Shown here: one piece after another, positions 1-64,000 of the stretch
Layout of the letters: each line of letters opens with the position of its first letter
Numbering within the stretch: the stretch's first letter is position 1
Source: Ascidiella aspersa
Lineage: Eukaryota
Reading direction: 5' to 3'
Assembly (NCBI GenBank): GCA_963924565.1
Contig: OZ004611.1
Location: 22,568,001 to 22,632,000, forward strand
DNA length: 64,000 bases
Position numbers and translations under genes: made by a program
Notes under the pieces: generated by a model
The model's input: the letters and a program-made list of their open reading frames with translations, nothing else
Databases searched by the model: none
What the model was told of the DNA's origin: nothing

Positions 1-425
1 AGCGAGCTCGATTGCGGCGAAAGTGCTCTTGAAACTCAATGACTCCCCTGGCGGGTTATTCACAAGCATGTGTACAAGTGTCGAGTATAGGCTACATGCG
101 AAAAATTCTTTTAAATAACAACAACAACGGCAATGCGCATTGCCGGTGGCATTTCTGTAGTTTTGGATTTGTTTGCAAGGAAAATCGCAGGGTTCCAATT
201 AGTGTAAATTGTTTTACGGATGTTATTGCAATTTTAATTTGTTTATCTTAGGTTCACGGTAATTGCGTTTAATCACTAATATTTATATATTTTTGACTTG
301 TGAAAACGTTTGATTAGCCTCGTAATTTCCATACAGCCAATGTAATTTTGTAGTGAATTTTGGACTGTGTTTTCAAAAATCTGCGGGTCTTCAAGCTGCT
401 AGAAAACTATTCAGTTTGTTGTGCG

Positions 426-3400
426 ATGGGAAGCGGATATGGAAGCATGATATTCCTAATGCTGATCTACTTAGCAGGTGAAATTAAATTGTTTTACTTT
501 TAATTAAATCATTTGGCCATGAAGCTCTGGCGTGTGATATATTTTTTGGTAGAACTCTGTATCTCGGTTATGGGGGCCAACAAAGTTAAGCCTTAAATTC
601 GACTGCAATTCAACGTTAAACATCAAGAGTTTTGCGTAGAGGAGTTCTAATAATTTACTTCATTTTACTGTAAACGAAAAACCATCGTATCGAAATGAAG
701 TGACGTGTAAACACTCTACTCTTATCGTGCTATATAATATGGCCGAATGAAAAAATGCAATTGTCAAACAACCGACAATGATATTTACATTATATATAAT
801 ATATCTCAAGTAAAAAGTATTACCTATAGTAGCTAAATCAAGTTCACCAACAATAAAATTTTATTTGTAGGCTATATGTAAATTAAAAAAATATGGCAAA
901 CAGTTAAATGTTGATAGGTTAGTTGGGTGTTTTTAACTATACTCATTGGATTTATAATATTTCCAAACCATTTAAATTTGAACTTAAACGGCTGACCGTT
1001 TATTGAGAAAATTTAAGATGCGCTTAACCGTATATTGGGTTAGTTTATATAGACAAACAGCAACACACTGTTTAGAGCAGGGGTTCTTAAACGGGGGTCC
1101 ATGGACCCCTTGGAGACTTCATTTAACTTTCACATTTCTTTGACCGGAAATAGCAGAGTTCTGAAGTATGATTGTATTGTGACGTAAATTTATGACGTCA
1201 TCTTTAAAACCTATTGCCGATACTGGTCCATGCGAAACCAAAAATTTCTTTAGGGATCCGCGGTAAAAAAAAGTTAAGAACCCCTGGTTTAGCGAGTGTG
1301 TCAAATAATGAATACTGCAAAAAAATATATACAGGTAGAACTGAGGGTCAGCAGCAAGTTGAATGCGGTGGCCCACTGAACAAGCTTCAAGGTTACATAG
1401 TGTCGCCTTTGTACCCGCAACAGCCATACCCCCACAATGTCGAGTGCGTATGGAACATGCCGTTTTCGCCGAGAGATCACGTCTCCGTAAGTTTACCATG
1501 AGACGTATCTTCAGTTATTTTTATAGCGATTTTGGAATTATCAGCTATTTGGGTCAAACTGGCCTAATGGGTAGCATTCAGTCTGAGTAACTATAGTAGG
1601 CAATAATAAAAGCATGAGTGCCGGTTGGATACCGAGTATAGTACCTTGTAAATTTTTCAAAGTAGATATATCTTTAAGTGTAATAACATAAAAAAACAAG
1701 TTCAAGAACAGGTAGTATAAGGCAACACAAACAATATATAGAAGCAGCTAACAAGACAAACCCTGCTGTTAACACTTTATAAACCGTAGGGTCGAGTGAG
1801 ATAAATCTAAGTGTCAGTTATTTGGTGCGATTACTGCTAGTTAACATTTAACCTTTGCATATTATTCAAATATTTCACGCTCCTTTAAGTGCGATATTAA
1901 ATTAAATATTGCTGTGGCTGTATGCTGTTTGCTTTTTAAAAGTCAGCAAAACACTTTTTTATCAATGAAATACTATAAAGAGATAATGTACTGCAGAAAA
2001 TAAAATTCTTGCATTTTATCAAATCAATATTGCTTCAAAGCAAAAAAATATTTTATTAATGTAAACAAGCTAAAAGCTCTGTGCTTTATCCGTAGTGAAG
2101 GAGAAGGCAACGTCCTGGAGCTGTAGTAACTTATATCACGGCCCTTTAACTTTTTGCAGTTAAACGCCTTGAACAATTTAATAACCACAAAGAACAAATG
2201 AGAAAAACATCTAATAATGAAAGAAGTTATATTGGATTTTTAAAAAAAGTGCGGTTTTATATAGGCCAGGATGCCGCGACTTCCTGATTGATAGCCATTG
2301 AAAAGCAACAACATTGGTGAAGATAATTAGACAATATATATAGTCTGCACTAACTACAAAAAAATGTAGCCTGCATTATTACAACAATCATAGCATCACC
2401 CGTTCTTGCATATAGCCTACATCAGGGTGGTCCAAACCCAGGAGCACTGTTGAATTATGGCAATACGTAGGCTCCCGTTGACTGTTTAGTCAAAGAAATC
2501 TAAGTGACAAATGAACAGTAAGAATACTGCAATTTTTTGGTCATGATTACATTTTTCCAGTAATACCATGAAATAGACCAGATTCCTATCGCCCACCAAA
2601 TTCGCAGCAGGGAGTAGCAAGGACGCCTAATTTTGGTATGTGTTATAACTAATGACCGGTTTGAGCCGCAGTGCGTCTTATACGAACTTTTCTAAAAATG
2701 TGGTTTTCAATGTGACTTTAGCCTAACGCGCTGACCCATTCCAAGATCAAATTTGAGCTAAATTAATAATTTTTTTGTTTCCGTGAACATTCTACGCTTA
2801 TAAAATGCTGTCTTCTAACTGAAAAGTTTTGTCCAATACGTAAAATTTTTGCGCGCACCATTTTCCACAGTCTCATAACCTACGATTTCATTGCGCACAA
2901 GTTCGACGATAGTATTAAGTTTGTGAAACTTGTATGTCTTGGACGATTATTTGTGACGTCGATTTTTAAACATTTCAGGCCCTCGTACGGATGTAACCTC
3001 ATGTTTGTGGCCCGCAAAAAATATGCAAGAAATATTGTGGCTCGCGATGCTGTAAGCCTTGGACCACCCTGGCCTACATTAATCAAGCTGCCATGTGTTT
3101 ATCACGTGTCCATATGGCAGTGGTTTTCAACCGGAGTGCCATTTCTAATGCTCAAGGGTGCCGAAAGTTATTTGAAGATCTTAAAGAATCTGATTTTTGC
3201 TTAACTCTTATAACTCTTTGTGTAAGATTAGAGTGGAAACTCATGTGAATAAAACTCCCATTATAACTTCCTTACGTTGTGTACAGTTGATGTGTGTTGT
3301 TCCACTTCCGTTTATTGTGACATTCTAGTGAACTACCTACAGAAAAATATTTTAGGGGTGCCGCAATCTATTTATTATTTCTGAGGGAGGGGTGCCGCTA

Positions 3401-6400
3401 GCCATAAAGGGATGAGAAACACTGGCATGTGGGAACAAAATGCAGATCCCAATAGGAGTCCACACCATATGCGGCAGCTGAACAAACATTCTTCTTTATT
3501 TTAGTTCACGGTGCGAGCCATAAACATGGAGAACGGCGGTTCCTGTCTCAAGGATTCCATCACATTTGGTTTCTACGGAAAGGAGCCTATTAAAATCTGC
3601 GGACGTGCAGCGCCGCGTCGACCTGTCTCCGGGGCCGCCCCCGTCAAAATCACTTTCGTCAGCGACGAGGGTAACGCGAACAACGAAAAGCTGCGAGGAT
3701 TCTACATTACTTATCAAGGTAGATTCATTTTAGTTGTTAGCTTGATGACTCAGAGATAAATGCGAAGCTTTTTGGACTGCTGTGGAATACCGGTACCATC
3801 AAAGCCTGTCATTTTATAAGATTAAAAAATTCCATGTAGATTGTGACCATCCTGGGTGATTTTATAAGAGTTTCACATTTTTTGAGTCTCTTCAATCGTC
3901 GATTTAGCATACAGGCTAACCGTACAGTGAACAACATGCCAATCTTGGAGCATACAAATCTTTGCCATCCTCATTCTTATAAGAACAAATAAAAAAAAAT
4001 CTTTAAGTATATACTTTACGGTCACGATTAAACACCAGCAACTATAAATCAAAAGATTTAATATATGAAAAGCAAAAAAATGCTCCATCACTTTTGTGTA
4101 ACAAGGGGTTCCAAACAGGGTTAGATGTACTGTTTGGGATGAACTTGGTTTTAAAAAGCTAGCGGAACGGACAACTTGAAGACGAAAAATGTTGAGATAG
4201 ATTGTTTGAAGAAATGTGTGTTTTAGTAACACAGAGGGTGCTACAACCGTTCAGCCCGTGTGCATCGAATCCGTGCCAGAACGGGGGTGCTTGCTCCCCT
4301 GCCCGCTACGACTACGTGTGCAAGTGCCCCGAGGGATTTCAAGGAAAGAACTGCGAAGAAGTGGTGGAGTCCAGTAAGTGTATATGAGACTAGTTTGTGT
4401 GTGTGACGTTAGACCAGCGGCCGAGAACCTATGGCTCGCGAGCCAAATATGGCTCTTTTGATGACACCATATGGCTCGATGGTGAGGAAATTTTGCCCGC
4501 ACTAAATCATAATTATCATTCTAGCCTGATGTGAATAAAACTGCACGCGGCCATGGCCCCTTTTCAAACTGCATTTTTCTTTTTTTTTAAACAAGACGAG
4601 TAGAAATTTTTTCAGCGCTTTGCGCGAATCCTATCTGTCTTTTGGTAGCTTTTAGTCCGTTTAACGGAATCTCTTATTGTTCCAAAGGTTATGTTAGTAA
4701 CGCGGCATTCTGTAATTAAAGTTTTTTAAACTTAGAATTCTTTTTCGCGCTTCATATGCCCTTTTTTTTTAAATAAGAACAGAACAACAACCAGCACTAT
4801 TTAAAGCACTATTTTGTTTCAAGATAAAAACTATATGTTGAAATATGCTAGACGACTCCCAACGAAATACAACCAGAAGTATTCCGTTTTTATGGTTTTA
4901 TTCAAGAAAAAAAGGTTACCGACCCCTGCGTTAGACTTTAAACGTATATTTATATAAGGCGTTTGGTTTGATCATATATGCACTACATCTTTCCACACAT
5001 GGTCAGTTCACAAGTTTTGCGCAACCCGCTGACGCCTTTTTGTTTCAGCGCAAAATATGTCTGAAATCCAATTCTCAGTTTCTAAATAAATTCGCGGTCG
5101 TGCCGCTTGCTACTAAAACAAGGTATAGGTTTTTGAGAAACCTAATCTATCAAGATGAGTTCGTAAGTGTTTAAATAGTTAAGCTGTCCACTAATCTGCT
5201 GTAAGGCTACACATCCCACAATGATTTAACTTGTCGGTTAGGTTTGTACTTAACTGTTTTTACAAAGCACGATCCCAAAACTATATACTGAGATACATAT
5301 AGTGTTTCCTAACTTGGTAAAGGCTGCCTTAACTGATATTGCGTTGACTTCAAAGGTGCCCAGGACTATTGCGACCCTAATCCCTGCGTAAACGAAGGGA
5401 CATGTACGGACACCGGAAGTGGTTTCACCTGTTCATGTGCACCAGGCTGGACGGCAGAAACTTGCAATACAGGTAAGTGTCTTTTTTAACAATCAACGCT
5501 AATATATGGATGCCATCTATATATAATATAATATCGTTTGTAAGGTTTTTGCAAGACGTTTGTACTTTTTGGGGCTGTATTTCACCAGGTACTTTCAATT
5601 TTCCACAATTACAAATAGTCTCGATTTAGAAACCAACTAACTAGCTTGATAACCTGAAAGGCATTGTATAGTAGGCTACTCAAATAGTTTATACGAAACT
5701 TTGAAGTCTAAGTATGTTTATTGGTAAGGATAAATTTTTTAACTCAATTTTTATATTTTAACACAATAGACAGGATATTAAACCAATTTTGTTTTCAAAT
5801 ATGCTGCACCTAAAATGTTGACCTGTTTGTATACCAATTTTCATTTTTTAAGGTAGGATATAGTTTTTTAATGGTCCCGTTAATAAACAACAGTTTATTT
5901 TCATTTTTTGGCGGATATAAGTTTTTTTAAGGTCGCTTGTATACAATTTTGTTTGTGGGCAGAAAATGATATATGTGATGTATTATACTAATAGTAGCCT
6001 ATAGTAGGCCTGCATGCTAAAAGTAATGCTGTTTTCATTAGTTATCAACTATACAAAACCTTCGAATATAGAGGTTGGCGTATGTCAATATTTGGACGAG
6101 ATACATCTCTACTATATACTTATGTTGACGCGATATATAAAATATTGCAGAGAAATGTTTGTCTAATTTTTTGAGTTTACAACAATTGTAATTTTGCAGA
6201 CATCGATGAATGCGCGTCTGATCCATGCCAAAACGGTGCTACTTGCGAGAACGGGGCAAACGCTTTCACGTGTTCTTGTGCCGGGGGATACACAGGAGAC
6301 ACTTGTGAAGCAGGTAGATTACCACAGAACCAATAAAACTACTTCAGTCAATTAGTATACGACTTGGTAAAAACATAGGCATTTTGCCTTGTTATCATCT

Positions 6401-9400
6401 CCAAGGCTGGCACTTTATAAAATTATCTTGTTTGGTGTCACGAAATGGAATTTAAGCAGACAGAACCTTCAGTGTGTTTTTCCGTAAGCTATACTTAAAT
6501 ATTATAATTTCCGCTATCGTAAATGGCAACTGAATCGAGTTCTGGCTGGACATGGGTTCACAACGTTTTACAACTCCAAACCAGGTTGTAGTTGGGAATC
6601 GGGACTCGAGTAAGACCACGTAAGACTATAGCGAAGTCTCGAGTCCGACGTGCGCATGGGCAGTACCAAATTTCGAAACCGATAAGGCGTCAAACTGTAA
6701 TAGTGTGGTGGCATTGCTGGAATATTTTTCAACCATGTATTGTGGGTAGATGAGGCTATATGACACCCATATGAGTAGATGGCTAAATATCCACCTAAAT
6801 TTAATTACGTAAATGGGTGAAATACAGAGTTTAAGAGTCGGAGCCGGACTCGGGATTTGACGAAACCGACCATTTGGCTGGAGTCGAGTTAGACTCTGTT
6901 TTTTCGGCCGAGGTCGGACTCGCAAAATTAGAATATAGTGAAAAAAAGTTTCGGCTTCGGTGTACTGTATAGTGTATAGGCATTATTTCCTAATTGTGTT
7001 TATCGTTGTTTTGCGTATTTCGATAGTAAGTGTTCGAAAAACATTTAAACCTTTTTAGTGTTTTCGCAACAACAAAAAGGCTATACTATACAAAGCTTGT
7101 CCATAAACGGCGATAAACAAAAAACACATAGAACTATAGAACTGTGTCTTAGACAAAAAAGTGGCAAGCGTTCGCTCGAAATCACGTGAAAGATGGACAT
7201 CATGTTACTATAGGCCTACTAACCAGCAAAGGGTAACTGACGACAACACGTTCTGTAATTATTCCTCTCAGACATAGACGAATGCGAATCCAACCCGTGT
7301 TTAAACGAGGGAGAATGTACCAACGATGTGAACAAGTTTTCTTGCACTTGCAAAGACGGGTGGACGGGAGAGACGTGCAACGAAGGTAACAGCCTTAAGT
7401 TACATCTGTATAACATAAATTGGCCTTAATTGTAAAATAGTGTTGTTTCGGCAAATATTTTTACCTGAATGTACCGACGCTTCACGAGGGCCATGATATT
7501 GCAACTAGGCGAAAAATATATATAGAAGTCAGCAATATATAGCAGTTATTTGTTGTTTGACTGCTATATGTATTTTTCGCCAAGTTGCAAGATGAAACAA
7601 ACCTTGCGTGTACAATTGATTCAAAGCCTGGCAGCAACATTATATTCATAAATTGGCCGGGCGTGACTTAACGCAGCTGTTAACCAATTTGTACAACAGG
7701 AGCAGTCCTTGAAACGTTGTTTGTGAGTTATTTTAATGAAAGGGATTAAGTGGCAACAAGGACACTTTTAACGCTACCAACCTGTGTAGTCGCCTGTAAG
7801 TTGTAACTAATGATTAAAAATGTGAATAGGAATCTATATTAAAAATATTTTCTTAAAGATTTGTTGTTATTATGCTTTGTACATGGCAACGTTTAATTAG
7901 TTTACTTATATTTATGAGCAAAACGGCATCTTGCTTGTATTTTATAAACGTTTGCCCCGATTGGTTCATTCAAGCTGCTTGTAATATTCCAGCAAAGTTT
8001 TTTTTTTAAGTTTTAGTACATTTTTTTCGGATCAGCAGTTTAGCAATGTTTCGTTAACCTTGCTAAACGAACTCCAAAAGTGTCCAGATTTTTGTGTTGT
8101 TTGCGTTTGACACGAGGCACATGTGGCCGTTATGCGACAAAAGGTATCGACGAATGTGTCTCCGAGCCTTGTCTGAACGGAGGCGCTTGCACCGACGGGG
8201 ATAACATGTTTACCTGCGCTTGTTTGGAAGGCTGGATCGGCGACACTTGCGAAACCAGTAAGAAGTCGCTCGCTAGCTTGCTTGCTTGACTACCTGATCG
8301 ACTGCAATATGTACAACCGCTGCTTTGGTTAATAGTTTATGACAACTCAGCAACAGGCTAATATATAGGCTATAAGAAGGCGATTCGGGCGTTTTTTAGC
8401 AAGACCGACATGCTTTTTGAAACAGCATTTTTTTACATTTTGTACACAAATTTCAAATAAACAACTCTAGTTAGGCTTAAGCCAGCATAAAGGAACCTTT
8501 TGTAATTTTTTTTTAAATTTTTTGCACTGGCAAAATAAAGGAAGAAACTAAAGATATGATGTAGGTTAAATAAAAAGCACATAAAGATGTTATGCAGGTT
8601 GCGAACAACCTTTGGTATTCGGTCCTAGTCTGACACAACGTTTTATTTTTGCTAAAAAATATTCATTATTAAATATTGCCCTATATGGGGTTGACGTTCA
8701 TGTTTAATACAAAATGTCTTTTACGATATAAAAAAATCAATTATATTTTTTTATATGATTTTTATGAAAAATTATGTTGGGTTTGCGAATCACTATACGG
8801 GGCCATAAAAATTCCAGACCATGCCATCAGCACATTTAACAACCTCAACAAAGTCAACAGCTTATTTAAACCAAAATAAAACTTCCGTGATTGTAGAAGA
8901 AGAAGTAAACGAATGTGAATCGGATCCGTGTCAAAACGGAGGCACATGCGAGGACGGAGACGGGGCGTTTACGTGCGTTTGCACGCCGGAATGGACGGGC
9001 GATACGTGCGAAGAGGGTAACTATGCGCATTCACAGAGGCTTGCAGCATTATGACGTCACATTGTGTTACATCATTCACATGTTCAGTAATTAGCTTTAT
9101 GCTTGCAAAGCTGACTAAGAATAGTAAGCCTAATAGGTTCTACTTGCATGTGTTTTGTTGCTGCTTCTTCTGGCTTTGCATGCTGTTTGAATGCATTTTT
9201 CGCTGAATTCGCTTTTATATATTAAATATAAGCTGAAGGCAAGCATGATTTGTAGATAAAGTAAGGCGTTAACAATTTAACATCGCTACCAGCTTGCTAT
9301 TAGATTCTGCTTATTCAATAAAGCTGGTCGTGTTATTATCAAAATCTGACTTGGAATTTAAAATTGTAAAGTTCGATAAAATATATTACACCAGTTGTCA

Positions 9401-12400
9401 AGTGGTAGTGGGTACTCGTATGTAAGGATAAACTGAGTTTGCGGAACTTGGACTGATTGCTTCGGATGAATTTTTTTTACAAGGATTGTAAAAATGGTGG
9501 ATTCTGCTAAATATCGATATGACTCCAATTTCTTCCGCGTTAAAAGATTAACCACCGTTCTAGATTATACGTATTTATTGAATAACAACCAAACGGCAAT
9601 CAACTTACAGCAACAGAGTAATATCAATTTTTTGTAAACTAAAAAACAGTTATATTAAACAGGTGACTAATTTCGGTTTGTAGTCGACAACTTCAACCAA
9701 CAATATTTTTTTCCTAAGGTTGTCATTGAAAATATGACAACTGGTAGACATTAAATTCTTGCATTAAGCTAAGTTCGCTCACTTTCTCAGTGAGTTTTGG
9801 AAAAGTCATCAAAACTGCACAAAATGAAAATATGAAAATGGGAATTTTGCCAGTTTTAAACAACTTATTAAAGATAGTTCACTTTCATATTACCATTTTA
9901 ATTCAAATAGGGACACCCAATATACATTAAATCAAACTATATATATATTTGTTTGATAAACAAATTACCGAAAAAACACAAAAACAACCGTGCTATCGCC
10001 AGTTCTGTTGTTTGCTTTTGTAAGAAGTAGCCTAAATCGTTTTACAGCAAGGCTATAAGGCGAATGATAATTTTAGATCATTCAGCGCTGCAAATCGGTT
10101 GCTTTTAATGGTTTGTTTAATGGATTTCATCAATCGAACAGTGCTTTAGTTCAAGCTCGTGGTTTTCACACCACAACAAATTGCTTGTATTGTATTTCTA
10201 ACCTTTAAGCGGCAACGGAGACATGCTTTTTTGGATGATGATGCTGCATCGTGTAGCAGCCTTCTTAAACCTTGAAGTTAAAGTACAATCAGGCTGGCTT
10301 GTAGTTAAATGTAACTTTAGAAGTTTGACGACAAGGCGGTTTCGAAAGATTTTATTGCAGAGGTGGAAATTAACGAGTGTGATTCCAACCCTTGTCAAAA
10401 TGGCGGGACATGTCAGGATGGAGAGAAGGCCTTCACTTGCGTGTGCGCAGAACTGTGGACTGGACAGACTTGCGAAACGAGTAAGATGACACTTGCTTGC
10501 TTTCTAAAACGCTTGCCTGCTCGACAATTATTAGCAAACTGTTGGACACTTCACTCGCAAAGATACCTCTTTCTTGATATGGTAAAACAAGTTTTGTGGT
10601 AGGAGTCGACAAAAACATTCAATTCAATTGTTTGTTTTTTATTCAATTTATTGTAACAAATCAGAGAAAGAGAAAAGGTGTGCAATGGTGCGACCTTTGT
10701 ACTGAACTACGCACTGTTGAATGTTTAAAATTAACTTAAAAACCTTGATCCCAAAATATCTACAATGTACATAACACAGCATTGCAAACTCAAAAATGTA
10801 ATTTTTAGCGCTGTGTGTTGCTTCACGTATTTTGTTATTGAAGATATTTTCGAGCAATTGCTCACCAGTAATCAAATGAATTTAGACTTATAGTGCTTTG
10901 CCGGATTTTTTTTTCAAAAAGCTTTAGATATTGCTTGTTTAAGTGATGGAAAAATCTGTTCAACCGTGAAAAATCAGTACAGCTATGTTACCGGGTTAAA
11001 GCCTGCCAAATACAAACATTCATTCATCTTTTACTGTGGATTGCAGAGGTTGAAATTAACGAGTGCGACTCGAACCCTTGCAAAAACGACGGCAGTTGTA
11101 CGGACGGGGACAACAAGTTCACGTGTCACTGTGTGACCGGATGGACCGGGGATACGTGTGAAGAAAGTATAACATTTAACAATTCTGCTCTCATCTGCTG
11201 CGTTTAAGGGCTGTATTTGTACGTTGCATCACCATTGCTTCATATGGCAATTTCAACAAAAGGCACAGTAAATGCTTGCAAGCGCCGTTCTGCTTATACT
11301 TGATAATTCTCTATTCAATTGGAAATAACAACGAATGCAATAAAAAATGCTTGCAAGTATCTTTAACGCCGTTTTGCTTATACTTGATGATTTTCCATGC
11401 AAGCTGGACTGTAAGCCCCCAGGAAAGTTTGCAATAAAACTTTAGCTAACATACATGCTCATAGCGAATTGCTTTTAGGGTGTAAGCTTGTGAAGTTTAG
11501 GCTTTCCGGAAAACTTGCATTACTCACCGCTGAAACACTAAGCAGAGCTTATCGGAGCACAACGCATTCACCAATTTTACTTTGGCAGGTATATTTTCTG
11601 ATTCAGTGCTTTTTAATCTAGATGCCGCAACATGACAGTGCAATTTTACTGTACACGCAGCTATATACTCTTTGGTCGCTTTAACAACTTGGCTTAGCGT
11701 TTGGTAAACGAAACAGTCGTACAACCGTAGCGGCTGTTAGTCGTTTCAAGGCTTGCATTTCGTAGTTTGCAAAACTCGTCTGTTTCTATTCTATGAGTCA
11801 AACTTTCAGATGGCAGTCGCAGAAAAGCATTAAATTTGGTTTGATGTTTCATCTGACACGTTGCTTGCTTATCTGTCTCCAAGCTAGAGTGCGTAGATGA
11901 AAAGCTGAATCACTGTTTTACGTAAATACAGCTTTAAATATATCGTTAATACATGAGTCGACACAATGTATCCCGGTGTAATAAATACATGCATAGAGGT
12001 GGACAGCTGCCTGTCTGAGCCGTGCAAGAACGGCGGAACCTGTTCCAGCACCGCGGACGGTAGCTTTTCGTGCAAGTGCGCCAGCGGCTGGGCAGGAATC
12101 ACTTGTCTAGTGGAGGAAGGTAACATTTCTTTCGCGAAAAATACACGTCTATTGTTTAAATCAGGGTATTTCTTAAGCTGTAAGTATATAAATAATTCAA
12201 TAATACACCGAAAGCCATCAAAGACTCACTGATTCTGTCGATCAATGATACAAGCAGGGCAGGCTACAAAAACAACAATAACCTGCAGCGAGGTTCGAAC
12301 TGTGATCTAGCCCTTCTAAAGTTGCTTTTTGACCAAATAGCACGGCTTACGTATCATTAGTATTACCCCAATAGGGCTGATTTGGTATTTTTTGTCGCGC

Positions 12401-15400
12401 ACTACCTGTTGTTTTTAACTGTCATTCAATTTCATACCGCGAAAAAATAAACCAATTTGATTCAGTTTATTAAAGTTATTAAATTATAAACATGAAACCT
12501 CTTTCCAACCGCTATAGCCAGTCGCAAATTAATATTACACGCTTAGTGTTCCGAAACTCAACAAACATTGCATACCCAACAGCTACTGACTTACCACCAG
12601 TGGTGAGCGTATGACAGGATGAGAACCACTATTTTTCGTTTGTAAAACCTGCAATGATAAAAGTAATTCCGCGCAGAGGTCGAGGACTACTGCTCACCCA
12701 ACCCGTGCAGAAATGGTGGGATTTGCAGCAACAAGGACGACGACTTCGAGTGCAAGTGCTCGGGCGGATTTCGCGGAAGAACCTGTACACAAGGTGAGTG
12801 ATAATAGCGGATAAAACACGTCCGACAAAAGCACTCACCGACAGCCAAAAGGTTTTAGGCTTCTGAGCAAAGTTATGTAATCTATAGCAGTGGTTTTCAA
12901 CGCATGGGTCGCGACCCAAAGTTGGGTCGCCTGAAATAGTTTTTGGGTCGTTTGTTTTTAGGCATAACATTTCTTGGACGAAAAGATTACAATAAAAAAG
13001 TTTTAAAACATGAAGAGATCTCAAAACTGGAAATTTAAATAGAAGTCACGAAGCGTTTTATGTCGAGACATCGGAAAGCTTTCTAGCATGTTCGTAGTGC
13101 AATAACATTTAACAGTTTTCCTTTTAATTATTGTTATTATAATAATATTTTTATTATTTTTATTGCTGAGTGACCTATATTTCAATTAATTATTAGGCTT
13201 ACAAAAAATGGCAAAAGATCATACAATAAAAATGGTAGTTAAAGCCGACATGCGGCTATGCCCAAAAACTCATTGACAGCAAGCGAGCACAGCTATCTCA
13301 TTAGTGATTTATTAAATATATTATTTTCGAAAAAATTTACTGCTTTTCTAGTGCAGTTTGTTTGTAACGCAATCTTGTAATGCTTTTAAAATGTTACGAA
13401 AATTTGCTTGGGTCGCAAGATTTTGCCGAACGGAAGTTTTCTTATAAAATGGGTCGCCTTAAAAACGTGTTGGGAACCACTGATCTATAGGATATAACAC
13501 CAATGGTTTTCCAGCCGTTTGTAGACCCTTTAAAAAACAGGCTTACGGAACCTCATTTTAACACAAGGGACCCTCACAAATAATTTTGCAAAACTAGGCT
13601 TTATTGATAAATACTCGAGAAAAGTGGAATAATGTGGTTGAACGGCCTAAACATAAATGTTATATATCCAAAAAAAATTGTTTCGCATAAAAAAAATTTG
13701 TCAATTCTTAATGCATTCGCACAGATCTCTCGGGGGTCCGTGGACCTTGGTTGGGAGCCACTGATATAAACGAGCCTTTATTTTGCAATTATGTGTTATC
13801 CGCTTCCATTGAATGTACGTAAACGTCTTATTGCCTACCTGAATGTTATACTCGTAACCAGCCGCATTTCGTGTTGTCGTGTTTAGTGATCCATTAGCTG
13901 TAATAATTTACATGGATGCCAATCCTTGATGAAGCTAGATTCAGATTACCACTTTAAAATGTCTCATAGAAAATCAAATCTTAAAAGTAAAAAAGTCTTT
14001 AAACCAAGTCAAGACTCGATAATACAACATAGGTTTTTTATGTCTCACTCGAATTTGTTTGACTTTATAACACTGAGGACTTTATAACACTGAGACCAAT
14101 AACTCTCTTGCTCTAAAAAATACCGATAAGTATTAAACGAGCCAGAAAGCAGAGCCCCTAAAATAGGCGCGCATTGCAGATGTGGACGAGTGTACTTCCA
14201 ACCCGTGCCTAAATGGCGGGGAATGTCAAAACAAGATCAACTCGTACCAGTGCCGATGCAAAGATGGCTTTGAAGGCTCCCGCTGTGAGAATGCGGTTCA
14301 AAAAGAAGAAGGTAAAAGTGTTTATTTGGGGTTTGGTTTAATATTTGTAAGTGAGGCGCCAGACGTAAAATCCATTCCCAGTTGTAAACCCTCTGTCAAC
14401 AAACTTAAATAAGACAGCAGAAACTCAACTTAAAACAACATTTAGTCAAAGCTTCCGGAAGGAGGTTATTTTCGTTTACGCCATTTGTTGTAAAATGACC
14501 AACTTTGTTACAGTTAAGCTATGTCCGGAATATATAGTTGGCAACTGTTACCAGTAAAGCAGATATATAGATGTTTACCTTGCGAAGACATTTTAAATAT
14601 TGAAGCCTAAATTAAATTATGCATTAGTTGAAAACGCCAAAAATATTATTGTTTTCAAAAGTCGTTTTTTTCTATATGTGTTGGACACGGACAAAACGCC
14701 TCAAAAAATAATAAGTTTTAAAGAGCCAACGATATTGTATTTTCAAAAATTCGTTTTTTCGATGTTACGTTGGACAAGAACATATGAATTAAATATATGT
14801 AAACACGGAGACTTCGCGCACAAAATTTATCAGTTTGAAAAACCAACAATATTGTTTTTCCACACGCGTTGGACTCGAAAATCACATTAATTATACGTAA
14901 ACACACGGACAAGTCGGCCCCAACTTTTAACAATGAATTGTTTCTGACAGAAGTGGCGTCGGATCCGGACGATATATGTAACCCCAATCCTTGCCACAAC
15001 GAAGGAGAGTGCCTAGACCTTGGAGACGGGATACCATTTTGCTTGTGTCACGATGGATTCGAGGGCGATCTATGCGAAGAAGGTTTTGCGTCTGCCGCGA
15101 ACAGTAAAATGAAGGTGGCGTGGTCGGCAAAATGCGTCACCATTTTGCTGTGGTTAGAACTGGCGGTGTGTCATTCAAAGGCAAGCATTCTTTGCTGGAT
15201 ATACGAGAACCTCTATACATTTTGTTGTTGCCCTCCGAAAGTAGCGGCAAATTTGTGCGAAGTCTGTTGTTAATCTTTCACAAATATTTCTACGCGTTCA
15301 AGTTAATTTCTTAGTAATCTTTAATTATATATTTTATATAATTATATATATTTCAGTGTTGCTTCAATGACTATAAATCTATTAATCGCTGTGAGAATGT

Positions 15401-18400
15401 CTAAACATTTCTTCTGTTAACGACGAAATATGTTTGAACTTTTGGTAAAGTTTATTTTGCGACATTTAGTCAATAGATATTAGTTTTTTAGTAATTTCTA
15501 TTTTTATGTAGGATTTTGTTGATTTTACAATTGTTATCATTTTATCGTAAACGTTCCATTGATTTTGTCAAAAAATATGTTGTTAATCGGATGATTAGGG
15601 TTTGACCGTAAACTATTCAAAAATGGTTTATGATTAGTTTATAGATTCATGATTAACAATATACAATAGAATATTCATTTTATGCATGTGATTCAACTCA
15701 TACTTTAGAACTTGTTGAACTTTGTAGCACAATTTGTGAGTACGCAAATTGCCTTAATGGTTTATGACATTTTCGATCATTTGCATGCTTGATATTATAT
15801 ATGCATGATGACATAAAGTAGAATACGACAACAGATTCTATGTTCGTGATTTAGGTCGTATTTATTGTTTTATTTATGTGATTTTAATCCTATATTAATT
15901 TACCAAGTTACAAATACCATGTACCAAAAGTGGGTAGAATTTGTTCCCAACATTATACAGTCGAGACTTTGTCAAAAAATCCAACAACCGTGATCAGTTA
16001 TTATAAGCGACAATGTCATAGTCCGAAGTTATAGGCCAGGGGTCGGCAACCTACGGCCCGCGAGCCGGATCTGGCCCCCGCCGCTTCTTTGACAAATTAG
16101 ACACGTCCATTTCACATACTTTTTTACTATTTTAACTACGTAAGTGCGAAAAATTTTCATCATCATTCTACTTCTACGTAAGCGCGAATCATCACTCTAC
16201 GTCCAGTTTGTTTACCGTCTTGTCAACTAGATCAGCGCTTCTTAATCGTTGCGAAGTGGAAGGCCGCCAAGTACGTCACGGAAAACGTATTCAAAATGTT
16301 GGACATATATTTTTTAACATTTTTTGTATTTACGGCAATGTAATAAAACTTGCAAGAAATTTAAAAGAAATGCCGGTATACCTAAAAAAATCGCGCTCGC
16401 TTCGCTAGCCGCACATGTGCCTTGACTTAAAAAGCTTAACAAACACTGAGCTAGATTAACTTTAAATGTTATCGCGTTCCCTCAAAGCATTTTATTACAC
16501 TTTTCATTATATGTATGGATGGCGACAATTTTATACCAAATAAACGCTTTTTTTCGCACTTTGCGCCAATACTTGCTGACTCCTTTAATGTAATTAAACA
16601 CGTTTTTAATTGCAAAAACGATCCGAGTCCCGCCTGATTCACAGTTGTTCTAACATGAAAATAACATAATTCTTAATCATTCTCTGCGGCCGCAGATATC
16701 TTTCTGAGTTTGGTTTTGGCCCACGACTAGAAAAAGGTTGCCGACCCCTGTTATAGGCGAACGCTTTTCTAGGGGAGAGCGAGTGCATTCCAAGCCCGTG
16801 CGAAAACGGCGGTTCGTGCATTCTGTGGGGAGAGTCGTTCACTTGCACCTGCGCAAGCGGATTCGAGGGCGACACTTGCTCCGTAGGTAAGTTGAGACTC
16901 GTTTCCAGTCAATTACATCGTTTTTGAGACGTACAACATACTTTTTTCATCGCAAACCGAGTCGTTGCTACATATTGTTTTGAATGATAGGTATATGAGC
17001 TAAATCCTATAAATAAAGTTTTATATATCTTCGCCATCAAGCTTCTATAAGTGGACGAACATGCATTACCGTATTACAAGAGGCTCAATCTACAAACCAT
17101 AAAAGTAACTGGGTCGGGCAATGCTTTATATTTCACTATAAGGTTCGAATGCGTGTCTTATCTGACTGTAGGTAAACTACCGGGTGAATATTTGCAATTG
17201 CGGTGCAGTGACGTATTTCCTATTGAACAGGCTCTTTACCCGGACACCAAGGTAGTTCAAAAGGACATATAATCACTAACGGGTGCGATCCGGTAAAAAT
17301 AACATGAAGGCACCTTATGAGGCTATTTACCCGGCAACCAAAGTAATTTAAGTCGATTTCCGAAAAAAAAATCTTTAAAATTGTGAAAAACTCGAAAATT
17401 TTAATCTTATACCATCAACACCGAAACCCTATTCCTAAAACAAACTGATAAATATTCACGTATTGGTTCAAGCGTAAAAGAGCGATCCGGTCAAATATCC
17501 CCTTCCTTTTCTATTACATCAAATATATTACGCAACTTCAGACATCGATGAATGTAAGACGACGAAGAACCCGTGCGAAGGAGACTTAGTGTGCGTGGAC
17601 AAGGTCAACGGGTTTATCTGCCGTCAAGAATGTGATCCCGGGTACACGGGCGAACGCTGTGATGTCGGTAAGTCGCGCTCCAGAGTTTCACAGAGAATAA
17701 ATTCTTAAACCATTCAGGTATACGTATAGGTTTAACAAAGGTTTCCTCTTGTCTATTTTGTTTGTTTTACACGAGTTGATATAATCTAAATCAGTGTTTC
17801 CCAACCTTTTTCACACTAGCGCACATTTGGGCTTCGTATTATTTTTATATCGCCCCCATTTACATACAACAATCATTCCGGTAAGGTTTTCAAAATGGCT
17901 GATGATTCTACATAGTTTTATGCATACTACAACATAACACTGCACTGCATCTTGCGGAAAATTTAACTTGATAATGCAACCCAGTTTTATCGGTAGCTAA
18001 CTATAAAAGATTACTTCCTAATATACATGCATTATTTTCCAAGGTTTTATGTGGTATTAGCACAAAAAAATCAACTTTCTGCACCAGTCTAAGGCTTTAA
18101 ATAAACAAACATTTTCAACAAACAGCCGCGTATAAAACGGTGAAACGCAACAACAACCTTACATAAGAAAGCCAAATATTACGTAAACAATTGTCGGAAA
18201 ACTACTACAAGTTCGCAGTACGGAAGTTGCCATTTAAAAGGTTAAATGTTACATAGTACAAATGCTGTTTGTTGCTATTTTTGTGTGAACATAAAATTTT
18301 GGCAGAATGTACTTTTACTTAGCGCCCCCTTATGTGCGTTCAGCGCCCCCCCTTAAATGACAAAAATACTCAAAACGCCCCCTTGTAACCCGCCAACGCC

Positions 18401-21400
18401 CACAAGGGGGCGGTACCGCTCTCGTTGGGAACCCCTGATATAAATGAACATAGCCTACCATCTGGCACCAATGTTTGGGGGATATTTTTTAGACATTATG
18501 TACCAAAGATGCGTCATAACCTGACGTCGCATTACATTCAAACGTGACGTCAAAAAGATGTAATCTTAAAAACTCCAAACGGTTCGTTTATTAAAGTTTC
18601 ATATCGTGTGCTACTAAAAAGGTGTGCTACTTTTAATGCAAAAGCTAAATAACAAGGTGTTATGGACCAAAACTACATGGCGTTAGTCAGTGCTAAGAAC
18701 TTTGGTTTATAAAACATGAACTATTTAATGTTGTGCATGACACAGCTTTAAAAATATAGACGTAAACTGACAAGAACGAAAGAACCCAAGCTTTTTAACC
18801 TATGTTTAGATTGGTAAAATTGTGCCAAACTTCGCAGTTTATTATCGTAACGGTAGCAATCAGTGCGTGGGTTATATGTTTACAGAAATAGACGAGTGTG
18901 AGAGCGATCCTTGTCAAAACGGAGGGACGTGCAACGATAAACTGAACGAGTACGTCTGTGTATGCCTATCAAGCTACAACGGAACCAACTGTGGTAAGAA
19001 TAAAATTTAAAAATAAAAGCTATCTAAAAGTAAATAAAACCTATAGTCGTCCAAATGATCATTTTTTTGCTTCTCCTTTGCTTTTGTGTGTAATTTTTTT
19101 CTAGGCCAAATACGTACAGTTTGTTGCAACTGGCACATTTTTATTTTTTATTTTTCACCATATTTGCGGTTTATTAAGCTCTAAAAATACCGTTAAGAAC
19201 GTGTATAATATAAGTTTAATAATAAAGTATTAAAGGATTTTGTAATATAAAAATGTTTTATATAAGTAAGTTTCTTAGTTTTTGTGATGGGAAAAATTAA
19301 AATAACTCGGTAATTTTACACACCCTTTCTTATCTTAACACTAAATGTACATTGTACTGTACGGCTCGAACACATTTGTAAAATTGAAGACCATGTAAAG
19401 GTTTGTAGTTTATTCGTTTAATTGTGAAATTATGATGGTTATGCAGCAGCAGCATAAACCATTGATTATGCACCATGTGAAGCCTATTACAACCACAGCA
19501 GTACAACGGGTAAAGTATGCGTGAGCGGGAAAATAACCATTTGAGTACCGGTACTAATAATATGTAATATTTCAATACAAAAGTGCCTGGCCTTAATGGC
19601 ACATTTGGTAAATCAACAAATTAGTTACACATTAAAAGTATACGCGCAATTTGGCAATGGCGGTTAAACATCCGTAAGGTTTCTATGGGTATTTGTGGAG
19701 CCTATTTGTGTTTCACTTGTAACAGTTACAGTCCAACACGTGATGGCCCCATTTGAGTATAATACATTTATGTATTACATCTATATAAACTGGGTTATTA
19801 AGTTTTCTTGCATTACTGTAAGTGCAACCAGAATCGTTTGTCTTTATGATTAACCAAAGGATGCGTTTGTCCAATTTATCGTTTTTAAGAAAAATGCTGA
19901 AAGTGAAACTAAAACGGAATTAAAGTGAGCTAAAGCCTCCATTACCGCGGGCGTGCCATTGTCGTTTTGACTCTACATAATCGGCTATATCCCAGTTGAA
20001 AAGCCAAGTTCGAACTTCACTTTGATATAATTTTTCTAGCCTCACTTGCATACAAGTTTAGTTAGTTTTTTTCCTCGTGTAAGGCTCCCAGTTTACGATA
20101 TAGTGTTATTGTTGTCCACCAAGAAAATCACGTTCCTTGTGCAAGCGATCCTTGCATGAACGATGCTGATTGCGAAGAGGTGAAAAACGGCAACGCCACA
20201 AAGTACAGGTGCCTGTGCGCAATCGGGTGGAACGGACTGAATTGCGACAACAAAGTAGGTAGGTCGATCGCATTTGAAACTGTAGGTGAAAATCACGTAT
20301 CGTACAACTATAAAAGAGCATAATGGTCTGAGGCTCTAGTTAGACTTGGTACGAAAATCAAAGTTAATAATTATAGAAGTATGGGCAACCTCAGAATAAA
20401 TTTTTCTTGATTTTTAAGAGGTAAAAATGTTACTTTGATACGGCCCGTTTTAAAACAGTCCTATTGTCTATTTATATACATGCAAATATCTTATGTAATT
20501 AGTATTAAGTTTCACTTGGAGTTCATTTTTTAACATTTACAGGAATGAACTGTGTATAAATAAATTTACATATAAGTTTTTCAAATCGTAGATGAAATAG
20601 AAGATTTTTGTCAAGGTCCTTAAATGTGCCAAACAATAAAAATCAGAACTAATAATAATTGACCATCGTTTACCCCCTAAAATAGTCACACAGATAAAAC
20701 AACTTAAAATTTAAGCACATCTTTAATAGTATGCTCCGCAAGGTCGCATTAAATTTTAGACTGAAATTAACGTTCACGTGACATATTCCAACCTTTTGAT
20801 GCAGCCGAGGGTTGTCCGAATCCTCATCCAGGTGTCGGTGGGTTCGTTCCTTTTGGGGCAAGTTTGGATAGCGTTTGCGGCGAGGGCTTGATCCTGAAAG
20901 GCCCGGAGAGAATCCTTTGCCTGGACAGCGGCGAATTCGACTCGCCTGTTCCGCAGTGCATTGGTAGGGCGATATATATGATTTTGGCTTAGATTAGGGC
21001 AACATGTGGCCCTGGTCTAGAGTCCTACAATCAGCGTTGAAATAATTAGTAAAGCAACGCACAATATGGGTAAGGGTGCTGGTTAACGTTTGGGTGAGAG
21101 TGGGCCAAGTATTATCATTTATTAATATTGCTTAACCTACCCAAACACAATGCCCAACCCGCATCCTAGCACAAATAATGTTCGTTGTGGTAGGCTTCTA
21201 GAGTCTAGACTAGACCATCACCCAAAAGTGCTGCATGGCGTTCTGCGTTTTTTTACGCAAACACGTGTCGTACAGCTGCTAATTGTAACGACTCGTTCTT
21301 TTCTACATTTTTTGCTGTTATTTTATGCAGCGGCAATAGGCGATAAATTAATTTCGCTTTCTACACACGTCGTGGCTGCAATTACGTTATCCAGGATAGC

Positions 21401-22575
21401 CTTGGATATAATATAGTCATGCACAGCTAATTTTTAGTTTCGCTTTAATTTCTTTAACTAAAGACTAAACAAACAATAAACATAATGTTTATACCTTCCT
21501 AATAATTCTAAACTTAATACGACTAATTAATACAAAAAACTAATACAGAAATAACCAATTTACAGTTGACAAATTAAAGTTGGGAACTTGCGCTATGTAC
21601 TTTTTGCTAGCAACATTTAGCGAATCTAGAAGAAAAAACAATGGCATTGTTGTGTCATCAACATAGAAATTAAATCACGTTTCTCGCTTTAACAATTTAA
21701 GTTGTAATGTGTATCTCAATGTTGACACGCTTTTATAGTGTTTTTACACTTTTTTTCAGTCTGTGTAAACTTAAAAGATATAGGATAATTCCACAGCCTT
21801 TTGTCAACAAGTAAAAGCATGGTCAAGCAGCAGATGTCGGTAACCTTTCTTAACTGTTTGTTGGCATTTTGCAGTAAACGGTACCAACTACGCTTCGGGC
21901 CACCAATCAGTCATGTCGCCCATGATGATTATCCTTACGTCAGCCGGCGGTGTCGTCGGAATCGCTGTGGTTGGCTACGTGGTATACGTCTTCTATTTGG
22001 CGTAAGTTTGGGTTTTGGTATGATATATTGCACCGGTAATAAATTAAATATACAACAGAACATTTGTATCTGACCGATAGGAATTACTGTAAACGATCGT
22101 GTTTAGATAATAATTAATCATTCCCCTTCTTTATGATTTTTTTTAATTTATTCTGTCCTACTTTGTTTTATTTATCTAATAATGTTTCTGACTAATAGGC
22201 CTACTTATACTGTTTCGTTTATTAATTATTCAGATATACTGAAGATGCCTTTGCTGGCGATATTTTAACATCCATATATTCTGCTATCATTCCCTTTATA
22301 GGTTTTAATTTTTGTGGTGCGGATATGAGGCTATAGCACATATTTAGCCAGCGTTGTTGTCATTTTGATCAGAAACTTTTTAATATATATGCAGACCGTG
22401 GAACAATCCTGCAGTACAAGCAAAGCTGGCCGAAGCAACGGTCGCTGCTAAGAGTTCCGGAAAACCATCAACCAGTAAAGCTAAAGGCAAAACAAAAACG
22501 GCCAAGTCAAGCAAGCCGAGCAAATCGAAAATCTCGGACATCACTGCGAAGCCTGAAAGTCACAAGAAAAAGTAG
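426..22575 (+). CDS. Gene A: type-I membrane protein, signal peptide-CUB-16xEGF-CCP(sushi)-TM-basic cytoplasmic tail (fibropellin/Notch-like EGF repeats), ~945 aa, 22 exons
   Basis: Hand-spliced exons, all GT-AG and phase compatible, total 2838 nt: 426-477 ([17 protein letters not shown]), 1335-1486 and 3505-3718 (CUB: [37 protein letters not shown]), EGF exons 4227-4373, 5356-5472, 6200-6313, 7272-7385, 8144-8257, 8897-9016, 10361-10480, 11047-11166, 11997-12119, 12677-12793, 14180-14311, 14951-15082, 16773-16886, 17542-17667, 18886-18993, 20124-20258, CCP 20805-20963, TM 21875-22001, tail 22395-22575 ending ESHKKK*. A few boundaries have alternatives (1293 vs 1335; 15082 vs 15103). Confidence 0.88.
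1078..1286. mobile_element. hAT-type MITE
   Basis: TIRs CAGGGGTTCTTAA / TTAAGAACCCCTG, TSD gtttagag/gtttagcg; related copy at ~56031-56255. Confidence 0.8.
2423..3071. mobile_element. hAT-type MITE
   Basis: TIRs CAGGGTGGTCCAA / TTGGACCACCCTG, perfect 8-bp TSD gcctacat. Confidence 0.85.
3118..3424. mobile_element. hAT-type MITE (older)
   Basis: CAGTGGTTTTCAA ... GAGAAACACTG ends, imperfect TSD ccatatgg/gcatgtgg. Confidence 0.6.
4415..4928. mobile_element. hAT-type MITE
   Basis: CAGCGGCCGAGAACC ... GGTTACCGACCCCTG, perfect TSD cgttagac. Confidence 0.8.
6590..6925 (-). repeat. Dispersed repeat rich in GGAGTCGG/CCGACTC motifs (MITE-like)
   Basis: Reverse-complement similarity to 35778-36170 and 38357-38718 (shared GCGCATG..CAGTACCAAATTT core). 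Confidence 0.65.
12888..13482. mobile_element. hAT-type MITE
   Basis: CAGTGGTTTTCAAC ... GTTGGGAACCACTG, perfect TSD atctatag. Confidence 0.85.
13501..13763. mobile_element. hAT-type MITE next to the previous one
   Basis: CAATGGTTTTCCAGC ... GTTGGGAGCCACTG, degenerate TSD. Confidence 0.6.
16037..16750. mobile_element. hAT-type MITE
   Basis: TIRs CAGGGGTCGGCAACC / GGTTGCCGACCCCTG, perfect TSD ttataggc; ends 22 nt upstream of exon 16773. Confidence 0.9.
17792..18437. mobile_element. hAT-type MITE
   Basis: CAGTGTTTCCCAAC ... GTTGGGAACCCCTG, TSD atctaaat/atataaat. Confidence 0.8.
20805..20963 (+). CDS. Gene A sushi/CCP exon
   Basis: gcag|..[50 protein letters not shown]|gtaggg; four-Cys CCP pattern, phase 1-1. 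Confidence 0.8.
21875..22001 (+). CDS. Gene A transmembrane exon
   Basis: [27 protein letters not shown] hydrophobic stretch, flanked by tttgcag and gtaagt. Confidence 0.85.
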
Positions 22576-23164
22576 AAGCGCTTTTTGTGCGATCATTTGT
22601 CAAGCACGCATTTTTGACAAAATTCAACCAACCGAAAGTTGATTTTTATACCAAGGATATATGTTCAATACGTTACATCAGTATCGCACAACAGATATTT
22701 TCTAGAAATACGCGCTGCCTGGGTCTAACCCGATGCGTTGACCAGAAAAGTCACGTATTTGCTTATGAGTTACAAATTTGGCCAGTATAGTGAGTAAAAA
22801 TGATTTTTGTTACCAAAATATTAGTTTAAATTAAACATTCTAACTTAATCGGTTATTAAGTGTCATTAAGATTTGTCGCCGGTATAATGGGAGAAACGCC
22901 TATAAGTAACCATTCCCGTATATAATATGTAGCCCGATGCCTAATTGTTGGATTTAATAACCATTACTTTAGTTTAGTGTTTTTTTATAATTTTAATGAC
23001 GATACCGTGCAAATGTTTTCACACATCAGTAATTGACCACTCTGATTTTTTTGGAACATTTTATTTATTAAGGTTGTAGCAGGAATTAGGCCTACCGAAT
23101 TAGACAGGAAGTTCGTTTACGGGTCATTTTTTAGGAATTTCTGATACTCAAAAACTAGTCGTTT

Positions 23165-24823
23165 CTATCCCGATGGTGTAACAGTGACGTCGTAGTCTGG
23201 GTATCTTTTGCTTCCCATTAAAAGGACAAACTTCACGATTCCGAGGCTTTCCTGCCTATTAATTTCGCTTTGCGTGATGATGTATTGCTTGCCGGAAACC
23301 TGTCTTGCAATATTTCCACCACGAACCTGAAAATGACGATGGATTTGGGTGAATATCGAAAATAATAGGATCCAGTAACGAATGTAGACGTTTGTCAGTA
23401 AAATATTTAAAGATGGCGGTGTCTGATCAAGTTCCAAAAGCCTTGGCTAGATTAAATAAGAATAAGTCAGATAATGATCAATTATAGAAAAGGTGTGATT
23501 GAACTCTTTCGGGAAGGTGGTTAATTGTCGTTTATCTTTATTAGGTCATAGGAGAAGATGTATTTTAAATAGGGCCATTATACTCCCAAATCTATACGTC
23601 GATGTTTAATAGCTGACATGCCGACAGAGGTCCCCTAGTTCCACAACTTTTCTTGGTGGTATAAAATTATTGCTTTTAACTCTAGAAAATCGGGATTCTT
23701 TAGAGTTTAGACTTATATACTAGTTTGATTTTGATTTATTAGAATTGGGACAGTGCAGATGCAAAATATATTCCTCTTGACGTTTTATGACATGACTCGA
23801 TTTGAATTTGAAGTTATTCGCGTCAATTTGAAATTATTGTCGTAATTTACATATAAGTACAAGTTGATATTACATTTACAAAACAATTTGCCATTCCAAT
23901 AAATGAATTATGCTTTTTGTCACTTTGTCTAAAGCGATACTGTTTTTTATTTATTGATCGCAAGGCTTCTCTTCATACACAAGTGTTTCAGCTCTGTACT
24001 CGATATGTAGATGATTTGTCATAAAAATATTGAATCCATTTTAGCAACTTACGTCAATTCTTTCGACTGCGTGTGGGAATGTGACGAGAACCTTGTCCGC
24101 ACCGGTAGGGAAGTAAATCTTGCCCTGCGCAGCGTTTGGCCACGTAAAACAGAACACGACCGTCCCTTTTGGATCTGAAACAGTTGACAAAGCGTGGTTT
24201 TGAAAACACCAAAAAAGAGCCACACTGATTCTTACCTGACAGGCGAGGTGCGCATGTTCGTCTGTCATCCTTCATGAAATAGTCTTCGGGGCATTGACAA
24301 AAGGATCCTTCATTAGCATCAACACATTCGTGTGAGCACTGTAGGTTTGTGCAACCACTGGCTCCGGCTGCTGATGTTAGTACTAAAAAAAGCCAGAATT
24401 ACAATTCGTGAAGGTCAATAAAACACAAGCAGCGAATACAAGAGACGATTTAACAATAGCTCTACAGTTAAGGGTCAAACCCCTTAAAATAATCACTTAC
24501 AGTGCTCACTGCGTCCTTTTTTAGATTTTAGGCTTTGTCTCTAAAAAAATTATTTTACATTAGGCCTATAGTGTTTATATTTAGGAGAAAAACAATGTAG
24601 ATTGAATTCTCTTAAGCTTTTGCTGAAAACAAATATTTTTCTAAAGTGACTAAACAGTAACAAGATAAACGTTCGTGGAGTCTGGTAGAGCGAAGAACCT
24701 TCAAAATAGAACGGTTCTTAATTAGGCTATTGCTTATTTGTTTAGCGAGGTTTTAAACGTCGTATACCTACCGGCTTGTAAAACGGCAAGAAAAACAAGA
24801 ATAGACAGAGTTATGTGTTCCAT
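23165..24823 (-). CDS. Gene B: small secreted protein, signal peptide-EGF-CBM2-like orphan domain, 165 aa, 5 exons
   Basis: Exons 24823-24772 (MEHITLSILVFLAVLQA), 15-nt microexon 24515-24501, 24382-24236 (EGF CTNLQCSHECVDANEGSFCQCPEDYFMKDDRRTC), 24174-24053 (GTVVFCFTWPNAAQGKIYFPTG..VTFPHAVERID), 23326-23165 (VRGGNIARQVSGKQYIITQ..RYPDYDVTVTPSG*). All GT-AG, 498 nt, open frame. The CBM2 label is inference from the motif. Confidence 0.85.
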
Positions 24824-26608
24824 TTTAATGCACAGATGTGACACCAAGCATCAGTGTTTTAGGTCTGCAATTGTACAATATTTAATATACTATATAGTTC
24901 TATTTTTATGCTTAACATCCACACAAATAAATCTACAAATGCCACATTCATTAGGTCAGTCATCGATATCCAAATACTAGCACTGTTTATTAATATCTAT
25001 ATCTATGTCCTCCCTGATCCTTTTTAGTAATATATTGTTTCCGTTGAATTAAATAACTAAAATTGCAAAACATGTACCAGCATATTCGGACAGTCACATG
25101 TGATGCAATTTCACTCCAACAAATACATTACATATGTCTTCATTAATAAGTCAACCATTAGACGTTTAATGCTGTAACGCGCCATGCGCTCAAAAAAAGC
25201 AAACAACACCTATATGTATTTCATATTTGTATTGGGCAGTCTGGACACGACAAATCGATAGAAATTACCAAAGACCAGTTGTAAAATGGAACATCAAATA
25301 GGTAGAGGTTGTCGTTTTTGTGACACTTAAGAAATTGAGTGCCTAAAAATTTAAATAATATAAAACGTGCAAGAATTGCGATCTACTGATTTATTTCACG
25401 CATTTAGGATGATCTACAAACGTGAGTTTTCTATCGTTCTGGCGCCAATCAGTTTGGTAACACAGAAAAGGGGTCACCAATATTTGTACTACTCAAAGGG
25501 TAGGCTACTTGTATAGTCAAATGAATGCAATTTAATACACCCTTCTGAACTAATAACTTTGCTAAGCTTGCCTTTCGTTTTTAGCAATTTTATTGATACT
25601 TATTTTGTAAATACACTGCTACTTTCTGCAAATAAGAATATTGTTTTATGTTCACAGAAATAAATACCGTATTAAGGGCAAACGATTAGAATATTGTTTT
25701 ATATCTATACAGAACACTAGAAAAAGAGTCACTTTTAACAGGATGCGAACAAAGTTAACCGTTTAACTGAAACCCAGGCCTAATTCAAAAACCAAGTAAT
25801 TTAGTCAAGATAAATTATTTGATAGATTCAACTAAAGTATTTTTACCCAAAAACCTAATAACCTAAATTTATTTCAAATTAATACATATTTGTTAAAAAG
25901 CCAATAACGAAGTAAAACGTATTAGCTTTCTGCCAAATGCAGTTGGTCGTCTCTTTGTTTATGTCCGATATTTATTTAATGTAAGTTTTGCATATAGGCT
26001 ACACTAGGAAACAAAATAATGTTTTTAATCGCCGCCTAATTTTCCAATCTATTTTTAAACTGTCTTCCTTTGGTGATTTGCTGTGCCTTGTAAGAAAGCA
26101 ACGCGGTTTATTGTGGGTTCTATACGAAAGACAGGCATTTATTGCAAACCCATTTGGTAACCTTATACACTTGCGTCTAATTTCCAACCATTGCATTTTT
26201 AGTAAAATATGTCACATAGAAGCCTTTTATAGATTCAGTCAACTGTGTGAAATCAATAACAACCCGAATGACGATGGCCGCAATTATTTTATTTGTGGGA
26301 ATTTGATAATCTCCAACACCAAACGTAAAAGCCGGACTTTCACACCGAAGAAAGTACGTTTAAAACGAAAGGTGTACAGAAAGGCAGATATCGTAAAACT
26401 AAACATTCACCGGCAAAAAATAACAATACATCAACACCGCACCAAGCTTTTTGGCCCTTTCGTGACCAACAAGAAAACACATGTCTACATAATCAAAACT
26501 GGGTCAAGTGTAATAGTGAAAAAAATCTCCGTGCATTTAATTAAGTGACTAGCTAGGTGACTGAAAGGTCGTCCAGGGTGACATTTTACTGCGATCGAAC
26601 GCTTAGAG

Positions 26609-26906
26609 CAGTGGTTCTCAACCTTTTTTCTTTCGTGGCCCATTTTCGTTGCACAAAAATTCTGGGCCCAATAAACTGTTAGGGAAGAACAAACTATAAA
26701 ATAGGTTTAGAACAAAAAAGAGCGGAGCATGTATCAATAAATTTACGTTTTATTTACATTTCTTCAATTCCTCCCCAATCAAATTATTCCTGTAAAATTA
26801 CGTATAGTGACACAAACCAAAGTAAATTCTTCAATAAATCTAGCTTTTTTAAATTGGTCTGTGGCCCACCTAAAATTTTCCATGGCCTACGGGTTGAGAA
26901 CCGCTG
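26609..26906. mobile_element. hAT-type MITE just downstream of the gene C stop codon
   Basis: CAGTGGTTCTCAACC ... GGTTGAGAACCGCTG, perfect TSD gcttagag; empty paralogous site at ~43751. Confidence 0.9.
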
Positions 26907-26916
26907 GCTTAGAGCC

Positions 26917-29900
26917 TTAGACGGTTGGTTCGGTGTATGGTACAACAGACACTTGGTAGTCTGGGAATCGGTTCATCGACATGTCGATGACAAACTCTGC
27001 CTGACCATTGCCGGTCTGACGTTCAATGTCGTTTTGCGTAAAGGTGTACTGGCTGCTGGACACCTTCTTGGAAACGGAGCCGAACCAGACCTGCAAAAAG
27101 TTAAAATGATTGTTATATTGTTGCACCGATTTTATCGTTTGTGTGTGCGTTATTGTTTATCAGCTTTATCGTTCGTACGCGTGTATTCGTTTTCCTCTTT
27201 CTTTCTCACTCACGTAAATTTTATCGCTTTTCCACTTTTGCACCTCACCTTTCACGCTTTATTTCTTATCTTATCACGTTTCCATTGGCACCTAATAATT
27301 AGTTTTTACTGTCGCTTATGTTAACACAATTAAACGACAGCCAATGAAGACGTTAAGAAACATTTATTAATGACATGTCTCGACCATGATTTTTTGTTTG
27401 ATATAAGTGACGGCGCAAGTAGCCTGTACGAACTATCGTCTAGCGCTATAATTCAACTTGCTTTAGCGGCCAACGGCGAAAAATGTGGTGCTGATAAACG
27501 TTACCGTTATTGGAAAGGTGTCAAATGGTTAAAGAAAGCATAAGGGAATACGTCTATAGTTTGCAAACCCTTGGCGAACAAGCTTACCCAGACGGCGGCG
27601 ACAAGCCTATAAAAAATGAGGTTATGTATCTGGCTCTACTGCGCGGCTTGAGCTACAGAACACTCGCCACTGCAATTAGTAAGGACGCTTCAATAAAGCG
27701 CGACTTTACTAAAGCCGCGAAGATGGCTGTCCACGCAAGCATTGCGTGCCAGCCCTCACATAATGTAGGTCACATTAGCAATAATGCTACGACGGAGAGG
27801 GTTGCTGCCGGCCCCGTCTTTTCAGCTTTCCGAATGGAATTCCAACGCCAAATGGGGGATTTTATGGAAACGATCGACCATCTGCGACAAGAGGTAGCCG
27901 ACCTTCGCTCCGACCAATACCAACCACTGGACCGGAACTCCAGCAGGTTTGACCTTGGTGATTTACCTAAACAGTCTATCGTACAAATCGCATCTGGCCA
28001 AAGGCCTCATTCCTTTGTTAATATTATGACCGAAAACCTGCCAGTGTACGCCCGCCCTTGTTAATACGGGTTCAGCAGTTACCATCATTACGAGAAAAGT
28101 GTGGAACTGTTTGAAGGCTAAAGTTAAATGTAAACTGTCGAAGTGTCCCGAAACCCTGTCATTTGCCAACGCTGACGGCCACAAACTAAATATGGATGGT
28201 TTACTTCCAGTACAACTTACATGAGCTGCTAAGAGTTTAATATGAATGTTTTTGTTTGCGATTCTATTTTATTCGATTGCATTCTCGGTATAGATTTCCT
28301 AGAAACGCAGGAGTGCGCCGTTTGTTACCGTAACAAGATCTTGAAGACCGACAACAGCAGCGCACCTCTACTCGATATGCCATTCAACATGGGAAGCTTT
28401 CTAGAAGATAAAGTCCTGATCCCACCGTCCACAGAGGTTTGTGTTCCAGCCTATTTTATAGTTCTGAACGTCGCCCAGTACATATCCATTCTGTACTTAT
28501 TAAAGGAAAACCCGAGAAAATTGCTAAATATGGTGCAATGGTCGGGTCATATTTAACGACAACTGAAGGCTGTTTAGTCCATGGTGGAATAGCCAATTTG
28601 ACCGACGACGCAATCGAGCTGCCTGAAGGCACTCGGATTGCCACACTTTCACCCATTCTTATTTCCGGGGATGTTGCATGTATTCGAAGTGGTACTTGTG
28701 TCACAGTCGAGTCGTCAACACAACCATGTTATTGTAATGACCAGAGATGCGTGGCCTTTTCGTGTCCTACCCAACAGAGCGTCAGCTCCGTATACCCAAC
28801 TGAAGAAAACCTGGCGCACCTTTCAGGAGCATATGGAGCGATTGGAGGGCGTGATACAACGACTTGCCGACGCGGGCCTGACACTCAAGCCCCAGAAGTT
28901 CGCATGGTCGGACGAGTGTCAGACAAGCTTTGCCAAACTAAAATCGTCTTTGATAAGATCACCAGTTCTTCGCTACCCTGATTTCCAGAAGCCTTTCTTA
29001 TTAGACACCGACGCGTCTGAATTTGCTATTGGATGCGTGTTAGCGCAGTGGCACGAGGGAAAAGAACACGTAATAGCCAATGGCAGCAGAACTTCAACTA
29101 AAACAGAACGAAATTATTCTACCACTCGCAAAGAATTAATAGCGGTCGTTCATGCCACCAAGTTATTTCGCTGCTACCTGCTAGGCCAAGCATTCACTTT
29201 GCGCACTGACCACGCTTCTCTTAAGTGGCTATATCAGTCCAAGGACCTCTATGACCAGTGTGCCCCATCGGTCGAGCAACTGTCGCAATACGATTTTAAT
29301 CTAGTACATCGTCCTGGTGTCAAAAATAAAAATGCAGACGCTCTTAGTCGAATAGGGGAAGACCAGTTAACCGATGCGCCGAAAATTGCCACTATCGATG
29401 TTCGTGCCTCTAGTGGTTTGACAATGGGTGAGATTGCACAAACACAGGAGCAAGACCCAGAAATAGCTCCAGCTTTTCAATGGTTAAGCTAAGGACACAG
29501 ACCCCCATACAACGCTGTGTCAAATACATCACGTAAGACCAGGCACTTATGGAGTCACATGGCCAATTGAACTTAGAAACGGGGTCATTCATTTCTACGA
29601 CCAGGATAAAACACTTTTAAGACTTGTAACTCCGCGTGAAATAAGGCCCCAAATCTTCGATTTACTTCACGATGCAAAGCTAGGCGGTGGTCATCTTGGT
29701 ATTCGTAAAACATGCGCCAAGGTCGCTGAACGACACTTCTGGCCAGGCTGGCGCGAGGAGACTGAGCGGTATTGCATGGAATGTCGTGAGTGCGAGTTGA
29801 ACAAGAAACCCTCAAAAACACCAAAAGCCCCTTGGTACCATCTTGAGAAGAAGGTCCTTTAGAAAGGGTAGAAGTGGACATCATGGGGCCGTTACCTTTA

Positions 29901-32900
29901 ACACTCCACGGGTCCTTGTTGCTTGTAATGTGTTTACTAAATATGTCCGAGCTTGGCCCTTTCGTACACAAACAGCAACCGAAACCGCCAGCGAATTGTT
30001 CAACCGCTGGATGACAGTTCACGGAGTTCCCGACATCATCCATTCAGATCGTGGCGGGAATTTTAAAAGCAAGATGTTTAAGGAGTTGCTTCAGCTGATG
30101 GGTTGCGGTAAGTCACGCACGACTAGTTAGCATCCCGCCTGCAACGGAGGTGTTGAACGAAACAACAGGACGATAGTTTCGATGATTCGAAATTACGTTC
30201 AAAAAGATGAACACTCCTGGGATGAAGCACTGTTTGCTGTTGTCGCGTCGTATAATGCGAGTACCCACAAAGTACGGGATTTTCACCACATTTCTTGTTA
30301 ACAGGTCGACAATTGCGGCTACCTGCGGACTTGGTTGGAGCAGGGTCCGAAGAGTCGCATTTCCTAAACGACAACATCAAGAGCCTTTACGACCGACTTG
30401 TTCGTACCGAAGATCTTGTTCGGACTACCCTCGTCAAGCAGCGACAGCAAATGGAGGCGCATTTCAACAGAAACGCAGATGACACCGCATTTAACGTTGG
30501 CGACTCGGTTTTACTAAGGGATAACGTAGTCCCTGTAGGGTCAAACCGAAAATTTCATTTTCCCTATGCAGGCCGGCAAGTGCGACCACCGGCAAAGTAT
30601 TTGATAGAAGCGGCCAACGGACGACAACAGAACGTCCATCGAAACCGTTTGAAGCGCAGCCGTGTAAATTACACACAACAAAATCAACAGGAGGAAGACG
30701 AAGAATAGACCTGAAGAACAAACATCGAAGCACCCAACCGACATCGGATTTCGCCTCACCATGACTACAACGCCACGTTCACCTGAAACACAACCACAAC
30801 CAACGACTGAATGCACCAACCAACAACTCGCGAGTGACGTGAATCACAGCACAAGCCCCGGTCTGATGCCCGATGGCACCAGCGTTGTTTCCACCAGACC
30901 GAGGCGTTCAAGAAAAACGACACGCTTTTACCCCAACATGGAGACCTTCCATCAACATTGTTGCCTTCTCACTCACGTAAATTATATCGTTATTCCACTT
31001 TTGCACCTCACCTTTCACGGTTTATTCCTTATATTATCACGTTTTCCGTTGGCACCTAATAATTAGTTACGTTTGACAAACACACACCTTTTTTCTCTCG
31101 TTGTAGTGATTGACGTTCCCGAAAACAAATGGGGGCAGTCGCGTTTTGGGGATAAGTAGAAACCCTGGGAATTTACGTTGTTGTCACTTTTTAGGCGTTG
31201 GCAGCTTTTCGTTGTTTTAGTGTTTTAGTATTTTACTGTCGCTTATTTTAATACAATTAAAAGACACGCGTTGTAGCGCTTGGCAGTCGACAGGCCGTTA
31301 AGTAGAGCTCTGGAATAGTTTGGCGTAACAATAACACGCGGATTTTCGAAGGTTGGGCAATGTCCGACCGAGTTGACATAAATTATAGACATACATTATA
31401 AATATTTTTTCGACTCTTTTCTTGGTGAAGACAATGTTTCACGTTTTAGACGATCATTTTACAGGCTGCGATCATAACTGAAGCCAAAGGTAAACGAAAT
31501 ACTCACATTGATGCTCTTGATTGATTGTGGGAAGGTTACAGTGACGGCATTGACACCAGTCGGGAAGTACAACTTTCCTTGTGCGCCGTTGTGCCAGGTT
31601 CGACTGAACACTACGAAGCCTTCAGAGCGAGCTGCAAGTAACAAGAAATGGGTTTAATCTTGTGCGAGTCTTAAGCTTGCAATTGGAAAATAGAAAAGCC
31701 CGACAAAGTGTTTGCCAACAATATATAGGTACAGACCCGATTCCTATTTCATACAGATATTTGATTTATTAGCAAAGCGATTTGCACGAGAGCCCGCATA
31801 TATTTTTCTACAGTGATGTAACGCTTAACCAAAGACCCAAAAAAGTTTTCTTTAGGTACAAAATCGACATTTTACCTTTTCAATGGTTGTTTTTATCACT
31901 TCTCACCCTCACCAGAGCCGTTTAACAAATTTATAAAATAACCAAGTAATAAGGTCAATTAAAAGATTTGAGCATAATGTTTGGGGGTTGCAATAGGACG
32001 TAATAAGAACATCAAATCCCATATAGAAGTAAGTAGCCTTATGTAAATGTTTTAAATAAATCTTAAGATAACGGCTAGGGGTTGTAGGTAGTTAGATGTA
32101 GAACAAACATCAAAGCCCATACATAAGTATCATTTTGAACGTTTCGAATAACTTTTTATTCATTTTCAACATTACAAAGACGAAATCGAACTCACGAATT
32201 TCGCAGATGGCCATCCTGCTGTTTGCGCACGAGCTGGTGTAGAGCATGTTATCAATGTAGCCGCAGTCTCCTGCTCCTGGCTGTTCAGGTGCCCAGCCGG
32301 CGGTGTAGGTGAACACGGTACCGTCGGAGTTGTCGAAAACACCCTCCTCGGCGCGATCGGACAGACCTGGGGTGTGCAAAAGAGTAACGTGCAGGCCCAA
32401 TGATATTGCCAAAAGTAGTTTGGTCGCAGAATTATGCCGTTGCCTCAATTATTCACGGATTAATTATAGTTAACTGTTTGACAAACTTCGCAAAATAGTT
32501 CGACGAAAATGCCCTCATTATCGCGATCAGTCAAACCTGTTGTGTGCAAAAGATTGACGTCAGGCCCATGGATATCGCCAAAAGTCGTTTCGCCTCAGAA
32601 TTATGTCGTGGCCTTAATCTCGGGCGGATTACTCAGTTAACTGTTTGACAAACTTTGCAAAATGATTTGTTTTGTGGTTCGTTTTGTTAGGCCCTTTTTC
32701 GACTGTTTGCAATTTTATGACCACAAACGAACAGCCATTCAGTTATTACGTTAATGGGAAAGCACACCCACATCAAACTATACCTTAAAACTCTAGTCGA
32801 CGAGCCTTTAGGTTCCCACTTCGAAAAAGCTAGACAAGGAAAACTAATAGAGTTAGCTCCACCAGGCAACATACAATAGATAGAAATCGCTCTTCTGGTC

Positions 32901-34260
32901 TATAGCGATTTCTATCTAAGGAAAACTAATATGTCCATCTTTGCGGCCATTACAAACCTTAAAACGCAAAAACTGCCGAAACGTGTAATCGCTTTCTTAC
33001 CGATCCATTTTTCGCCTCCGTAGTTACTCGCGACGATATTCCTGACTCCACCGTCTTGGACAACAACCAGACGGCCTCCGTTGACGACACAATCAACCTC
33101 AGCCTCCTCGTAAGAGCTCGGTTCGTTGGTGGCGTGCATGCAGCTGTGTCCGTACGCCATGTATCCCGCCGGGCAATCGGCAACTGAGTGGAAAAAAAGT
33201 GGGATTTAACACCTTTATTGCTGATTTTAATCGTTGTTGCGTTACCCAATCCTGACGTTTTTACGTCGTTTTCAGTTCCATCTTATTTTTTTCAAATGTT
33301 TGTGCAGCTTTTGCCATTTAAGCAAAGCCTAAATATTTTATTACAAACAAAGTGCATTTGTAACTTTGGTTTGGTAACCTCGAGTTTAAATTAATTGAAT
33401 GCGGTTACACTGAACTTTAGTAATGAGTTTACTATTGTTGCTGGTCAGTAAGACTTGAGACTGATTAGATCTTCCGTTAATTCTTTAGACTGCATGTGGG
33501 AATGCAACAAGAATGAACACCGTTAGGGAATTAAGCTCTATATACCCTGCGCACCGTTTTTTTTGGTCACGTTAAACAGATCACTGCCACCCATTTGGGA
33601 TCTGAAACAGTTGACAAAGCATGTTTACGAAAACACCAAAAAAGAGCCACACTGATTCTTACCTGACGGTCGTTTAACGCATGTTTGTCTGTCATCCGTC
33701 AGGAAATAATCTTCGGGGCATTGACAAAAGGGTCCTTCACTAGTGTCAACACAATCGTGCGAGCAGTTGAAATTCATGCAACCGCTGGCTTCGGCGGCCG
33801 ATGTTAGTACCGAAAAAAAGGGACAGAATTCAAATTAGGTCACCAAAACATATAGGCAGCGAATACAAGAAGCGATATAACAAAAGCTCTGATTAAAGTA
33901 GATGGCCTGTAAACATCTGAAAACAACCACTTACAGTGCGCACTGCGTCATTTTGTTTTTTTTTATGCTTCGCCATTAATAATTTTATTTTACAGTAATG
34001 CTGTTTATATTTAGGAGAAAAACAATGTTGATTGAATTACATTAAGCTTTTACTGTAAACATGTTTTTCACAAAAGTGACTAAACAGTAACAAGATAAAA
34101 GTTAGTGGCGCCTGGTAGAACGAAGAACTTTCATAATATAACGGTTCTTAATTAGGCTATTGCCTAAATTGTTTAGCAAGGTTTCAAGCGTCGTATACCT
34201 ACCGGCTTGTGAAACGGCTAGAAAAACAAGAATAGACAGAGTACTGGTAATGTGTTTCAT
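26917..34260 (-). CDS. Gene C (putative chimeric gene): signal peptide-C-type lectin fold-CBM2-like domain, 236 aa, 5 exons
   Basis: Exon 34260-34203 (MKHITSTLSILVFLAVSQA, copy of B exon 1, phase-1 donor intact) is phase compatible with 33183-33001 and 32366-32196 (CTL: [14 protein letters not shown]...GGRL..WIGLSD..W...QPGAGDC..C....AICE), then 31631-31507 and 27090-26917 (copies of D's last two exons). Total 711 nt, no stops, splice sites intact. Expression is unknown. Confidence 0.6.
27111..31336 (+). mobile_element. Degenerate Ty3/Gypsy LTR retrotransposon in the last intron of gene C, antisense to the host
   Basis: gag-like ORF 27510-28064; protease remnant ALVNTGSAVTII (~28054-28090); RT largely deleted; RNase H LDTDASEFAIGCVL..RNYSTTRKEL..TDHASL (28638-29492); integrase remnants (VEVDIMGPLP, IHSDRGGNF) with stops and frameshifts; order RH before IN. 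Terminal direct repeats ~27200-27340 and ~30966-31270; TGTTAT...ATAACA ends. Absent from the paralogous intron of D. No clear TSD, so boundaries are approximate. Confidence 0.9.
33476..33949 (-). pseudogene. Inactivated B-derived exons inside gene C (microexon, EGF exon, first CBM-like exon)
   Basis: Microexon 33949-33935 acceptor AG>AT; EGF exon 33809-33663 acceptor AG>GG; exon 33601-33476 has the conserved Trp TGG>TGA (33567-33569), frameshifts and donor GTAAG>GGAAG, all relative to gene B. Confidence 0.85.
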
Positions 34261-34770
34261 TTTTATGAACATGTGTTACACCAAGCGTCAGTGTTTTACG
34301 TCTGCAATTGTACAATATTTAATATAATGTATATAGTTCTATTTCCATGCTTAACTTCCACACAAATAAATCTACAAATGCCACATTCATTAGGTCAGTC
34401 ATCGATATCTAATGCCTGCTCTGTTTTTTAATATTTATCCCTGATCCTATTTAGTAATATCTATTTTCGTCGAATTGAATAACTAAAATTGCGAAACACG
34501 AGCCAGCATACTCGGACAGGCACCTGTGGTGCAATTTATTTACAACAAATAAATTACATATGTCTTCCTTAATAAGTCAGCCATTAGACGTTTAATGCTT
34601 AAACCTGTTATGCGCTCAACAAAAGTAAACAACACTTTGTGTATTTCATATTCGTTTTGGGCATTCTGGACACGACGAATTGATAGAAATTACCAACGAC
34701 TGGTTGTAAAGACGGACATTAATTCGGCAAAGTGTCATCGTGCCATGGGACTCTGTACCTCTGTCTTGAG

Positions 34771-35440
34771 CAGGGGCGGCAACATACGGCCCTCGACGGG
34801 ATTTTGAGCGGCCTGCACACAGTTTTCGGTTGAGGCCCGCGGCCACATTCTGCCACAAATAATAGTGATTGCTAGTTATTCTTTAGGTTCTTTGTTTTGT
34901 GTTAACATAAATATTTAGAATTTACAATATATACTTCCCATGGATTTGCTAAGAAACGTAAGTTTGACGAAGAGTGTCGCGAATTTAACAAGGATTGGAT
35001 GAAAAAAAAAACTTTTTCACTCAAGTCGTCAATAATCAGAATTTTCGTTCGAATGACAAACTCTGCCTGAATCCGAATGGTGAAAACAAACGATTATGGT
35101 TGCACATCAATCATAAAGAATGTTTGGATGTTATAAGATGAATATATGTCGCTACTAAATACATGATTAGTATTGATGCTTTTAGGAACGAAATATTGTT
35201 ATCTTATAACATTCAAACATACTGATTTTTGGTTTACCAAGTTCTGTACTTAGTTTGTTTTTACGTCGGGAAGAAAGCAGTATGTTTGATGTGCAATAAA
35301 AGTGTTGCCGTGTTTAAATAGTACAACTTTAGCCGCAATTATGCGCCAAAACATGCAGGCTTTGGCAGTACCTAATCCGGCCCGCCAGTACTTTATTTTG
35401 CCTTATTTGGCCCGCCGACCGGAAAAGTTGCCCGCCCCTG
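34771..35440 (+). mobile_element. Internally deleted Buster/SPIN-like hAT element with transposase N-terminal remnant
   Basis: TIRs CAGGGGCGGCAAC / GTTGCCCGCCCCTG, perfect TSD gtcttgag; translates to KKRKFDEECREFNKDW..FFTQV (~34950-35030) and VGKKAVCLMCNKSVAVFK*YNFSRNYAPKH (~35265-35355), typical of the SPIN/GTF2IRD2-type BED-finger region. Confidence 0.8.
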
Positions 35441-36404
35441 GTCTTGAGGTATTTGCCAAACGACATTCCTGTTATATTCTATTTATCGCCTTCTTGTCTT
35501 GTCTGCTTCTATGCTCTGTATCTACTGTCTTCGTAAAAACCAAAACTGACCTTCTCTGGTCTAACTTGCTTCCCCCCAACTCGACCTTATGCGATGGAAT
35601 AAACTATTTAAGCTAACAGTACACCCTGTAATCGGCAATATTCGTCATGATATGCCCTGCATAATGACTTAAGACGAGATCTGAACACGCTGAACGCAAC
35701 TGGAAACATCAATAAAACAACATATGTACAAAAAGCTTGTATTTTTGGATTCAAGATCACAATAAAATACTTTTAACCAGGGCTGCGGAGTCGGTTAAAA
35801 ATAACCCGAGTCCGACTCCGGTCAAAAAAATAAACCCGAGTCCGACTCCGGTCAAATGAGCGATTTTGTCGAGTCCCGAGTCCGGCCTGCATTTCACCAA
35901 TTTACGTAACTAGAATAACGTGGATATTCAGCAATCCACTTATAGGGGTGTCGTATAATTCATTCACTCAAAATACATGGTTGGAAAATATTCTACCAAA
36001 TGCTATTTCGCATTTACAATTTCCATTTGGCGGCCGTTTCAGTTTTTAAATTTGGTACTGCGCATGTGCATTTCGGACTCGGGACTCGGGTAGCTTTGCA
36101 ACGTCTTACTCGAGTTCAGACTCCCGAGTCCGACTCCGGCAAAAACAAACCGACTCCTCGAGTCCCGAGTCTAAGCCCATCTTAATGGTGTGTAATTTGT
36201 AATCTTACTAATTGTATATCCTTATCTTTTTTTATTTTACTTTTTGTCTGACAAAAAGTTAGAATAGCCACGCAAGACTCTTAAATCAAGGAATATTTTA
36301 GTGCTAAGCAACAACCACTTGTGTGTTATTACTTTGCCACGTTTAAAACGAGTTGAGTATTCTATTTTCTAGTGGCCTGCTTGATGTTTTTTCTTACTTT
36401 AGCC

Positions 36405-37284
36405 CAGGGTTTTTCAACCGTGGCGCTCGGCCCCCCTGGGGGGCCACGGAGCGGTCATTGGGGGACCACGGGCAACTCTCTAGCTAGGTAGGTTTGCAAA
36501 ACCAAACTGCCACCTTTTTGAATTTGCCAGTTGATAACTGAATCCTTACTTAACGTTTTCTAACACTTGTTTCTGGCAGGTTCTTTGACTCATCAGTAAC
36601 GATGTAGAATGTTGGATAATTTCTTTGTTCGTTTTATTGCGGAAAGTTACGCCTAAGAGTACGCACGCGAGTGGCAAGTTTGAATAAAGGCCCGTCGCTG
36701 TGGCGAAACGATTACTGTGCTGCTTTATAAGCAGCCAAATAGTGCGGGGTCAGCGTTTCTTTGGACGCCCAATTACTTGAATCATCAAGTGTCTGTCAAA
36801 AGCTGCTAGGCGAGAAAATAATGTGCGTAATGTCGGGTGCAGAGATCTGGCAATTTCCTTAAAGTGCGTTATGTTGCAAAAGAAACTTTCCAGGGTATAT
36901 AACGCACCAAGTACGCTGCAGGGTTACTCAAAGTTAATTTTAGGCCAAAATTTAGTGGATTTTGCACAGCGTATTTGTCAAGTAATAGTAATGCATTCAC
37001 AAAACAAAAATCGGGCAATTATCTCGACAAATGTAGTCACATTTAACACAAAAAACCTTGGCGGAGTTTAAGAACAAGCTTGTACTGACTAACTACGTTA
37101 TAATTTAAATTAAAATGACTGATTTGTTAATTTGTTTAAAGCAAGTGCATTTATTCGTTGATTAATGGATTTGTTATTAACGTAAAGAAGTGAAACAAGT
37201 GAAAATAGTAAATTTTTGCAGGGGGGGCACCAGGATCGAGAGCCTTAAAAAGGGGCCACGAAGCAAAAAGTTTGAGAACCACTG
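36405..37284. mobile_element. hAT-type non-autonomous element (copy 1 within the 2.6-kb duplication)
   Basis: CAGGGTTTTTCAAC ... TTTGAGAACCACTG, TSD ctttagcc/ctttaacc. Confidence 0.75.
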
Positions 37285-38949
37285 CTTTAACCAAGGGCAA
37301 AACCAGCTGACGAAGGAGATTTATCCCAGAATAATAACTCCTCGTAAACAGAATGTATTTTTTGTATATTGCGTTTACCTGCACAAGGCAATAACGCCCT
37401 GTCAGCAGAAACGTGTATCGCGTTTACCTGCACAAGGCAATAACGCCCTGTCAGCAGAAACGTGTTTATGCTTTAAATGTTCTAGGGCCTGGAAACCGCT
37501 ATATACGTTGAGACTTGGTCGTGTGCAAAGCGAACCACTTGCGTGATATTATTTGTCACATTTAAAACGAGTTGAGTATTCTGGTTTCTGGTAGCCTGCT
37601 TGTTGTTTTATTTTACTTCAGCCCAGTGGTTGTCAAAACATTTTTAGCTTGCATCACACTAAAAAAAGCTTATTATTCGCGGTGCACTTTTAACAAAACA
37701 ACAATATGGTAACTTTACAAATCGTTTCGCTACTAAATACATGATTAGTATTGATGCTTTTAGGAACGAAATATTGTTATCTTATAACATTCAAACATAC
37801 TGATTTTTGGTTTACCAAGTTCTGTACTTAGTTTGTTTTTACGTCGGGGAGAAAGCAGTATGTTTGATGTGCAATAAAAGTGTTGCCGTGTTTAAATAGT
37901 ACAACTTTAGCCGAAATTATGCGCCAAAACATGCAGGCTTTGGCAGTACCTAATCCGGCCCGCCAAGTACTTTATTTTGCCTTATCTGGCCCGCCGACCG
38001 GAAAAGTTGCCCGCCCCTGGTCTTGAGGTATCTGCCAAACGACATTCCTGTTATATTCTATTTATTGCCTTCTTGTCTTGTCTGCTTATATGCTCTGTAT
38101 CTACTGTCTTCGTAAAAACCAAAACTGACCTTCTCTGGTCTAATTTGCTTCCCCCAACTCGACCTTATGCGATGGAATAAACTATTTAAGCTAACAGTAC
38201 ACCCTGTAATCGGCAATATTCGTCATGATATGCCCTGCATAATGACTTAATACAAGATCTGAACACGCTGAACGCAACTGGAAACATCAATAAAACAACA
38301 TATGTACAAAAAACTTGTATTTTTTGGATTCAAGATCACAATAAAATACTTTTAACCAGGGCTGCGGAGTCGGTTAAAAATAACCCGAGTCCGACTCCGG
38401 TCAAATGAGCGATTTTGTCGAGTCCCGAGTCCGGCCTGCATTTCATCAATTTACGTAACTAGAATAACGTGGATATTCGGCAATCCACTTATAGGGGTGT
38501 CGTATAATTCATTCAAAATGCATGGTTGGAAAATATTCCACCAAATGCTATTTCGCCTTTACAATTTCCATTTGGCGGCCGTTTCAGTTTTAAAATTTGG
38601 TACTGCGCATGTGCATTTCGGACTCGGGACTCGGGTAGTTTTGCAACGTCTTACTCGAGTTCAGACTCCCGAGTCCGACTCCGGCAAAAACAAACCGACT
38701 CCTCGAGTCCCGAGTCTAAGCCCATCTTAATGGTGTGTAATTTGTAATCTTACTAATTGTATATCCTTATCTTTTTTTATTTTACTTTTTGTCTGACAAA
38801 AAGTTAGAATAGCCACGCAAGACTCTTAAATCAAGGAATATTTTAGTGCTAAGCAACAACCACTTGTGTGTTATTACTTTGCCACGTTTAAAACGAGTTG
38901 AGTATTCTATTTTCTAGTGGCCTGCTTGATGTTTTTTCTTACTTTAGCC

Positions 38950-39810
38950 CAGGGTTTTTCAACCGTGGCGCTCGGCCCCCCTGGGGGGCCACGGAGCGGT
39001 CATTGGGGGACCACGGGCAACTCTCTAGCTAGGTAGGTTTGCAAAACCAAACTGCCACCTTTTTCAATTTGCCAGTTGATAGCTGAATCCTTACTTAACG
39101 TTTTCTAACACTTGTTTCTGGCAGGTTCTTTGACTCATCAGTAAAGATGTTTAAAGTAGAATGTTGGATAATTTCTTTGTTCGTTTTATTGCGGAAAGTT
39201 ACGCCTAAGAGTACGCACGCGAGTGGCAAGTTTGAATAAAGGCCCGTCGCTGTGGCGAAACGATTACTGTGCTGCTTTATAAGCAGCCAAATAGTGCGGG
39301 GTCAGCGTTTCTTTGGACGCCCGAATACTTAAATCATCAAGTGTCTGTCAAAAGCTGCTAGGCGAGAAAATAATGTGCGTAATGTCGGGTGCAGAGATCT
39401 GGCAATTTCCTTAAAGTGCGTTAAGTTGTAACGCACAAAGTACGCTGCAGGGTTCAAAGTTAATTTTAGGCCCAAATTTAGTGGATTTTGCACAGCGTAT
39501 TTGTCAAGTAATAGTAATGCATTCACAAAACAAAAATCGGGCAATTATCTCGACAAATGTAGTCACATTTAACACAAAAAACCTTGGCGGAGTTTAAGAA
39601 CAAGCTTGTACTGACTAACTACGTTATAATTTAAATTAAAATGACTGATTTGTTAATTTGTTTAAAGCAAGTGCATTTATTCGTTGATTAATGGATTTGT
39701 TATTAACGTAAAGAAGTGAAACAAGTGAAAATAGTAAATTTTTGCAGGGGGGGCACCAGGATCGAGAGCCTTAAAAAGGGGCCACGAAGCAAAAAGTTTG
39801 AGAACCACTG
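38950..39810. mobile_element. hAT-type non-autonomous element (copy 2 within the 2.6-kb duplication)
   Basis: Same ends and TSD as 36405-37284. Confidence 0.75.
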
Positions 39811-39892
39811 CTTTAACCATGGGCAAAACCAGCTGACGAAGAAGATTTATCCCAGAATAATAACTCCTCGTAAACAGAATGTATTTTTTGTA

Positions 39893-40088
39893 TATTGCGT
39901 TTACCTGCACAAGGCAATAACGCCCTGTCAGCAGAAACGTGTATCGCGTTTACCTGCACAAGGCAATAACGCCCTGTCAGCAGAAACGTGTATCGCGTTT
40001 ACCTGCACAAGGCAATAACGCCCTGTCAGCAGAAACGTGTATCGCGTTTACCTGCACAAGGCAATAACGCCCTGTCAGCAGAAACGTG
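39893..40088. repeat. 49-bp minisatellite, 4 copies
   Basis: Unit TATCGCGTTTACCTGCACAAGGCAATAACGCCCTGTCAGCAGAAACGTG; 2 copies at ~37367-37464 and 1 at ~40623-40670. Confidence 0.9.
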
Positions 40089-41149
40089 TTTATGCTTTAA
40101 ATGTCTTAGGGCCTGGAAACCGCTATATACGTTGAGACTTGGTCGTGTGCAAAGCGAACCACTTGCGTGATATTATTTGTCACGTTTAAAACGAGTTGAG
40201 TATTCTGGTTTCTGGTGGCCTGCTTGTTGTTTTATTTTACTTCAGCCCAGTGGTTGTCAAAACTTTTTTAGCTTGCATCACACTAAAAAAAGCTTATTAT
40301 TCGCGGTGCACTTTCAACAAAACTACAATATGGTAACTTTACAATCGCTCTTAACACACGACAAGCTATATGTAATTTCCTAATATCATTAATTTGTAAT
40401 GGATGATGCGCATAGGGCTGAAATGCTTGCGTGTATGCCTATTGGTAATACAAACTTAGTTTTCAAAATTAGAAAAGTATCGCGGCACAATTGACAATCT
40501 TTCGAGGCATATCAGAGTGCCGCGGCACACAGGAATCACTGCTTTAGCTCATGTTAAGGGCAAAACCAGTGGACTAGGGAGATTTATCCGAGAATCGTCG
40601 TAAACGGAATGTAATTTTTGTATATTGCGTTTACCTGCAAAGGCAATAACGCCCTGTCAGCAGAAACGTGTTTATGCTTGAAATGACCTAGAGAGCCTGG
40701 AAACCGCTATATACGTTGAGATTTGGTCGTGTGCAAAGCGAAGAATTGTGCCAGAGCGACCGTTCTTCCTGATTTAATCCGGTCATGCAAAATGCCCTGG
40801 GATGGGTTGAGCCCGCTTTTTTGGGCCGCATGGCCTGTGACTTCATGCAGCCGCAATTGTTGTGCCGCAGAGTAAATTTCCTTCCTTTAAATGTCTTCTA
40901 CTTTATCTTTTCGTTCCTATTTACTATAATACATTACCATATTTGTAAACAATGCAATTAACTACTCGATCTCTGTTTAGTTTGACAAAAATAGACTACT
41001 TATCTTAATTTCTTACTGGCGAAGTGCAACAACAAAACTTAAAATACAACGATTAAACGTTTTATTGTTCTTCGATATTACCTTCTCTGTTCTCCCTAAA
41101 GGTTTTGCAAAATCGCGCGATCCAACTCATTAGCAGCTCCCCTCCATGA

Positions 41150-42165
41150 ACAAGGTTATTACTTCTGTATTATGAACATAAAATTATGAAAATTACTGAT
41201 ATAATAACGTTAGAAATTTTAAAATTTGTACACAAATTTCAAATTAACAACTTACCAGATGCTTTCAAAACTTCATGGCTCCAATACACAATATACATTC
41301 GCATTATACAAGGCTGCGGAATGAGCAAAACTTTTTTAGAGTTGTACCCTATTCAAATTCCGGTGAATTGTTACTTTCATTTGTAGAAGCGAAATATTGG
41401 GAAAATTTAAACCTATAAAAGATAAACAACTACCGTATAAAAAAATTATTAGAGTTTATAAACAAAAGTGTTTCAAAACTTACCACGTGCAAGCAATAAA
41501 CAAATAATCAAATTTAACTCCGGCCACTTTTGAGAGATAAGAAATCCTCGTTAGGCAAAACGTGGTCGACTGGTCGCAATAGCAGATAAGGAATTCGTCT
41601 GAGCTGACTGTCCCCGGGTTAATCAGTCACGCATCGTTAAATTCATAAACACCGAATATTTAAGATCGTTTTTTTTTTTTTTTTGTTTGTTTGTTTCGCA
41701 GTTCTTACGTGTAGTAACGTGTACTGTGTATTTATCTTTTGTTTTCATTTTGTATGTAGTAAGTTATTGTGTATTTACGTCTTGTCGTTCTTCCTATGTT
41801 GTTTATATAAGGTTCATTCATTATAACAACTTAATGCGAATAGAACCAATACCAGAGGGCAGCTAACTCGATGTAGCCTACCTAACGGTCTTTCGATGCC
41901 CCCTGGAAACTCAGAACCGTGATTTTCGTAGCAATGTGTTGTATTCAGGTTTTTTTAAGGTTTGGTTTGGGTGACCGCTAAGTAGTTTTAAGAGACCGCA
42001 AGTGTTTCATTTAAATACCAAAAAATAGCCATATTAGTTTCAAGTCCAAATTCCTTTCGATGCCGCCTGGAAACTCAGAACCGTGATTTTCGTAGCAGTG
42101 TGTTGTATTATTGTTCAATTTTGCGTTCGATATTTCCAATAAAGACATCTAGAAATCTATCTATC
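41150..42165 (+). mobile_element. 3' fragment of a CR1/L2-like LINE
   Basis: Frameshifted C-terminal ORF2-like text ([35 protein letters not shown]), later AATAAA and a short (CTAT)n-type tail at ~42138-42165; internal ~55-bp direct repeat 41890/42054. Confidence 0.55.
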
Positions 42166-43752
42166 CTTGCTTCCCCTCAACTCGACCTTCTGTGGTGAAA
42201 TAAACTATTCAAGCTAACTGTATACCCTGTAGTCGGCAATAAACGTTATGATTTGACCTACACAATCAGCTGGGCATTGTATACAATACTGCAAAAATAG
42301 TTACAAGAATGATTAGTCTAGCTTAGTTCAAACCAATATAGCCAATGGTAAAGCAAAACATATAGTCAGGGGCGGATTGAACAGGGCCACCTGACCATGC
42401 CACTCAAACTTTTTTTTTCGGTTGAAATCCTTTTAGCCCCACTGTTAACAAGATGCAAAAAAAGTAAACAGTTTACATCAACCCCTAAGGTCCAATTCCA
42501 GATCAAATAATTTAGTCAAGCTAAATTACTTGATAGATTCAACTCAAGTATTTTTACTCGAAAACCTACAACCTAAATTTATTTGAAAACAATTACTTCA
42601 CTGAAGTCCAGTGGCCTTCTATCATTATAACCCTTATATTAATTTATGCCACCAATGGGCGTGATATAAACCAGTATATTTGTTACACAAAGCTAATAAC
42701 AAAGTATATAATACATTGATTATTAGTTTTGCCAAATGCAGCTGGTTGTTTCTTTGTTTACGTCCGATATTTATTCAATGTAAGTTTGCATAGGGTATAT
42801 CCTCGAAACAGATGTTTTTATTTGATGCCTAATTTTTCATTCTATTTTTTTTAACTGTCTTTCTTTGATGGTATGTTGTGCCTTGTAAGAACGCAAAGCC
42901 GTAATTTATTGTTTTACGAAACACAGGCTTCAGATATATTTAGGGTAAACCCATTTGGTAACCTAATACACTTGCGTCTAATTGCCAACCATTGCATTTT
43001 TAGTAAAATCTGCCACTTAGAAGCCTTTTATCGATTCGGTCAACTGTAAAATCAATAACAATCAAAATGACGATGGCCGCAATTATTTTATTTGTGGGAA
43101 TTTTGATAATCTCCAACACCAAACGTAAAAGCCGGATTTTCACACCGAAGAAAGTACGTTTAAAACGGAAGGTGGACCAACAGAAGTGCGGAGAAGACAC
43201 GGCAGATTTACTGAAACAAGCGATATAGTTCACTGTACAAATCTATCAGCAACAAATGGTTATAAAACAAGAAGTTCTTTAGGCCTATAGATGTTATTTC
43301 ATTTGTTCAGCAATTAATTCGACAGGCACTGCATTTTCACGTGACAACAATAGGAGACATGCTTATTTTAGCGGAATATCATTGTCTCGCTTCAAGTAAG
43401 TGCTGTGTATGCTGCAATTAAGTAAGTGGTAATGGCATAAAACAGTAAAAGCGATAATACTCTTTTGGCAATCTTAAACGTGCAATCCTTTGTTAGCATA
43501 CCGAGATACGCTAAATGTACAACAGAAAAGCAGATATCGTAAAACTGAAAATTAACCGGCAAAAAATAACAATACATCAACACCGCACCAAGCTTTTTGG
43601 CCCTTTCATGACTAAAAAGAAAACACATGTCTACATAAGCAAAACTGGGTAAACTGTAATAGTGAAAAAAAAACTCTGTGCATTTTAACAAAGTGAGTAT
43701 TGGCTAGGTGACTAAAAGGTCGTTCAGGGTGACATTTACTGCGATCGAACGC

Positions 43753-46700
43753 TTAGACGGTTGGTTCGGTGTATGGTACAACCGACACTTGGTAGTCTGG
43801 GAATCGGTTCATCGACATGTCGATGACAAACTCTGCCTGGCCATTGCTGGACTGACGTTCAATGTCGTTTTGCGTAATGGTGTACTGGCTGCTGGACACC
43901 TTGGAAACGGAGCCGAACCAGACCTGCGAAAAGAGAAAAGGGTTTTATACCACGCTGCTTTCGTCGGACTACGTGAGTTATTGCTAATGCCAGATCGATT
44001 TGGCATAAATTAGATGGGCATTAAAATCGATTTTTCGACTCTTTTCTTGGTAAAGTTATTGTTTCGGGTTTTAGACGTTCCTTTGACAGGGGGTGCGATC
44101 ACAACTGAAGGCGAGTTGCTGTTAAAGAGCTATTTGGAGGAAAGCGTAAACAAAATACTCACATTGATGTTCTTGATTGCTTGTGGGAAGGTTACAGTGA
44201 CGGCATTGACACCAGTCGGGAAGTACAACTTTCCTTGTGCGCCGTTGGGCCAGGTTCGACTGAACACTACGAAGCCTTCAGAGCGAGCTGCAAGTAACAA
44301 GAAATGGTTTTAATTTTCTGCAAATCTTAAACTTGCAATTGAAAATTAGAAAAGCCCGACAAAGTGTTTGCCAACAATATATAGGTACGACCAGAGTGAT
44401 ATCGGTACAGACCCGATGAACCCGCATACATTTTTCTACAGTGATGAAACGCTTAGCCCAAGACCCAAAAGAGTTTTTAGCCCCAAATCGACGTTTTACT
44501 TTTTCAGCGGTTGTTTTTATCACTTCCCACCCTCACCAGAGCCGTTTAACAAATTTACAAAACAATCAAGTAATAAGGTCAATTAAAAGATGGGAGCATA
44601 ATGGTTGGAGGTTGGAATAAGACGTAATACGAATATCAAAGCCCACACATAAGTATATAAGTATCATTTTGAGGGTTTTGAATAACTCTTTATTCATTTT
44701 CATTTTTTTGCATTCAATTAAAAGACGAATTTGAACTCACGAATTTCGCAGATGGCCATCCTGCTGCTTGCGCACGAGCTGGTGTAGAGCATGTAGTCAA
44801 GGTAGCCGCAGTCTCCTGCTCCTGGCTGATCATCTGCCCAGCCGGCGGTGTAGGTGAAAGCGGAACCGTCGGAGTTGACGAAAACACCCTCCTCGGCGCG
44901 ATCGGTCAGACCTGGGGTGTGAAAAAGAGAAACGTGTCAGACCCAGTGATATTTTTTTCAATTATTGACGGATTACTTATAGTTAACTGTTGGACAAACT
45001 TTGCAAAATAGTTCTCGTTTTTTTTTGTCCGTTGATACCCGTTTTGGCGTTTTGTGGTTCGCTTTATTTGACCTTTTTTGCGACTGTTTTTGCATTTTTA
45101 TGACCACGAACGGCTATTCAGTTGTTACGTTCATAGGAAAGCGAACGCACATCCAAATACCTTAAACTCTAGTCGCCTTTACTTCAAAAATGCTTAACCA
45201 GCGAAGCTAATATGCCCGTCTTGGCGGCCATTACAAACTCGAAAACGCGAAACGCAGCCGAAGCGTGTTATCTCTCATTCTTACCGATCCATTTGTCGCC
45301 TCCGTAGTTGCGCGAGACGATCTTCCTGACTCCATCGTCTTGGACAATAACGAGACGGCCTCCGTTGACGCCACAAGCTCCTTCAGCCTCGTCGTAAGAG
45401 CTCGATTCGTTGGTGGCGCGCATGCAGCTGTGTCCGTACGCCATGTATCCGGCCATGCAGTCGGCAACTGAATAGAAAATAGCGGGATATGGTTAAGAGT
45501 TTAATGGCTACCTTTACTTTTGGTGCATCACTCGAACGCTTCGTTTTTAAGTCTTTTTTAGTTTCATCCCTTTTTTTAGTTTTTGTGCAGCTTTCGCCAT
45601 TTAGACAAATGTTAATAATTTTATTGCTTTCATAACCTTGGTGCGGCAAACTTTAAGTTGAATTAATTGATGTGGCTGCACTGAACTTTAGTAATAGGTT
45701 AACTGTTATCGCTGGTCAGTAAGACTAGACTCGGTTTAGATCGAATATGCATGCCTTATGTGTGTGATGACTGAGTCCAGCTTAGCAACCTGTGATTTGT
45801 TAAGGTAAAATCGAGAATGAATTGATACCAGGGAAAACCGTATAGGCAAGACTTCCAAAAATGGGAGGTACTTATCACTAACGCGTGTTTTGGCAGTTTG
45901 AATCTTACCGGCGGCTCTTGGCAGACAGGTGACGCTATCGACATCCATGTAGTGGTCTTCTGGGCATTCACAGAAGAAAGAGGACTCGATGTTCACGCAG
46001 CTGTGCGAGCATGGGCTGTTGTCACACTCGTTGGTGTCTGTTGCAAGGAAATAAATGACAATTTAAAACGGGTGTCGCGACTTTTGCTTGATTTGCTCGC
46101 GAACAAACGCCGTTTCTATGAGTCTATTTTCCTTTCAAGGAGTCTCGATGGAATTAAGAAGAAGGTAAGGAATTAAGAGGCAAGGCGGAAAACGTGTAGT
46201 TCATAAAGATTGCTTCTTACAGATTCGTGAAGATACTTTCATAAAGATTCTATAGCGTTTTACGAACGTTTGAGATATATTCTGTTGGGCAGTAAAATGT
46301 GATCCAAAACTGTTCAAATGCCATGCCAACCTAACAGTAAGCATACAACTAAATGAAGGATCCTTATATTTTATCGACGGCCACATGAATTTTTTAAACC
46401 CGGTTTTAGCTAGCGTAGGCTTACCGAAGCAGGTCATGTTGTCGGGTCCGAGAGTGTATCCGATTGAGCATTCGCAAATGAAGCCTTCCAAGGTGTCCAA
46501 GCAGATGTCGCTGCAGCCACCGTTGTTCATGGCACACTCGTCGACGGCTGCCTTGGTCACGTTGTTACCTGTGGAAGCAACAAAGGTCAAAACCGGCGAC
46601 AGGCAGGGTTAAATTAGTTCTACGAGTTTTTATCAAGCTCTGACATGCATATATACGGCCAACTGCAAGAGTGTGAAAACTGAGTCTTTGTATTCACTTA

Positions 46701-49700
46701 AGAACTGCTAATATGTAATCACTAAAAAGCCATGCACGCTTGTGCGCGACACAACTAATTTTATACCGCGGCTAACAGCTTTCGAAATATGTGTGAACGA
46801 TTAATCTGCCCGGGTTTCCAACGCTACATAACTGTCAGGCGAAAAACAAAAGCAAATAGAGCAAACGACTGGTGCCGTTTGCCTGAGACGAAAGACAAAA
46901 ATACGGATCCTTACGTGCAACGCAGTCCCTGGCGTTGACATCGAGCTGCATATCGTCTGGGCACTTGCAGTAGAAAGATCCCCGGGTGTTAACGCACTCG
47001 TGAGAGCATCCACCGTTGGCGACTGAGCACTCGTCTTGATCTGCGGGAGAAAAGCGGAAGAGGGTTAAAGTCAGTCGCGTGGAAAAGAGGGTGGAGCGAA
47101 AAGTGAAATTTTAGGTGAGAGGTGTGCGCCAGTTTCATTATATTTTAAATTGCGTTTACTCGACGCCTTGTGAGCAAGCGTGGTACAAACGTGTTAGATT
47201 TAGAAGCGCAACTATATAGTTTAATACAATCGATAGTGCACGCTTGTATAAACAATGGCAACGGCCACTGTGCTTACAATAGTCACAAAAAACACATTGC
47301 AAGGCTATGTGATTGGTGTGAAGGTCAGGGGTAATCAGCTACAAAAGAAATAGAGTGACTTCAGTTTAAAAATACGACGTGCGTGGGCTATGCGATGTGA
47401 AAAACACAGTACAAGGCTGTGTGATTGGGAAAAAAGGTAATCAGCTCCTAAGGAAAAACAGTTTATCGGTCCTTTTGGTGTACTCGTATAACTGGTAGAA
47501 GATTTCTCACCGTGGCACACAGCCTCCTGGATTTGGTTAAGCACGAGACCGCTGAGAGCGTCGAAGTTCTCGGCAATGAAGCGTCGGTTGTCGTTTCCGG
47601 CCAACTGATCCAAATCTACCTCGTTCAGTTTATCGCCAATACCGACAGCGAAAGTGACGGCGCCCATGGCACGAAGCTGTTCGCTGGCTGCCAGCACATC
47701 ATCCTGAGATGGAAAGCAGTAGGTTAAATACAAGCCTATTGTCAAGGAGTATGTTAGTTAGTAAGTAAAAAAGAGCTCTCGCGCCGACAACAGGGTAGAA
47801 CGTGACTCTTGATTCAAACTGGGAAAACAGTTACTGTTCGATACACTTATAATAATCAGTGCCTTTTCTCTAAAAAGGTCGAGTAGATCGTGTTCAATGA
47901 TTACCTGAAGACGATACAAGTTCGTATCGAAAGGTATTAACTGTAAATGAAGATCAACATGACTTCGATCTACTCGACGATTTTAGCTTTGCAATTCATT
48001 ATGAAGCTACCACTACGTATCCCTGCATAGTGTACCCAAGTTACTATTATTCACTGGCAAAAAAGCAGCGACCTTTGTTTTACCGCAACAAACCGGCATC
48101 GCCAATTTCTCAACCTGCCGGATGATTTATAGAGTAAATATTTTCGATATTTCGGCAATAAAAATTGGATTCGATCGTTAAGCGAAACTGGTGTAGCTGG
48201 TATAAACTGGTACAACCCATCAGAAGTTATTTGCGATTTAACCCTTCCGAAGTTTTTTTGAGAACTTCACCTTCTGAAATTTTTCTGGTCTAACTCTTTT
48301 AAATTTTTTTGTGATCTAAACCTTCCGAAGTTGAGGACTTTTAGAAACAGCTGTTTCTTGTTTCGGTGACGCACCTGGGATTTGCCGTCGGTGATGGTAA
48401 TAACGATCTTGGTGACACCGTCACGGGCTCCGTTGGCAGGCTTGAAGATGTTGTCGGCGACGTACTGGACGGCCTTGCCGGTTCGGGTTCCGCTGCCCAT
48501 GTAGGGCATCATGTCGACGGCGTCGATGACGTCAGAGCGGCTGTTGACCGAAGCGAAGTTGAAGCGAACATCGACGTCTCTGTTGTATCTGCGCTCGGCA
48601 GGGACAAGAAAAGTTTTTAATTTGTGAGGAAATTTGTGTATATTGCGGCTATCTTTTCAAGGTTCTACTGCACGTCTTTAAAACCGATCGTCAAATTCTT
48701 ACGAAACGATTTTTAAATTATTTGTATTGTATAATTTAGAAATCTTTCGTTTCAGAATGAAGCCCGGGTCGTCTATTGAAGTCGCACAACTCAAAGGCAT
48801 CTCCCGAACTGTTTCTATACCACGCTTCGCGTTCCTTTTAAAAAGCGTACCACACGTATTTTAATTTAATAATGGAATTGCAAAGCCAAAAAGGTCGAGT
48901 AGATCGACATCATCTTGATCTTCATTTACAGTTAATGTGAAACAAGCTCGTATCGAAACATAATCAATATGATGTCGATCTACTCGACCTTTCTGGCTTT
49001 GCAACTCATTATCAAACTACATTACATATCAGTGCATAGTGAACCTGGTGCATTTTACATAACCAACATAATAATGCGCGGATTTTCCAAGTTGCAGCAA
49101 CGGGATTCGTTTGAGCCGTCTTAAAACAACAACGTACCTGATGAGGGCGCTGTGTACTTTGTCCTGTCCGATGATGAAGGAGTTGAAGAGAGCGGATGTG
49201 AAGGACTTCATCTTCTGGAAGTTGTCGTACTTCACCGAGCTGGAGGAGTCGACGATCACGGCGAGATCGGCCTGCGAAGTCGGGTTGTTTAGAAAACACG
49301 AAAAACTTAGATATCGAGTGGAGGAAACAGTGCGTATACCATTTATAAATCACCACGATAGAGTATAACATTGTTATAGTAATTCACGGGCCGAAAAAAA
49401 GATAGAAGGTTTTAATAACAGTGACTGCGAATCTTCGAAGAAGACAAAGGGCCTTACAAGTTACAGTTATTCGTAGAACAGAACGTCTTTTTGAAAAGCT
49501 ATAGTTAATGGGCGATGGAAGCAGAAGGTTGTTGTACAAGCTACACAAGGTACATATATTCGATGAAGAAGAGAGAATGCCTAAGTGAACTACAGCAAGT
49601 CCGCGTTTACAAGTTATACAGTATGTTGGAATACAAATTTTAAAGCTGACTTCTCAAAATTTAAAGCTGAAGTTTTAGGCGAGTTTCAGGGTTGGGCATG

Positions 49701-52700
49701 TAACTTGCTTCCTTGGTGGCTGTATTGTTTATGATTGGCCAACTAAATCGCTCTATTTTGGACCAACGTTTCCGGTTGGGATGGTATAGTTATACAGAAT
49801 AAATGTATTTAAGGTGTGTCCTAATGCTGTGTTACCGACCCGTACAGCAGTTTAGCCCGGTGGGAAATTACAGCAAACTTACAGACTTAAGATGGCAAAT
49901 CTGAGCGGCGGCGCACGGCTTCTCGTTGGCATTGCAGGCGTGTCCTGTGCAGCAGCATCGGCACACGTCGTTCTCGCTTTCGCCATTGCACTGTGTCGGC
50001 ATCCAGGCTGTGCGTGGGTTCTGTAGGCGAAAATAGAAGGGATAAACAACGTTATAGTTTTGCTACTTTTTCCGTTGTTTGTATAGACAAACTTTTAACC
50101 GAGGGGCGTGCTTGGAAATTACTTGGCTGCAAAGTTTCTTTGCGTGTGTTTTTCTTGTTTTAATCTAAACTTCGTTCAAATTGTTTTCAGCCAGTCAGAT
50201 CAGAAGATTAAATATGCACAGTTTGTCTATAGGTTAAGTGTATTTTTATTAAAAAAACATTCTTATAGCCTCTTAATGACATAGCTTACTGTACGAAATG
50301 CGTTTTCAATTTTTTTTTTCAAATCCTGCTCTACAGCGGAAACCGCAGAAGCCACAGTTTGTCGGGCGAAAAAAAACTAGATTTCAAAACTCACCTGGAT
50401 GTAGTTGTTGTTGCAGGATTTGGTCTGTTTGCAGCGCTTGAAGATCAGCTTGCGACCTTCGTTCACGCGCACTTCGTTCTCGCAAGAGTCGGCGTCGGGG
50501 GCGCACACCTCAAGTGGCTGGGCGTTGCATTCCTCGTTGGTGGCAGCTCCCTCGCAGGAGTAGCAGGCACGTCCTGGAAAGGCAAGGCGTATAATGTTAA
50601 GTTGGGCGACAACCTCGTACATTATGACGTAGACAATGGCGATTGTTTGTATGGAACGTCCGAACAATGTCACTTGCTGTTTATTGATATTTCGCCCAAA
50701 TTTCGCGGAAAGCAAGCCCGCACTGGATATATAATTCAAGCAGTCCCCATCTATATCTTTAAAAGCGCTTGTTGTTATATTTATAAGTCCTGATTGTTCT
50801 GACGCCGTGCTTTTAGCCGTCAACAATATTAGTAAAACGAAAGTGTTTCATAGTAAATCTGTGTTATTCGAGTTACATTTTAATTTTGGGCCTAAACAAA
50901 ATACGGATCCCTGCGTAAAGGGAAAAAGTTGTAGGTTTAATTATACAGATTGTCGTTTTAGGGATATAAAGTTGGCGCCCATAAAGCAAATGGTGATATT
51001 TCGACTTTCTTCGATCGATAACCCACTATTCCCCGAAAAGTACACTTACCGCAGGTCTTCTTGTCGTCACGGAGTGCTTCGCCGTCGGGGCAGAGGCACA
51101 CGTAGCTTCCTTCGGTGTTGGTGCAGTTGTTCTGGCAGCCTCCGTTGTCGACCAGGCACTCGTTGATGTCGATGCAGCTTCCGTCGTCCAATGTCTCGAA
51201 GCCTGGCGGGCATGAGCATACTGCGCTGCCGTCCTGGCCCTCAGTACAGATGTGGCTGCAGCCACCGTTGTTTCCGTAACACGGGTCGGGTCGGCAAATG
51301 AGACCGTCGGCGTTAAGCAGGAATCCAACTGGGCAGGAGCACTCGTAGCCGGGTGTCAGGTTGGTGCAGTTGTCAGAGCATCCACCGTTGGCGGTCAGGC
51401 ACTCGTTAACGTCTGGGCAAAAGAAGCGAGCTTGTTAGTTTGCATTCTGAAACGTTTTAGTCTGTTGCAGGCAGGGCCGGATCATATTTTTTAGGGGCGC
51501 CCTGCAGCACTTAAGATTTTGGTGCCCTCTACATATGTGACCATTGTTAATCGGGGGCCTGTTGTGAAAAATGGTTCTCATGCCTACAAACATTTATAGA
51601 GAGGTTTAGGATTATACTTGAGAGAAAGAGAAAGAAGCGAGATTAGATTTAAACCGGGCCACTATTGAGGTCTGAGTCCATAGGCCAACTCGAATTACTT
51701 CATTAAACAATGATCGCAGCACGTTTGAAATACGGCCATGAAAATTTCTGCGGTGCCCCCTCTTCCTCGGTGTCCTAAATATGTGCTTATTCTACTTAAT
51801 GGTTAATCCAGCCGTGGCTGAATGACCGGGTTACATGCGATGTCCTGGGCATGTTTACTAAAGGCGATTTAAAACCTTGTTTTTTCTGAGTCTAGTGTTG
51901 GCTGGCAGTTGTTTACTTACCAATGCAGGCCTTGCCATCTGGGCCAATGATCGAACCTTCGTTGTGGCATCGGCATTCGAAGGACATAAGGGTGTTGACA
52001 CAAAGCTCAGCGCATCCGCCGTTGGCGTCCATGCACTCATCTGGGTCTGCAAGTCAAGCGCAAATCGGTTCAGTCGCTGGCATTGTGAAGCAATAAACGC
52101 CGGGGTTTAAATCAAAACAATAACGTTTGTAAACGAACCGGCGCGTTTTAAAAGCGAAAAACGTTTATATTCGACAGAGTTTTGCATGAAAAGTTAGATT
52201 CATAAAACAGTCCAATTCAAAATGATTTTCCGTTGCGTTTTTTTGAAACTTACCGCAAGTCAAACCGTCCTCGAGAAGAGAGTACATTGGTGGGCAGAAG
52301 CAGACGTAGCTTCCGATGGTGTTGGTGCAGTTGTGTGTGCAACCACCCTGGTCGATGTCAGCGCATTCATCGCTAAAAGAAATACGAATCAGTTAGCAAA
52401 AGTCGGGCCGCTTTAACAAGTATGTATAACAAAGCAAGGCGAAAGAAGGCAACCTACCGTTCGCAAATCATGCCGTCGATAAGCACGTAGTCAGCTGGCT
52501 CGGACGGGCACACGCACTCGTAGGATCCTGGCAGGTTAGCACAGATTGCTGGCGCAACGCAGCCGCCGTTGTTGATCAGGCACTCATCGATATCTGTGCA
52601 AAATCAAGGAGTTGGCGTTTTGTTTCATTAACCTTGTCGTAGCGTTTAGCGCCAAGAGATATCAAGTTTTTTAAACGCTTCGAAATGTAAGACGCAACTA

Positions 52701-55700
52701 TAAACGCAACTAATGTCGGACGCAAAGTTATTATGACGACAAAAGGCTCATTCGAATTGAAATATACTGACGACGTCTTTGCTGGCGCAATATGTATATA
52801 TATATATATTTTAACAAACCTAAATTACTAGCTTTACTAGAGTATTCTGCTATTACTGATGATGAATTAAGGTGGACATTTATTTTGCAAGGCTCAATTT
52901 GATTTCCACTATCACATATTCAGCGCTACTTACCGACACATGTGTCGAGATCCTCGGGTTCGCCGTCCCATGCAGCTGTGTTGTTCTGGAAGTTGTAGTT
53001 GCAGTTCAGCTGGGTGGGTGCGGCACCGTTTTGCGAGTAGGTGAATCCTGAAAAGGAAGGAACGACAGCCGTTGAGTAAGAGTCGCCGCGAGACTAGTTT
53101 TACATTAAACACAAAATATATAACTGCTACAGGTTCAAATGAATCTAAGAAGATCTCTTAAAGAGTGTTTTTAACTTTTAAGCCAAAGCCGATTGGCAGA
53201 AGGTAACATTGCGCTTTGTAAACTCAAAAAAAGGTTAATACAAAACGGCGTTACAGCGTTAGAGCCTTCGGGAGTCTAATTTAAATAACAAAATACAGGC
53301 TTTGAAGCATAATGGTTGGAGGTTGAAGTAAGACGTAATAAGAATACCAAAGCCCATACAGAAGTAGGTATCATTTTGAACGTTTCGAATAACCCTTTAT
53401 GCATTTTCAACATCAGATGTTAAACAAGGCAGAGTATGACATTACCTGTTGGGCAGGTTACGACAGCAACACCACCGGGGAAGACCTCTCCGTTGTCTTG
53501 GAGTCCACGGAATGAGACGTATTCCCTGGTGAAAGATTCGCAGCCTGGCACTGTTGTAAAAAAACATGAGTTTATTTTTTGGTATTGTGGGTTGATTTAT
53601 CAATGGAGCAAGTTACCAACAAACTTCTGCAGGGTTGTGTGATATGAGTAGCAGAAAATAAACAAGCCAGTTGTTTTTGTATATAATCTTAAGAGTAACT
53701 TCTTTTGTTTGGAGTAAATTTCAGCAATTTCCTGCCAGCGGCGAGGTGATGTATCTCGATATAGAAACTCGTTTCGCTCAAATACAAGTATTGTTTTACT
53801 TATCACTTCCTCCCTGTTGGAGGTAATAAGAAAATAGACTCACGAGTGAAGTTGTATGGGCAGAGCGCGGCATTGCAGAGCGACTCGAGGCAGCAGCATT
53901 CGCACTTGGAGTTCTCGAGGTTGGGGTTGCACTGGGACGGTCCCTCACCGGCGTCACGCGGGTTCTGAACAAAGTAAATAGGGCTATAGTTAGACGAATA
54001 GGTGGTTAGGTGGATTACATTGGTCAGTAATTATTGCCGAACGTTACAAGATAGACGGAGTAATGCCGGGAAGTAAGTTACTTGGAGGTATAGGATGCTT
54101 TCTTGTGCGTTACTGTACTGGTGATTTTATAGGTTAAACCGGGTATTGTCAATTTCTAAACAGTTATGCATGTTAAATAACGATCATTTATAGCCGTGGT
54201 TAGCAGAGAGCGTGATGTTTACCTGGATCATGTTGTTGATGCAAGCCTCGACCTGCTGGCAGCCCTTGGTGATCATGGTGATGTTGTTGCGGGTTCGCAT
54301 CGTGGTGAAACAAGCATCCTGGGACGGGGCACAGGCCTGAAAGGAGAAACCAATATAAGGATGTCGTGCAATTGAAAAAGGCTTGGTTCATTATACTTTG
54401 GCGAAATTAATTGATTGTTGATCCGTGTTACTAGTTTATATTGTGTGTTGTACTAAACTCACAACGCAATCCTGGCCTCTCCGAAGCCATCTTGTACCAT
54501 ATATAGGTGCCGTTACCGTTGACCAGGACGACTACAGAGGGGCTTGATCACAGATTACACATTGTGTATACGTACGATTCAGCTGTGCTAAGCTTTATAG
54601 CCTCATTTAGGATTTTCACAGTAATTGTGGATAACAGCTTTTTTGTCCGATTTAACTTACAACTGCCTCGTTGCACTCTTCGTTGGAAGGCAAGTTCTGG
54701 CAAGTGTAGCAGAGGATTCCGCAGGTGCGGCCGTCGGCGCGGAGCATCATACCGGCTGGGCACTCGCAAATGAAAGATCCTGGGGTGTTGGTGCAGGTGT
54801 GCTCGCAGCCGCCGTTGGAGAATTCGCACTCGTCGATTTCTGCGCGCCAAAACGAAATTTGAATGTCAACAACGATTCGGAGGCAACAGTGAAACTGTAA
54901 CGTTCGTTTCCGGTGTAAAGCGTTAAACTGGCGTGTTTAGGTATAAGACAACATCTCGTGTGAGAATAATGTCGATGATATTTTCTTTGCATAGTATAAA
55001 AAACACATATAAGTTTTCTACCATTGATGGAATACTACGTCCATGAAATTGTTAACTGTATAACGCCGTTAGAGATTGTTCGATCGTATAACATTGATAA
55101 CGTGTGACGAACAGTTTGCAATTTACATCCACGGAAAATAACCTTCTGGTAAAACAGCCTAGGCTAGCAGTCACTTACCGGTACAGTTGTGGGCATCTTC
55201 GTTAAGGGTGTATCCAGGCTCGCACGAGCATCGGTATGAACCGCCGGCCTCGTTGGTGCAGATCTGGGCGCATTGCATGGGGAACACTTGGTTGTAGCAG
55301 CTGTCGATCTCTGCACGAAAAAACAAGCACGTTTCAAAATCAGGTTTCATTTTTAGCAGTGTTAGACAAGTAGCAAGGTGTGGCTATTGGTAGTCAAAAA
55401 ACAGACTTTATATTTGTACTCTGTATCGCTTTTCATTCAGAGTTGATTTTGCGTCGATAAACAAAGTTATCACACGTTTTTTAAGGGTAGTTAAACACCT
55501 ATAACATAGGTGATACGCATGGAGGGGTGCACTGTTAAATCTGCTCAGTGAACTCACCGCATGTTTGCTTGTCGGCTCCGATGATCATACCCTCTGGGCA
55601 AGTGCACTCGTATCCTGGCTCGAGATTGACGCACGTGTGAGAGCAGCCGCCGTTCTCGTCAAGGCACTCGTCGTGGTCGAGGCACTCGTTTCCAGAGACC

Positions 55701-58700
55701 TGAGAAAGGCGTGGGTATGGGATTAGTCTTGGTAAAGGATGAGCCTATATTCGTGGTCATGTTCCGGTTGAAAAAATGTTACACGGGAAGATGGTGTTAC
55801 ACTATACAGGTGCCGTTATTTCAATGGTGGCTTTACGTTTTATTGCAATCGTCAGATGCCAGCACTTACAACTTGGTGGGATGGGCAGATGCAGCTGTAT
55901 CCTCCGAGCTTGTTAACGCATTTGAAAGCACAGCCTCCGTTGTCGACAGCGCACTCGTTCAAATCTGAAAGGTGGAACGGAATTGCTTTAGCATCCGGTA
56001 TGCGCAATGAAAGTCATCAAAGGTTATAACAAGGGTTCTTAAACTGGGGTCCATGGACCCCTTGGTGGATCCTTAAAATAGTTCAGACTTCATTTATATT
56101 TCACATTTTTCGGCCTGATATCAGCAGATTTACGAAGTCTGTGTACAATGTTACGACTATTTTTTACGTCATCTCTAAAGGTTTCTTGTCTGCTGTGGTT
56201 CATGCGAAGCAAAAAAAAACATTAAAGAATCCGCGGTAAAAAAAGTTTAAGAACTATAGTGGTTTCTTTTTGCAGGGGCCAGGAAAGTTCAACTGTGTCT
56301 TATTGCAGGGACCCGTTAAGTTTACTCACCGCAAGTGACACCATCCTCAACGATTGACATGTCTGGTGGGCAGGTGCAGTAGTAGGAGCCGACGGTGTTG
56401 GTGCAGTTGTGTGAGCAGCCTCCGTTGGCAACCGAGCATTCGTCGAAGTCGCAAGTGTGCTGGTCGGACTGCACAACAAAAAGACTTGGTTAGTTTTTTT
56501 ACTAGTTTGTGTTTGGCTGGTGTGCGGAGAAATCGTTTGACTTGTCCTATAGGCGGTACAAACCAGTCCAATTGTTTTCAAAGGTAAAGACGCAAATAAA
56601 AGTAGGAAGGAAAGCTTTTGTTCATTTTTTAGAAGCGTCCAACCCTGGTGAACATTAGAGCGAAAAATTTGGGGTAATTTTGCGACATGAAAAATAAACT
56701 CACGGTAAGGAACTGGGGCGGCTCTGGGTTGACGCAGAGCTTGTCGTTAAGCAAGGAGATGAGGCCGGCGTCGAGGTCGGAGAAGTTGTCGACCATGATG
56801 TAGTTGGCGGTCGATCCGGCAATCTGAAGAAGCTCGTGCTCATTGACACGCTTGGCTGTGGAGGAAAAAGTGTTTGTGAGATAATGCTTAGTCGGGGTCG
56901 GCTGCATTGTGTCTAACCGCTTTTAATTTGCCTGCAACTTTCTGTATAGTTTCTTAAAATGACGATTAGCTTTCCGCGGTGGGTTCATGTTGATTATTTC
57001 TAACCTGTTAAACGGTTACATCTGTAATCGCCAACAGTTGTTGAGCGAGCTATATCAAGTTATCGGTGATACATTTCTTCTAGGACAAGATGGTTCTTGG
57101 GTCAGTTTACAAATTCATAAATGTTTAGTTGGTTTTAAAACGTACCAGGATTTTTTTCCATAAGGCTTATTTAATATCGTGAAATATTATGACAAACGAT
57201 ATCAGTTTAAAAGACTTTTACCAAAAAGTATTATATTAAAAAGTGTTAGTACATTCCTGCATTGTGTCTAACCGATTTGAAATCAACCTGCATCTTTCTG
57301 TATAGTTTCTTAACACGACAATAAACTTTCCGTGGTTGGTTCAGTGCCCCCTGTTGATCAATTCTAACTTGCTAAATGGTTACCTCTGCGCGTTTAACCA
57401 CAACCTCCTTCAAGAGTCTTTACCCAAGCTTCCTACAGCGGTGTCAAACAGCAGTCTCAGCATCAACATTCTACTTACAGACACCAATGGCGTAGACAAT
57501 GTCGGCGGCCTCGTGAAGGCGCTTGGCAGCAGCGGGAAGATCACGCCAGTCGTACGAGCGTCCGTCAGTGATAACTACAACGGCCAGAGGCACTCCGGGA
57601 CGGCGACCGCGAGCTACGGTGAAGTCCTCGCTGACAGCGTTGTTGATGGCCAGGGCGGTCTTGGTACCCCTTCCCTTGTACACGATTGCCTGCGCAAGAA
57701 GGTGGTGGTTGGAGATTTTCAAACTCTGTTCATCGGTCGTGTTGAAGTGTGTTTTTTTACTGGCAGGCTTCGGCATTAAATCACTTAGTTTTGACTTAGC
57801 AAATTTTGGATATTTTTAGTTTCAAATTAGTTTGGAATCTTTATGAAAACAGCTGTAGTTATGGTTTTCTTAAAATGGTTCATTATTGGGTTCAGGTACC
57901 GGAGGGATTTTTTTATTTTAGCCACTTATTACTTACGTCCAAAAATTCATTGAACTGGGTCTGGTTGTGGACCTGGTTAAGGTTGAAACGCCTGTATGGG
58001 GCCTTGTTGTAGGTGATCAAACCGACCTGAAAACAGAATCAACCATAAGTAAAGTCAAATAAACAGAACTAGAAACGTGAAGGAAATGTCTTTCGAAAGA
58101 AGTTGTAAAGCAACTCGCGAGGAATTATCTCAACGAGAATTGAACAAAAACGTTAATATTTCAGGACAATATGTTCGGCCTTGTACTTTGTTCTATAACT
58201 AATGGCGGAAACAGAGTGCAGTAGCGTCTAAATGGGGTTACGGGGAAAATAAACAACTCAAAGAGCTAAACAATCTTTTTGTCAGTATACACTTATAATA
58301 ATCAGTGCCTTTTACTATTTTGAAAATGACTAAAAAGTTATGTGAAACGTTTAAAGTGATAGCTACTTCTCTATAGGCTTTCATATTCTTATTACGTCAA
58401 TTTTCGTTTTCACTTACGCGAACGGCGTCCTGTCCGACGTTAAGCTCGGCAACAGTGTTGGAGACGAAGTTGAGCATAAGGTCGAAGTTGTCCTGCTTGA
58501 TGGAGCTCGACTGGTCGAGGATAAAAAAGAGGTCTAGCTTCTGGTTGCCGCATGGGTTGTTGCCGGGGCAGGAGCAGAAGTAGGAGCCGTTGGTGTTGGT
58601 GCAGGTGTGCGAGCAGCCTCCGTTGTTGACAGCGCACTCATTGATGTCTAGAATAGAGGAAGAGAGGACGTTAACAAAGGGGTTAAGCGAAAGAGGGAGT

Positions 58701-61700
58701 TAAAGCGAATAAGCGTTAGGCGAAGAGGTGGCTGATGTACCAAGTTTTTATAATTTATTACTATAACTAACCGCTTAGTTGGAATGGCGTATTTAAAAAA
58801 AGTGTTTGTTTTTTTCTTACATTATCTAAAATAACAAAGTCTCTATTGTTTTGTTAAGAAGTTTGTTTTCATTGACTATTGGCGCTTTAGGCCATTTTAA
58901 CGCTTACTGCGCCAGTGGGGGCCTTGTTCGAAAAGCAAAAACCTGTAGGTTCTATTAATTAATAATAATAGCGTTGTCAATTACAAAGAATCCAAATTTT
59001 GTTTATCAGTTTGTTTTCATGGACTATTGGCGCTTTAGGCCATTTTAACGCTTACTAAGACAGTGGGGCGCCCCTTCTCGAAAAGCAAAAACCGGTAGGT
59101 ACTACTGAATAAAAATAATATATAGTGTTGTCAAGTCGGTGATTTATACCTCCGCATGTTCCGATATCTCCGAGCCAGTATCCATCAAAGGTTCGTGCGA
59201 CCTGGGAGCAGACGATCTGGTGGGAACCTCCGACTGGGCCGTAGCCAACTGGGCAGGTGAGGGTGCAGGTGTCTCCAAGCTGATGGACAAAAAACGATTA
59301 TTAGACTGGGTCAGAAAGAAAAGATGGGGCTTCTAGCAAATGCGACCGTTTTTGTGATGAACTCGATGTAATGTTGTAGAGTAAATTTGTAAACAGCAAA
59401 ACGGAATGTTTTTAAGGGTGTAGTAATTGGACGTGGAAGGAGTGTCAGACAAACAGAAAATTTTAAAGAATTGTTTTATAGGACAAACTCAAATATAAAG
59501 TCGACTGGCATTTTCTGCTCACCTCGTTGCCGTTGCAGGTCATGTTCATGCCGGCGGGAAGGTCGAGCAGAGACGGGTCTGGGCACTTGATGTTGATATC
59601 GTCGGCGATTGTGCAGTCTCCTGGCACGTTGCAGAGAGAGTCGTGGCAGCAGCAGCGGCACACGGAGCTTCCGTCAGGCTGAACGTTGCACTGAAAAGCA
59701 AATGTGGGGATGGTTAGACGTTGGTAGATTTGTTTGAGGTTTCGCACTTTGAGGTACAAAAGGCCTTGGGTGTTGCTAGATTCATTTGAGTGAGTTGCAA
59801 ACGGAATTTGCGCTCGCTTTGCAGCAGCATATTTGGAATCTACACGGTTTACACCCGATCGCTTAGTGTGGTATACCTGTTTATACTTAACTGATCAGTC
59901 TCAAAGTGGATTGAAGACTGAAATGACGGCTTTGCGGTCGAACGGCCAGTTGACTATAGAATCTATGCTATAGTCATTCACATGTGGCCCGGCAAGGCAG
60001 AGCTTTGTTAAAAAAAACGCTAAGCCGCTTAACGCGACCATGCGGCACTCGCCGCGAAATTACGTCACGGTGTGTCTGGCGCAAGCAAAAATCCAGGAGC
60101 GACGGGCGTTCCCGAATAATCCGGACGCGAATCGGACAATTATGCACTTGGATCGAGATCACAGCAACGCCTGACGCCGTCTTCTATATGCGTGGGCGTC
60201 GATGCCAGGTGAAATTTAATTGTTCCCGGCGCAGGTGCTACATTTCGAGTTTAAACAACAAGTTGTGAAAATTACCGCCGATCAGTGATAACAGTTCAAT
60301 TTTAGGGTTTTCCCTAGGCCTTGACTGTTAACCAAAATTGTGTGAGCTTTTTAGAAATTTTTTCTTGGAGATACTTTCTGGCTAACAAGCAATCGAAATC
60401 ACCAAAGTTAATGTTCAATGTGATGCTTAGAGAATTGTGCTGGGCCCATGATAACAACATTTCCTCTTAGACAATGTACACTGCCAACGTGCCAGGTATA
60501 GCTTGCGATATTTTGGGAAACCATTTAAAAATAGGTCGAAATAAAGCAAATCGCAAACAGCAGTGCGTCGAATAGGCACCGATCCTTGAGCAGACAAACT
60601 GAAATGCTCACCTGGGATGGAGACCAGGCGGTTCTCGGGTTCTGGATGAAGTTGTTGCCGCAGGCCTCGGTCTGCTTGCACATCTTAGAGATGTAGAGGA
60701 CTCCGTTTTCGCGACGGGTGGTGGTCTGGCAGGATTTCTGCGACGGGAAAGCAATCAGAGAGCGTTAAAAGCACGTCTATTTTTTTCGGTTTAGCGTGTT
60801 CTAACACGTCTATGATTAAAAATGTGAGTTATTTTGTGGACTAAAACAAGTTAAAATCCCAAACAACCAACATAAAAAAGAACTTGCCAATGTTTTCATT
60901 TCGGTCGAAAGATCATTAAAAAAATGCGTACCTGGTTGGGCGCGCATACGACGGCGTCCAGGCAGTCCTCGTTGCTGAGAGCGTTCGAGCAGGTGTAGCA
61001 CATCACGCCGCAGGTGTGTCCGTCGGCGCGGAGTCCGTAGCCTTCTGGGCACACGCACACGTAGCTTCCCATGGTGTTGTTGCAAGTCGACTCGCAGCCG
61101 CCGTTGTTCACCAGGCACTCGTTGATGTCTAAAAGAGCAAAAAAAAATAGTTTATATTGTTTTAGACGCGCCGCGAGTAGTTGTTGAGACCGCGCTATGG
61201 GAACCCACTTGTTTTCGATAAAGGGCGTTTTTTGGCGGTTAAACGGTTTCAGGTCTGATTTTAGTCATTTTATAGTGCCTTACTTTCAATATTGCCAGTA
61301 AACTTATTTATTTTTGATAGGCAGCTCGACTCGATGAGTGAACGGTCCTTTCGCTGTCATTGTGTTATTCTTTATGTGATTTTGCTTTTCAATGTTTGCA
61401 AAGTTGCACAAAAAATAAATTGCGTCTGAATCTTTGTCTGGCATTGAACTACATTTTTTACCAAGTTTTGTGCTGTTTTGGCCAAGTTTGTTAGATTGAT
61501 CGCATATTAGTTATTATACGTGTATCTTTGTTCGAGGTTTGCAATCATCGATGTTAAGGCCGCTACCTTATGTAATATCAGAAAAAGCTATAAAGCTTAC
61601 CAGCGCATGAAACGCCATCCTCCATGAGTTGGTAGCCGCTGTTGCATCGGCAGAAGAATTCGCCGTCGACAACGTTGATGCACTGCTGTTGGCAAGCGGT

Positions 61701-63638
61701 GTTTCCGTAGCAGCTGTCGTCGACTGAAGAGAAAAGAAAAAAAACGAATGGTGAATGTTGATCGGGCTTTAATTCTGTTCAAAATGCTGCTGCGAAGTTC
61801 GGATTTGAGTGGAATTTCGTCCAACAGTAAAAACTCACGGTGCTATGATAAGTTGAAAGCATACTACGAAAATAGTGGGAATTGTGTATGGTTTATTTAA
61901 AGCCCGTTATTTTTTATTCAGATACTTTTTAAAAGTTTTAGTCCCCACAAAACACATAATCTTATCCCTTTATACGCAAGCATGAAAGGGGACTTTGGCG
62001 ATTTAACACAGAGGACAATAACCTGGGGTTATGACTTATTCGTTCTGTGTTCCGTTTTCAGTAAAAAAAATGGTTTTAAGTAAATCTTTTGTTTTATACT
62101 ACAAAACTATGGATGTTATCACAACAATAAAGTTGACTTTTAGCGACCGGCATGATAACGTTTCCGATCCTGAAAATCGGACGTTAAATACCGTATGTCG
62201 AGAAATGTTTCAAAGAGGTCGAGAAACTTACTGCAGGTCTTGCCGTCTCCGGCGGTGATGCGGCCAGCTGGGCAGCTGCACTTGTAACTTCCGTCTGTGT
62301 TTTCGCAAAGGTCCGAGCAGCCGCCGTTGTTGTCCAAACACTCGTTGATGTCTGCGCGCAAAGAATTGTCAGGTCAGATTGGCGATTTTTTTTCATGTGT
62401 AATGGTTGCTTTGAAAACGCTGCCAAAGTCGGGGGTCGATAAGCAACTTACCGTTACAAGAAACGGTGTCGACAGCCAGGGTGTAGCCACGTCGGCATCC
62501 GCAGTGGTTGGATCCGACCAGGTTGAAGCAGTACTGGGCGCAGCCTCCGTTGTTTTCCAAGCACTCGTTAACGTCGCCAGAGGCTTCGCAGGTCTGCGAA
62601 CAGTTAAAGAAGCATTAACTATAGGGCGTTTGGCGTCGGAAATGTAGCTTTGCGCCCCTTAGACTACTAGTTTAGAAAAAATCGTGGTGAAACAAGTGAA
62701 AATTAACAGTGAGCTTGTTTAAAGATAATTTTTAACCTGGTGATAGTTTTGACTCCTTTTCAGGTGGTCTAACCACTCTCCAGCCCTTGAACAAGTAAAA
62801 ATATATCGATTTGTTGGGGGTGATTAAAATAAAATAACAAGCTTTTTTTCTAATTTAATATTTTTTAATAGACTAAAATTATTCCGTGCACGTTCCAGAT
62901 TAAAGGCTACTTCAAGTATAAGCTGTGCCCTTAGAGTAGCAAGCATTCAAGTCTATAAATCTTCAGAGTCAGAGCGAATTAAACGATTTACGAAACTATA
63001 CTATACGAAGTTAACACTGCGAAGGTAACACCGCTTTAGAATGCGCGTGCTTCTCGAAAGTTCGAAGGGGCTCACCTTGGAGACAATGGAGTCAACTTCA
63101 GCACGGAGTTCGGTGAAGTCGCTCACAACCACGACGTTGTCGGTAGTCGGCAGGGAAGCGATCTGGGCAAGTTCGCTCTCGTTGACTTTGGAACCGATGC
63201 CGATGGCGACGACGCGGGTTGCCTTGGCTGCCGACGGAAATGAGAAAAGTTAGAGTGGCACGTAAAAGCAGCATTACAACTAGATATAGATTCGGGAAAC
63301 CCCACTAATTTTTTTAGTGGGGCATCCGAAGTTTCTGGGTCGGGTACTGATTATTTTAGGGCAGATAAAAATTAACCTTCCGTGTGTTTGGGTAACAGTA
63401 GCAATTGAAGTTGCAAAGTGGCCACTTCTATTACAAGCCAAGAAATGGGAGGGAGCCTTTTACGTTGAGAAATCGTTCGTGAAAGCAAAAAATTGCTTCA
63501 AATCCTTTCATTTGCTTTTTTTCACTTACCCTTGACCAAGTTGGCGAACTTGGGCAGGTTTTCGATGTCTTGCGACCTTCCGTCGGTGAGCACGATCACA
63601 ACGGTAGGCACCTGTCCCTCCCTCCAGCCGTTGTATTT
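43753..63638 (-). CDS. Gene D (5' end beyond window): giant matrix protein, VWA-EGF4-LU-CCP-EGF[VWA]-EGF5-LU-CCP-EGF6-LU-VWA-EGF3-CTL-CBM2-like, >=1913 aa, 38 exons visible (matrilin/fibrillin-like modules)
   Basis: Exons high to low: 63638-63530, 63227-63076, 62593-62452, 62351-62232, 61723-61601, 61128-60932, 60737-60612, 59690-59523, 59279-59150, 58647-58418, 58026-57937, 57689-57479, 56855-56704, 56468-56330, 55964-55870, 55699-55558, 55310-55179, 54839-54661, 54336-54223, 53964-53844, 53550-53446, 53047-52934, 52593-52458, 52372-52254, 52046-51921, 51412-51050, 50573-50395, 50020-49883, 49271-49138, 48588-48375, 47703-47511, 47040-46915, 46568-46425, 46037-45909, 45467-45285, 44911-44741, 44287-44163, 43923-43753 (TAA). 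Total 5742 nt in one frame. Motifs: MIDAS DQSSS/DSSSS and TDG; cbEGF DINEC..NGGC; LU CYTC...CCC...CN. No TM at the C-terminus. Confidence 0.9.
44741..45467 (-). CDS. Gene D C-type lectin-fold domain (two exons)
   Basis: [63 protein letters not shown]; WIGL motif and Cys spacing of a CTL domain. Confidence 0.85.
47511..49271 (-). CDS. Gene D VWA domain 3 (three exons)
   Basis: [18 protein letters not shown] / [24 protein letters not shown] / DDV...FAVGIG..L..LAG..F..L; intact MIDAS. Confidence 0.9.
48871..49010. mobile_element. Palindromic (hairpin) MITE-like element; second copy ~47871-48000
   Basis: ~50-bp inverted arms AATGGAATTGCAAAGCCAAAAAGGTCGAGTAGATCGACATCAT / ATGATGTCGATCTACTCGACCTTTCTGGCTTTGCAACTCATT. 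Confidence 0.75.
51472..51816. mobile_element. Degenerate hAT-like MITE
   Basis: CAGGGCCGGAT ... AATCCAGCCGTG ends with GGGGCGCCC/GGTGCCCC subterminal motifs; TSD not clear. Confidence 0.5.
56031..56255. mobile_element. MITE copy of the 1078-1286 family
   Basis: Shares GGGTTCTTAAAC..GGGGTCCATGGACCCCTTGG..ATCCGCGGTAAAAAAAGTT with 1078-1286. Confidence 0.7.
56704..58647 (-). CDS. Gene D VWA domain 2, embedded in an EGF domain
   Basis: [70 protein letters not shown]. Confidence 0.88.
56905..57385. repeat. ~110-bp intronic direct repeat
   Basis: cattgtgtctaaccg..cctgca.ctttctgtatagtttcttaa at ~56905 and ~57260. Confidence 0.7.
58866..59135. repeat. ~143-bp intronic tandem duplication
   Basis: ttttcat.gactattggcgctttaggccattttaacgcttact.. 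at ~58866 and ~59013. Confidence 0.8.
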
Positions 63639-64000
63639 CTGCAGGCAAAGAAGCGAGCGGTAAGCTAAAGCAACGGCAAGGGCGCGTTAGGAAACGAGCT
63701 CAGGCTCGATCAGGTTAGGGAAAAACTGTTGGCGCGTTTCTGAACTGTTTTTTTCGAGTTGTTTAACCCCTTAGGCCTCTTTGTGCGTCTCAGAAATAAA
63801 GAGGAAAGGCTTATTTGTACGTTTTAAGGTGTCGGCGATTTGAAATATTTTTTCCCTCGTAAAAATGTCGTTTAAATACATTTGGAACAGAAACTTTAAC
63901 AGCTTTACGTATCCTTTGAAAAAAGCTCGGGTGCTTGTTCTTGAATGTAAACTATTCATCAAAAGCTAACTGGTGCAACAAAAATGTGTAAAAAAGTACG

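What the first reader, a model, noticed from the sequence alone, without database searches (positions are those of the whole stretch)
26917..34260. Birth of a chimeric gene: duplication joins B's signal-peptide exon to D's lectin and CBM exons, and the intervening exons lose splice sites
Seen: a tandem duplication with breakpoints at B's fourth donor (~24048) and in a D intron (~45742) creates a junction at ~33471 with only ~1 nt of microhomology. All three B-derived internal exons have lost a splice site (AG>AT at 33950, AG>GG at ~33811, GT>GG at ~33474), and one also has a stop and frameshifts. Exon 1 and the four D-derived exons keep open frames and canonical sites. Exon 1 (phase 1) joins the CTL exon (phase 1) in frame to give a 236-aa signal peptide-CTL-CBM protein found in neither parent. 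Inference: this asymmetric decay suggests a functional new gene under B's promoter rather than uniform pseudogenisation.
Basis: partly seen in the sequence, partly recalled or inferred. Interest (0 to 1): 0.82.

Follow-up and report, generated by a model that had tools for sequence, protein, structure and literature searches.

The report
Expressed chimeric lectin gene from tandem duplication

Summary
The tandem duplication is real: unit 24048-33471 matches unit 33471-45742 at about 78-93% identity. DNA contigs from three public runs bridge its junction. On the minus strand it joins the 5' part of gene B (signal peptide, EGF, X domain) to the 3' part of gene D (C-type lectin-like domain plus X domain).

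RNA reads show canonical GT..AG joints 34203>33788 (48 reads), 33663>33183 (18 reads, the chimeric join) and 32196>31631 (23 reads). The predicted joint 34203>33183 was not listed.

So the B-derived EGF exon is not lost. Its AG>GG acceptor is replaced by an in-frame AG 24 nt downstream. Only the B-derived X exon (33601-33476) is dead and skipped: donor GT>GG, a TGA and three indels.

The supported product is a 278-aa protein (signal peptide, EGF, CTLD, X), not 236 aa. Its frame is open in the window.

Selection is unproven. dN/dS against D is 0.85, and synonymous divergence (0.07) is far below intron divergence (about 0.2). Mosaic haplotypes point to gene conversion with D. Expressed exons nevertheless lack frameshifting indels.

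This is a new member of a known kind, of moderate interest.

The parts
34261..34710 (-). B-type 5' flank (promoter copy) of the chimeric gene
   Evidence: 448 aligned nt against B's flank give K=0.137, lower than the introns. RNA depth is 11.5 in bin 34250-34365 and 0 upstream, so there is no read-through from D.
34203..34260 (-). Exon 1: ATG and signal peptide (MKHITSTLSILVFLAVSQA), 58 nt, ends in phase 1
   Evidence: Sequence. The donor G|GTAGGT is used in 48 RNA reads. It has a 6-nt in-frame insertion relative to B.
33810..33812 (-). Site of B's EGF-exon acceptor, mutated from TAG to CGG
   Evidence: Alignment. B's own transcripts use the intact TAG|TACTAAC: 13 loose-end reads, agreement 0.94.
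33663..33788 (-). EGF exon, 126 nt, phase 1-1, entered through a replacement acceptor GAAG|CC 24 nt downstream of the lost one
   Evidence: Joints 34203>33788 (48 reads) and 33663>33183 (18 reads), both GT..AG on the minus strand. Pfam EGF scores 22.9 bits against a cut-off of 21.5. All six Cys are kept; dN/dS against B is 0.36.
33476..33601 (-). Dead B-derived X-domain exon: donor GT>GG, TGA at 33569-33567, three indels; skipped in the mRNA
   Evidence: RNA depth is about 0 (bin 33554-33669 = 1.4, accounted for by the end of the EGF exon). A 5-nt indel at 33557 is polymorphic in runs X2 and X3.
33468..33474 (.). Duplication junction: B-type sequence above it, D-type intron below it
   Evidence: Self-BLAST blocks meet at 33471. 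Contigs X1 33137-33641, X2 33141-33641 and X3 33158-33619 bridge it.
33001..33183 (-). CTLD exon 1 (D-derived), 183 nt, phase 1-1
   Evidence: Acceptor used in 18 RNA reads. An X3 contig carries chimera-specific letters (GATTGCCCGGC) at the join. K=0.118 against D.
32504..32663 (-). Local duplicate of the 5' part of CTLD exon 2 plus upstream intron; a pseudo-exon that is not expressed
   Evidence: 78.5% identical to 32334-32496. RNA depth is 0.
32196..32366 (-). CTLD exon 2 (D-derived), 171 nt, phase 1-1
   Evidence: Donor used in joint 32196>31631 (23 reads). The 5' half is barely covered at 95% likeness in X2, X3 and X4. The X3 loose end at the CTLD1 donor continues with the D-like start of this exon.
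31507..31631 (-). X-domain exon 1 (D-derived), 125 nt
   Evidence: Joint 32196>31631. 52 reads leave at the donor. About 57% of reads carry the chimera letters at 31514, 31524 and 31592; the rest carry D letters.
27118..31358 (+). Degenerate LTR retrotransposon remnant in the last intron, antisense to the gene and absent from D
   Evidence: RT_RNaseH_2 4.9e-34, Integrase_H2C2 1.9e-17, rve 3.6e-8 in broken frames. Repeat pairs 27203-27304/30966-31068 (92%) and 27299-27339/31225-31266 (90%).
26917..27090 (-). X-domain exon 2 with stop codon TAA at 26919-26917
   Evidence: Open frame and canonical acceptor. 95% identical to D's last exon. These are the only two copies in the genome. The RNA join across the retroelement was seen only as loose ends.
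23165..24823 (-). Parent gene B: signal peptide, EGF, X domain; four exons, about 160 aa
   Evidence: Coordinates. B-type reads splice exon 1 to the EGF exon.
43753..45467 (-). Parent gene D, 3' cassette: CTLD exons 1-2 and X exons 1-2. The gene continues upstream with EGF, VWA and Ly6-like exons to beyond 51434
   Evidence: Homologues P0008, P0010 and P0011 have VWA-EGF-CTLD-X architecture.

Best explanation
Origin (inferred from the layout of the two units): two neighbouring genes on the minus strand were caught in a tandem duplication. They are the large extracellular gene D (EGF repeats, VWA, EGF, CTLD, X domain) and the small gene B (signal peptide, EGF, X domain). The end points lay in D's intron before the CTLD exons and at the donor of B's first X exon. 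The copy at the junction therefore carries B's promoter, signal-peptide exon and EGF exon, followed by D's CTLD and X exons.

Why the frame holds (shown): the EGF exon and both CTLD exons are phase 1-1, so the pieces join in frame.

Later changes (shown in sequence):
- The leftover B-type X exon lost its donor (GT>GG) and decayed.
- The EGF exon lost its original acceptor but is entered through an in-frame AG 24 nt downstream, at the cost of 8 codons.
- A Ty3/gypsy-type element inserted into the last intron.

Transcript (shown by RNA): exon 1, then the EGF exon, then CTLD exon 1, with the dead exon skipped; and CTLD exon 2, then X exon 1.

Product (inferred): the six-exon model is an open 837-nt frame encoding a 278-aa secreted protein, a signal-peptide-led miniature of D's C-terminal cassette under B's regulation.

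Still inferred, not shown: that the protein is made and that selection maintains it.
For: - Duplication structure.
- Junction bridged in three runs, and chimeric mRNA joints in two studies. X4 raw reads give 48, 18 and 23 joint reads, all with the first mate on +, which in most stranded libraries means a minus-strand RNA. X3 contigs carry chimera-specific letters on both sides of 33663>33183.
- No RNA upstream of about 34366, so this is not read-through from D.
- No other genomic copy of these exons exists that could supply the reads.
- Open 278-aa frame with canonical sites at all used exons.
- Indels: 1 in-frame event in 650 exon nt, against 34 events in 1836 aligned non-coding nt. At the non-coding rate, leaving out an unalignable flank, about 12 are expected; P about 7e-5.
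- Inside the B-derived part, the included EGF exon has no indel and keeps all six Cys, while the skipped exon of equal length has three indels and a stop.
- Indel polymorphisms in four runs fall only in introns and the dead exon (table 4).
- Roughly 57% of reads over X exon 1 carry the chimera's letters, so expression is comparable to D's.
Against: - dN/dS against D is 0.85 (30 nonsynonymous, 10 synonymous changes). This gives no sign of protein-level constraint in the D-derived part.
- Synonymous divergence is 0.07 (0.03 in the X exons), against intron K of 0.18-0.23. Mosaic haplotypes exist: the X2 contig 31525-31732 is D-like at seven intron sites but chimera-like in the exon, and X1 is D-like at 31592. 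Gene conversion with an intact D could therefore keep the frame open without selection on the chimera.
- The 5' half of CTLD exon 2 is nearly uncovered at 95% likeness, and no 33001>32366 joint was listed.
- The join to the last exon was seen only as loose ends. Beyond the shared first 20 letters, their letters 21-30 fit neither genomic copy exactly: 3 mismatches to D, 7 to the chimera.
- Only about 6% of one RNA run was read, and the tissue is unknown.
- No protein evidence.
Confidence: 0.66

Rival explanations
1. Transcribed but selectively neutral relic. The junction copy is still driven by a working B-type promoter and still spliced. Its open frame survives only through occasional gene conversion from D, the modular phase 1-1 exons and chance. 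It is on its way to pseudogenisation.
For: - dN/dS is 0.85 against D.
- dS is far below intron K.
- Mosaic D/chimera haplotypes exist.
- With distant outgroups, polarised amino-acid changes are 13 chimera-derived, 9 D-derived and 7 ambiguous, so the chimera is if anything slightly faster.
- A retroelement, a local exon-fragment duplication and a roughly 308-nt insertion right after the stop have accumulated in the locus.
Against: - The EGF exon shows no sign of recent conversion (K 0.23 against B). It is nevertheless indel-free, keeps all six Cys and has dN/dS 0.36, while the neighbouring skipped exon of the same origin is wrecked.
- A replacement acceptor that happens to be in frame is used in essentially all transcripts.
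- Expression is on a par with D.
- No disruptive variant was seen in expressed exons in four runs.
Confidence: 0.28
2. One reading: all B-derived internal exons are skipped, and exon 1 joins CTLD exon 1 directly (34203>33183) to give a 236-aa SP-CTL-CBM protein as the main product.
For: The join is arithmetically in frame: 58+183+171+125+174 = 711 nt. The original EGF acceptor is indeed mutated.
Against: No such joint reached the 3-read listing threshold, while 48 reads join 34203>33788 and 18 join 33663>33183. The EGF exon has depth 46.5, similar to exon 1.
Confidence: 0.04
3. Assembly artefact or mis-mapped reads: the duplication is a collapsed or expanded haplotype, and the RNA comes from B and D.
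For: Reads from D do map onto X exon 1, with about 43% D letters. Reads from B map onto the end of exon 1, 13 of 65.
Against: - The copies differ by 7-25%, far beyond an assembly duplication.
- The junction is bridged by contigs of three runs.
- The joint 33663>33183 links B-type to D-type sequence with chimera-specific letters on both sides.
- The genome holds no third copy.
Confidence: 0.01

Closest known systems
[quoted passage not shown] 2017, PMC5460883)
   Same: One duplication unites the 5' end and promoter of one gene with the 3' end of its neighbour, while both parents stay intact at the flanks. The chimera is expressed. That survey counted 76 such chimeras in 15 lines.
   Different: - This case is old (intron K about 0.2), not a young segregating variant.
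- It is in a tunicate.
- It shows secondary remodelling: one exon killed and skipped, and one acceptor replaced in frame.
- The two parents already shared EGF and X modules.
Sdic of Drosophila melanogaster, a chimera of AnnX and Cdic formed after a tandem duplication (from my own knowledge, not checked in a paper here)
   Same: A fusion of adjacent genes after duplication, with loss of intervening exons and sequence.
   Different: Sdic acquired a new promoter and first exon from intronic sequence and was then amplified. Here B's own promoter and signal-peptide exon are reused and there is one copy.
Exon shuffling of phase 1-1 extracellular modules (Patthy's rule; established knowledge)
   Same: The EGF exon (126 nt) and the CTLD exons (183 and 171 nt) are all symmetric phase 1-1.
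   Different: No new module combination arises. The order EGF-CTLD-X is already D's C-terminal cassette.
Tunicate and marine VWA-EGF-CTLD-X proteins (P0008, P0010, P0011; Ciona savignyi H2Y970)
   Same: The chimera's CTLD and X exons are paralogues of the C-terminal cassette of this family.
   Different: The chimera lacks the EGF array, the Ly6-like domain and the VWA domain. The copies in this genome have lost the Cys pair (WFC ... G.CEF) that is conserved in the X domain of the other members.

Membership tests
Chimeric gene born by tandem duplication across two genes | Two tandem units whose end points lie inside two different genes of the same orientation | tested here: met
   Units 24048-33471 and 33471-45742. 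The end points are B's X-exon donor and D's intron 45908-45468.
Chimeric gene born by tandem duplication across two genes | Both parental genes remain whole at the flanks | tested here: met
   The exons of B and of D's 3' cassette are open with canonical sites. B-type and D-type reads are present in RNA. D's 5' part was not modelled in full.
Chimeric gene born by tandem duplication across two genes | A transcript that crosses the junction and joins exons of both parents | tested here: met
   Joint 33663>33183: 18 reads in X4, plus X3 contigs.
Chimeric gene born by tandem duplication across two genes | Open reading frame through the join | tested here: met
   837 nt, 278 aa, no stop.
Chimeric gene born by tandem duplication across two genes | Maintained by selection (a functional new gene) | tested here: inconclusive
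   For: the indel deficit, and EGF dN/dS of 0.36. Against: dN/dS of 0.85 in the CTLD and X exons, with signs of gene conversion.
C-type lectin-like domain (Pfam PF00059) | Match to the family profile above its cut-off | tested here: inconclusive
   The two exon halves match profile positions 2-51 (13.5 bits) and 45-106 (18.3 bits), in order. Each is below the 22.6-bit cut-off. Homologue P0005 passes with 36.2 bits. The joined domain was not scanned.
C-type lectin-like domain (Pfam PF00059) | Ca2+/sugar-binding motifs (EPN or QPD, and WND) | tested here: not met
   The sequence reads [12 protein letters not shown] and LYTSSC where those motifs would sit. This supports a CTLD fold, but lectin activity is not implied.
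EGF-like domain | Six-cysteine pattern and profile match | tested here: met
   Pfam EGF scores 22.9 bits against a cut-off of 21.5; FXa_inhibition scores 31.6, below its 33.4 cut-off. Six Cys are present.
   No Pfam hit on either X exon, or on P0005, P0015 or P0009, even at E up to 10. The X2 profile finds no PDB sequence at E up to 10.
   In the model of homologue P0005, residues 102-194 have pLDDT of about 75-90. Best matches are CBM2 modules: 2xbd Z 8.3, rmsd 2.8, 83 of 87 residues aligned; also 6f7e, 3ndy, 1exg, 2rtt and 5dhe. Foldseek gives probability 0.94-1.0 but E 0.02-0.2. Z of about 8 is the tool's stated grey zone. The window's own spliced domain was not folded.
   Two invariant Trp (W115 and W146 of P0005) are candidates only.
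Ty3/gypsy LTR retrotransposon (the intron insert) | RNase H followed by integrase on one strand, flanked by direct repeats | tested here: met
   RT_RNaseH_2, Integrase_H2C2 and rve occur in that order on the + strand. The frames are broken and the RT core was not found. Flanking repeats are about 92% alike.

The most novel reading that the evidence does not exclude
The chimera is a selectively kept, secreted protein that places a CTLD next to a CBM2-like polysaccharide-binding module. The X domain would then be an undescribed family, seen so far only in tunicates and in unnamed marine-sample proteins, that tethers extracellular proteins to tunic cellulose in the only animals that make cellulose. 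The locus would show how such tunic or immune proteins diversify by duplication, exon death and gene conversion.
Probability: 0.12. Interest if true: 0.7.

Novelty: new member of a known kind. Interest (0 to 1): 0.4.

Why it matters
The locus documents every step of gene birth by tandem duplication in one place: the two end points, the mRNA across the junction, an acceptor replaced in frame, a leftover exon silenced by donor loss, later transposon insertion, and continuing gene conversion with a parent. Such complete cases outside Drosophila and mammals are few.

It also shows why sequence-only splice predictions need RNA. A mutated AG did not remove the exon.

The side lead may be of wider interest than the chimera itself: a CBM2-like C-terminal domain in tunicate extracellular proteins.

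Tried and rejected
- Pfam on single exons gave no family for the X exons.
- The ESM Atlas search on X exon 2 returned only bacterial Plug-domain clusters at 0.88-0.90, with recognition below the useful level. I treat this as noise.
- The word search with X exon 2 was blank. It only sees proteins of 31-100 aa, so it says little.
- The PDB sequence search with the X2 profile was blank.
- A third paralogue as the source of the RNA reads is rejected. The genome holds only the chimera, B and D for these exons, plus four distant X-domain genes on contig C1 at 58% protein identity.
- Read-through from D is rejected: there is no RNA between 34366 and 34800.
- The last-exon join could not be settled. 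The loose-end consensus has D's length but differs from D at 3 letters and from the window's chimera at 7.
- Polarising changes with distant outgroups gave no clear asymmetry: 13 chimera-derived, 9 D-derived, 7 ambiguous.
- The joined 278-aa model was built only inside scripts, for frame and substitution counts. All searches used single exons by reference or database homologues.
Full report
**1. The duplication**

A self-comparison of the window shows that 33471-34710 matches 24048-25285 (81% over 1269 columns). It also shows that 26019-33471 matches 42812-45742 in blocks of 77-93%. The layout is that of a tandem duplication with units 24048-33471 and 33471-45742.

Each unit has since gained its own insertions:
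- Unit 1 gained a 4.2-kb retroelement remnant.
- Unit 2 gained about 8 kb that includes two 2.5-kb repeats.

The copies differ far too much to be an assembly duplication. Contigs of three public runs cross the junction (X1 33137-33641, X2 33141-33641, X3 33158-33619). With about 20% divergence around the junction, the claimed 1 nt of microhomology cannot be assessed.

**2. The parents**

All genes lie on the minus strand.

- Gene B has four exons:
  - Exon 1, 24823-24772, encodes the signal peptide.
  - The EGF exon is 24382-24236.
  - X exon 1 is 24174-24053.
  - X exon 2 is 23326-23165.
- Gene D is a large extracellular gene. Its 3' cassette is CTLD exons 45467-45285 and 44911-44741, then X exons 44287-44163 and 43923-43753. 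Upstream are EGF, VWA and Ly6-like exons.
- The D end point (about 45742) lies in the intron 45908-45468, before the CTLD exons.
- The B end point lies at the donor of B's first X exon.
- B's EGF is 50% identical to D's last EGF, and B's X domain is a paralogue of D's. B may therefore be an older partial derivative of D.

**3. Sequence changes in the junction copy**

- AT instead of AG at 33951/33950.
- GG instead of AG at 33811/33810.
- GG instead of GT at 33475/33474.

The B-derived X exon (33601-33476) also has a TGA at 33569-33567 and three indels (+5, +4, -5) relative to B. Exon 1 and the four D-derived exons are open and have canonical sites.

**4. RNA**

One stranded RNA run (X4) was laid on 31350-34800. 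About 6% of its raw reads were read. A second study's run (X3) behaves like RNA: exon-only depth in the thousands and spliced contigs.

Joints found, all GT..AG on the minus strand:
- 34203>33788: 48 reads.
- 33663>33183: 18 reads.
- 32196>31631: 23 reads.

What these show:
- The EGF exon is included. It is entered at an AG (33790/33789) 24 nt downstream of the mutated acceptor and in the same frame.
- The EGF exon is then joined directly to D-type CTLD exon 1. This is the chimeric junction. X3 contigs carry chimera-specific letters on both sides of it.
- The dead X exon has essentially no coverage, so the surviving acceptor at 33603/33602 is not used.
- No 34203>33183 joint reached the listing threshold.
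- Thirteen reads with B's letters in exon 1 continue into B's EGF exon at TAG|TACTAAC.
- Coverage stops upstream of about 34366, so the transcript starts at the B-type 5' end and is not read-through from D.
- Over X exon 1, the three sites that tell the copies apart show about 57% chimera letters and 43% D letters. The two genes are therefore expressed at similar levels in that sample.

**5. Gaps in the RNA picture**

- The 5' half of CTLD exon 2 (bin 32278-32393) is almost uncovered at 95% likeness in X4 and X3. It also has depth 0 in the DNA-like run X2.
- An X3 contig leaves CTLD exon 1 at its donor and continues with the start of exon 2 carrying D's letter. The haplotypes sampled there seem to differ from the window by more than 5%, or to be D-like.
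- 52 reads leave X exon 1 at its donor. They continue into the 20 letters shared by the two genomic copies of the last exon. The next ten letters fit neither copy exactly.
- The join across the retroelement is therefore likely but not shown.

**6. The product**

The exons are 34260-34203, 33788-33663, 33183-33001, 32366-32196, 31631-31507 and 27090-26917. They make an open 837-nt frame of 278 aa: signal peptide, EGF, CTLD, X.

The EGF exon and both CTLD exons are phase 1-1. The domain order equals D's own C-terminal cassette, so the product is best described as a signal-peptide-led mini-D under B's promoter.

**7. Selection or conversion**

Evidence on substitutions:

| Region compared | K | dN/dS |
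|---|---|---|
| CTLD exon 1 vs D | 0.118 | – |
| CTLD exon 2 vs D | 0.074 | – |
| X exon 1 vs D | 0.024 | – |
| X exon 2 vs D | 0.030 | – |
| Alignable introns vs D | 0.18-0.23 | – |
| All D-derived exons vs D | dS 0.07 | 0.85 (30 nonsynonymous, 10 synonymous) |
| EGF exon vs B | 0.23 | 0.36 |

Both site classes are low together in the D-derived exons. That pattern fits ectopic gene conversion better than protein-level constraint.

Direct support for conversion comes from mosaic haplotypes:
- An X2 contig carries D's letters at all seven diagnostic intron sites 31659-31690 but the chimera's letters in the exon.
- X1 has D's letter at 31592 only.
- Other individuals carry D-like letters at 33167 and 32222.

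Evidence for constraint:
- The six-fold contrast in indels is hard to get without it: 1 in-frame event in 650 exon nt against 34 in 1836 non-coding nt.
- The EGF exon shows no recent conversion, yet it has no indel and keeps all six Cys. The equally long skipped exon beside it is wrecked.

Polarising the CTLD and X amino-acid differences with distant homologues gives 13 chimera-derived, 9 D-derived and 7 ambiguous changes. I conclude that expression and coding capacity are shown, and that maintenance by selection is plausible but open.

**8. Domains and host**

- The CTLD halves match Pfam Lectin_C in the right order but below the cut-off when taken singly. The EPN/QPD and WND motifs are absent.
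- The X domain has no Pfam family.
- A profile of X exon 2 from six genomic copies found only 13 proteins among 1.84 billion representatives.
- Where those hits are long enough to judge, X is the C-terminal domain of VWA-EGF-CTLD-X proteins.
- The only named hit is from Ciona savignyi.
- The genome carries a GT2 domain and a GH6-like domain 2.8 kb apart on one strand. That is the hallmark of the tunicate cellulose synthase (established knowledge). The host is therefore a tunicate.
- A model of homologue P0005 has a confident beta-rich X part. Its best solved matches are CBM2 modules: 2xbd Z 8.3, with 83 of 87 residues aligned, and several more.

**9. Comparison with what is known**

Chimeric genes formed when a tandem duplication does not respect gene boundaries are well documented and often expressed (PMC5460883). 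This locus is a new, older and unusually complete example in a tunicate. It adds in-frame acceptor replacement and the death of one exon. It is not a new mechanism.

**10. Limits**

- One read-laying run, one RNA run read in part, tissue unknown.
- Only single exons by reference and database homologues were used.

Noticed in passing
window 31507-31631 and 26917-27090; homologue P0005 residues 102-194: The C-terminal X domain has no Pfam family. It finds only 13 relatives among 1.84 billion representatives; the one named hit is from Ciona savignyi. Its predicted fold is closest to bacterial CBM2 cellulose/xylan/chitin-binding modules (Z 8.3). This is intriguing in a cellulose-making animal.
   Followed up: partly
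G000:C5:19610502-19611038 and 19613851-19614090: A GT2 (Glyco_trans_2_3, 62.9 bits) match and a GH6-like (28.1 bits) match lie 2.8 kb apart on the same strand. This is the tunicate cellulose-synthase arrangement and identifies the host as a tunicate.
   Followed up: partly
window 31514-31690, 32222, 33167: Mosaic haplotypes in other individuals. D-type letters appear at runs of diagnostic sites of the chimera (seven intron sites 31659-31690 in X2), flanked by chimera letters. This indicates ongoing ectopic gene conversion between the chimera and D.
   Followed up: partly
window 32334-32496 and 32504-32663: A local duplication of about 165 nt (78.5% identity) copies the 5' part of CTLD exon 2 and its upstream intron. 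The upstream copy is not expressed. Run X1 holds a second haplotype in which 32392-32444 is replaced by D-like letters.
   Followed up: partly
window about 31956-32172: A high-copy interspersed repeat sits in the intron after CTLD exon 2. Depth in the DNA runs rises to about 1e5, the genome search gave 2069 first-look candidates, and both strands appear in RNA.
   Followed up: no
window 35149-40287: Two adjacent copies of about 2.5 kb, 98-100% identical, lie between D's 3' end and the chimera's 5' end. They are absent from unit 1. They contain a 49-nt x 4 minisatellite at 39893-40089 and no long ORF.
   Followed up: no
window 26608-26915: An insertion of about 308 nt follows directly after the chimera's stop codon, relative to D. 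Its lower edge (26603-26646) matches 37248-37290 and 39774-39816 in inverted orientation. The chimera's 3' UTR therefore differs from D's.
   Followed up: no
G000:C1:29447210-29476748 (L015-L018, L023-L026): Four tandem genes carry the same two-exon X domain, 58% identical to the chimera's. With B, D and the chimera they make the whole family in this genome, seven places in all.
   Followed up: partly
window 23165-24823 (gene B): B (signal peptide, EGF, X) looks like an older derivative of D's last EGF plus X without the CTLD exons. Its EGF is 50% identical to D's last EGF. The locus may therefore have produced partial copies more than once.
   Followed up: partly
window 31505 loose end (RNA run X4): The 52 reads leaving X exon 1 continue with ...TCCAGGCAGTCCAG. 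This differs from both genomic copies of the last exon: D has AAGGTG there and the chimera has AAGAAGGTG. It is probably an allele in a variable loop, but it is unexplained.
   Followed up: partly

What the first reader, a model, noticed from the sequence alone, without database searches (positions are those of the whole stretch)
56330..58647. A complete VWA domain is inserted inside an EGF domain (between Cys5 and Cys6)
Seen: the spliced protein reads [32 protein letters not shown][[17 protein letters not shown]...NDKLC][21 protein letters not shown]. The EGF has five Cys before the VWA. Its typical tail (x-L-x-x-D-x-x-T-C, as in neighbours such as LRADGHTC) appears only after the VWA. Knowledge: VWA termini lie close together and are often clamped by a disulfide, which permits insertion as with integrin I domains; in matrilins VWA and EGF are simply tandem. 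Inference: a nested architecture in which the EGF C5-C6 bond closes a loop around the VWA, perhaps shielding it from force or presenting it laterally.
Basis: partly seen in the sequence, partly recalled or inferred. Interest (0 to 1): 0.72.

Follow-up and report, generated by a model that had tools for sequence, protein, structure and literature searches.

The report
Adhesion domain nested inside EGF domain
In a large, likely secreted protein shared with sea squirts, the spliced message places a whole von Willebrand A adhesion domain in the middle of a small EGF domain, which is predicted to close around it so that the adhesion domain would stick out sideways from the protein rod.

Summary
Confirmed. 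Five GT-AG exons (58647-56330, minus strand) encode EGF Cys1-5, a 5-residue linker, Cys(a), a 184-residue VWA with intact MIDAS, Cys(b), a 15-residue EGF tail and Cys6. RNA reads support all four joints; no extra exon. The gene is the orthologue of a Ciona ~2050-aa EGF/VWA/three-finger/C-lectin protein. The same nesting is in 14 long proteins of this family and in no protein outside it among 286 scanned. Two natural controls support the pairing Cys(a)-Cys(b) and Cys5-Cys6: divergent members lose both clamp cysteines together but keep Cys5 and Cys6; and the matching EGF of the protein's second internal repeat is intact here but carries a VWA in the same loop in four divergent members. An AlphaFold model is confident and shows a hairpin in the tail, but the disulfide itself could not be measured. 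Force shielding is a weak rationale, since the VWA's own clamp already bypasses load. Concept precedent: laminin L4 inside LE domains. No description of VWA inside EGF was found in ten literature searches. Verdict: real, conserved, new variant of a known kind.

The parts
58418..58647 (-). Exon 1 of the module: calcium-binding-type EGF N-half (Cys1-Cys5; Cys5 codon 58570-58568), linker, VWA clamp Cys(a) (58552-58550), start of the VWA with the DxSxS motif
   Evidence: Pfam FXa_inhibition-type EGF profile positions 1-24 of 36, then VWA 1-39
57937..58026 (-). Exon 2: VWA core (30 aa, phase 0-0)
57479..57689 (-). Exon 3: VWA core with the MIDAS threonine and the TDG aspartate
56704..56855 (-). Exon 4: end of the VWA, clamp Cys(b) (56736-56734), first part of the EGF tail
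   Evidence: single match in the genome
56330..56468 (-). Exon 5: last six residues of the split EGF with Cys6 (56453-56451), then a complete EGF
52457..52594 (-). Intact EGF at the matching place in internal repeat 2 (Cys5-Cys6 spacing 14); carries a VWA in the same loop in four divergent homologues
59144..60737 (-). Three-finger (LU)-like and sushi-like exons that precede the split EGF and define repeat 1 (approximate bounds)
43756..64000 (-). Host gene (continues beyond the window end): VWA, EGFs, three LU-like domains, nested VWA, third VWA, EGFs, C-type-lectin-like domain, C-terminal domain; collinear with homologue P0164

Best explanation
The spliced gene encodes a complete VWA domain between the fifth and sixth cysteines of a calcium-binding-type EGF domain; the VWA is likely closed by its own Cys33-Cys218 clamp and the EGF likely by a long-range Cys27-Cys234 bond, so that the VWA would project sideways from an unbroken EGF rod. 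Shown: exon joints, cysteine order, EGF-type tail, intact MIDAS residues, conservation. Inferred: the VWA folds on its own and brings its ends together; the short arms (5 residues before Cys33, about 5 after Cys218) return the tail to the EGF half, where it forms the minor hairpin and packs on the next EGF. Load along the rod would pass through Cys5-Cys6 and not through the VWA, whose metal site lies on the face opposite its ends and would point away from the rod. Most likely role: a side-mounted, metal-dependent binding site that cross-links or captures ligands in a tunicate extracellular matrix or mucus; tissue and ligand are untested.
For: RNA joints 4 of 4. Nested pattern with all eight cysteines in 14 long family proteins, 29-64% identical to this module where measured. 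Cys5-Cys6 spacing is 10-18 in 183 of 183 intact family EGFs and 7 or less in 1 of 1806 EGFs outside the family, against 5 for Cys27-Cys33. A cysteine 5-7 residues before the DLxF motif is present in 27 of 28 family VWAs listed, nested or not; the 28th is cut at the protein start. P0189 and P0193 lack both clamp cysteines at repeat 1 and keep Cys5 and Cys6 (2 of 446 VWAs scanned); N-terminal fragments P0174 and P0175 likewise end that VWA without Cys(b) and with a textbook EGF tail. Repeat-2 EGF is intact in 12 proteins and nested in 4, with the same flanks. With the VWA cut out in a script, half plus tail scores 59.0 bits over all 40 positions of an HMM from 400 non-family EGFs, against 48.6 for reading on into the VWA and 52.6 for one shuffled tail; 15 of 17 modules beat each control. 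AlphaFold2 of homologue P0164: mean pLDDT 87.1, pTM 0.71, strands 226-228 and 235-237 in the tail; the clampless module folds at 81.4 and 0.77. The VWA part superposes on collagen VI, integrin I, PTMP1 and VWF A domains at Z 25-29, model 31-222 on VWF A1 1269-1462; cysteines 33 and 219 align with PTMP1 terminal cysteines.
Against: No coordinates were returned, so no disulfide distance was read from a model, and the model is of a 64% identical homologue, not of this protein. pLDDT drops to 67 over residues 221-230 and below 50 at 220-222 in the clampless model. Repeat-2 tails of P0174 and P0175 score -15.7 and -9.0 on the tail profile; the clampless modules do not gain in the excision test (44.0 and 43.0 against 50.9 and 49.1) and hold one unpaired cysteine inside the VWA. 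The glycine at -10 of ordinary tails is missing here. No experiment or paper gives the tissue or ligand.
Confidence: 0.87

Rival explanations
1. Tandem arrangement: the EGF closes early with Cys27-Cys33, and Cys218-Cys234 form a separate loop after an unclamped VWA.
For: The cysteine count is even either way; no bond was measured; reading on into the linker scores slightly above the half alone in several homologues (means 40.8 against 39.2 bits).
Against: Spacing of 5 is not seen in 183 family or 1806 other EGFs; Cys33 and Cys218 sit at the clamp positions of the non-nested VWAs and matrilins; Cys(a) and Cys(b) are lost together in P0189/P0193, which would leave both Cys5 and Cys6 unpaired under this reading.
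Confidence: 0.05
2. Nested in sequence and bonded Cys5-Cys6, but the split EGF no longer packs rigidly on the next EGF and acts as a hinge or a protease-sensitive joint.
For: Lower pLDDT at the tail entry; loss of the -10 glycine; divergent tails in repeat 2.
Against: The L-x-x-D-x-x-T-C tail and the calcium-binding residues of the next EGF are kept; pTM 0.71-0.77 for the three-domain models.
Confidence: 0.07
3. Gene-model artefact: hidden exons complete two separate EGFs, or the VWA is spliced out of the real message.
For: Database models of C. savignyi (H2Y973, P0001) and C. intestinalis (F6VDQ2, P0187) show an EGF without the VWA at this place.
Against: Those models also drop the LU domains; another C. 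savignyi model (H2Y970, P0068) has the VWA after Cys5; the EGF half and VWA start share one exon here; RNA shows only the four joints; 12 of 12 further C. intestinalis-cluster proteins over 2000 aa, nine of them from Logan contigs, have the nested form.
Confidence: 0.01

Closest known systems
Laminin L4 domain inserted in an LE domain (also perlecan domain III, recalled)
   Same: A globular domain of about 200 residues sits inside a disulfide-rich EGF-like module of a rod; for the related LF insert the LE array stays regular (PMC5338690, passages read).
   Different: Host is an 8-cysteine LE domain and the site is between Cys3 and Cys4, which are not bonded to each other; the insert is a beta-sandwich. 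Here the host is a 6-cysteine calcium-binding EGF, the site is inside the Cys5-Cys6 loop, and the insert is a VWA.
Matrilins (matrilin-2, -4)
   Same: VWA with terminal cysteines plus the same EGF type; nearest clusters by language-model features (0.91-0.93).
   Different: VWA and EGF are tandem: the EGF is complete before the VWA and a new EGF starts right after the clamp cysteine. No coiled coil here; LU-like, sushi-like and lectin-like domains present.
Inserted VWA domains: integrin alpha I domain in the beta-propeller, pilus adhesins RrgA/SpaC, ITIH1, alpha2delta/Cachd1
   Same: VWA presented as an insert because its ends are adjacent (insert status recalled; structures listed).
   Different: Hosts are propellers, Ig-like or Cache folds, not a 40-residue disulfide module; the integrin I domain is regulated by pull on its last helix, which a clamped insert would prevent (inference).
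Ciona intestinalis XP_026693866-8, XP_002123195 (automatic names fibrillin-3, fibrillin-2, mua-3)
   Same: Orthologue; same domain order and the same nested module at 58% identity.
   Different: The names are automatic labels; no functional study was found. Longer isoforms add a further N-terminal VWA.

Membership tests
VWA domain (PF00092) | Rossmann-like VWA fold over about 180 residues | tested here: met
   Pfam VWA on exon 1 and on the orthologue; homologue model matches collagen VI N5 at Z 29.0, rmsd 1.8, 184 aligned
VWA domain (PF00092) | MIDAS residues DxSxS...T...D | tested here: met
   All five present in the window protein; partly lost in divergent members such as P0176
VWA domain (PF00092) | Metal-dependent ligand binding | not testable with these tools
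   needs binding assays
Calcium-binding EGF domain (PF07645/PF14670) | Six cysteines in EGF order with D/N-x-D/N-E before Cys1, N at Cys3+2 and an aromatic at Cys4-2 | tested here: met
   Sequence; half plus tail covers the EGF HMM 1-40 at 59.0 bits once the VWA is cut out
Calcium-binding EGF domain (PF07645/PF14670) | Disulfides 1-3, 2-4, 5-6 | tested here: inconclusive
   Supported by paired cysteine loss and spacing; no distance available from the models
Matrilin | Tandem VWA-EGF(n)-VWA order with complete EGFs | tested here: not met
   Nested middle VWA and extra domain types
Matrilin | C-terminal coiled coil (PF10393) | tested here: not met
   Not among the 8 Pfam families of the orthologue; present in the matrilins listed
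Fibrillin | TB (8-cysteine) domains among EGFs | tested here: not met
   No TB family among the Pfam hits of P0163 or P0189 at E 0.01
Laminin LE with L4 insert | 8-cysteine LE host, insert between Cys3 and Cys4 | tested here: not met
   6-cysteine host, insert after Cys5; it works like this system without being a member

The most novel reading that the evidence does not exclude
The Cys5-Cys6 loop of the post-sushi EGF in this tunicate family is a reusable socket for a whole VWA domain: filled in repeat 1 throughout the family, filled in repeat 2 in one divergent branch and empty there in the others, and able to replace the VWA's own clamp disulfide. This would be the first described VWA-in-EGF nesting and a natural design for hanging a large binding domain sideways on an EGF rod, hidden so far because gene models splice the VWA out.
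Probability: 0.6. Interest if true: 0.68.

Novelty: new variant of a known kind. Interest (0 to 1): 0.58.

Why it matters
EGF domains are treated as small indivisible modules that are shuffled whole. This family shows a standard 6-cysteine EGF tolerating a 190-residue insert in its last loop across proteins only about 30% identical, with natural with/without and clamp/no-clamp variants that make the folding question directly testable. It gives a template for grafting domains sideways on EGF rods, and it warns that homology-based gene models can delete such inserts (two database models do). It does not reveal a new biochemical activity.

Tried and rejected
A two-chain prediction of the EGF half against the tail was not available, so no verdict exists from it. 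Fold searches were filled by the VWA and did not test the EGF part. Model coordinates were not in the script box. The run search listed no indexed RNA holder; raw reads X5 were laid instead. The tree of 52 VWAs groups the clampless VWAs with repeat-1 nested VWAs at only 84/84 and leaves the repeat-2 nested VWAs (98/92 as a group) unplaced, so one versus two insertions, or insertion versus loss, is not decided. Two 'N-only' hits in a Nematostella protein (P0188) were rejected: complete EGFs with 8-residue spacing. Other VWA hits in the own genome (L013-L016) showed no nesting in the 10-kb stretches read; genome searches found no second copy of the module (lower bounds). Exon shuffling at the insert borders is not supported: no intron lies at the 5' border and the 3' intron lies inside the tail. 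Force shielding as the main purpose was rejected on reasoning only. Two papers (PTMP1 structure; Whittaker and Hynes review) were not held, so nothing from them is used. Earlier findings: none returned.

Full report
Observation. The finding lies in a minus-strand gene with GC-rich exons and AT-rich introns. Five exons (58647-58418, 58026-57937, 57689-57479, 56855-56704, 56468-56330) have GT..AG ends and splice to an open 274-residue frame with cysteines at 5, 12, 16, 25, 27, 33, 218, 234 and then a complete EGF. The EGF half and the VWA start lie in one exon. RNA run X5, of which about 6% was read, shows the four joints with 13, 8, 10 and 10 reads; contigs of run X3 show the same joints; no extra exon appears.

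Host gene. Collinear matches to homologue P0164 run from just beyond the window end to about 43756: VWA, EGFs, a three-finger (LU)-like and a sushi-like domain, the split EGF, EGFs, a second LU/sushi unit, EGFs, a third LU, a third VWA, EGFs, a C-type-lectin-like domain and a C-terminal domain (the LU, sushi and lectin labels come from motif recall, with only a weak Pfam three-finger hit in P0189). The named orthologue is Ciona intestinalis XP_026693868 (58% identical over the module); its N-terminus looks like a signal peptide (by eye); I did not locate that exon in this genome. The organism is therefore most likely a tunicate (inference).

Conservation. Among 286 proteins collected by four searches (the last listed 120 of 1005 hits), 448 VWA domains in 90 proteins were examined; 14 show EGF Cys1-5, short linker, Cys, VWA, Cys, tail, Cys, next EGF; three truncated family records show the N-side only; two hits in a Nematostella protein are false. 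All true cases belong to this family; the named ones are Ciona, the others unnamed Logan, JGI, ENA and MERC records. Matrilins in the set are tandem. The scan is small and does not prove a tunicate limit.

Which cysteine pairs with which. (i) Spacing: Cys5-Cys6 is 10-18 in 183 intact family EGFs and 7 or less in 1 of 1806 others; Cys27-Cys33 is 5. (ii) Tail: the ten residues before Cys234 score like an ordinary EGF tail (13.3 against mean 13.2; null mean -16.2, maximum 20.3 because the null holds EGFs that my pattern missed); 10 of 12 homologue tails score above 5, while P0174 and P0175 score negative. (iii) Excision in a script: 59.0 bits over the full independent EGF HMM against 48.6 and 52.6; 15 of 17 modules beat each control. 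(iv) Clamp position: non-nested VWAs of the family and matrilins have cysteines at the same places as Cys33 and Cys218; these align with PTMP1 terminal cysteines, and the model range matches VWF A1 1269-1462 and A3 921-1110, whose long disulfides lie at these ends (recalled). (v) Paired loss: P0189 and P0193 have no Cys(a) and no Cys(b) at repeat 1 yet keep Cys5 and Cys6, and P0174 and P0175 begin with the same clampless end. (vi) With and without: the EGF after LU/sushi 2 is intact in the window (52594-52457) and in 12 homologues, and carries a VWA in the same loop in P0174, P0175, P0189 and P0193.

Models. AlphaFold2 on P0164 residues of the module with 14 sequences gave pLDDT 87.1 and pTM 0.71, a standard VWA and two short strands in the tail; the clampless module gave 81.4 and 0.77. 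Coordinates were not returned, fold searches tested only residues 31-223, and the two-chain test was not available, so the Cys5-Cys6 bond remains inferred.

Mechanism. The VWA likely folds first and joins its ends; the clamp forms; the tail returns to finish the EGF and to pack on the next EGF, keeping the calcium-stiffened rod continuous. The MIDAS is complete and, from the known VWA geometry, would face away from the rod. Load would pass through Cys5-Cys6. Because a clamped tandem VWA is bypassed too, shielding is not the gain; an uninterrupted rod with a side-mounted binding site is. In clampless members the host bond would take over the clamp's job. A matrix or mucus cross-linking role is a guess from domain content and from the many full-length transcript-like records; no tissue data were found.

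Why it was missed. Two database models remove the VWA and present a normal EGF (P0001, P0187), while another C. savignyi model and the RefSeq and Logan proteins keep it.

Known systems. [quoted passage not shown] VWA inserts in other folds are well known (recalled). Ten full-text searches found no description of a VWA inside an EGF domain or of this gene; of the listed papers I read passages of PMC3390340 and PMC6109156, neither of which mentions it in those passages, and saw only listings of the rest. The library lacks most subscription papers.

Origin. A tree of 52 VWAs does not decide between two insertions and one ancestral insertion with loss from repeat 2. Intron positions give no sign of exon shuffling at the borders.

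Verdict. Real and conserved; nested topology about 0.87; new variant of a known kind; interest 0.58.

Noticed in passing
window 26455-33471 (minus strand): A second, partial copy of the gene's 3' end (lectin-like exons and last exon), 70-93% identical by stretch to 43601-45742, with a reverse-transcriptase/RNase H-like open frame at 28602-29489 (+) lying inside it (family label recalled).
   Followed up: partly
window 36042-36484 and 38593-39029: Two near-identical stretches, seen as repeated translations.
   Followed up: no
window 3505-21016 (+): Exons of another extracellular gene with CUB-like, EGF and sushi-like motifs (labels by eye).
   Followed up: no
window about 56033-56065, 58337-58398 and 61339-61404: Short high-copy repeats in introns: very high contig depth and many loose ends, also in RNA reads of both strands.
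   Followed up: no
window 61129-60932 and 54840-54660 (minus strand): Three-finger (LU)-like domains begin directly after an EGF within the same exon; the family repeats a LU-sushi-EGF unit. Pfam barely detects these domains.
   Followed up: partly
P0288, P0291 (Ciona isoforms X1, X2): An extra N-terminal VWA of 211 residues and a Pro/Thr-rich insert of 37 residues differ between isoforms.
   Followed up: no
L014 (G000:C2:13987001-13997000): Two near-identical VWA genes or exon sets in inverted orientation (about 131-1255 on + and 4969-4035 on -).
   Followed up: no
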